Shown here: positions 1 to 38,442 of the stretch, piece after piece
Position numbering within the stretch: the stretch's first letter is position 1
How the letters are laid out: each line of letters starts with the position of its first letter
Virus record (IMG/VR): IMGVR_UViG_3300030433_001259
Coordinates: 1 to 38,442 of that record
Strand: one strand, 5' to 3'
Origin: a virus
Taxonomy: Duplodnaviria; Caudoviricetes
DNA length: 38,442 nucleotides
Translations under genes and position numbers: made by a program
Notes under the pieces: model-generated
The model's database searches: none
Told to the model about the DNA's origin: nothing
What the model saw: the letters and a program-made list of their open reading frames with translations, nothing else

Positions 1-347
1 CCACGATTACGTATAAAAGAATAATTAAACAAATACTCCCAACCATTAGCATTACCAATAGTGACGTTATCTGCAGTGTTTCTTTCAGTACCTGTGTACC
101 ATGTCTGTCTCTTCGTCTCATAATCAAATCTTGCTATTTTACGCACGCCTAACGTTAAGTTGTAATCGTACGCGTTAATTTCAGTTATATCTTCATAGCC
201 TTTGTTTATAGCCCTATAATCTTCTCTCTCAACAAACGACGTATTCATAGACATCGATGTATAGAAAGTTGAGTATTGGAAAAACTCTTTTATCTGTGCT
301 GTACTTACAGTACAAACTAACAGAAATAATATTATTATTTGTTTCAT
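1..347 (-). CDS. Secreted or outer-membrane protein with signal peptide (partial, runs off the left edge; not in the ORF track)
   Basis: Manual translation from ATG at 347: MKQIIILFLLVCTVSTAQIKEFFQYSTFYTSMSMNTSF...YNLTLGVRKIARFDY...GWEYLFNYSFIRNR, open to the window edge. Basic-hydrophobic-STA|Q signal peptide; starts 1 nt after the upstream stop. Confidence 0.75.
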   Translation of the reverse strand, partial: MKQIIILFLLVCTVSTAQIKEFFQYSTFYTSMSMNTSFVEREDYRAINKGYEDITEINAYDYNLTLGVRKIARFDYETKRQTWYTGTERNTADNVTIGNANGWEYLFNYSFIRNR

Positions 348-348
348 T

Positions 349-957
349 TTATATATCTAAATCTTTACTATCTAATAATGTATATGTGAAGCTATTACCC
401 CACTTATCTCTAGCTACTCTACATATATCCATAAACTCATGCCAATCATCATTAGCTGCTATCACTTGACAACCAGCTGACCATTTGTCTACCTTAGTAG
501 ATTTTTTACCACCCCACTTAGTTGCTCTATGTATATTAATTCCAAACAAACCTGTTTGAGTATTATCATCACTTAAATCAAACTTACCATCTTTGTTAGC
601 ATCTCTATATACTGTAACAGGACCATTTTGTCCTAACGCTTCATATCTACCTTGATGTAATCTAATTTTATGAGAGCCGCGATACTGCCCTTCCTTCAAG
701 ACGGCCACACCTTCCTTTCTCATTATATTCTCCACCCAATACTTACCGGGATCAGTGGTGCAATCGTAACAATAAAACTCCCATTGGTCATCACATTTAA
801 ATGATAATGTAATTTTATCGTCAAACTTGTTTGTTACTTCGGTACCAGTGCCTGAGTTTCTTACACCGACTATGTTAATATTATAGTCACCTGTTTCAAA
901 CCATTTGTACCCTTTGGCCTTAACGCCTTTCTCTATTATTTCTTTTGTTAATTTCAT
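349..957 (-). CDS. L,D-transpeptidase (YkuD)-like peptidoglycan enzyme, candidate endolysin
   Basis: C-terminal GINIH-x13-WSAGCQV resembles the YkuD His...S-x-G-C catalytic motif. 202 aa, no signal peptide. Confidence 0.65.
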   Translation of the reverse strand: MKLTKEIIEKGVKAKGYKWFETGDYNINIVGVRNSGTGTEVTNKFDDKITLSFKCDDQWEFYCYDCTTDPGKYWVENIMRKEGVAVLKEGQYRGSHKIRLHQGRYEALGQNGPVTVYRDANKDGKFDLSDDNTQTGLFGINIHRATKWGGKKSTKVDKWSAGCQVIAANDDWHEFMDICRVARDKWGNSFTYTLLDSKDLDI

Positions 958-1250
958 TACTTAATTATTACTGTTAAATCTGGGTTAGTTCCAGTATTAT
1001 ATATTCTAAGATTATATATTTTAGAATCAAACTTTAAGTTATCTTCTAATACAAGAGTAACACCACTAGGTATTACTAAATTTTTTACAAGATAAAAAAC
1101 ATTAGTTCCATCAAAAAAATCTACTATAACTGTAGCCGGGTTATCACTATTATTAGATATAGTCATTTTATTAACAGCTACAAAATTGCTACCCTTTTTT
1201 ATTAAGATTACCGCTACACTGTCTGATGTTATGTTTTTATGTAATGCCAT
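957..1250 (-). CDS. Small beta-rich protein, probably virion/tail-associated
   Basis: 97 aa with alternating hydrophobic beta pattern; 1-nt stop/start overlaps with both neighbours. Confidence 0.55.
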   Translation of the reverse strand: MALHKNITSDSVAVILIKKGSNFVAVNKMTISNNSDNPATVIVDFFDGTNVFYLVKNLVIPSGVTLVLEDNLKFDSKIYNLRIYNTGTNPDLTVIIK

Positions 1251-1567
1251 TATGCTAGTGTTAGTGTTGTCGTTTTTGTTGTTACCTTGCTACTAGAAGG
1301 ATCAGTGTAAGTTACAGTCATTACTATACTATGAGTTGTCTTACCTTTTACCGTAGTAAAAACCATATCACCAAATGATAGCGTTGTGTTGGATCCTACT
1401 GTTATAATTTTATTTATATGCTCGTTTGTTTTATCTACCCCTTCATCAGTTTTGTCAACTAACTTTTTTAAAAAATGTTGCATTGTGTCCATTTCCTCTT
1501 CATTAGTAGGTATTACTTCGTCGTATTTATTATTACTTTTATCGTCTGTAAATTTAGTTATAGCCAT
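1250..1567 (-). CDS. Hypothetical protein (helical N-half, Thr-rich beta C-half), possibly fibre-associated
   Basis: 105-aa ORF tiled within the operon downstream of the fibre gene. Confidence 0.55.
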   Translation of the reverse strand: MAITKFTDDKSNNKYDEVIPTNEEEMDTMQHFLKKLVDKTDEGVDKTNEHINKIITVGSNTTLSFGDMVFTTVKGKTTHSIVMTVTYTDPSSSKVTTKTTTLTLA

Positions 1568-1580
1568 TTTGTTAATTTAA

Positions 1581-3269
1581 TTATACGTTTATATATCCAC
1601 TTATTGTCATTTGAAAATAGTGAGAAGAGCTTCCAGATGTTGAATCTTTTTTTATAAAACAAAATAACATATCATCTTCATCAAAAGTGTTATTAGAACT
1701 AAAATCCTCAGTGTGACTCCAAGTTCTTAGAGTAGTTGAAGGAGTTATAGTAGAGGTATTAAACATATCTGTTAATGATATACTAGTTGCGTTATTCGTC
1801 ATAGCACTATGTTTAATGTAAAATTTAAACGGGTCTGTTGTTCCAGTTACATATCCGTGAACTTTTATATTTGTTATTACACCACTTGCTGGCGCTATCA
1901 TGAAATGCGCAGCAGCATCATATTGGTTTATAGAACTTATAGAGCTATCAGAATTACCCCAATTATCACCAGTTGCTCCTCTAAATGGAAAATAATAAAC
2001 CGTGCTAGAGTTGTTATTTGTTTTATAACCACCTATAGTTTGCATCCAAAACTGTCTGCCGGAAGCATCATTTGTTAAAGCAATATAACCACTAGCATCA
2101 GCTAATTGTTGAATTCGGTTACCACTTATGTCAATAGGCGCTTGTATTATAATATCATTTGTACCATTATCTGTATCTTCACTTAATGATATTTTACCAG
2201 GTCCATTCGAGTTTCCAAACACTTCTAATATATTGCCTAACCCACTTTGTATTCTTGCCATAGAGGCTGTATCCTCATCAAAATTTACTATACCATCAGT
2301 TGAATCTATTGTTATTGTTCCATCAATATCTAACGTTAAGTCAGCATCTGTACCATCAACATCTACAGTACTTATTATAGTATTACCTTTAGTGTTTGTA
2401 GCTATTTTAAAATAATCGTTAAAGCTTGCTCCAGCGGCTTCATATAAAAATAAATTAGAAGTGCCACCAACGTTGTTAAGCCTTGCAAACGTTACACTGT
2501 TGTCTTGAAAGTTTACGTCACCGTTTCTATCAGCATCTATGTTAATTAAACCGTCAGCATCTAAAGTTAACGTTCCCGCTGATGTACCCGCCCCATCCGT
2601 AGTAGAAAGTGTTGTTGCTCCATTAGCTGCAACAGAGGCTTTAAAATAATCATCACTACTAGCCCCAGCTCTTTCGTATAAATAAAAATCAGTTGACGTA
2701 GCAGCGTTACCAGCTAATTTTGAAATTAAAGTATTAGTTCTTAATGAAGTACCGGTTCCCTCAACATCTCCTCCATAAAATTGTATTTCACCAAATGTTC
2801 CTGCGCCGGTAGGTCTTCCAGCAGAGATATATATATCACCACCGTTTTTATCAGTTTGACCAGCGTTAGCTGGAGCGCCTTGTATTTTAAATACACCTCC
2901 ATGACCATCGCTATGCTCTGCTTTTTGTATTATCGACATTGAGTCATCATCAGCTCCTATTATTAGTGATGGATGTTGAAAGTATAAATTGTCTTCAGCC
3001 TGTATAGCACTAGATCCATTACCTGTTAATACTCTATTACTAGTAAGGCTACTAGCGCCACTACCTCCATTTGCTACAGGTAATATACCAGTTACTTCTG
3101 AAGTTAAATCTATTGTGCCAGCTGGATTATCTGATTTAACTATTTTATTGTTTGAATCTAGGCCAAGATTACCTCCACTAGCAATTGTACCAGTGGAGAT
3201 ATCTTCTAAGTATACGTCGTTACGAAATCTTGATACAAAATCGTATATTTGTTGGCCTATCCATTTCAT
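1581..3269 (-). CDS. Tail fibre/spike-like receptor-binding protein
   Basis: 562 aa, Gly/Ser/Thr/Asp-rich. Fibre-type motif VTGILPVANGGSGASSLTSNRVLTGNGSSAI, internal repeat LYE-x-AGAS-x-x-DYFK, and a distinct C-terminal globular domain. Confidence 0.65.
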   Translation of the reverse strand: MKWIGQQIYDFVSRFRNDVYLEDISTGTIASGGNLGLDSNNKIVKSDNPAGTIDLTSEVTGILPVANGGSGASSLTSNRVLTGNGSSAIQAEDNLYFQHPSLIIGADDDSMSIIQKAEHSDGHGGVFKIQGAPANAGQTDKNGGDIYISAGRPTGAGTFGEIQFYGGDVEGTGTSLRTNTLISKLAGNAATSTDFYLYERAGASSDDYFKASVAANGATTLSTTDGAGTSAGTLTLDADGLINIDADRNGDVNFQDNSVTFARLNNVGGTSNLFLYEAAGASFNDYFKIATNTKGNTIISTVDVDGTDADLTLDIDGTITIDSTDGIVNFDEDTASMARIQSGLGNILEVFGNSNGPGKISLSEDTDNGTNDIIIQAPIDISGNRIQQLADASGYIALTNDASGRQFWMQTIGGYKTNNNSSTVYYFPFRGATGDNWGNSDSSISSINQYDAAAHFMIAPASGVITNIKVHGYVTGTTDPFKFYIKHSAMTNNATSISLTDMFNTSTITPSTTLRTWSHTEDFSSNNTFDEDDMLFCFIKKDSTSGSSSHYFQMTISGYINV

Positions 3270-3273
3270 TTAT

Positions 3274-3453
3274 TTATATTTCAAATCCAAAATTTAAGAT
3301 CATAAATCTAAATCTAGGACACGTTCCTTTATTTTTACACTTAGCACAAGGACAAAACATTACTTCAAACATTGTCCATGTTCCTAGTCTAAAAGTTAAT
3401 TCATATATTTCTTTTTTATTACCTGCTTTCCAAGAATTAATCCAGTTTATCAT
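3274..3453 (-). CDS. 59-aa small Cys-containing protein (below the ORF-track cutoff)
   Basis: Manual translation MINWINSWKAGNKKEIYELTFRLGTWTMFEVMFCPCAKCKNKGTCPRFRFMILNFGFEI. Fills the gap between the giant gene and the fibre gene and is preceded by a promoter-like motif. Confidence 0.7.
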   Translation of the reverse strand: MINWINSWKAGNKKEIYELTFRLGTWTMFEVMFCPCAKCKNKGTCPRFRFMILNFGFEI

Positions 3454-3470
3454 ATTTTAAAGTTTTGATT

Positions 3471-3487
3471 CTATAATATAATCACAC
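3471..3487 (-). promoter_or_regulatory. Degenerate copy of the repeated intergenic motif (GTGTGATTATATTATAG)
   Basis: 13/17 identity to the core of the exact repeat at 17445 and 27488; ends 17 nt upstream of the ATG at 3453. Confidence 0.5.
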
Positions 3488-3489
3488 GT

Positions 3490-6400
3490 TTATTGGTGAG
3501 CATAACATCTTTTGTTCTCGTTCTCTGTTTTATTCTTACATCTTTTACCATTCTTTTTAATACCAGTACATCTATATTCTTTGATACCATCACCGTCTCT
3601 ATCCATACCGTCAGTAAATGCCATGTGGTGATAACATAAGAATTTTTTATCTTTAGTAGGTTGCGACATTATACTACATCTCTTACCATTTGATTTTATA
3701 CCAGAACATCTAATGCTTTTGTAACCTTCATCTTTTAGTCTTTGCTCTTCTTTCTTTTTCTCTAACTCTTTTTCTTTTTTCTTTTGTTCTTTTTCTTTTT
3801 CTTTTTCTATTTTCTTTTTTTCTTCTCTTTTTGTTTCAGCGGTTTCTTTTGCAGCTTCAAGCTCTTCATCTTCAACACCAAGCTCCCACATGCTCCAACC
3901 CATAGCCATCATAACTCTTTTCCAAGTTTCATGGCTACCTGTTACAGCTTCTTCTAAGTTGTTAGCTTTATTAACTAATCTAGCTAAAGGTATATTAGTA
4001 GCACCTTCAATTATGTAAGCCCACTTTCTAACTTGAGGACTTTCAATTCTTAACCCTAATTCATCAGACACGCCCTTATCGTAGTACTCTGAATAAAAAG
4101 CGTTTACTATTTTTCTTACCTTACTACCTATTGGTGGTGATAGATCAAGTGTTGCCAATGCTACTTTCTCAACCTTTGTTTGACCGTATTCAGCTTCCTG
4201 CTGTATGTTCCATTGTATAACTGTGTTTTTAAGCGTAGACACTAACGCTCCATATAAACCCGTACCTCTTAAAAATGAATCTAAAACGTTGTTAGCTACT
4301 CTATCTGTTTTATTTTTTATTTCTTCTTCATCATCTCCCCACATTATAAATGCTAATGCTGATTGCAATGCTGAGAACACAATGTTTTGAACAAGACCAT
4401 AGTAAAGTATTTTAGATACATTAGTTTTTATATCACCTCTATTGTTAACAAGATCTGATAAAGCTTTCTTAGTTAATCTACCATATTGCATTGTAACGTT
4501 TTGAAAAGCTAAAACAAACCTACCTAATAATGTAGCTTGCTGTTGTGATATTAAATCTTCTCTTGAAGACTGCTGTGTTTCTTCTGCTATTTCCTGAAAG
4601 TCTAACATTGCTTGCTCGTTAGCTTGTTCAGGTGTCATACCTTTTTTTATGTAAGTATTGTATCTGTTTCTATAAAAACTAGCGCCACCAAAAGCTATGG
4701 CAAAACTATCCGCGATTTGAGTTGGTGTAAAACCAAACTGTAGTAAAGCTCTTAATAAAGTTCTAGGACTATAACCATTTTCAGCAAATGATTTTGTTAG
4801 TTCCGATGCTGATACATCTGTTTGTAAACCACCTCTTCTTTGTTTTAGTTGATCAGAGTTAAATAGCATAACAAAGTCAGCCCAAAATTGAGGTTGATTA
4901 GCAAAGGCCCCAGCGGCTTTAAATAAATTGTTATCACCCCAATTTATAAAGTTAACTGTAGATATAGTTTGAAGTAAAGCGGATCTCATATTAAAGAACA
5001 TGATAGCTCCAATAGAATCATTAATCCACTCTGTAAAGAAGTTAACAGTTCTATTACCACCAGATTTTCTATTACCACCGTTTTCCATACGGAATAATAT
5101 ATCTTCTAGCGCTTCTCTAAACCAAGAGCCATAGACAGCTTCTATTTTATTTATGTTTTGTTTACTTAGTATTATATTTTTATTTTCAATCCACTCTTGT
5201 AAAAACTCTTTTCTACCTATTTTATCAACTATATTTCTTAAATCAGTTGGTATAGTTTCCATCATCCAATTTTCACTAGGCTGTAAGTAACCTTCTTTTC
5301 TTTTACTTAATATAGATAATGCATCAGCAAATTTCTTTATATCAGGATTACTATTAACATAGTCTACTAATTGTTTTTGTTTTTGAACTGACAGACCTTC
5401 GATATCAAATCCAGATTTATCCCATAAATAAACTCTAATAGCTGTATCATTTGTAAACTCTGTTCCTTTAATCTTTTTATTTAGTTTTATTTTTGGAAAA
5501 CGTTTTTTAAGATTTTTAAAATCGTTAACCATACTTTGTTTATAAGCGTTCCAGTTTCTGATACCTCTAGCAAATGGCTTAAGAAGGTACTCTGCTAGAA
5601 ACTTTAAATCCTCTTCTCCTTGTTTGCCTTTACCTATAAAGTAATACAACAAACCTTTAAAATCCTCTGCAGATGGTGGTATATAATAATCCCATCTACC
5701 TTTGCCTTTACCTCTTTTTTTAGCTTCAGGCCCAGATATAACTTCATCAAATGGTATACCTTTTTTACGCTCAAGCATTTTGTTAAAGTCTATGCTTGCA
5801 TTTTTACTAAACTTAACTCTAGCTTGTACAACTTTAGATTTAACATCTAGTTGATCTAACACTTCTCTCACAGCTTCAACGTTAGCCAAAGCATCGTCTA
5901 CAAAATATAAATCATTATAACCTTCAGCAAACTTTTCTAACATCCATTTTGCTTTCGCCTCACCAGTACTGTTAGCTAAACCAGTTATATTTTTTAAAGG
6001 TATATTTAAACCTTGTGATTTTAAAAACTCATGTATAGCTTTGTCTGACGCTTGAGGTCTAGCGGTTAAAACAAACATATCTTTAGTACCGAACTTAGCA
6101 GCTCTTTCTTTTGCTTTGTCAAGTAATGGCCCAGGTGTTCCGTCAACCACATCATTAAATTCTGAAAAGTCAAACTTACCACCCTGTTCTAATATTTCCG
6201 CTCCTTGCTCCGCAAACTCTGTAGCATCTATTCTACGTTTTTCATAACCTGAAACAAAGTCGTTCATCTTGTTTACAAGAGTCTTTGGCATAGGGCTTTC
6301 TTGAGTTAACTTATCTGTGTTAACCTCCATAAATCTTTTGCCAAACATCTCTTTAAATGTAGGCTTATTATTTTGTACGGCCTCGTGATTACGTTTAACT

Positions 6401-9400
6401 ATAATATCTAACAATGATCTTTCTTTTCTAGCCCTATTACGCTCTAAGGCTACATCTAATGAAGTATTTACAAATAACATACTAACATCATACCCTTTGG
6501 ATTGAAACTCATCTACGAGCTTTTGCATTTGTTTTGCAGAACCACCAGTACCATCTACAATAACACCGTTGCCTTCGCCTTGATACTTCATCATTTTGCC
6601 TCTAGCTATTTTTCTAGCTTGAGCTCCTAACTTACCTAATGTACTTCTTTGTTCTTTAGTTAAGTCTCGCATATCAGCAGGTAGTCCTGAGTTTTTCTTT
6701 AACCACTCTAATGATATATCTGAGTTTACAATTTTAAAGCCCATACCTTCTAGGCCTAGTTTATTAATCACGTTACCTTTACCGCTACCAGCTCCACCAG
6801 CTAAGAATATAACTTTACGTTTTGGTTTAGGTGTGCCATCAGGATTAGGCATTGTTACTCTAACACCTGACTTAGTAAAACCTAATGTATCATCAAAATC
6901 AAATGTTGACATACCTCTTGTCTTACCAGTCTTACTCTGCATTATTCTATTACTAATAGCTTGAGTTAAGTTATTAGTTGTGTTTATATCCGCTGAAGAT
7001 CTCTCTACTGCCGCTGAACTACCATCATTATTTATGTCATAATACTGTTTGAAAGTTTGCTCTCCAGTTCCAAATCTAATAATACTACTAGTACTTATAC
7101 CATCTTCCTTACTAAAACCTTGATTTAATCTAACAACCTCAGTGTCAAAATATCTATCTAAAAACGACATAAATATATTCCAATTTTTACCCATGCTTTT
7201 AGCTCTACCAGCTCTTTCTAAAAATTGATTATAAAAATAGTCTAAAGCTATAATTTTATAATTCTGCATAGCTAAATCATAAGCTGTATCAAAATCGTAA
7301 CCAGGTTCTATTATAGATTCAAATATATATAAATAAGCTAGAGTTGCCTGCATGGCATGCTCCCATTCGTAGAGTTTAAATTTACCTTCAGGATTCTTTT
7401 TTGATGGCTTCATTCTACCTCCTTTTGGGTTAGGTGAATAACCTATAACCTCACCCATTCTATGTATATGGGTTACGTCCATACCAACCATTCTAAGGAA
7501 ATTACCCCAACCTCTAATTGTGTTTTCTTTATTCTGCTCAGCAGTATATTTTATTTCGTCAACGTTATTCTCGTCATACACAGGTTGATCAGAGTTTTTT
7601 ATAGATTCATTTATTCTAGACCAAAATTGTTGATGCGCGGATAGGTTAATCTCATTAAACCTTTTTACCGTCCCGTCTTTATCTGATTTTCTCATTTGAG
7701 CAGCGGTATTTCCTAATGCCCCACCAAAAGTCTGGTGTTTAAATTTAGCACCAGGTCCAGTAAAAGGCTTACCTATTTTTAACGGAGGTAAACCTATTGC
7801 TTTTCTTTCAGCTTCGTTTCTAACAAACCATTGATTACCTCTTTTAATATAAAACTCTCCAAGTCTTTGCTTGTAGTAGTCTTTTGTTTTTATTTGTTTG
7901 CCTTCTACTTCTATAACTATATCACCACCTTTAGATAGTACTCTTTTACTGTGATAAAAATACTGATAGCTCATAACGTTAGGTGGTAAAACTGATATCC
8001 AAAGTGGAGCTACAAAATCAAAAAACTCGTCTATATTTTCTTTAGTACTAAAATCGTACATCGGCTTATAACCCAATGTCTTTAAAAGCATATTCATAAA
8101 CTTCCTAGTAGCGTCGTCTTGAAACTCAGGGTTTATTTCTTTTATAGTTTCATTTGTATTAATAAACTCCCCACCAACTTGCTCTGCCTTAGATCCTTTA
8201 GCAAATAGTATTCTAGACTTACCACTAGCAACATCTTCAATTGTTTTCTTATCAACGCCTTTTCTAGCAGCATCTAATCTTAACTCTTGATTAGCAGCGG
8301 CGGTAGCTAATTGAATAGCAAACTCTCTTATAGCGCCATCATATCTTGTTCCACTTTGAAAAGAACCATCTTGATTAATACCGAATATATCTAATATATC
8401 TTGATTAGGAACTTGATCCATTTTAGCATATAAAGCTTTCTGACCACCAGTTCTTTTAGCAAATATTTTTTGACCACCAACGGTTTGCTTTCCAGCTGTA
8501 GAAGCCCTATCAGCTATCTTTTCATAAAACTGTCCAAACTTAGTTCTTACTATCTCTGTCGATGTAGCATTTTGGTCTTGCGCTTCTGGTAGCAAATCAA
8601 TTAAGTTATTATTCTTAGCTAACTCTACTATTTTATTTCTAGCGTTAGTTCTTTGTTCGTTATTTAAATCAGATTTTTTAACTAGCTTTTGTGTAGGTAT
8701 ACCAAAAGCATTACCAACATCTGCTAATACACCATTTAGTTTTCCTTTTATAACCTCTTGCTTTATTTCTTTATACGATATAGCACTACCGTCTTTTTTC
8801 TTTAATTTTATATTAGCCTTTTTAATAGCAGATTCTATATTAGCTATTACATTATCTGGTAAATTAAGTATTTGATCTCTAACTAATATCTTATTATCTT
8901 GCTCTTCTTGTAATACACTATTAGTACTACCTGTAGAGTTGTCAGTAAATTGATAACCAGCTTCTTCAAGTGCTGCTTGTGATTGAGTTACTAAACCTGT
9001 TTTTTGTAAAGCTCTATTTAATACTTGTCCATATTTTATAGGTAAACCTTTTGGCATTTGAACGTAAGCTCCAAATGGAACACCTGTGCTAGGATTCCAT
9101 CTTTCTGTTAGTAAATGTAATTCTACATAAAACTCTTGTTGCAAGTCCTCTAGCGCAGCTGCTACAAAATCAGTTCCTTTTAAAGCAGCTTTACCTTTAG
9201 CATAAGCTTGAGCAGCGTATTTATTAGCAGCAGCCATGTTTGCTACAAAAAGTTTTTCACGCATTCTTCTTGTTACAGCGTCTTTTAGTTTATCATTAGG
9301 TATATTATTTTTCTTAGCATTATCTAAAATCTCTTGATAAACCTGTTCGTTAATCTCAGCTGGATCCATCTCGGTTCCAGTAGACCACCCACCTGTTTTG

Positions 9401-12400
9401 GATTTTTTAACATTACTAGTAGGATTGTCTGTAAAAGCTTTCAATATCATTTCAATAGTCTTGTCATCTACTTCAACGCCTGCTTGTATAAATTTAAAAG
9501 TAAGATCTTCTTTGAACTTTTTCTCAAAAGCTTCTTTCTGTTCTTTTTGAAACTTCTTTACTTTATTAGAAAGCTCTATCATTTGATCACCAGCTTTTAT
9601 TTTATCTTCTAAAGCTTTCATTAGACTAGCTGATAGATCACCACGCTGCATGCTATCATTAAAGTCTTTTATAAAATCATAAACATCTTTACCAGTATTT
9701 AACGTTATGTCGACACCTATACTTCTAAATAAATGCTTTATAATAGCACCTATCTTTTGCATTAAAGACTCTTTATAAGCAAGCTCTCCACTAGCCATAG
9801 CGTCTAAGAATAAAGCCATGGCCTCTTCAGACTGAGTAGCTGCATCTTCATTCATATAGCTCTCAAGTCTTTGTCTAAATTGACTGTCTCTAATACCTTT
9901 AGGATCAATAGACATTAAATAACTTTTAAACGACTCGCCTAATGCTATTCTTAATTCAGGCGTATTAGATAACGCTTGACTTAAATACCAATGAAAAAAT
10001 TCATGAGACGCAACATTCTCTCCACGGTTTTTAAAAGAAGCACTCATGTTTATTATTATATGACTCTTCTCTCCTTTACCTAACATATCTGCTGGTATAA
10101 AATAACCATGCGTTGTTTGGAGCTCTTTAAATATATCTTCTATTTTTTGTCCTTCATCTATTGTTTTACCATCTTTATCTTTCTTTATACCGATGTTAGT
10201 AACTTCGTTACCTTCTATATCAAAAAACTTTCCGTTTTCTTCAGTTAACCCAAATAACTCTAACAAACTTTTCCTAGTTTCTTTATCTCCTTTTTCTTCT
10301 GTAATCTGTATTTTACCAGTAAGTCCCTCTTTTTCTATAATGGCTTTTACTTTTTTAACCTGTTCGTTGTAGGCTCTTTTAGTTTTTCTTTGTATTATTT
10401 TAGCTTCAATATCACCGATTAATTTTTGTTTTTCAGCTTCTAATTTTTGTTTTCTTTTTAATTCTTCTTCTGTAAGCTTTCTTCTTTTGCCATTTAGTTC
10501 TGCTAATTCATCATTAATGGCAAGTAATCTTTGTCTACCTTCATCATCTAGTCCACCATCTTTCTCATCTACAGATAGTATATCAAGTTCATTAGCTACT
10601 ATAGTCTTGCCAGTAGTTAACTTATTAGTACCATCAGCTTCAATAGTGTGTCTTAATTCTATACCACCAGTTAACTCTATTTTTCTAGATTCTAATTCTT
10701 TTTTCTCAAGAGTTTCAGCTTCAGTTAAAAACCTTTTTCCATTAAGTTCATCTAACCTATTGTTTATAGTTAATAACTCTCCCTTTTGATTTTCATTTAA
10801 CTTGCCACCATCTTCTAGTATATCTATCTCAGCCATTGATGATTCAGCTAAACGATACGTTTCAAGTAAAGTTCTATATTCATCAGCAGCTACATAATCG
10901 TTATATGTTTTTATATATATTTTATTATTAGGGTTGTTAAAAAAACCATCGCTCTCTAGTCTTTTTAGGTATCGATCCATTGCTTCTTTTGAATTATACC
11001 TTATAGCTGTTCTATTGTTTAAACTAACTTCATAGTATTTACCTTTTCTACCAGTTACTTGACTGACAACTGCACCACCACCAGTAAAAGCTAATCCCAT
11101 GCTACCAATACCTATCCACATTTCTTGCTGAGAACCCCAGTCTATACCAACTGGGTTGCCATTAATGTCATACTCAAGGAAGCCAGCTAGCAATGGAGTG
11201 CCATGCCCTTCCATTAAATTTTGCCAAGGTATATTAATATATTCTTCACCTAATTCCCCAAGAATACCGTGCCAACCACCTCTTTCAGCCATCCATTCTG
11301 TAACTTCTGCCGCAGTTTTAAAACCTTTTTCCCTCATAAAATGACCTAATGTGAGCCTTTTATATACATCACTATCAAAAACCATATCACCATATCTACC
11401 ACCAATTTTAGTAACTCCAGGTATATTAAGTATTCTTCTACCCATACCAGGTATTAAAAATCCTATAGACTCAGTCATGTACTCACCAAATGTCATACCA
11501 TACGACCTAGCAAAGGCCTCAGTAAATGCCTCGCCTTTTTTAAGACCTAACTCAATACCTTCTGGATCAGAAGCGGTAATAGCATCTATACCGTCTATTA
11601 AGCCGTCAGCATCGGTACTAAATGACCATATAACCTCATCTGTCATTCTTCCTATGGTACCGTTTATGGTATGACCTAGTCCACCAATTGAAGATCTTGC
11701 GGTAATGCTTGTTACAAATGCTGTAAAGTCGATAGCCTTATCAGCTATTTGATACCCAGTCGACAACTTCATACCATTACTTAAAACTAGTTTACCAGTT
11801 TTATCTACAGTTACATTAGCGAGCTTCGCTGTCATACTCTTTTTTATACCAGTCTTTATAGTAGTTTTTATTAAACTACCAACACCGCTAGTAGAAGCAA
11901 ACTCAATAACAAATGCAGCGGATTTTTTAGCTATTTTACCGCCGTTATACCAAGAAGATAACTCTGAAACTCTATTGTCAGACTCTTGCTTCATTGCGTA
12001 CGCTATTAATATTTGTTCTTCTAGCTCCGTTCTTTCGCTAGGATCTTTGTCAACTAATCTTTTTAATTTTTCTTTTCTTTTAGCTTCTGGCACCCAACCA
12101 AAAAATGGCACCCACTCATAATTTGGTCCACTAGTAAAGCCGTTCCAAAATCTTTCTAATCTTGTATCACCTAAATCAGAAAGAGACATAGGAGCTTCAA
12201 TAATTTTACTTGCCATATTTCTAGCAAGCTGCATATCCGCTATAAAAGAGTCGTTATTACCAGTGCCTCTAAGCCATCTTTGACCTAATAAATATGTAGC
12301 TATTTCTAAATTTTTACTTGGATCAAAACCACCTTCTATTTCATGCCACTTACCATAACTTTGACCATTTGCGTTTGCATATGTTTCGTAATACCTACCA

Positions 12401-15105
12401 CCGTCTTTAATAGTTTGCTCGGCCCATGATATAGATTGTTCAGTTACGCCATATTTTTCAGCCGCATATTCATATTGTTTAACAGGATCGTTTGGATATT
12501 TGTTTCTTTCTTTTTTCCAAAAATCAGAGTTAGAGTACAAGTAATACATAATATTACTTTCATATATAACAGCAGGTTGTCTAGTAGATCCATCTGCATA
12601 AAACACACTGCCATCATTGTGTTTATTACCAACGTCTTTAGGATAATAAGCGGTAAGGCCTTTCATTTGCGTGTTCCCAAACCTGTCTGTATAAACTCTA
12701 TTGTAACCAAAGTCAATTCTGTTTTGTAAATCTGTCATTGATAGCTTCTGCCAAAAGTCAGAGTTTTCTAGATTTTTATTATAAGCCTCAGATTGAATTT
12801 TCATTCTATCAAAAAAATAATCATAGTATTCTTTTACAAATCTTGCTCTGACATTTGCGTCTAAAAATTTTTCAGGGTTTTCTCGCTCAGCTTGTTTTAA
12901 CGCGCCTTTTAAGTAATGCTGTAGCATTAAAAATCTATCTTGCATCTGAACATTGTCTTGTCTTGAGAATCCAGCGGCATCTAATTGTTCTGCTATTTCT
13001 TTTAATTTTTCTACTGGAAATACGCTATACCCAAAAGATCTACTTGTCCAGTTATTTTCTTTAATATATTCGTCCCATAACTTCTGATTATTTTCAAACT
13101 CTAACTCTTGAAACTTAGCTTGTCTTTCAATAATATAAGGATGCTCTTGAAGAGCTTTGTTTAAAGCGTTGTTGTAATCAAGATAAAATTCATAATGTAC
13201 TCCGTCCCAAGCCTCTTGTAGTTCTTTATTATATTGTTTTAAAAATTCTTCTGCTGCCTCTTTAGTTACGTTACCGTTTATGTCTTTTGGCAGTTTTAAA
13301 GAAAGGCCCATATGTAAAGCGTGTATTTCTTCTGCTTGTATTTTAAAATTAGAATAAAGATCTGGTGTTGTTAAATTTACGCCATCTAATAAATAAATAT
13401 CTGAGTAAACAGATGACAGGCCTTCTTCTACAAGTGGTGTAACCTCAGTTTGAATTTCGTTTATTCTTTCTATATAATCTGGATCATTAAAGTATTCTTC
13501 TGCAAATTTATTTCTTTGCTCTTCACTTTTTAACTTAAAGTTTTCTATAGCCTCATTATTTAACTTAGCATCAAACTCAAGATACTCATTTGTGTTAGGC
13601 ATGTAAGTTTCTGAATCGTAATCTTCTTTTGTGTAATCTCTATTAAAAAGTCTTATGCCAGAATCATCAAACTCTTGCTCATCTATCTTTGATTGTTTGT
13701 AGTTTATTTGTGCTGGATTTAAATCTAGTCTATCATCACTAAGTAGAAAAGATCTATTTGCTTTATCTTGTTGTCTAAAAATATAATTAATCTCATCCCA
13801 ATCAGAGTTTACTGCATAAGCTTTACCAGGACCTTGTGGTAAATGCTTAGGAAAAACACCTCCTTCGGTAGCACGAAAACTACCATCAAAAAAGTTTACA
13901 TTGCCATATTCGCTTTTATAATAATAGGCATCGCTAGTAAACCACTTGTCGTTTGGGTGATGTTTACTTTTGTCTCTATTTTTCCAGTATTCATTAAAGC
14001 TTCTCCAATCGTGACTTCTAACTATGTGATAAGTATTGGTAGCACCGTTATAAAAAACAACAGCATCTGTTTTTATTTTAAAATCGTCAGTTAAAGACAA
14101 GTCCTTAGTATGTATTTCTTTTTGGTATTTGTCAATAATTTGATCGTATTCTAATCCAACAGCCTCTATTTTACTTTGCTCAAGTTGTTGTAAGTAACCT
14201 TTGTTTATTTCGTTTCTTTCTGTAATAAAGTTTACTCTTCTTTCGTATTCAGTAATTTCAAGTTCAGTGACAATACCATCTTTATTTAAATCATATATTG
14301 GCATACGTTTATTAGTATCTTCAAAATTATAATCTACTTTATTGCCTTTTATTATATTTTTATTATTTATATTTCTTCTTAAATTAAACTCTTCAAGTTC
14401 TTTTTGTGTTCTAAAATTAAACTCATCTAGGTTTACATTGTCCCAACCAAAGGCTTCTACCATAGCATCCTTTTTGCCAACAAGATTATATAAATCATTA
14501 AGCTCTTCAGTGTTACCTTCGAACAAACTTTCTACATCTTGAGGATTTTTTAGTTGATTTTCTGGATTTTTATATTGATCAAATAAATAAGCGTCTTTTT
14601 TAAGTATTTCTTTTTCTACGTCTGGATAATTTTGATATGAGTTTTCTATTATTAATTTAGCGTTATTACTTTTTATAGTCTCAAGATCTAAAGTATCAGT
14701 AAGAGCGCTATAACCTGCAATTCCAAATTTACTATCTACTGTACTCGACAGTAATTCCGAAGAAGATTTTACCAAATCTAATTCCGTATTCCCTTCTATT
14801 TGTTGCTGATTTTCTTGAGACAGATCCGTCTCTTGAGTTTGGGGTTGTTCCACCCCTATGTCCTTTCCCGGCTCTTGAGTTTTTAATGAGCCAACCCACT
14901 CTTCTATTTTAACTAAATCATCTTCAGTTAATTCGTTTCTTTTAGGAGTGAACGGAGTAGACATGTAAGATTTTGTAGTTGGATCATCTGTTACTAGTAC
15001 AGGGTTATATTGTCCATACTTTTCAAAGAAAGCGTCCTCCTTGCCAGGAGCAACGTTTCTATATTTTACTACACCGTCCATGGTGAATTTATATCTTTTA
15101 TTCAT
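3490..15105 (-). CDS. Giant (3871 aa) putative internal virion/ejection polyvalent protein
   Basis: Last of three genes after the tail genes, the ejectosome position in podoviruses. Motifs: EF-hand loop DLNKDGIVTELE, HEFFH, sigma70-r2-like EDLQQE...RWNPSTGVPFGAY, HAD FDFDDTL/LTAR/FVDD, P-loop GGAGSGKG, C-terminal C-x-G-x4-G-x-R-C fingers. Confidence 0.75.
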   Translation of the reverse strand: MNKRYKFTMDGVVKYRNVAPGKEDAFFEKYGQYNPVLVTDDPTTKSYMSTPFTPKRNELTEDDLVKIEEWVGSLKTQEPGKDIGVEQPQTQETDLSQENQQQIEGNTELDLVKSSSELLSSTVDSKFGIAGYSALTDTLDLETIKSNNAKLIIENSYQNYPDVEKEILKKDAYLFDQYKNPENQLKNPQDVESLFEGNTEELNDLYNLVGKKDAMVEAFGWDNVNLDEFNFRTQKELEEFNLRRNINNKNIIKGNKVDYNFEDTNKRMPIYDLNKDGIVTELEITEYERRVNFITERNEINKGYLQQLEQSKIEAVGLEYDQIIDKYQKEIHTKDLSLTDDFKIKTDAVVFYNGATNTYHIVRSHDWRSFNEYWKNRDKSKHHPNDKWFTSDAYYYKSEYGNVNFFDGSFRATEGGVFPKHLPQGPGKAYAVNSDWDEINYIFRQQDKANRSFLLSDDRLDLNPAQINYKQSKIDEQEFDDSGIRLFNRDYTKEDYDSETYMPNTNEYLEFDAKLNNEAIENFKLKSEEQRNKFAEEYFNDPDYIERINEIQTEVTPLVEEGLSSVYSDIYLLDGVNLTTPDLYSNFKIQAEEIHALHMGLSLKLPKDINGNVTKEAAEEFLKQYNKELQEAWDGVHYEFYLDYNNALNKALQEHPYIIERQAKFQELEFENNQKLWDEYIKENNWTSRSFGYSVFPVEKLKEIAEQLDAAGFSRQDNVQMQDRFLMLQHYLKGALKQAERENPEKFLDANVRARFVKEYYDYFFDRMKIQSEAYNKNLENSDFWQKLSMTDLQNRIDFGYNRVYTDRFGNTQMKGLTAYYPKDVGNKHNDGSVFYADGSTRQPAVIYESNIMYYLYSNSDFWKKERNKYPNDPVKQYEYAAEKYGVTEQSISWAEQTIKDGGRYYETYANANGQSYGKWHEIEGGFDPSKNLEIATYLLGQRWLRGTGNNDSFIADMQLARNMASKIIEAPMSLSDLGDTRLERFWNGFTSGPNYEWVPFFGWVPEAKRKEKLKRLVDKDPSERTELEEQILIAYAMKQESDNRVSELSSWYNGGKIAKKSAAFVIEFASTSGVGSLIKTTIKTGIKKSMTAKLANVTVDKTGKLVLSNGMKLSTGYQIADKAIDFTAFVTSITARSSIGGLGHTINGTIGRMTDEVIWSFSTDADGLIDGIDAITASDPEGIELGLKKGEAFTEAFARSYGMTFGEYMTESIGFLIPGMGRRILNIPGVTKIGGRYGDMVFDSDVYKRLTLGHFMREKGFKTAAEVTEWMAERGGWHGILGELGEEYINIPWQNLMEGHGTPLLAGFLEYDINGNPVGIDWGSQQEMWIGIGSMGLAFTGGGAVVSQVTGRKGKYYEVSLNNRTAIRYNSKEAMDRYLKRLESDGFFNNPNNKIYIKTYNDYVAADEYRTLLETYRLAESSMAEIDILEDGGKLNENQKGELLTINNRLDELNGKRFLTEAETLEKKELESRKIELTGGIELRHTIEADGTNKLTTGKTIVANELDILSVDEKDGGLDDEGRQRLLAINDELAELNGKRRKLTEEELKRKQKLEAEKQKLIGDIEAKIIQRKTKRAYNEQVKKVKAIIEKEGLTGKIQITEEKGDKETRKSLLELFGLTEENGKFFDIEGNEVTNIGIKKDKDGKTIDEGQKIEDIFKELQTTHGYFIPADMLGKGEKSHIIINMSASFKNRGENVASHEFFHWYLSQALSNTPELRIALGESFKSYLMSIDPKGIRDSQFRQRLESYMNEDAATQSEEAMALFLDAMASGELAYKESLMQKIGAIIKHLFRSIGVDITLNTGKDVYDFIKDFNDSMQRGDLSASLMKALEDKIKAGDQMIELSNKVKKFQKEQKEAFEKKFKEDLTFKFIQAGVEVDDKTIEMILKAFTDNPTSNVKKSKTGGWSTGTEMDPAEINEQVYQEILDNAKKNNIPNDKLKDAVTRRMREKLFVANMAAANKYAAQAYAKGKAALKGTDFVAAALEDLQQEFYVELHLLTERWNPSTGVPFGAYVQMPKGLPIKYGQVLNRALQKTGLVTQSQAALEEAGYQFTDNSTGSTNSVLQEEQDNKILVRDQILNLPDNVIANIESAIKKANIKLKKKDGSAISYKEIKQEVIKGKLNGVLADVGNAFGIPTQKLVKKSDLNNEQRTNARNKIVELAKNNNLIDLLPEAQDQNATSTEIVRTKFGQFYEKIADRASTAGKQTVGGQKIFAKRTGGQKALYAKMDQVPNQDILDIFGINQDGSFQSGTRYDGAIREFAIQLATAAANQELRLDAARKGVDKKTIEDVASGKSRILFAKGSKAEQVGGEFINTNETIKEINPEFQDDATRKFMNMLLKTLGYKPMYDFSTKENIDEFFDFVAPLWISVLPPNVMSYQYFYHSKRVLSKGGDIVIEVEGKQIKTKDYYKQRLGEFYIKRGNQWFVRNEAERKAIGLPPLKIGKPFTGPGAKFKHQTFGGALGNTAAQMRKSDKDGTVKRFNEINLSAHQQFWSRINESIKNSDQPVYDENNVDEIKYTAEQNKENTIRGWGNFLRMVGMDVTHIHRMGEVIGYSPNPKGGRMKPSKKNPEGKFKLYEWEHAMQATLAYLYIFESIIEPGYDFDTAYDLAMQNYKIIALDYFYNQFLERAGRAKSMGKNWNIFMSFLDRYFDTEVVRLNQGFSKEDGISTSSIIRFGTGEQTFKQYYDINNDGSSAAVERSSADINTTNNLTQAISNRIMQSKTGKTRGMSTFDFDDTLGFTKSGVRVTMPNPDGTPKPKRKVIFLAGGAGSGKGNVINKLGLEGMGFKIVNSDISLEWLKKNSGLPADMRDLTKEQRSTLGKLGAQARKIARGKMMKYQGEGNGVIVDGTGGSAKQMQKLVDEFQSKGYDVSMLFVNTSLDVALERNRARKERSLLDIIVKRNHEAVQNNKPTFKEMFGKRFMEVNTDKLTQESPMPKTLVNKMNDFVSGYEKRRIDATEFAEQGAEILEQGGKFDFSEFNDVVDGTPGPLLDKAKERAAKFGTKDMFVLTARPQASDKAIHEFLKSQGLNIPLKNITGLANSTGEAKAKWMLEKFAEGYNDLYFVDDALANVEAVREVLDQLDVKSKVVQARVKFSKNASIDFNKMLERKKGIPFDEVISGPEAKKRGKGKGRWDYYIPPSAEDFKGLLYYFIGKGKQGEEDLKFLAEYLLKPFARGIRNWNAYKQSMVNDFKNLKKRFPKIKLNKKIKGTEFTNDTAIRVYLWDKSGFDIEGLSVQKQKQLVDYVNSNPDIKKFADALSILSKRKEGYLQPSENWMMETIPTDLRNIVDKIGRKEFLQEWIENKNIILSKQNINKIEAVYGSWFREALEDILFRMENGGNRKSGGNRTVNFFTEWINDSIGAIMFFNMRSALLQTISTVNFINWGDNNLFKAAGAFANQPQFWADFVMLFNSDQLKQRRGGLQTDVSASELTKSFAENGYSPRTLLRALLQFGFTPTQIADSFAIAFGGASFYRNRYNTYIKKGMTPEQANEQAMLDFQEIAEETQQSSREDLISQQQATLLGRFVLAFQNVTMQYGRLTKKALSDLVNNRGDIKTNVSKILYYGLVQNIVFSALQSALAFIMWGDDEEEIKNKTDRVANNVLDSFLRGTGLYGALVSTLKNTVIQWNIQQEAEYGQTKVEKVALATLDLSPPIGSKVRKIVNAFYSEYYDKGVSDELGLRIESPQVRKWAYIIEGATNIPLARLVNKANNLEEAVTGSHETWKRVMMAMGWSMWELGVEDEELEAAKETAETKREEKKKIEKEKEKEQKKKEKELEKKKEEQRLKDEGYKSIRCSGIKSNGKRCSIMSQPTKDKKFLCYHHMAFTDGMDRDGDGIKEYRCTGIKKNGKRCKNKTENENKRCYAHQ

Positions 15106-15145
15106 ACTGTATCGTTAGTTACCCGTTATTAATATTTGTTTGCTA

Positions 15146-16669
15146 TTAAGCAAACTCGTTCTCGTCATCTTTTATTTGACGTTTTGTTTTGTTTGTATTT
15201 CCTACTTTAACATTATAGTTATTTTCTGCGTATTGAGTATAATATTCTGCTAAAGTTTCTTTTAATAGCTCTTGGTTTTTCATTATTCTATCAACTATTA
15301 TAACAGCATCTCTACCTGTTATAGGTGTTTTAGGTGTTGGATCGTTAGACTTTGCCTGGTTTTGCGTTATACCTAAGTCTTCATAACTACCTTTTGATAA
15401 TGCCTCAGTTAAATCTTGTTTCCAAGACGTAGCTCCCCAGTGCTTATGTGTGGCAAGTGAACTTAAGTTAGCGTTTTCAGAGTTTAAAACATTATTCATA
15501 AAGTTCATTTTAACAGCGGCTCTATTAAAAGTTTTTCTTTCGTCACCAGCGATAAATGCATCAGCATTAGCAACTTCTTTTTCTATTATAGTTTTTATTT
15601 TATTTTGACTATCTCTATCTATCTTATGCTTATCTACTAGCTTTTTAATATCTTTCATGGTCATGTATTTACCATCTCCAGTTACTTTACTAGATTTTTT
15701 CTTTGTATCTTCACTGCCAACGCTAGATTTTTCTTGTTGCTTCTTAGTAAATGGTGATATCATTTTGTTAGGAGATATACCGGTTTTAGTCATCTCCTCA
15801 TCTGTCATAAACTCTTCACTACCGCCTTCTCCTCCAGCAATTAATAGACCTCTATAAGGATCATCTTTCATTCCACTTACTGTTTGTAGCTCACTTTTTT
15901 TTGATATATTTTCTTTTTTTTGAGCACTTTCTTGCCAATCTTTTTTAGAGTCAGCAACAAATTGTTTATAACCCTCATTAGTATTAGGATAACTTACGCC
16001 AAATATAGTTGTTCTAGTTTTACCATCAGCAGATATAGTGAATCTAGCATTACCCTCCGCGTTAGGAGTCGTGTCATTCCAAGCTTCGCTATATGTAGCT
16101 GTTCTCATTTTACCATTTTTATCTGTATACTTAGGAGTGCCATCGTCGTTATATAAAAACACATTAGCGTCAAATGTATCAGGATTTTGAACAGTAAAAT
16201 CTACTCTATATATTATATCTCCATTTTCATCTGTTTCTTTGTTATCGTTGTTTAAACAATTTTCTATACAATTTTGTACGTTCTCTGGTAAATCTTCACA
16301 ATCGTCTAAGCATGTTTCAAGCATTTCGTTCTTGTCTTCATTGTCTTGTATTATCTTTTTACCATCTTCTTCTAAATCTTTTTCAGCTTGTGCTCTACCT
16401 CTTTTATTTAAATACACATAACCAGCTCTTTTCTTTTGAAGTCTTTTAACTAGCTCTTGATAATCTTTATCACTTAAGTCTTTGCCTTGGGCTTCTAACT
16501 CAGCTTCCATTAACTCGTTAAACTTTTTATTTCTTTTTTGTACTAAATCACCTATACCCTCAGCTAAATAAGCACCAACTTTAGTTGCAGCCTCTGATGC
16601 TGCTAACTTACCAGTGTTTTTTGCTTGAGCTACGTCTCTTGCTCCCTGTATTAATTGTGAATCTGCCAT
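15146..16669 (-). CDS. Putative internal virion (ejection) protein
   Basis: 507 aa, Ala/Gly-rich N-terminus followed by helical, charged sequence; sits between the small and the giant ejection-like genes. Confidence 0.55.
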   Translation of the reverse strand: MADSQLIQGARDVAQAKNTGKLAASEAATKVGAYLAEGIGDLVQKRNKKFNELMEAELEAQGKDLSDKDYQELVKRLQKKRAGYVYLNKRGRAQAEKDLEEDGKKIIQDNEDKNEMLETCLDDCEDLPENVQNCIENCLNNDNKETDENGDIIYRVDFTVQNPDTFDANVFLYNDDGTPKYTDKNGKMRTATYSEAWNDTTPNAEGNARFTISADGKTRTTIFGVSYPNTNEGYKQFVADSKKDWQESAQKKENISKKSELQTVSGMKDDPYRGLLIAGGEGGSEEFMTDEEMTKTGISPNKMISPFTKKQQEKSSVGSEDTKKKSSKVTGDGKYMTMKDIKKLVDKHKIDRDSQNKIKTIIEKEVANADAFIAGDERKTFNRAAVKMNFMNNVLNSENANLSSLATHKHWGATSWKQDLTEALSKGSYEDLGITQNQAKSNDPTPKTPITGRDAVIIVDRIMKNQELLKETLAEYYTQYAENNYNVKVGNTNKTKRQIKDDENEFA

Positions 16670-16680
16670 ACTATATTATT

Positions 16681-17427
16681 TTATTTATTTCCTGAGTTTC
16701 CTGAGTTTAGTAATTTTTTTAAGTCTTCCATGCTTAAGCCAGAGTCAGAACTAGAATCTGTACTTGATTTAGCTCCTGATTCTCCAAATATACCACCAGG
16801 CTGAACCGAGTCTCCTAGAAAACCAGCTGTCATTTGTGCTATACCAGTTATACCACTTGTTATTGCCCCAAACTTAGCTTGCTGTGCAGCGCCTTCTTGT
16901 TGAGCTGCAGCAGCGGTTCTTTGTTGAGCCATACCTAATAGTGTTGCTGTTTTTTCTCTTTCTAAATCTCTAGAATATATTTCACCTTGCCTTTCCATTG
17001 TTTGTATTCTACTAGCTTCTTGTTGCCTAGCCATTTGATTAGCTCTCTCTTGTTGACCTATGCTAGCCGCTTGTTTTTGAGAGGCTATTTGTCCTTGTTG
17101 AGCTAACGACTGAGCTAAATTAGCTATACCACTACCTCCAGCAGCTCCAGCTAAATTAGACATTATATTAGCCTGAGTTTGTTGAAATGATTGTCTTTCA
17201 AACTCAGCTTGCCTCTGATCAATGGTTAGATCTTCCATTGTATTTTCTAAATTAAGATATGGATTACTAGTATCAAGATTAGCATAGATATCTTCTAGCT
17301 CCTTCATTTTAGCTTCTTCTTTTTTTCTTTGCCTAGCAGCTCTTTTTCGCTCTTTGTTTGCTGATATAGCGCCGAATATACTTGAGCCGATTGAAGAGGC
17401 TGCTCCTATTAAAGTAAGTGGGTCCAT
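16681..17427 (-). CDS. Putative small ejection/DNA-transfer protein (role analogous to T7 gp14 or P22 gp7)
   Basis: N-terminal hydrophobic Gly/Ala/Ser helix MDPLTLIGAASSIGSSIFGAISA, a basic stretch, Gln/Ala coiled coil and a C-terminal Gly-rich amphipathic helix. Confidence 0.65.
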   Translation of the reverse strand: MDPLTLIGAASSIGSSIFGAISANKERKRAARQRKKEEAKMKELEDIYANLDTSNPYLNLENTMEDLTIDQRQAEFERQSFQQTQANIMSNLAGAAGGSGIANLAQSLAQQGQIASQKQAASIGQQERANQMARQQEASRIQTMERQGEIYSRDLEREKTATLLGMAQQRTAAAAQQEGAAQQAKFGAITSGITGIAQMTAGFLGDSVQPGGIFGESGAKSSTDSSSDSGLSMEDLKKLLNSGNSGNK

Positions 17428-17444
17428 ATTATTCTTTTAAATTA

Positions 17445-17464
17445 TTACTATATTATAGTTACAT
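17445..17464 (-). promoter_or_regulatory. Repeated intergenic motif ATGTAACTATAATATAGTAA, candidate phage promoter
   Basis: Exact 20-bp match to 27488-27507; ends 17 nt upstream of the first ejection-module gene. Confidence 0.7.
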
Positions 17465-17474
17465 TTTTTGATTA

Positions 17475-17864
17475 CTATTTACTACTTTCAGACACTTCAC
17501 ATGCCGCTGAATACATCTCTGCTTTTTCATCAGAACTGTTTTTAAATCTAACTAAACCGTAATACCCAACTAAAGAAGAACAATTAACAGCGTTGTCTTT
17601 AGAAAAGAATATAAAGTTAGAAGAAGTAGGTGGCGTTACACTGTCAGCCATATCAAAAGTAATACTTGTTGTTAGCGTGCCATCTGTTAAAGAAGTCGAG
17701 TGATCTATTGATTTAACTTTACCTATTTCAACAAATTGCTCTTGTGTGTTATTCACTTGGAATCCAGCCACTGCTTCTGATTCTAGCACAGCGTAATAGC
17801 CAACGTCCCCAACTTGAAGTGAAGGATATGTATTTCTAGGAAATTGTAATGTTGTATTTGCCAT
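17475..17864 (-). CDS. Tail structural protein, resembles the C-terminal part of a stabilisation/nozzle protein
   Basis: Ends FFSKDNAVNCSSLVGYYGLVRFKNSSDEKAEMYSAACEVSESSK, which I recall as a nozzle-type C-terminus (unverified). Confidence 0.55.
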   Translation of the reverse strand: MANTTLQFPRNTYPSLQVGDVGYYAVLESEAVAGFQVNNTQEQFVEIGKVKSIDHSTSLTDGTLTTSITFDMADSVTPPTSSNFIFFSKDNAVNCSSLVGYYGLVRFKNSSDEKAEMYSAACEVSESSK

Positions 17865-17865
17865 A

Positions 17866-19407
17866 TTATGTTATTGTTAAAAAATCACTAGTAGTTAACT
17901 CCATTGTAACAGTAGCATTACCAAATTTTACAATCCTAACACTACCAGTTATTGTTGCTACCGTTGGAGTTGTTTCGTCGTTCACTTCTGTTTTTAAGTT
18001 ATACATTTCTAATTGAGTACCACCATTGTTAGCTGAAACTGAGTGAGTCCAGTTTGAAGCAGAAGCATCTGTGCTAGACCAAGAAGGGTTATTATGTGTG
18101 GTAAACTTAGTACCACTAACACCTTTAGTTGCTACGTATGTAAAATCAAAAGTACGAACAGGGGTTTGTGTGCCAACTCTATTACTTAATTGATTTATTG
18201 TATGATTAGCTTTTCCTACATATCTTATAGTGGGGCTAGCTACTGTATAATTACTACCATCAGAAGCTGTTAGGTTTAAAGTTATATCAGCAAGCTGACT
18301 AATCGTTATTTCAGGAGACAAAGTTGACAATATTGTAGTTGATCCTTTTGGTTGAACTTTAATTTCATAAGTATCTGTACCAGCTGGGAATTCTTGTATT
18401 ACTGAAACAAAACCTCTACTAGGTATTGTTGCCGAGTGGCCTTTTATAATACCAGCTATTGGATGAAAAATATCAGCGTTAGATGTACCTGCATCAGTGC
18501 TCATCACAGATGTGTTATTACTATTTTTTATTATTGTTAAATCAAATTGCGAGCCAACGTCACCATATACTTTTATTTCTCTACGATCACCTTTATCTGA
18601 AACTTGATTTGAGCCATATACAATATTTTTTATCAAATCAGTACTAGTTACAGCTTTTTTAGCTGAAGCGTTTATAAAAGCGGCTGTATGATTAGTGCCT
18701 ATTGAACTCGCTGAAGGATGTGGTATTTGTACATCAGAAATAAAAAACACGTCCATTATATACTCTGTTATCCTACTATTACTATCTCTTGTTACACTAT
18801 TTACTTTTAAGCTTATATTAGGAGCTTGTGGCTCAAATAATCTAGTAAAACTTAAAGTAGGTTGTGATAAAAAATAATAACCACTACTAGCTGTTATTTT
18901 TATTTGAGCTATATTTGTAGATTTATTAGCTATTAAATTTTGTATTGTTAAAACATGTATTCTAGTATTATCAACCACGCCTACGTTAAACGTAGCGCCC
19001 GTTGGTTGATCACTAACAGCCATACTGGTTGTAACATTAGGATATTCATTTAAATCAAGAGAAACAACTAAAGTGTTTGTTCCTAAGTTAACATCTTGCG
19101 CTGCTAATAATTTTGCATCACCAGCTATATCTAAATTAATAGTTTTACCAGCTGTTACAGTAAATAAAGGTCCAAACGTTACAGTAACTGTTATATTGTT
19201 GCTAGGCGTCCCAGCTGTACCGGTGTCAGTAAAAACAACTGATGTGACGTTATCAGGTAATGTTGATATAGAAAAATCAGATGCTGTTACTACATAACCT
19301 GACTTAGGTGATATAGTTAATGTTCCAGAAGTAATCATGTTACCACCTATAACAGAATCTCCTATTTTCTCAGTAAACTTAAGTGTTGTTGATGTGTAAT
19401 TAGCCAT
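17866..19407 (-). CDS. Thr/Ser-rich all-beta (Ig-like repeat) tail-associated protein
   Basis: 513 aa with recurring LTISPKSGY / IKITASSGYY / LTASDGSNY beta-sandwich-like units; lies within the tail module. Confidence 0.6.
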   Translation of the reverse strand: MANYTSTTLKFTEKIGDSVIGGNMITSGTLTISPKSGYVVTASDFSISTLPDNVTSVVFTDTGTAGTPSNNITVTVTFGPLFTVTAGKTINLDIAGDAKLLAAQDVNLGTNTLVVSLDLNEYPNVTTSMAVSDQPTGATFNVGVVDNTRIHVLTIQNLIANKSTNIAQIKITASSGYYFLSQPTLSFTRLFEPQAPNISLKVNSVTRDSNSRITEYIMDVFFISDVQIPHPSASSIGTNHTAAFINASAKKAVTSTDLIKNIVYGSNQVSDKGDRREIKVYGDVGSQFDLTIIKNSNNTSVMSTDAGTSNADIFHPIAGIIKGHSATIPSRGFVSVIQEFPAGTDTYEIKVQPKGSTTILSTLSPEITISQLADITLNLTASDGSNYTVASPTIRYVGKANHTINQLSNRVGTQTPVRTFDFTYVATKGVSGTKFTTHNNPSWSSTDASASNWTHSVSANNGGTQLEMYNLKTEVNDETTPTVATITGSVRIVKFGNATVTMELTTSDFLTIT

Positions 19408-19417
19408 TTTTTATATT

Positions 19418-22400
19418 TTACGCTGGTGGATAATTTGTTTGATTTATTACTGAAATAAGCTGCCCTTGAGCACCGTCATCATCAGTGACTATTATTGTGT
19501 AAGTACCAGGGCCTCCTTCGCCATTAGGATTAGAAACAATTGTTGTGTATGCTTCAGTGAAAACAAGGCCACTTAATCCATATTGAGAAGAAACTGAAGG
19601 GCTTATTTTCTCATAACCATTTGGCCCTTGAATATTAAAAACATATGGAGGCTGACCACCGCTAGCCTGAAAGAAAAAGAAACCATCAGGACCAACAAGT
19701 GGGAGAAAATTAATATTTATATTAAGCGTACTAACCACAACTTCTTCTTCTGTTTGAGTTGATGGTGTAGTAGTACCTTCATCAACAGGATTTTCTAATG
19801 GAAAGCCTATACCTTGTAAAGATAATTCACTAGGATCAATATTACCTATAGCGGTTTGTATTCCACTTATTTTATTAAACCATTTATTTTCTTTATTTAT
19901 AAATTCAAATAGCTTACCATCTTGCATATCAGTACTAAATAAATCTACGTGCCAACCCGTGCTTGCTTGTAAATTATAGTACTCACCATCGCCGTCATTA
20001 GCGCCAGCGTAAGTTTCTATAACATTGCCATCGTCATCGGTGTGAGTTGTTATTTGACTTATAGCAGCTTTAGATCCTTCATAAATTACAGTTTTAAATG
20101 ATTTAACTACGCTAGCTTGATCGTTGAATACTACTTCTATTTCTGAGGCGACAAAATCATCATCATAAAACGTGTTTCTACTAACATCTTCATCGTAATG
20201 CTCGTATATTTTATATGTGTTTGAAGTTATATATTTTCCGTTTACAGAAACTCCAGATGAAGGGACGAAAGATTTAAAGCTAACCCAACCTTTACTACCT
20301 TCGTTAAACGAAACTGTTATTGGTTTTATCGCTGGTGTGGTTACACAACCACTATCGGGACATGTAACTGACTCTACTTGATACTCTTCTGCTATATTTA
20401 AAGTTAAGTTATACTCACCATTAACTACGTCGAAGGTTCCAACTAAGTCATCACAAAGTTTTAAGTGCTCTCTAAAATAAGATTTCATGCCCACATTAGA
20501 TATAGGCGTTAAACCATCTTGTGATAATCTTAATACAGCACCTCTTTGCTTATCCGAAAAATATAATCTATATTGGTCATAAGCCAGTGACTCAGGGTTT
20601 TTTGATATACCATAATCCCCAGCAAATGGTATAGCTTGTCCTAAAGTTTTACTTGTAGCAGTTAAGTTTGTATTACCATCAGCATTAAATACAGCATCTT
20701 TATTTGCTAGCACCCTTAAAACTTTATCTTCACAAAAAGTAATTAAGTCTGTATCTCTAGTCTTTAAAGCTTGTATAGAACCATATGCTGGGTTTAAATT
20801 TTTAGTAATTTTTTCAGCCATATTAAACTGATTAAGCTCATTAACACTTGATATAGAATTATACAAACCTGAGTGTATTAATCCACTACCTATTCTTTCT
20901 TGACCGTATTCTAAAAACGTTGAAGAAACTTTTATCCCATTATTTATTGTTGGTGCATTAAAGTCATCGCGTATTCTATCTGACTCTACTCCGTTACCAA
21001 ACGAATAACAATTAAACCACCTTAATTCTGTTGGGTAGTTCCAAACTTCTTTATCTATCTTGTATACACCAGTTTTGTTAATAATAGTAACATTTATATT
21101 ACTAGCATTAAAAACTAAAGCGTTTAAATTTATTGTTATTAGATTAGCGGCCAAATCAACGCTTTGAACTACCGTGTTTTGCGCTATTGATCCTTCTGAA
21201 ACTACTTCGTCTCCAGCAGACACGCCATCTAAACCGCCACTTAGTGTTTCTGTATCTATTATTAGTAGACTTGGGTCAGCTCCAATACTACACGTAAAAG
21301 TTAATTCATCAGAAGAAATAGGTATATTAACGCCATTAGCAAAAGACGTTACTTTGTAATGATCTAATATTTTAGATCTAGTAGTAGTTCCATCCTTATG
21401 TAAAAATTTAATTTCATCATTTATAAAAAACTCTTTGCAATCAGATAATACACCATTAATATTTTTTTGTATTCTAACCCCATCGTCTCCATAATTTTCT
21501 ATTGCAAAAGCTGGGCCGCTTAATGCTATAGGCTGTGACTCATTTTGAGAATTAACTCTAACGCCAAAAACTTGACTAGCTTTCTTTAAATTTGTAGAAG
21601 CTTTAGTAAATAATTGAATGTTACCACTATTTAACTCTATAGGTATAGCACCACTAGCTTCATAATAAATATCTAAACCAACGTCTTCTTTAGGTTCTGT
21701 TTCCCAACAAGCTGAATTTGTTATAACACTATCATCTTGCAAGTCTTCGTCAGGCATTCTTTCTAATATCTCTATAGTAAAACTACCCATACCATTATGA
21801 GACACTTCGCCTCTTGGATCCCAAACGGTAGTATCTATACCAGATCCAACAATAGCACCACCATCTTGATCAAGCTTAGCAAACCTAGTAATTATAGAGT
21901 GCCTTATATTTAAATTATCAGTGCTACTAGCTGAAAAATTTTTTGCATTAATATTAACTGGACCTTCATATGGGCTAGCATCACCAGTAAACGGTAGATT
22001 ATTTATAGCGTTATTAATATCTTGCTGTATAAAAGAAACACGATACACATGTCGATTAGGATCCGCCGTGAATCTAAATAACGTACCTTCTGTTTGCATT
22101 AAAGATTTAAATACAGCATCTTTACCATTAGCAAACCCATCTTGCGTACCTACGCTTGAGAAAGTAAGTTGGCCTTTAAGACCATTAAAAGCTGGTCCTT
22201 GTGCTAAACCTACAGGTTTCCAATTAGGTAATATTCCCGACTCCCAGTCAAACACGGTATTTTCACTAGTCATTGCTGTTGTAAAAACTTCTAATCCTTG
22301 ATGAGAACCAAATATAGTATGTAAAGCTGGTTGATTACTATTAAGCGATACCAGATCACCACTTATTGGGTTATTAGCATAAAGAGATACACCTTCATCT

Positions 22401-25400
22401 AACCAAGTAGCACTAACGAAGTCTTGCATGCCTCCGTCTCCATGAGAAAAATACGGCATCACTTGCAATCCAAAACCATTAACAGTGCTCAAGAAAATAT
22501 CAGAAGGATACGCTATTTGATAACCAGTATGCGCTGTTATTTCGTCAATAAATATATTTGTAGTTCTAGCAGTATTTGTTTGCTCTTGACTTGCGCTATC
22601 GTTTAAATAGTCTTCACCTTGACTGTACCACCAGTTCCAAAAATTTTCTGTTTCCACTGGATCACCTGGCCCAACTCTAGGTACAGGTTTAGGGCCCGAT
22701 TCATCATCAAAAGGTTGGCCTATATAGGGTTCTACAATTTCCTCTAGAACATCTAAATCACTTTGTGTTGCAGCGTTTGGATAATTTGGAGCAGCTATAA
22801 GATCTTCAATATTAGTAGATGTAAATACAGAATCAGCTGGCCAGGCTGCACCAGCAAAATCACCAACAGTAGCAGGGTTATTAGCCGTACTTGATATATA
22901 ACCTATTTCATAGGTGTCTATAATATTATATAGTCCAGATGTTTCGTTTAAAACTCTAGATCGTAACGTGTTATCTTTTTTTATTTTAACAAAAAATCTA
23001 CCATCAAACTGAGGTTTATTTTCTACAACTTCATCTCTAAGTTCAATATAATATTTAATTGCGTCAGGATCATCATAATTGTCTACGTTTGCAGTAGTTA
23101 TTTCAGAAGGATCTTCAATAATAGCAGATATTTTTTGAAACATATCTACTTCAGATTGTGAAAAAGTATCTTTTAATACAAGTGTACCATCACCGTTACT
23201 GCCATTAGTTGCTACTTTAGTAACAACTTTAAAAGGACTAAAAGCTTTAACTATTGCTCCATTACTTGTTGTAAACTGACCGACTATCCTTACTTTTTTA
23301 GTACCTTTAAATTTTTCGTCAGTTATTCTTAATTCTTCCCAAGCACCGTCTGTTGTTCTAATTACAGTCTGGTTTATTAATTTGTCTGGAACACCACTTG
23401 TAACAGTTGCAATATCATTAGTGTAAACATTATTTCTGTTTATTAGAATAAGCGCGTAATCATTTTTATTAGTTTTAATATAATCAGGCGCTTCATTTTC
23501 TATAGCTAATATTTTATACCTAGCTTCTTCTTTTACTGGAACTTGAGTTCCGTGTTCGTTTTTTAATATTAAATAAGTTTCTTCATCAACCTTATTTCTA
23601 TCAGCAGAAGCAAAGGCTAACCAAACATTACCATCTCCAGCATCATACCACCTATCCATCACTAAATTGTGATACTCATTAGACGTTTCTTTTACATAGT
23701 ATTTAATATACTCAATCCAAGGTTTACCATTATAAAGAAATGCAGTTGGATTACCTCCCCAATTTTGTTGTAAACTAAATCTATTACTAAAGTCACTGAA
23801 GTTTTTATCTAAATATATACTACCTGAGTTATCATTACCGTTATCATCTTCATAGCCATATGCTATAACAGGGGTTTCTCTACCATACTTATCACCAATA
23901 ACAATACCAAATTTATATTCTCTATCTGTTTTAACTGACTTAGCTGGAGCTGGGAAAGATATTGAGTCTGATATTATTGATTGGGTTAATCCCGCTGGGT
24001 ATTTTAAATCATAGCCTTGTAAATAGTTTCCGTAAACAAGTCTATTACCTGTTATTTCTTGAGACACAGCGGTCTTAGGAACGTTATCCCAAGATCTTAG
24101 TAATTGATTTGAAGGAAGTACTCTATGTATCATCTCAGAGCTTATTTGTAGCTCTCCTGTATTTATTTCATTTTCATCTGTAAAATTTTTCCACTCAGCA
24201 TCAAATCCTCTAGTTATAGTTTTTATTATATATACATTGGCATTATCTGTCGTTTTCCAAAGTATATCTATAGCTTTTACGTCGATAGGCCTTATTGATA
24301 TGTCTGGTATAAAACCTGTTATAATTAGCTCTCTAACATTATTAGTCATACCATCATTAAATCCTTGACTAGCTGTATAAGAAAAATCACCAGGTAAAAA
24401 AGCTAATTCTGAAAAAGGAGAAAATGAAGAACACTCGTTGTCTTCGTATTTATATCTATAACCAAATCTACCAAATTTAGTTTCAAATAAAGGTCTTTTT
24501 TGCTCTAATTTAAACTCCCAATCACTTGGATTGTCATTTGATAAAGCCGCGTCTACAAAACTTAGCACAACAGTATAAGTATTTTCTTCTAAATTAAAAT
24601 TAAACGCTTGGGTATCTACAGTACCTATAATTACAATTGGATCAAAATTGTCATTAGCACTAGTGAATTTAAAGGTATCACCATTTAAAATTTCTACGCC
24701 AGCTGGAAACTGTATCGTTTTTATGCTTCCTTCTATAGGAACTGAAGGTACCGAATTTTCATCAATAAAAGAAAAGTCGTTTATAAATCCTGAAATAGCA
24801 CCGTCTCTTTCTTTCTCCCTCATCAGTAAAGTTGGTGCTGATTTTGGGGCTTTACGTATTACTGTAATGTGTTCTTTTTTTATATCTGAAGTTATAACAT
24901 TTTCTAAATCACTAATAATAATTAAATCATTTTCATCAGATAAATTTACTGGATTTTGTACGTAAAGTTGAGTTTGGTTGTAGTTAGTATCTGTACCAGC
25001 TTTTGATCTTTTTATATTTATTTTTTTAGGCTCATCGTTACCATCTGTAAAAAATAATAAATCGTCTATAACATTTATACCTGTTATTAGTTTGTCTTGT
25101 CTAAAGTTTAAAACTCTTTCTTTGTGAATAAATTTAAAAGCAACACCTGTGTTTAAATCACCTGTTTGCTGTGCGGCCAATGTAAGTGTATTTGTGGTTG
25201 AATTTAAATCTACTATTTCTACACCAGGCACACCATCAGTAAAAAGTAAATGATCATTACTACTATTCTGAGCAAACATAACCATACCTACTCTATACGT
25301 ATCAGCGTCTATTACCGTTATTTGGTCATATCCATTAGCTGGCGTACTTTGAGTTGCACCATTTGTTAAATAAGGATCTGGGCTTATATCAGCGCCTGAC

Positions 25401-25888
25401 ATATTAAAAACATCTTGCTTCTGTCCCATTACAGCAAATCTATCTACAAATATTGATCTAGAAGTTTGTGCAACTGTGTCTACTTCTACTATACTATCGA
25501 CAAAAACTTTTTGCGTTTGTGAAGTAGCTTGTGTTATATTTGTTACTGTTGTTTTAGCAATATCTGGAGCGGCAGCAAAGAAATAAGCTTTATCACTTTT
25601 TTCATCGGCTACACTACCAATTATTTTTGTAGAAGGTATAGTACCGTCTGATAACGTAACGTAAGACACAGAATTATAAGCACCGTCGTTACTTGCACTA
25701 CCATCACTAATATGAGAGTTACCTTGTAAATTTTGTACGACACCTGCATTACCCACGCCTTCAGAATCACCATCAGTAGTTCTAACTTGTATATTTAAAG
25801 CATCTCTGTATTGGCCGTTAGGAACTAATCTCTCATCGAGATCTTTGTTCATTTTACCGGCTGTAAAATTGTGTTTAATTTCCGGCAT
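19418..25888 (-). CDS. Tail stabilisation/nozzle (muzzle) protein, P22 gp10-like role
   Basis: N-terminus MPEIKHNFTAGKMNKDLDERLVPNGQYRDALNI, plus ITGINVIDDLLFFTD and GDYGISKNPES...YFSDKQRGAVLRLS propeller-like segments, typical of Bacteroidota podophage stabilisation proteins; follows the ring genes. Confidence 0.75.
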   Translation of the reverse strand: MPEIKHNFTAGKMNKDLDERLVPNGQYRDALNIQVRTTDGDSEGVGNAGVVQNLQGNSHISDGSASNDGAYNSVSYVTLSDGTIPSTKIIGSVADEKSDKAYFFAAAPDIAKTTVTNITQATSQTQKVFVDSIVEVDTVAQTSRSIFVDRFAVMGQKQDVFNMSGADISPDPYLTNGATQSTPANGYDQITVIDADTYRVGMVMFAQNSSNDHLLFTDGVPGVEIVDLNSTTNTLTLAAQQTGDLNTGVAFKFIHKERVLNFRQDKLITGINVIDDLLFFTDGNDEPKKINIKRSKAGTDTNYNQTQLYVQNPVNLSDENDLIIISDLENVITSDIKKEHITVIRKAPKSAPTLLMREKERDGAISGFINDFSFIDENSVPSVPIEGSIKTIQFPAGVEILNGDTFKFTSANDNFDPIVIIGTVDTQAFNFNLEENTYTVVLSFVDAALSNDNPSDWEFKLEQKRPLFETKFGRFGYRYKYEDNECSSFSPFSELAFLPGDFSYTASQGFNDGMTNNVRELIITGFIPDISIRPIDVKAIDILWKTTDNANVYIIKTITRGFDAEWKNFTDENEINTGELQISSEMIHRVLPSNQLLRSWDNVPKTAVSQEITGNRLVYGNYLQGYDLKYPAGLTQSIISDSISFPAPAKSVKTDREYKFGIVIGDKYGRETPVIAYGYEDDNGNDNSGSIYLDKNFSDFSNRFSLQQNWGGNPTAFLYNGKPWIEYIKYYVKETSNEYHNLVMDRWYDAGDGNVWLAFASADRNKVDEETYLILKNEHGTQVPVKEEARYKILAIENEAPDYIKTNKNDYALILINRNNVYTNDIATVTSGVPDKLINQTVIRTTDGAWEELRITDEKFKGTKKVRIVGQFTTSNGAIVKAFSPFKVVTKVATNGSNGDGTLVLKDTFSQSEVDMFQKISAIIEDPSEITTANVDNYDDPDAIKYYIELRDEVVENKPQFDGRFFVKIKKDNTLRSRVLNETSGLYNIIDTYEIGYISSTANNPATVGDFAGAAWPADSVFTSTNIEDLIAAPNYPNAATQSDLDVLEEIVEPYIGQPFDDESGPKPVPRVGPGDPVETENFWNWWYSQGEDYLNDSASQEQTNTARTTNIFIDEITAHTGYQIAYPSDIFLSTVNGFGLQVMPYFSHGDGGMQDFVSATWLDEGVSLYANNPISGDLVSLNSNQPALHTIFGSHQGLEVFTTAMTSENTVFDWESGILPNWKPVGLAQGPAFNGLKGQLTFSSVGTQDGFANGKDAVFKSLMQTEGTLFRFTADPNRHVYRVSFIQQDINNAINNLPFTGDASPYEGPVNINAKNFSASSTDNLNIRHSIITRFAKLDQDGGAIVGSGIDTTVWDPRGEVSHNGMGSFTIEILERMPDEDLQDDSVITNSACWETEPKEDVGLDIYYEASGAIPIELNSGNIQLFTKASTNLKKASQVFGVRVNSQNESQPIALSGPAFAIENYGDDGVRIQKNINGVLSDCKEFFINDEIKFLHKDGTTTRSKILDHYKVTSFANGVNIPISSDELTFTCSIGADPSLLIIDTETLSGGLDGVSAGDEVVSEGSIAQNTVVQSVDLAANLITINLNALVFNASNINVTIINKTGVYKIDKEVWNYPTELRWFNCYSFGNGVESDRIRDDFNAPTINNGIKVSSTFLEYGQERIGSGLIHSGLYNSISSVNELNQFNMAEKITKNLNPAYGSIQALKTRDTDLITFCEDKVLRVLANKDAVFNADGNTNLTATSKTLGQAIPFAGDYGISKNPESLAYDQYRLYFSDKQRGAVLRLSQDGLTPISNVGMKSYFREHLKLCDDLVGTFDVVNGEYNLTLNIAEEYQVESVTCPDSGCVTTPAIKPITVSFNEGSKGWVSFKSFVPSSGVSVNGKYITSNTYKIYEHYDEDVSRNTFYDDDFVASEIEVVFNDQASVVKSFKTVIYEGSKAAISQITTHTDDDGNVIETYAGANDGDGEYYNLQASTGWHVDLFSTDMQDGKLFEFINKENKWFNKISGIQTAIGNIDPSELSLQGIGFPLENPVDEGTTTPSTQTEEEVVVSTLNININFLPLVGPDGFFFFQASGGQPPYVFNIQGPNGYEKISPSVSSQYGLSGLVFTEAYTTIVSNPNGEGGPGTYTIIVTDDDGAQGQLISVINQTNYPPA

Positions 25889-25890
25889 AA

Positions 25891-26775
25891 TTACTTAATT
25901 TGTTTACCCATACCTTTTAGTACTTGTGTAAATTCTTCTATTTTAATATTTGATAATCTAATTTTTGCTTTTCTAGTTTCAGCAAATCTTTCTTTTTTAT
26001 ATCTTTGAACTACATATTCTGGTATATTAGATCTTGTAGATAATATACCATACATTATGTGTTTATAGCAAGCTTCTTCGCAGAATTTATGTACTACCAT
26101 TTCAGAATCGGTACCTAAACCATCACTAACATAATGAAGTATTATTGTTTCTCCTGCTAGTGAAGAACTAAACTTTATTAAACCCCTTAAATTATCTATA
26201 AAATAACTACCATTTATTTGAGAGTATTGAGGGTCTAAACCATATCTTCTACCTTCTGTCGATATCTCTACGTCGTTAGCATAGTTAATATCATATAACT
26301 GATAGTTGACTGGCGTTTGGTTTTCAAAGCTTTGAGAAGTATTACTAGGTGTTTGCTCTGTTAAATCGTTACCAGTAAATTGATAACTGCCATCGTCACC
26401 TTGTGATATCGCAAAAGGGTCTGATGTTCTACTAGCTGGATATAAAATTCTTTCTAAACCATCGCTACCAACCCTAACTATTTTTATATAGTTAACATAA
26501 TCTTGAGGTAGTATCATTGATAAAGTGTTAGGTACTTCTATTTCTTGAGATTTAAAAGATTTTAAAATATCATATGTTAACTCTTGTATAGCTCGCATAG
26601 CATGAAACTGCACGTCAGTTCTATTAACTTTTGATATAATTTTACCTTCACCTACATATATATACATAAAAGCATTTATAATATTTTCTAAAGTAACAAA
26701 CTGATAGTTACCGTAATTAGCACTATTATCAGAGTTATAGTAAGATGATTGAGTTGTTCCGTCTAGTAGTCCCAT
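25891..26775 (-). CDS. Tail ring/tubular (head-tail connector) protein
   Basis: 294 aa with an ILPQDYVNY adaptor-type motif; located between the capsid and nozzle genes. Confidence 0.65.
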   Translation of the reverse strand: MGLLDGTTQSSYYNSDNSANYGNYQFVTLENIINAFMYIYVGEGKIISKVNRTDVQFHAMRAIQELTYDILKSFKSQEIEVPNTLSMILPQDYVNYIKIVRVGSDGLERILYPASRTSDPFAISQGDDGSYQFTGNDLTEQTPSNTSQSFENQTPVNYQLYDINYANDVEISTEGRRYGLDPQYSQINGSYFIDNLRGLIKFSSSLAGETIILHYVSDGLGTDSEMVVHKFCEEACYKHIMYGILSTRSNIPEYVVQRYKKERFAETRKAKIRLSNIKIEEFTQVLKGMGKQIK

Positions 26776-26777
26776 GT

Positions 26778-27476
26778 TTAACTATTTTGTTCTCGTTTAT
26801 TCATTTCTATACCTGCGGCAGCAGCTTGCTGTACATCAGGTTGTTTCATTATTAGTCCAGCTAACATTAGTATTTTGTATACTAAATTCTCTTCTTCAGA
26901 CGCGTGTAGCTCAAAGTTTTGTAAATCATTAGCATTAGCATTGTACAAGGCTTTTCCGTTTAAAACTACATAAGTCCACTTAGGGCTAGTTGGCTTTTTA
27001 TAATAACTAACTTCAAAAGTTTCAGATATTAAAGAAGGTGCTGGATGTATTGTTACTGTATTAGAATCTTCTCTAACAAAAACAGATCTATTAGTAGTTG
27101 CTTTTATTAAAGGATGGTTTTCAGTATAAGATATTTGACTTTTATTTACTTGAGTTACTTTATTACCAGATCTAGTAATGCCTATCATTTTGTATATATC
27201 AGTTGGCAACGTTAAGCTAGCATTGCTAGTCTCTACATTTGTGTCTATGTGAAACGGATGTAGCTTTTCTTCTAATATCTCAAGTTCATCGGAGTAGCTA
27301 GTTTGAGTTTTAGGCTTCATTTCAGTCATTTTAATTTTATGAAAATAGCTTTCATATATTTCTAACTGAGCCTTATCAGCAAATAAATTAAATTCTTGAG
27401 GTGTTACATAACCTCTTTGTTCTTTATTAGCTAGCGCTAATACTTTTTGATATACACTGTTTACGTCTACTGCCAT
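26778..27476 (-). CDS. Tail ring/adaptor protein
   Basis: 232 aa with LANKEQRGYVTPQEFNLFA, LPTDIY and YYKKPTSPKW; first gene after the promoter motif. Confidence 0.65.
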   Translation of the reverse strand: MAVDVNSVYQKVLALANKEQRGYVTPQEFNLFADKAQLEIYESYFHKIKMTEMKPKTQTSYSDELEILEEKLHPFHIDTNVETSNASLTLPTDIYKMIGITRSGNKVTQVNKSQISYTENHPLIKATTNRSVFVREDSNTVTIHPAPSLISETFEVSYYKKPTSPKWTYVVLNGKALYNANANDLQNFELHASEEENLVYKILMLAGLIMKQPDVQQAAAAGIEMNKREQNS

Positions 27477-27487
27477 TTGTTTCTATT

Positions 27488-27507
27488 TTACTATATTATA
27501 GTTACAT
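27488..27507 (-). promoter_or_regulatory. Repeated intergenic motif ATGTAACTATAATATAGTAA, candidate phage promoter
   Basis: Exact 20-bp match to 17445-17464; lies just downstream of a terminator and ends 11 nt upstream of the ring gene ATG. Confidence 0.7.
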
Positions 27508-27531
27508 AATAAAGCGGAAGGTTAGCCCCTA

Positions 27532-27564
27532 AATAAAAATAGCCACCCAAAATGAGTGGCTATT
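27532..27564 (-). terminator. Rho-independent terminator
   Basis: - strand reads AATAGCCACTCA-TTT-TGGGTGGCTATT then TTTATT: GC-rich hairpin with U-tract directly after the 27582..28409 gene. Confidence 0.8.
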
Positions 27565-27581
27565 AATATTGTTTAAAATTA

Positions 27582-28409
27582 CTAATTCATTCTTTTTTCT
27601 ATATTAGAATAAATTTCCATACCTTCATCAGTCTTAAACCAATGAGCTAGCGCGGTATATGGATGCTCATCAAAAGGAACTGTCATAATTTTTCTACCAG
27701 TAGATCCCCACTCAAAGTGTCTTTGATCTTGTGATAGTTTTATTATATTGTTCTCTACAGCTTTGATGCCAAAGTTTCTAAGTTGAACGTTATCATCTTT
27801 TGCTAATTCTAACAATAACGCTGGGTTACTTCTAGCAAATAATAATAAATCTCTTCTTAATTCTTTAGAGCTTAATTTAGATACAGCAGATCCTTTTTCT
27901 ACTCTCATAATAGCTTCAGCCATATCAATGTCCATTTGTCTAGCCATTATTAAAGCGTCAGTTTGCATTTCAAGTATCTCTAAATGATTTTCTGCTATAA
28001 CTTTAGGCTTATGTTCAAAATAAGTATTTTTTCTTAGTGGGTGATAAAGAGATAATAGTTTTTGTAATACTGTTTTTTCTTTTGGTACAAACAATGCTCC
28101 GTTTCTAAAAACAATATGCGATAATCTTTGATCACCTTTCATTTCATCAACAAAACAAGTTCTTTGATTTTCACAGTACTTAAGCTCTCTTTCATAACCT
28201 TTTTCTTCATCAAACCAATAAATATTAGAAGCTTTTATACTTCTAGTCAAAGGCTTTTGTCTACCTTTTAAAAAATAAGTTCTATCTTTTATTTCCCAAG
28301 TATCTTTTGGTTTAGCTTTTATTTCAGGAACTTTAACCTTAGGTTGTTCAACAACCACTGTTTCTTCAACTATAGGTTCTTCAACCTTAGTTATTTTTTT
28401 CTTTGCCAT
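27582..28409 (-). CDS. Conserved-looking protein downstream of the MCP (possible capsid-associated or cargo protein)
   Basis: 275 aa, low-complexity K/E/V/P N-terminus then a globular/helical domain; flanked by terminators. Confidence 0.6.
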   Translation of the reverse strand: MAKKKITKVEEPIVEETVVVEQPKVKVPEIKAKPKDTWEIKDRTYFLKGRQKPLTRSIKASNIYWFDEEKGYERELKYCENQRTCFVDEMKGDQRLSHIVFRNGALFVPKEKTVLQKLLSLYHPLRKNTYFEHKPKVIAENHLEILEMQTDALIMARQMDIDMAEAIMRVEKGSAVSKLSSKELRRDLLLFARSNPALLLELAKDDNVQLRNFGIKAVENNIIKLSQDQRHFEWGSTGRKIMTVPFDEHPYTALAHWFKTDEGMEIYSNIEKRMN

Positions 28410-28431
28410 AATATAATATATAATATAATTA

Positions 28432-28467
28432 ATAAAAATATAAGGGCGATACGTGACCGCCCTTATA
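28432..28467 (-). terminator. Rho-independent terminator after the major capsid gene
   Basis: Inverted repeat TATAAGGGCG...CGCCCTTATA (28439-28467) followed on the - strand by TTTTTATT. Confidence 0.8.
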
Positions 28468-28478
28468 AATAAATAGTC

Positions 28479-30011
28479 TTACTTCATTAACATAAAGTTG
28501 TTAGCACCTTGAGTGATCAAACATCTTTCAGTTAAAAAGTGAAGTTGCATTGCATCAAGCGCTGATGTAGCAGCTCCAACAGAACCAGTAGTCCAAGTTT
28601 TCATTTTTCTATTGTCTGTTTGAGAAGCTCTAAACCTAACGTGTAAGAAAGGTCTTTTCATGCTTGAACCTACAGATTGGTCGTATACAGTTGATACTCC
28701 AGCAGGAATCATAACACCTCTAATAGCATTCGATCCAGCAGCATCGTTAATACCACCTCTTGTAGCTTTATCATTTAAGTATCTAAAGTCAGATTTGTAG
28801 AAGTCATAAGAACCTCTTCTAAATCCTGAGAAACCTAAATTTAACGCCATGTCTTCGTCGTTGTCAAATACTCCGTAAGAAGTACCTCCAGCTCCGTAAG
28901 AATTCATTGAAGCTAACATGTCATCAATAGCTAAACTAGTTGATCTGTTTACAAACATCATGTATTCTTCAATAGCACCTTGCTTGTCAAACTCAGCTAA
29001 TATAGCATCGAACTCAGCCAAATCAGTAGCAGCGTTAACACCAGTTACACCAGAAGTAATGTTACCTCTTGATTCAATAGCATCAAATAAACCTTGAGTT
29101 CCGTGAAGAGCTCCAGAGTAAGTAGCTGATTCACCCTCTAAGTAGTCATCAACTAAGTCATCTGCAGCAACCTCAGCACCAGACATAACGTCTGAAGCAT
29201 CACCACCCATTTTTGCTTCTAACATTGCCATTTCAACGTAGTCGTTAAATCTAGCTCTAGTGTCAGATTCAGCTTTTAAGTACCAAAGATACCCTGACTG
29301 TCCTTGCTCAGATGAAACTTCTACCCAACCGATTTTTGAAGTGTCAGATCCTGATACTTCGTAGTAGTCTTTCATAATAATTGGTTTATTAGTAAAAGAT
29401 TTAAAACCTGGTTGATTAGCTTGTCTTGTATCGAGACCTTGATAGTTATCGCCTTTTCTGTACTCAGAACCGTAAACTAATACAGTAACAGAATTAGCAC
29501 CTTGATTGTCAGTGAAACCAGCAGCGTTTAAAGTAGCTCTACCATAAGGAGCAACCTCAATAACGTAACTTGATCCAACATTAGTTTTAGTAACAATACA
29601 TTTTGCTACTGCTTCTGATGAAGCAACAATAACAGTATCATTTACTCTAATACCATGCTCGTTGCTAGATAAATCATTACCATCAATATCTTTAGCTAGT
29701 GTAATTTGCCCACCAGCTACAGTACCAGCATCACCGTCAGTAATCTGTCCAGTATATGATAAGTGTAATCTACCTTGTTCAGACCACACAACTTGATCAG
29801 CTTGCATAGCTTCTTCCGCTCCAACTTTAGATAAGAAACCAGAAATAGTTCTCGGTCCGAAAACTTCTGCTTCTCTCTCCATTAGATCAGGAATGTATTG
29901 TTGGCTCCAGCCAGCATTTGCGCTGTTGGCTAGATCCAAATAGTTTGATTGTAAAGTTTGTTTAGTAACCGATGGCGTACTATTTAACAAACCTCCATTT
30001 GTAATTGCCAT
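28479..30011 (-). CDS. Major capsid protein (HK97 fold expected)
   Basis: 510 aa after portal and scaffold. Motifs VVWSEQGRLH, NKPIIMKDYYEVSGSD, LGFSGFRRGSYDFYKSD and HFLTERCL...GANNF recalled from Bacteroidota podophage MCPs; followed by a terminator. Confidence 0.85.
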   Translation of the reverse strand: MAITNGGLLNSTPSVTKQTLQSNYLDLANSANAGWSQQYIPDLMEREAEVFGPRTISGFLSKVGAEEAMQADQVVWSEQGRLHLSYTGQITDGDAGTVAGGQITLAKDIDGNDLSSNEHGIRVNDTVIVASSEAVAKCIVTKTNVGSSYVIEVAPYGRATLNAAGFTDNQGANSVTVLVYGSEYRKGDNYQGLDTRQANQPGFKSFTNKPIIMKDYYEVSGSDTSKIGWVEVSSEQGQSGYLWYLKAESDTRARFNDYVEMAMLEAKMGGDASDVMSGAEVAADDLVDDYLEGESATYSGALHGTQGLFDAIESRGNITSGVTGVNAATDLAEFDAILAEFDKQGAIEEYMMFVNRSTSLAIDDMLASMNSYGAGGTSYGVFDNDEDMALNLGFSGFRRGSYDFYKSDFRYLNDKATRGGINDAAGSNAIRGVMIPAGVSTVYDQSVGSSMKRPFLHVRFRASQTDNRKMKTWTTGSVGAATSALDAMQLHFLTERCLITQGANNFMLMK

Positions 30012-30035
30012 AATATATTCTTTTTAAATTATTAA

Positions 30036-31232
30036 TTATTTTCTTTTTCTAATTTTAAAAGATCTGTTTTTCATCTCAGAAGAAGATTCGCCTAAAGCTC
30101 TAACTTTAATCCCACCGACGTTTACTTCGCCGTGTGTTTTTCTAGGTTCAACATTTATATTTTTATCTCTTGCAATTTGCCCTTTAATAGCATCTGCTTT
30201 GCCTTGTTCATAAAAATGTTTAGCTATAGCATCAGGATTCATAGCAGTAAATAAAGACTTGTGATAACCAGCTGCGTCTTCAATAGTAACATTATCTTCG
30301 CCAACAAACTTGTTTACGAAATTATTAAGATCGCTTTGCGTTGTCTTTACTTTATCAACATCTTTAACATTAAACCTATATCTTTTGTCTCCAACATTAT
30401 ATTCAAAACCTTTGAAATTTTGTCCAAAGAAACTATCAGTTTTATTTAAAAATGTTCTCTTGCTCTTCTGCGTAATCTTCTTTTGATTTTCAGAATCTTC
30501 ATTATATTTATGATAAAAATTAATTGCCTCCTGTTGTTCAGGTGTCAACTTTGACCCAGCTTTAATTTCATCATAGTACTTAGACTTTTGCCCGTCTAAA
30601 TAGGCTTTAGCCTCGGCAACTTGCTCTTTAAGGGCTATTTTCTTTTTACGTATTGTTTTATCGTCGTCAACTTCTTCATCAACACCAAATGTGTCTTCTA
30701 ATAAAAAATTTCTTTCCTCAGCTGTTAAATGAGGTTTAGACATTTGGTAGTATTCATCTAATACGTCAGAGTCATCCATTTCGCTTACGTCTCTGTTTAA
30801 TCTTACATAGTCGTTTATATCACCTCCAGTTTCATCCATAAAATCTACAAGCTTTTGTATATTTTCTGGCAAAGGCTTTCCGGTAGCTACAGTTTCTTCA
30901 ATTGCTTGTTCTACTTTTTGTTCTACAACTTCTTTATCTTTTAAATCTTCTACAGTAATTTCTTCTATTACTGGAACTTCTTCATTTGTTATTTCTTCTG
31001 TAGGCTTTTCTTCTATGTTTACTTTTGTTATACCTTCCTCTTGTTTTTCAATAACAGGTGGTGGTTTATCTAAATCAACTTTTATAACGCCTGGGTCGTC
31101 GGCGCTGTCAAATTTAGATTCATCTATTGTATTTTCAACAACCTCTTCTATTGGTTGCTCTGTATTATCCTCTGTTGTCTCTTCAACGGAGTCAGTTGTT
31201 TCTTCAACAACTTCTTCATTTTGTTCTATCAT
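30036..31232 (-). CDS. Capsid scaffolding protein (putative)
   Basis: Very acidic E/T/V-rich N-terminus, helical core and basic C-tail; located between portal and MCP. Confidence 0.65.
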   Translation of the reverse strand: MIEQNEEVVEETTDSVEETTEDNTEQPIEEVVENTIDESKFDSADDPGVIKVDLDKPPPVIEKQEEGITKVNIEEKPTEEITNEEVPVIEEITVEDLKDKEVVEQKVEQAIEETVATGKPLPENIQKLVDFMDETGGDINDYVRLNRDVSEMDDSDVLDEYYQMSKPHLTAEERNFLLEDTFGVDEEVDDDKTIRKKKIALKEQVAEAKAYLDGQKSKYYDEIKAGSKLTPEQQEAINFYHKYNEDSENQKKITQKSKRTFLNKTDSFFGQNFKGFEYNVGDKRYRFNVKDVDKVKTTQSDLNNFVNKFVGEDNVTIEDAAGYHKSLFTAMNPDAIAKHFYEQGKADAIKGQIARDKNINVEPRKTHGEVNVGGIKVRALGESSSEMKNRSFKIRKRK

Positions 31233-31251
31233 AATAAAATTTTATAAAATA

Positions 31252-33654
31252 TTAAACTTCAAATTTATCCATATTCGCTCCTCCCGTAAGTATATCATTA
31301 CCTGACGATTCAAACTTTTTAAGCGGTTGACCTTCAGTTTTTTGAGCGTTTCTTCTATCAATCATTTCCATTTGTCTAGCAGCTTGTTGATCTATTCTTT
31401 GATCTCTTCTATCTTCTCTCATGCCTTCAACTTGATTGTTATTTTGCTGTTTCATACTTTCTAATCTAGAGTTTAAATCAAACTCAAACTGCATAAGTTC
31501 TTTTTTTGATTGAACCTCTTGCTGTAAGTATTGTATTTTCATTTGGTTTCTTGTTTGCTCTAGCTGTGCGTCAATTTGCATTTTTTGTTGGTTCTTTTGC
31601 ATTTCAGCTTGCGCGGCTGCCTGCTGTGCCTGTTGATTAGCTTTTGATTGAGCCTCTATGTTTTGTTGCTGCAACTGCTGATCTCTTTCTTGTTTCTTTC
31701 TTCTTTTTACTTTTAATAATTGATTAGCTAGTTTTAAGTTTCTAACATTACGTAAATCAATAGCATCATCTAACTCAATTGTTTTTTGCTGTAATGCTGC
31801 TTGTATATTATTTTCTAATATAGCTTTTTCTTCTTCATCTGGCATTAACTCTATAAATATACCAAAGTCATATAAATGCAACTCACTCATCTCACTTAAT
31901 GTAGCTACATTATGAGCACCAAGCGCTCTTATAAAAGCTTCTTTAGTCGGTGAGTATTCTATTATGTCTGCTATACGAAGTGACAAACACTCTGCAACCT
32001 CAGCCGTTATGTATAACATTGATTGTAATATATGTCTAGTTGCCGTATTAGAATTAGCAGCTGCTATTTTTTGTACACCAACTAAAGCGTTTCTATCTGG
32101 CGTGCTAGCATCTCTTGCTTCATTTAACCCGGTTGTATCTCTTATCATTTGCAGATAATAGTTATAGTTTTGAATTAAACTTTGCATCTTACCACTATTA
32201 ACACCATTATTAATTTGCTGTATAGGTACTTTACCAGGATTACCATCACCTTCTGAAGTAAAACTTCTACCAACTACACTACCAGTTTGGAAGAACATGT
32301 TTAAAGCTTCTTGCGGATTGTAATTAGTGCCATTACCTAAGTCAACCTCAGCTAAACCATCAACATCAAGATAAACACCGTCTGGTACCATACGAGCCAT
32401 TACTTGCTGAAGCTTTAAGTGAGTTAATTGTATCATATCAGCAAAGCTAGTTATTCTACTTACTAATGATTCTATTCTACCTTCATACATTCTAGGCGCT
32501 ACAATTTGATAATTCATTTTAACGCTACTAAACTCAGAATCAGTACGCATCATATTATCACACATTCTCCATCTTAATATTCTATCAGCGCCCACTAAGT
32601 AAACACCTTCATACAAGACTTCAATAACTCTTTCTAGTTTCTCAAAATTACCTTCTTTATTTTCAGGAGGATTAAACGTATCATCTTTTTGTATTACCTT
32701 TTCACCGCCAGCAGCTGTAGTTTTTAATTTATAAACATTATTCATATGTGTCTTGTAATTAAAATAAATTACTTGCACTTTGTTTTTGTCGTCATTTTTA
32801 TTATAGTTATATGGATAATGTCTTTTATCTGTTATGTCTTTTATATCTTCTTCTGTTAACTCAGGAAATTCTTTTACTAATTCATTTATTGGTAGGTCAA
32901 CTACTTCACCAACATAATATATATCATCAAAATAAGGCGAATCAGTGTAAGAATAAACTAAATTAGCTGGATCAACATATTCAGCTTTTGCCCCACTACT
33001 AAAATCAAATGTAGTTTTTGTAGCACCAATACCTAATACAGTTAAATCATATAAAACTCTTCTTCTCACTAAATCATAATCACTGTTTTCCATTAGCACA
33101 TTCAACGCTTGCTCTTCAGCTAACTCTACAGCTTGCTTATAGTTAAGCTGCATATGTAGTTGTAATTCCTCTTCTGTATCTGGTAATGTGTCAGGATCGT
33201 TTTCATAAAGATCTATATCAAACAATTCTTTAGCTTTATCATTAAAACCTCTTGTTTGCATGTCACGTAATAAAGACTCCATATACTCGGTTCTTTTACT
33301 TACGCCATACTGGTCTTGTGAAAAACAATTTATTTCGTAATTCCTTTGTGCCATACCGTTTACAACAATATCAACAAACTTAGGAATAATTGGAACAGGT
33401 TTCCAATCTAAATTAAGGTATGATAAATCACCATTTATAGATAATTCATTTTTATATTTTTGAATTGATTGCTCGCCTCTAGCGTATAAGCGTAATGTAT
33501 GAAAGTTGTTTTTATAACTATTGTATTTAGACGTGGTTCCAGAAAACCATTCGTGCCTTATTGCTCTTGCTACTTTTAATCCATACTCTTCGCTAAGCTT
33601 TTCTAAATCGCTAACTGCTTGTGATGGGAAATTTATAGAGTGTTCTAGTCTCAT
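31252..33654 (-). CDS. Portal protein
   Basis: 800 aa directly after TerL; LDWKPVPIIPKFVDIVVNG, IRDTTGLNEARD and a long Gln-rich C-terminal coiled coil (P22-like barrel). Confidence 0.85.
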   Translation of the reverse strand: MRLEHSINFPSQAVSDLEKLSEEYGLKVARAIRHEWFSGTTSKYNSYKNNFHTLRLYARGEQSIQKYKNELSINGDLSYLNLDWKPVPIIPKFVDIVVNGMAQRNYEINCFSQDQYGVSKRTEYMESLLRDMQTRGFNDKAKELFDIDLYENDPDTLPDTEEELQLHMQLNYKQAVELAEEQALNVLMENSDYDLVRRRVLYDLTVLGIGATKTTFDFSSGAKAEYVDPANLVYSYTDSPYFDDIYYVGEVVDLPINELVKEFPELTEEDIKDITDKRHYPYNYNKNDDKNKVQVIYFNYKTHMNNVYKLKTTAAGGEKVIQKDDTFNPPENKEGNFEKLERVIEVLYEGVYLVGADRILRWRMCDNMMRTDSEFSSVKMNYQIVAPRMYEGRIESLVSRITSFADMIQLTHLKLQQVMARMVPDGVYLDVDGLAEVDLGNGTNYNPQEALNMFFQTGSVVGRSFTSEGDGNPGKVPIQQINNGVNSGKMQSLIQNYNYYLQMIRDTTGLNEARDASTPDRNALVGVQKIAAANSNTATRHILQSMLYITAEVAECLSLRIADIIEYSPTKEAFIRALGAHNVATLSEMSELHLYDFGIFIELMPDEEEKAILENNIQAALQQKTIELDDAIDLRNVRNLKLANQLLKVKRRKKQERDQQLQQQNIEAQSKANQQAQQAAAQAEMQKNQQKMQIDAQLEQTRNQMKIQYLQQEVQSKKELMQFEFDLNSRLESMKQQNNNQVEGMREDRRDQRIDQQAARQMEMIDRRNAQKTEGQPLKKFESSGNDILTGGANMDKFEV

Positions 33655-35888
33655 ATTTTATTTTTAATTATCTGTGATGAAAATCCTTTATTATTATATT
33701 TTGATATATTTAAACTTACCACTTGCCTTTTTAAATCTGGATTTGGTCTGTATAAATGTCTATTGCAAGCCATTATAGCCAAACCAGAGCTTATTGAAGC
33801 ATCATACTTAGTTCTTCTAGTTATATCAAATTTAGACCAATCATTTAAAGTATTATTAAAATACATTGTACCATAAGTACCATCTTGTAATAATCCAACA
33901 TGGTCGTTGATATACATTTCAATAGCGGCTGCATGGGCTTGTTTTATGTCTTCGCTTGAGTTGGGTATACCACCAACTTCTTTTTCTGCTACTGATAATT
34001 TGTTCCAAACTTTATCAGGCCTATTCATACTAAAGCCTCTATATCCTCTTCTTCTTAAATAGTATAATAATCTTGGTTTGTTATTCTCTGCAAGTATCGG
34101 CATGCCATAAAAGACTAATGCCATTAAAACGTCTTCAAAAAATATTTCAGCCGTTTGTGGTCTTGCTATATATTCAAGGAAAAAAGTATTTGCTGGAGCA
34201 TCTTCCATTGAGAATTTAGTTAATCCATGCAAAGCACCTTTCGATCCTTTACTATCTACTGTTCCAGATATATCGTATGAGTCACAGCCAAAAGCGCCCA
34301 TATGTTCATTGCCTGGATATCTTACGCCATTTTTTAATATAACGTTATTTTGTAATTTATTACCTGGTACCCAACTTATATTAAATCTACCGTTGGGATT
34401 TGGGTTAAATGTAACCAGTGTGTCTTTCTTTCCATTTAGCCATTGAAAGTTTCCAGTTGTTATTACTGAAGAGTTTTTATTTCCTTCATTATAATCTACT
34501 TGCTCATATATTTTTATAAGATTAAATAAACTATTTTTTGTCTCATCTCTAAATGCGTGCTCTTCAGTTCTAGGAAATTGTCGATAAAACTCGTTTAAAG
34601 CATCTTGATCGTCTTTTAAACCTTCAGCTTCATTTTCCCAATGATCTATAACACCTTGATCTATTTCTAAGCCGTGAGGATCAAACGATGATTTGCTAGG
34701 AGTGTTAAACACGGGTTGTCCAAATTCATCAATAAATCCTTCATAGTTCCATTCCATAGGGATAAACAAAGAATATAATCCTGACTTAGTCTGTCCATTG
34801 CGATTTCGTTTTGTAACATCTGAATTATTATATAAGTCTTTAAAATTATCACCACCTTTATCAAGTGAGTTACTAGTACTTCCCATCATACATTTACCAA
34901 CTACTCTACTACCTAATCGTAAGCAGGTTTTTGTAACTCTCCAGTTGTTCTTTATATTATCAGGTCTTTCCCACTTACCACTTTCATCGTGAACTAATAA
35001 GTTTAACTTTTCACCGTCATAACTATTATCACCTGTATTTTTCCAGTCTATAGTTGTATCAAGCCCTTCAACGTCGTCCATCTCCTCACGCTCACGTATT
35101 TTTCTACGAGTAAACTTTTTAGCAGGTACCCTGTAAGCGAGCTCGGACTTTGGTCGGTCCATACCGTCCTGTATTGGCTTGAAGAAGAAAGGATAATTTA
35201 AACTAATAGGCACTACTTTGTCCGTAAACATTTTCTTTGCATCAGCACCAGTCTTAGATAATATACCAAATCTACTATCACTAGCTAACGTAGCTAAATT
35301 AACAGTTTCAGCTGAACTCATAAAAGAAAAACCAGAACGTCTATTTTTTAAATAACACATCCCGTAACTTCTTTTATCTGCTTTACAAGCTTCCCAGAAT
35401 ATAAAGAATAATCTATTAGCTTCTCTATAATCTGGTGCACCTACATCTATTTTACTCCACTGTAAATACATGTAGTGTGTTCCTGTTATGTAGGTTGGTT
35501 TACCGTTATTCATAAACCAAAAACCTTCTTCTCTTCTTTTAAACTCTTCGTCTATATACTCGTAATGATCTTGTTTAAAATCATCTGGATAATCTTGCCA
35601 ATCAAATACAGTTTTTATTTTTTTAAAAGCAGGGTTAGCTGGAAATTGTTTCCACTTTTGCTCTGACTTTATATTACTACAACTATATATTTCTTTAGGT
35701 TGCTTAGGCAAAGCTATTTGTAAACCTTGTATTTCTATAACGTCACCTATTGTTCCAGTCTTAGATATAACAACTACATCGTTTTCTTTATTATATCCGT
35801 ACTCCCACTTCTTACTTTTATTTAATCTTTTAATAGTATTTAACCTTATTGGTTCTACTATTTTGTACAAGCTTTGTTCGTATTTCAT
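33651..35888 (-). CDS. terL: Terminase large subunit
   Basis: Walker A-like YLKNRRSGFS, Walker B LLVHDESGKW, coupling motif GSTSN, RNase H-like nuclease AFGCDSYD and C-terminal YDASISSGLA. Confidence 0.9.
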   Translation of the reverse strand: MKYEQSLYKIVEPIRLNTIKRLNKSKKWEYGYNKENDVVVISKTGTIGDVIEIQGLQIALPKQPKEIYSCSNIKSEQKWKQFPANPAFKKIKTVFDWQDYPDDFKQDHYEYIDEEFKRREEGFWFMNNGKPTYITGTHYMYLQWSKIDVGAPDYREANRLFFIFWEACKADKRSYGMCYLKNRRSGFSFMSSAETVNLATLASDSRFGILSKTGADAKKMFTDKVVPISLNYPFFFKPIQDGMDRPKSELAYRVPAKKFTRRKIREREEMDDVEGLDTTIDWKNTGDNSYDGEKLNLLVHDESGKWERPDNIKNNWRVTKTCLRLGSRVVGKCMMGSTSNSLDKGGDNFKDLYNNSDVTKRNRNGQTKSGLYSLFIPMEWNYEGFIDEFGQPVFNTPSKSSFDPHGLEIDQGVIDHWENEAEGLKDDQDALNEFYRQFPRTEEHAFRDETKNSLFNLIKIYEQVDYNEGNKNSSVITTGNFQWLNGKKDTLVTFNPNPNGRFNISWVPGNKLQNNVILKNGVRYPGNEHMGAFGCDSYDISGTVDSKGSKGALHGLTKFSMEDAPANTFFLEYIARPQTAEIFFEDVLMALVFYGMPILAENNKPRLLYYLRRRGYRGFSMNRPDKVWNKLSVAEKEVGGIPNSSEDIKQAHAAAIEMYINDHVGLLQDGTYGTMYFNNTLNDWSKFDITRRTKYDASISSGLAIMACNRHLYRPNPDLKRQVVSLNISKYNNKGFSSQIIKNKI

Positions 35889-36157
35889 TTTGATCTACCT
35901 TCTGCAAAGCCTTTAAACTTAACTTCTTTTTTTTCTTCAACTTTACCTTCAAGCATATTCTCTTCTTCGTTTATACGATTAAGTATTTCAAAAGCATCGA
36001 ATATAGCTAGTTTCTTTGTGGCTGCAGCGTTCTTTAATCTATCAGCTGATATATCATCATCACTATCAACTATAGGCTCTTTAGCAACTTTAATAAGTTC
36101 TTCAACTGCTTTTTGCCCAGCTTGGATTATATTCTTCTTCGTTTCCTTGATATTCAT
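35885..36157 (-). CDS. Small helical protein, probable terminase small subunit
   Basis: 90 aa, helical, ATGA overlap with terL; function inferred from position only. Confidence 0.5.
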   Translation of the reverse strand: MNIKETKKNIIQAGQKAVEELIKVAKEPIVDSDDDISADRLKNAAATKKLAIFDAFEILNRINEEENMLEGKVEEKKEVKFKGFAEGRSK

Positions 36158-36680
36158 ATTTAATTGTAATAAATTTATTCATAACTCTATATAATCTTTC
36201 TCCGTTTATAATAAACTCATACTCCATGCTAGGTGCAAATCCTACTAAATCATTTATGTTAAAACTGCCATCAGAATATTTAACTACACCTACTAATGGT
36301 CTTTCTGTTTCAGCATTAAATTTATCTATAGCTTTTAATGGTTTTACAAAACTAAACCCAGGCATAGCTTTGTTATTGTATAAATATATTTGATCTTCTG
36401 ATATTATATATTTATTTTCTTTCCAGTATGATCTACTATTTTTTTCTCTACCTTTAACATCATGCCATCTTCTAAATATGTTATGATGTACTATTACTTC
36501 ATCACCTACATTAACAGGTGATTGAAATAATAGTGGAGTAGCGATAACCTTTGCAAGTCTATTTATATATTGATGATTAAATATTTCAGTGTTTAATATT
36601 AGTTCTTTGTCATCAACTCGTACACTGTTATTATACCTATCACCAATAGGCTCGATAATATAATCTTTGTAAGCATTCAT
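36102..36680 (-). CDS. GroES-like co-chaperonin with two tandem GroES-like domains
   Basis: EPIGDRY...AKVIATP...VNVGDEVIVH and a second unit FVKPL...GVVKY...INDLVGF...EFIINGERLYRV resemble GroES strands. Confidence 0.6.
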   Translation of the reverse strand: MNAYKDYIIEPIGDRYNNSVRVDDKELILNTEIFNHQYINRLAKVIATPLLFQSPVNVGDEVIVHHNIFRRWHDVKGREKNSRSYWKENKYIISEDQIYLYNNKAMPGFSFVKPLKAIDKFNAETERPLVGVVKYSDGSFNINDLVGFAPSMEYEFIINGERLYRVMNKFITIKYEYQGNEEEYNPSWAKSS

Positions 36681-36904
36681 TAATATTCTAAGTTATACTC
36701 TACTGATATAGCCATATTCTTATTAAAGTCTTTCCAAGGTATAACAACCTTGTCTTTTCTTATGTATATAGAATACTTATCTTCTTCTTCTACTATATCG
36801 CAAATTTTGTGCCCACCATAAACTTCTTGATCTACAGCGTAGTGCATAGAATCGTTTTTGTAATCTTTACCTATTGTTATTTTTCTAATGATATTATTTT
36901 TCAT
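36680..36904 (-). CDS. Hypothetical protein (74 aa; likely start at ATG 36904 rather than 36985)
   Basis: MKNNIIRKITIGKDYKNDSMHYAVDQEVYGGH...; the shorter start avoids a long overlap with the upstream gene. Confidence 0.6.
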   Translation of the reverse strand: MKNNIIRKITIGKDYKNDSMHYAVDQEVYGGHKICDIVEEEDKYSIYIRKDKVVIPWKDFNKNMAISVEYNLEY

Positions 36905-37166
36905 TTTTCTTTTTATTAATAGTTCCATCAACAACGTTAATATCAAAAGTGCCATATTCTTTTGAAAACATATCCTGCATATCAATTATCTTTTTTTGAG
37001 ATAATCCTAATTCGTGTAACAAGTTATGTTTTTGTCCTTCTAGTTGCCCTACTTTAAATTGTAGGTTGTTTACAACATTAACAACTTCTTGCAGTTGTTT
37101 TAAGTGTTCATCAGATATTTTATCTACCTCTGGTTTTAAGTCAACCAACTTTTCTTTTTTACTCAT
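36894..37166 (-). CDS. Small coiled-coil protein
   Basis: 90 aa with heptad-like Leu/Gln pattern, ending EYGTFDINVVDGTI. Confidence 0.6.
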   Translation of the reverse strand: MSKKEKLVDLKPEVDKISDEHLKQLQEVVNVVNNLQFKVGQLEGQKHNLLHELGLSQKKIIDMQDMFSKEYGTFDINVVDGTINKKKNEK

Positions 37167-37191
37167 TTTATTTTATTTTATTTAATTATTA

Positions 37192-37545
37192 TTAAGGACA
37201 GCGTGTTACTCTAGCTACAACACCAGCTTTGTATTCTATGCTATAGTATGTTCCTCTATCTACAGCTTTAATATGCTTATTAGCTTGAGTTAATATAAAC
37301 CTATCATTTTCTCGTTGTTTAGTATAAATTTTTTCACCAACACCAGGAAGCCCAGAGCTACCATTATGATAATAAGTTACATTAACGTTAGAGTTGTGAA
37401 GAGGGCAAGCCGCACTGCCTTGCAAAGCTGAACCTTGAAAGGCTATAAAGCCTGAAGCTGCTTTTACTTCTTTAAATCTTTTGTTTATTACAGATATACT
37501 TTTACCTTTAGCTTGGCCTAAACTACGACTATTACCTAATCCCAT
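37192..37545 (-). CDS. Hypothetical protein, probably minor virion protein
   Basis: 117 aa, MGLGNS start and YYHNGSSGLPGVGEKIY segment; 1-nt overlap with the upstream gene. Confidence 0.55.
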   Translation of the reverse strand: MGLGNSRSLGQAKGKSISVINKRFKEVKAASGFIAFQGSALQGSAACPLHNSNVNVTYYHNGSSGLPGVGEKIYTKQRENDRFILTQANKHIKAVDRGTYYSIEYKAGVVARVTRCP

Positions 37546-38138
37546 TACTTACCAAAATAAACTATTACTCTACCAGCATCTAGTAATAAAGAACTATATC
37601 TTCCATATATAGTACATCCAGCTGGTATAGTATCACTATTATCCATTGTCAAACCACCTCTACCAGTACTATTGTTAGGATGAAAAAATCCTACTGTTTG
37701 TGAGCTAACGTTATGAGCAGCTGACATAGTTACAGTAGTTGCCCCGTCGTAAGCTGCTACAGTTGTAGGAGCTGTTAAGCTAACTGGTATATCATTATCA
37801 CCCATTGACTCTATTATCATACCAACACTTATATCTGAATTAGCAGCACCAAGCGTTAGTGTAGTACTAGATCCAGATGTTGATGCAGTTGATGTAGTGT
37901 CACCAGTGTCATTAGCGGCATTAGCAGTATTGAAAAACTCTGGGGCAGCAAGTCTACCAGACTCTGTTACAGATACTAATCCAGTTGCATCAGCAGTAAA
38001 AGCTGTAGTATCATCTAAAGACGTTATTGCTATTATAACCATTCCTTTTGGAGCTCTTAATGGTACAGTTGTACTATCTGTTATTGCGCTACCTAATTGC
38101 CCGAAGTTATACGCAACTCCTTGTGAATTTATTCCCAT
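37545..38138 (-). CDS. Thr/Ser/Gly-rich virion structural protein
   Basis: 197 aa with C-terminal TIPAGCTIYGRYSSLLLDAGRVIVYFG and a central beta insert. Confidence 0.55.
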   Translation of the reverse strand: MGINSQGVAYNFGQLGSAITDSTTVPLRAPKGMVIIAITSLDDTTAFTADATGLVSVTESGRLAAPEFFNTANAANDTGDTTSTASTSGSSTTLTLGAANSDISVGMIIESMGDNDIPVSLTAPTTVAAYDGATTVTMSAAHNVSSQTVGFFHPNNSTGRGGLTMDNSDTIPAGCTIYGRYSSLLLDAGRVIVYFGK

Positions 38139-38140
38139 AA

Positions 38141-38442
38141 TTATTTATTGTTATTTTGTTGTTGTTCATTTTTCTTAGACGATCCGCCGAAAAAGAAATC
38201 GACCACCGTATTTACTTTAGCACTCATAGCGCCAAATATTGTAGAGACAAAGCTTATTTCAAACTCGCCCATATTTATATCACCTATTACAAAGTATCTA
38301 AACATCATAAAGCTTAATCCAAAGTACGCTGCTGTAAATAGCGTAGCAAGGATTTTTTGAATAAGCGCATCGTCTTTATACATATCCCTAGCGCTCTTTC
38401 TGTCTTCAACTTCTTTGGCGAAAGCTTCAGCTTCGGCTTCGA
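38141..38442 (-). CDS. Holin-like membrane protein (5' partial; frame open to the right edge)
   Basis: Frame continues upstream of the track start: EAEAEAFAKEVEDRKSARDMYKDD, then two hydrophobic helices and VVDFFFGGSSK, resembling GTA-type 3TM holins. Confidence 0.55.
   Translation of the reverse strand, partial: EAEAEAFAKEVEDRKSARDMYKDDALIQKILATLFTAAYFGLSFMMFRYFVIGDINMGEFEISFVSTIFGAMSAKVNTVVDFFFGGSSKKNEQQQNNNK

What the first reader, a model, noticed from the sequence alone, without database searches (positions are those of the whole stretch)
5820..6910. P-loop kinase nested inside a HAD phosphatase: a PNKP-like module within a virion protein
Seen: HAD motif I FDFDDTL (~6883-6903) is followed about 30 aa later by a zeta-toxin/AAA_33-like kinase (IFLAGGAGSGKG at ~6775-6810, VNSD, VIVDGTG, FVNTSLDVALERNRAR). 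HAD motifs II (VLTAR, ~6064), III (AKAKW) and IV (FVDD, ~5895) resume only after the kinase, which therefore occupies the C1 cap position. Established: T4 Pnkp pairs a P-loop 5'-kinase with a DxDxT 3'-phosphatase in tandem to heal tRNA cut by PrrC. Inference: a nested, particle-delivered end-healing or anti-defence enzyme; alternatively a zeta-like kinase acting on UDP-GlcNAc.
Basis: partly seen in the sequence, partly recalled or inferred. Interest (0 to 1): 0.8.

Follow-up and report, generated by a model that had tools for sequence, protein, structure and literature searches.

The report
Phage phosphatase with plug-in kinase socket
A giant, likely injected protein of a marine flavobacterial-type phage carries a complete kinase spliced into a loop of a phosphatase; relatives show that the phosphatase is the fixed part and that the loop also accepts other cargo domains, so the pair probably acts as two separate early-infection enzymes and not as a T4-style tRNA-repair enzyme.

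Summary
Observation confirmed at every coordinate. A 199-aa P-loop kinase sits in the turn of a cap β-hairpin of an intact HAD phosphatase inside a 3,871-aa protein at the ejection-protein position. The predicted halves rejoin as one fold, closest to the T4 Pnkp 3'-phosphatase (Z 13.4). The PNKP reading is only partly supported. Sampled by the protein's C-terminal domain, the HAD is in 80 of 80 relatives and the kinase in 19. The same loop holds four other kinds of insert. The kinase also occurs tandem, about 1,000 aa away, or without the HAD; the HAD occurs as a free early-region gene. The kinase lacks the Arg of the essential Pnk Asp-x-x-Arg motif (0 of 138) and three zeta UDP-GlcNAc contacts. 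No dedicated RNA ligase was found in 30 near-complete relatives; 23 have a DNA ligase. Stand-alone kinase relatives in T4-like phages carry a head-targeting-like leader (97 of 97). Best reading: a core early 3'-type phosphatase with a passenger hydroxyl kinase of unknown substrate. This scan noted the nesting twice before on other DNA; I found no paper describing it.

The parts
3490..15105 (-). Giant 3,871-aa multi-domain protein (P0001), last of three genes at the ejection/cargo position
   Evidence: same gene order as Elemovirus, whose 3,694-aa gene there is annotated structural protein; crAss001 cargo genes follow the muzzle gene (PMC10172136)
6841..6918 (-). HAD N-terminal piece (aa ~2730-2755): strand S1, motif I, first strand of the cap hairpin
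6883..6903 (-). HAD motif I FDFDDTL (D2736 predicted nucleophile, D2738 predicted acid/base)
   Evidence: D, D, T invariant in 74 rows
6244..6840 (-). Inserted 199-aa P-loop kinase (aa ~2756-2954; ends uncertain by a few residues) in the turn of the cap β-hairpin
   Evidence: distance 224 vs 25 aa in relatives; Pfam Zeta_toxin/AAA_33 (8); strands E23-28 and E229-234 flank it in the model, E23-26 and E32-35 in the uninterrupted model
6775..6810 (-). Walker A (K2776), followed by Gly in place of Ser/Thr
   Evidence: Gly in 42, Ser in 63, Thr in 33 of 138 (110)
6718..6729 (-). VNSD; D2796 = predicted general base (CthPnk D38, zeta D67); no Arg at +3
   Evidence: invariant in 40 rows
6544..6564 (-). 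VIVDGTG (D2851, T2853); zeta Arg120 position is Gly
6418..6474 (-). Lid with R2889, R2893, R2896, matching CthPnk R116/R120/R123
   Evidence: alignment to 4gp7 (52); RNxxR in 138 of 138 (110); PMC3902929
5821..6243 (-). HAD C-terminal piece (aa ~2955-3095): rest of cap, motif II T3014/R3016 (6072-6058), motif III K3051 (5958-5944), motif IV D3070/D3071 (5904-5893)
5803..5814 (-). KFSK junction-type motif directly after the HAD; possible module border or cleavage site (no cutting shown)
   Evidence: motif within 28 aa after the HAD in 41 of 94 relatives against 0.03 expected; pattern chosen after seeing the data
3856..5703 (-). Conserved C-terminal region of the giant protein, used to sample the family independently of HAD and kinase
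   Evidence: covered in about 220-240 of 245 relatives; alignment A4
9991..10005 (-). HEFFH zincin-like motif (aa 1701-1705), candidate processing protease
   Evidence: HExxH in 80 of 94 relatives; aligns weakly to HEIFH of Elemovirus gp21, E 0.049 (97)
15146..17427 (-). Two upstream genes (248 aa and 507 aa), likely the other ejection proteins
   Evidence: T7_gp14 weak, E 0.007, below cut-off; gene order
19418..25888 (-). Muzzle-like tail protein marking a crAss-like virion module
   Evidence: crAss_MUZ_C E 1.6e-5, just under cut-off; phrog_14478 E 4e-108 (9)

Best explanation
A 199-residue P-loop kinase is inserted in the turn of a cap hairpin of an intact HAD phosphatase inside a giant phage protein that is likely packaged and injected; the phosphatase is the fixed part, the kinase is an optional passenger, and the two probably act as separate early-infection enzymes rather than as one T4-type tRNA-repair enzyme. 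Steps. (1) Shown: the nesting, the intact catalytic motifs and purifying selection on both domains. (2) Predicted: the two HAD pieces fold into one Rossmannoid domain, with the kinase hanging from the hairpin tip, so the loop tolerates any domain whose ends lie close together. (3) Inferred: the protein is ejected with the DNA and may be cut at short junction motifs, releasing HAD-plus-kinase as one unit. (4) Inferred: the HAD (D2736, D2738, T3014, K3051, D3070/3071) removes a phosphate, most likely a 3'-phosphate from a DNA end or a nucleotide, with the phage DNA ligase as the plausible follower. (5) Inferred: the kinase (K2776, D2796, three lid Arg) puts a phosphate on a hydroxyl, most likely of a soluble nucleotide or nucleotide-sugar-type metabolite in the manner of zeta/AvrRxo1, to disarm or redirect the host. 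It belongs to a clade of its own, not to canonical zeta or Pnk.
For: HAD in 80 of 80 and kinase in 19 of 80 relatives sampled by the C-terminal domain. Four non-kinase kinds of insert at the same loop in 6 sequences: ART-PolyVal-like (L085, P0142; E 9e-4, under cut-off), a domain shared with a jumbo-phage protein (P0071; E 6e-8), 67 aa (L098, L102) and 88 aa (L307). Kinase also tandem (P0045, P0076, L298), about 1,000 aa upstream (P0065, P0066, P0068, P0071) or filling the slot with no HAD (L229, L230). Nested but P-loop-dead kinase beside an intact HAD (P0085). HAD as a closed stand-alone ORF in 27 of 80 metagenome loci; 14 short-ORF loci were read and showed it among small early-type genes with no kinase or RNA ligase seen beside it. 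In G052 the giant protein lacks the HAD and the only copy is the free gene. No Arg at D+3 in 138 kinases. Rnl1 0 of 30 with two positive controls ringing; RtcB 0 of 30; all 9 RNA_ligase hits are the DNA ligase ORF (128, 129); DNA ligase in 23 of 30. Best profile match of the kinase is zeta, E 2.6e-9. T4-like relatives: L/I-x-E before the domain in 97 of 97 (motif from PMC9026906) and no HAD of this family in 80 of 80 flanks. Median dN/dS 0.20 (kinase) and 0.19 (HAD) over 455 pairs.
Against: Both domains have Pnkp enzymes as top fold matches: kinase CthPnk Z 17.2 against zeta 14.1; HAD T4 Pnkp Z 12.6, Pnkp1 11.7, next non-Pnkp 11.2. The kinase lid matches CthPnk residue for residue. In the kinase tree the non-nested forms arise inside nested clades, so nesting looks old and long kept, and the tandem forms stay beside the HAD with no junction motif between. 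No substrate was tested; virion location rests on gene order and relatives. The 80-locus sample came from an alignment of HAD-bearing loci and is the best 80 of 561, so it is biased. The G052 swap is one genome. Gly after the Walker A Lys in the window's protein may weaken Mg binding (Ser22 is essential in CthPnk).
Confidence: 0.5

Rival explanations
1. Coupled end-healing enzyme (works like PNKP): 5'-kinase plus 3'-phosphatase acting on the same broken nucleic acid, more likely nicks in the incoming phage DNA sealed by the phage DNA ligase than tRNA.
For: Top fold matches are Pnkp domains for both halves; CthPnk-type lid, Asp base and Thr kept; DNA ligase in 23 of 30 near-complete relatives; kinase stays in the same protein as the HAD in nearly all full-length cases. 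Recalled, not checked here: mammalian PNK also lacks the D+3 Arg.
Against: No D+3 Arg in 138; no dedicated RNA ligase in 30 genomes; kinase missing in 61 of 80; each domain persists without the other; T4-like relatives are not linked to this HAD.
Confidence: 0.3
2. True zeta-type UDP-GlcNAc (or UDP-MurNAc) kinase that drains wall or surface-polysaccharide precursors; the HAD is unrelated or removes the product later.
For: Best profile hit is zeta 1gvn over 120 positions with identical spacing from the (D/E)GT motif to the GY motif; Asp67 and Thr118 positions kept; zeta-like kinases were proposed as wall-weakening cargo of polyvalent and MuF proteins (PMC5512222); a BFVD relative is labelled UDP-N-acetylglucosamine kinase.
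Against: Arg120 is Gly/Ala/Asn/Ser wherever read (135 of 138); Glu100 aligns to Arg and Thr128 to Leu in the window protein (my reading); the profile match to zeta stops before the lid, which matches CthPnk instead; fold Z lower than Pnk and PSTK; draining wall precursors at entry would cost a lytic phage its host.
Confidence: 0.1
3. Protein- or tRNA-directed pair: a PSTK/Kti12-like kinase and a small-cap HAD protein phosphatase that reverse or mimic host defence phosphorylation.
For: PSTK 3a4l Z 15.7 and Kti12 Z 13.7; small open cap as in HADs with large substrates (structure 43; established HAD cap logic, recalled); HAD appears among early host-takeover-type genes.
Against: Protein-directed HADs rank lower (Lem4 Z 9.8, MDP-1 Z 9.2) than Pnkp; no tRNA-binding domain seen next to the kinase.
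Confidence: 0.1

Closest known systems
T4 polynucleotide kinase-phosphatase (PseT/Pnkp; PDB 1ltq, 5uj0) and Pnkp1 of the Pnkp1/Rnl/Hen1 complex (4xrp)
   Same: P-loop kinase and DxDxT HAD in one chain; best fold match of the HAD (Z 12.6-13.4).
   Different: Nested, not tandem; kinase optional; no D+3 Arg; no RNA ligase partner; embedded in a 3,871-aa late-module protein.
Clostridium thermocellum Pnk (4gp6, 4gp7)
   Same: Best fold match of the kinase (Z 17.2); lid Arg trio, general-base Asp and Thr80 position kept.
   Different: Essential Arg41 absent in 138 of 138; essential Ser22 is Gly in the window protein; partner is a HAD, not the metallophosphoesterase/ligase of bacterial Pnkp.
Zeta/PezT UDP-GlcNAc kinases (1gvn, 3q8x, 2p5t) and AvrRxo1 (4z8q)
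   Same: Best sequence-profile match (E 2.6e-9); Asp67 and Thr118 positions kept; AvrRxo1 fold Z 12.5 (39).
   Different: Arg120, Glu100 and Thr128 positions not kept; different lid; no antitoxin gene seen; a domain of a virion-module protein.
Phage polyvalent proteins (Iyer et al. 2017, PMC5512222)
   Same: Giant multi-domain, likely injected protein with a zincin-like HExxH motif, ART-PolyVal-like and zeta-like kinase cargo, variable domain content.
   Different: The main text names no phosphatase (0 hits for the word) and the passages seen show no domain nested in another; no LPD or MPTase Pfam model scores. Its external architecture lists were not seen.
T4 internal head proteins with capsid-targeting sequence (PMC9026906, PMC5694885)
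   Same: Stand-alone relatives of the kinase in T4-like phages start with a short leader ending in L/I-x-E (97 of 97).
   Different: Here delivery is by fusion into a giant ejection-type protein of a podovirus-like module.

Membership tests
HAD superfamily phosphatase | Motifs I-IV (DxDxT, T/S, K, DD) intact | tested here: met
   invariant in 74 rows
HAD superfamily phosphatase | One Rossmannoid fold from both halves | tested here: met
   predicted model aligns 3..372 to 5uj0, Z 13.4, rmsd 2.3 (39)
HAD superfamily phosphatase | Phosphatase activity | not testable with these tools
   needs an assay
RNA-repair Pnk/Pnkp (T4, Cth) | P-loop kinase fold with lid arginines | tested here: met
   Z 17.2 to 4gp6 (39); RNxxR in 138 of 138 (110)
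RNA-repair Pnk/Pnkp (T4, Cth) | Asp-x-x-Arg acceptor motif | tested here: not met
   Asp kept, Arg in 0 of 138 (110); motif defined in PMC3902929
RNA-repair Pnk/Pnkp (T4, Cth) | P-loop Ser/Thr after Lys | tested here: inconclusive
   Gly in the window protein and 42 of 138; Ser/Thr in 96 (110)
RNA-repair Pnk/Pnkp (T4, Cth) | RNA ligase in the same genome | tested here: not met
   Rnl1 0 of 30, RtcB 0 of 30, 9 of 30 RNA_ligase hits all on the DNA ligase ORF, in relatives at least 90% complete. The window's own record is only 38 kb (22), and only these three models were tried.
RNA-repair Pnk/Pnkp (T4, Cth) | T4 phosphatase substrate residues beyond the core motifs | not tested
   no paper found; no residue-level structural alignment returned
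RNA-repair Pnk/Pnkp (T4, Cth) | 5'-kinase and 3'-phosphatase activity on nucleic acid | not testable with these tools
   needs an assay
Zeta UDP-GlcNAc kinase | Pfam Zeta_toxin above cut-off; Asp67, Thr118 | tested here: met
   35.2 bits against 22.3 (8)
Zeta UDP-GlcNAc kinase | UDP contacts Arg120, Glu100, Thr128 | tested here: not met
   Gly, Arg, Leu in the window protein by the profile alignment; no Arg at the 120 position in the 135 of 138 read
Zeta UDP-GlcNAc kinase | Cognate epsilon antitoxin gene upstream | tested here: not met
   the kinase is an internal domain of a 3,871-aa ORF (1, 4)
Phage polyvalent protein | Large protein with several unrelated enzyme domains and variable content | tested here: met
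Phage polyvalent protein | MPTase/LPD hub domains | tested here: inconclusive
   HExxH in 80 of 94 (82) but no Pfam model scores
Phage polyvalent protein | Packaged in the virion and injected | not testable with these tools
   indirect only: gene order, leaders of T4-like relatives

The most novel reading that the evidence does not exclude
The HAD cap hairpin is a reusable socket through which an abundant group of marine phages swaps injected enzymes, and the kinase is the founding member of an undescribed class of virion-delivered hydroxyl kinases, shared by T4-like and crAss-like marine phages, that inactivate a host nucleotide signal or cofactor in the first minutes of infection, working beside a near-universal early phosphatase that the phage can deliver either from the particle or as an early gene.
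Probability: 0.3. Interest if true: 0.75.

Novelty: new variant of a known kind. Interest (0 to 1): 0.5.

Why it matters
A whole enzyme living in the cap of another, at a loop that has taken at least five kinds of insert, is an unusual route for building injected multi-enzyme proteins. The family is large (about 1,000 stored stretches estimated in the viral collection) and uncultured. Both domains are small, fold well in prediction and have catalytic residues to mutate, so the substrate question can be tested directly. A result would name a new first-minute function for marine Bacteroidota-type phages and for the stand-alone kinases of T4-like marine phages such as HTVC008M, now annotated as hypothetical. 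It also corrects two easy labels, PNKP and UDP-GlcNAc kinase, neither of which passes its own motif test.

Tried and rejected
Chance or chimera: rejected. Kinase as a replacement of the cap: rejected, the native cap remains. Giant protein as virion RNA polymerase: no DxDxD except one Asp-rich motif near the C-terminus, no Pfam or PHROG match; a complete relative encodes a sigma factor; not excluded by fold. Sequence search of the PDB gave only weak adenylate kinase and PSTK hits and nothing useful for the HAD. No cultured phage matched the HAD or the C-terminal domain. Single-sequence scan with the C-terminal domain gave 2 loci and was redone with an alignment. Pfam on 55 of 64 cargo regions gave one weak hit. 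25 GTDB hits are short MAG contigs from unrelated taxa, probably binned phage, so no host call. L229/L230 records show no HAD elsewhere but are 83% and 56% complete. The careful HAD tree did not finish; the quick tree needs 7 changes of the nested label, at least 3 forced by strong branches, with many forks open. In the kinase tree six 'noHAD' rows are proteins whose records end in or just after the module and L079 was mislabelled by my script (nested in 14); only L229 is a real HAD-less case. No complex prediction and no read mapping were run. Paper searches found no description of this nesting; one found no T4 phosphatase mutagenesis paper; 131 was seen as a listing only.
Full report
Setting. 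The window is the virion module of a crAss-like podovirus-type phage: terminase, portal, capsid, ring and muzzle-like genes, then three genes of 248, 507 and 3,871 aa, all on the minus strand. The terminase matches 87 cultured records, 86 of them phages of Flavobacterium, Cellulophaga, Tenacibaculum or Maribacter (45% to Elemovirus), so a Bacteroidota host is inferred. Elemovirus has the same gene order, ending in a 3,694-aa gene annotated as structural, which resembles ours only faintly around an HExxH motif (E 0.049). In crAss001 the genes after the muzzle encode cargo proteins found in virions (PMC10172136, passages). The window's own record is the window alone; near-complete relatives are about 60-70 kb and G017 is complete at 64,864 bp.

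Observation. Zeta_toxin and AAA_33 score above cut-off at aa 2760-2912. Two scans gave 118 loci and 96 distinct modules: 52 with the kinase nested (224 or 230 aa from motif I to the cap helix), 41 uninterrupted (25-27 aa) and 3 with another insert. The insert is thus 199 aa, about 6840-6244. In a 74-row alignment (window, 49 of the 52 nested, 24 of the 41 plain) D2736, D2738, T2740, T3014, R3016, K3051, D3070 and D3071 are invariant. Median dN/dS is 0.20 for the kinase and 0.19 for the HAD over 455 unsaturated pairs among 51 sequences. The model of the nested module has pLDDT 88; its two HAD pieces align as one domain to T4 Pnkp phosphatase 5uj0 (Z 13.4, rmsd 2.3). The uninterrupted HAD model shows a hairpin (strands 23-26 and 32-35) where the nested one has strands 23-28 and 229-234. 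The kinase sits in that turn; the small native cap is kept.

Which part is fixed. Sampling the family by its conserved C-terminal domain (best 80 of 561 hits; alignment built from HAD-bearing loci, so biased) gave the HAD in 80 of 80 and the kinase in 19 of 80, 18 nested and 1 tandem. The same loop holds other cargo: an ART-PolyVal-like domain in L085 and P0142 (E 9e-4, under cut-off; 41% alike), which also occurs un-nested in P0030 and P0034; a domain in P0071 shared with the kinase-bearing protein of jumbo phage Atu_ph07 (E 6e-8); and unrelated 67-aa (L098, L102) and 88-aa (L307) inserts. The kinase moves: after the HAD (P0045, P0076, L298), about 1,000 aa upstream (P0065, P0066, P0068, P0071), or filling the slot with no HAD (L229, L230). 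P0085 keeps the HAD but has lost the P-loop. The HAD also moves: 27 of 80 metagenome loci hold it as a closed ORF of about 180 aa; in the 14 short-ORF loci whose neighbours I read it lies among small early-type genes of the same phage group, with no kinase or RNA ligase seen beside it. In G052 the 2,975-aa giant protein lacks the HAD and the free gene is the only copy (one genome, 88% complete). Trees are quick and partly unresolved: the nested label needs 7 changes on the HAD tree, at least 3 forced; the kinases of giant proteins form one clade against the T4-like stand-alones, and non-nested forms arise within nested clades, which suggests an old insertion with later losses and moves. A short junction motif follows the HAD in 41 of 94 and precedes it in 33 of 94 relatives, against 0.03-0.04 expected; the pattern was chosen after seeing the data and after earlier notes of this scan, and no cutting is shown.

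What kind of kinase. By fold the order is CthPnk Z 17.2, 2rhm 16.1, PSTK 15.7, T4 Pnk 14.2-14.4, zeta 14.1; by profile zeta is first (E 2.6e-9) and CthPnk next (1.5e-6). The front two thirds align to zeta, the lid to CthPnk. PMC3902929 (passages) states that RNA-repair Pnks share Asp-x-x-Arg and that both residues are essential; the Asp is invariant here but the Arg is absent in 138 of 138. PMC3062530 (passages) lists Asp67, Thr118, Arg120, Glu100 and Thr128 as UDP-GlcNAc contacts; the first two are kept and the others read Gly, Arg and Leu in the window protein (my reading). So it is a hydroxyl kinase of its own clade. Its stand-alone relatives (97 of the 118 new ids among the 120 listed of 204 hits; many near-copies) all have L/I-x-E just before the domain, the T4 gp21 motif (PMC9026906 and PMC5694885, passages). 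Cultured carriers include HTVC008M, Melnitz, Atu_ph07 and Aeromonas phage 65. None of 80 T4-like loci has this HAD family within the fetched flanks; their conserved upstream neighbours (69, 61 and 56 of 80 loci) look like tail/baseplate genes (recalled, not tested).

Partner test. Among 32 relatives, 30 at least 90% complete by CheckV: Rnl1 0, with Aeromonas 65 and Atu_ph07 ringing as controls; RtcB 0, controls ringing; RNA_ligase 9 of 30, each on the ORF that scores far better as DNA ligase; DNA ligase 23 of 30. A first set of 50 records agreed. PMC7824862 (passages) says phage end-healing enzymes generally go with RNA ligases. G017 has one tRNA in the 58 of 65 kb fetched and a separate NT5C-like HAD.

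Verdict. The structure is real. It works like a Pnkp pair in fold, but fails membership on the acceptor motif and the ligase partner, and the two domains come and go separately. I favour a core early phosphatase, probably for 3'-phosphates (fold margin modest: Z 12.6 against 11.2), with a passenger kinase for a small nucleotide-type substrate (0.5); coupled DNA end healing is the main rival (0.3). The general kind, giant injected proteins with zeta-like and ART cargo, is known (PMC5512222, PMC9503650, passages). Searches found no paper on the nesting; the library lacks most subscription papers and the external lists of PMC5512222 were not seen. PMC3012670, PMC5923241 and PMC8776804 were read as passages and add only background.

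Noticed in passing
window 8956-9315 (-), aa ~1983-2015 of the giant protein: Sigma70 region 2-like stretch (Pfam E 0.004, under cut-off): possibly an injected sigma-like domain in a phage with no evident RNA polymerase.
   Followed up: partly
window 3493-3765 (-): C-terminal tail with two Cys/His repeats (DUF5763-like, E 0.008) around an Asp-rich motif, after a Lys/Glu-rich linker.
   Followed up: no
L213 and relatives (L213-L234): A second kinase subclade carries a junction-type FSK/FSE motif inside the HAD hairpin, just before the kinase; if cut, it would split the HAD in two.
   Followed up: partly
P0071 aa ~2127-2279: The insert shared with Atu_ph07 looks circularly permuted relative to the jumbo-phage copy, which would bring its ends together for the loop; the permutation was not tested.
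   Followed up: partly
L120 623-7557 (Atu_ph07): Array of paralogous genes starting M(R/K)WxxLxE, ending in a 778-aa protein whose domains, one of them this kinase, are separated by LxE-type motifs: a likely head-packaged cargo cluster.
   Followed up: no
L119 6953-9402 (HTVC008M): Stand-alone kinase directly upstream of a cytidylyltransferase-like gene, with an NT5C-type HAD a few genes on. BFVD relatives of our HAD are fused to cytidylyltransferase-like domains.
   Followed up: partly
L128 1299-4170, L129 3404-4325, L363, L367: Runs of small genes that begin with a shared MAFK(M/L)KG-type leader in this phage group, perhaps a packaging or targeting signal.
   Followed up: no
L129 4375-6181 (G017): Phage-encoded GroEL and GroES in a 65-kb genome.
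   Followed up: no
L317 20564-31648 (Elemovirus gp21): Syntenic giant protein has HExxH and a DxDxD motif but no HAD or P-loop motif.
   Followed up: no
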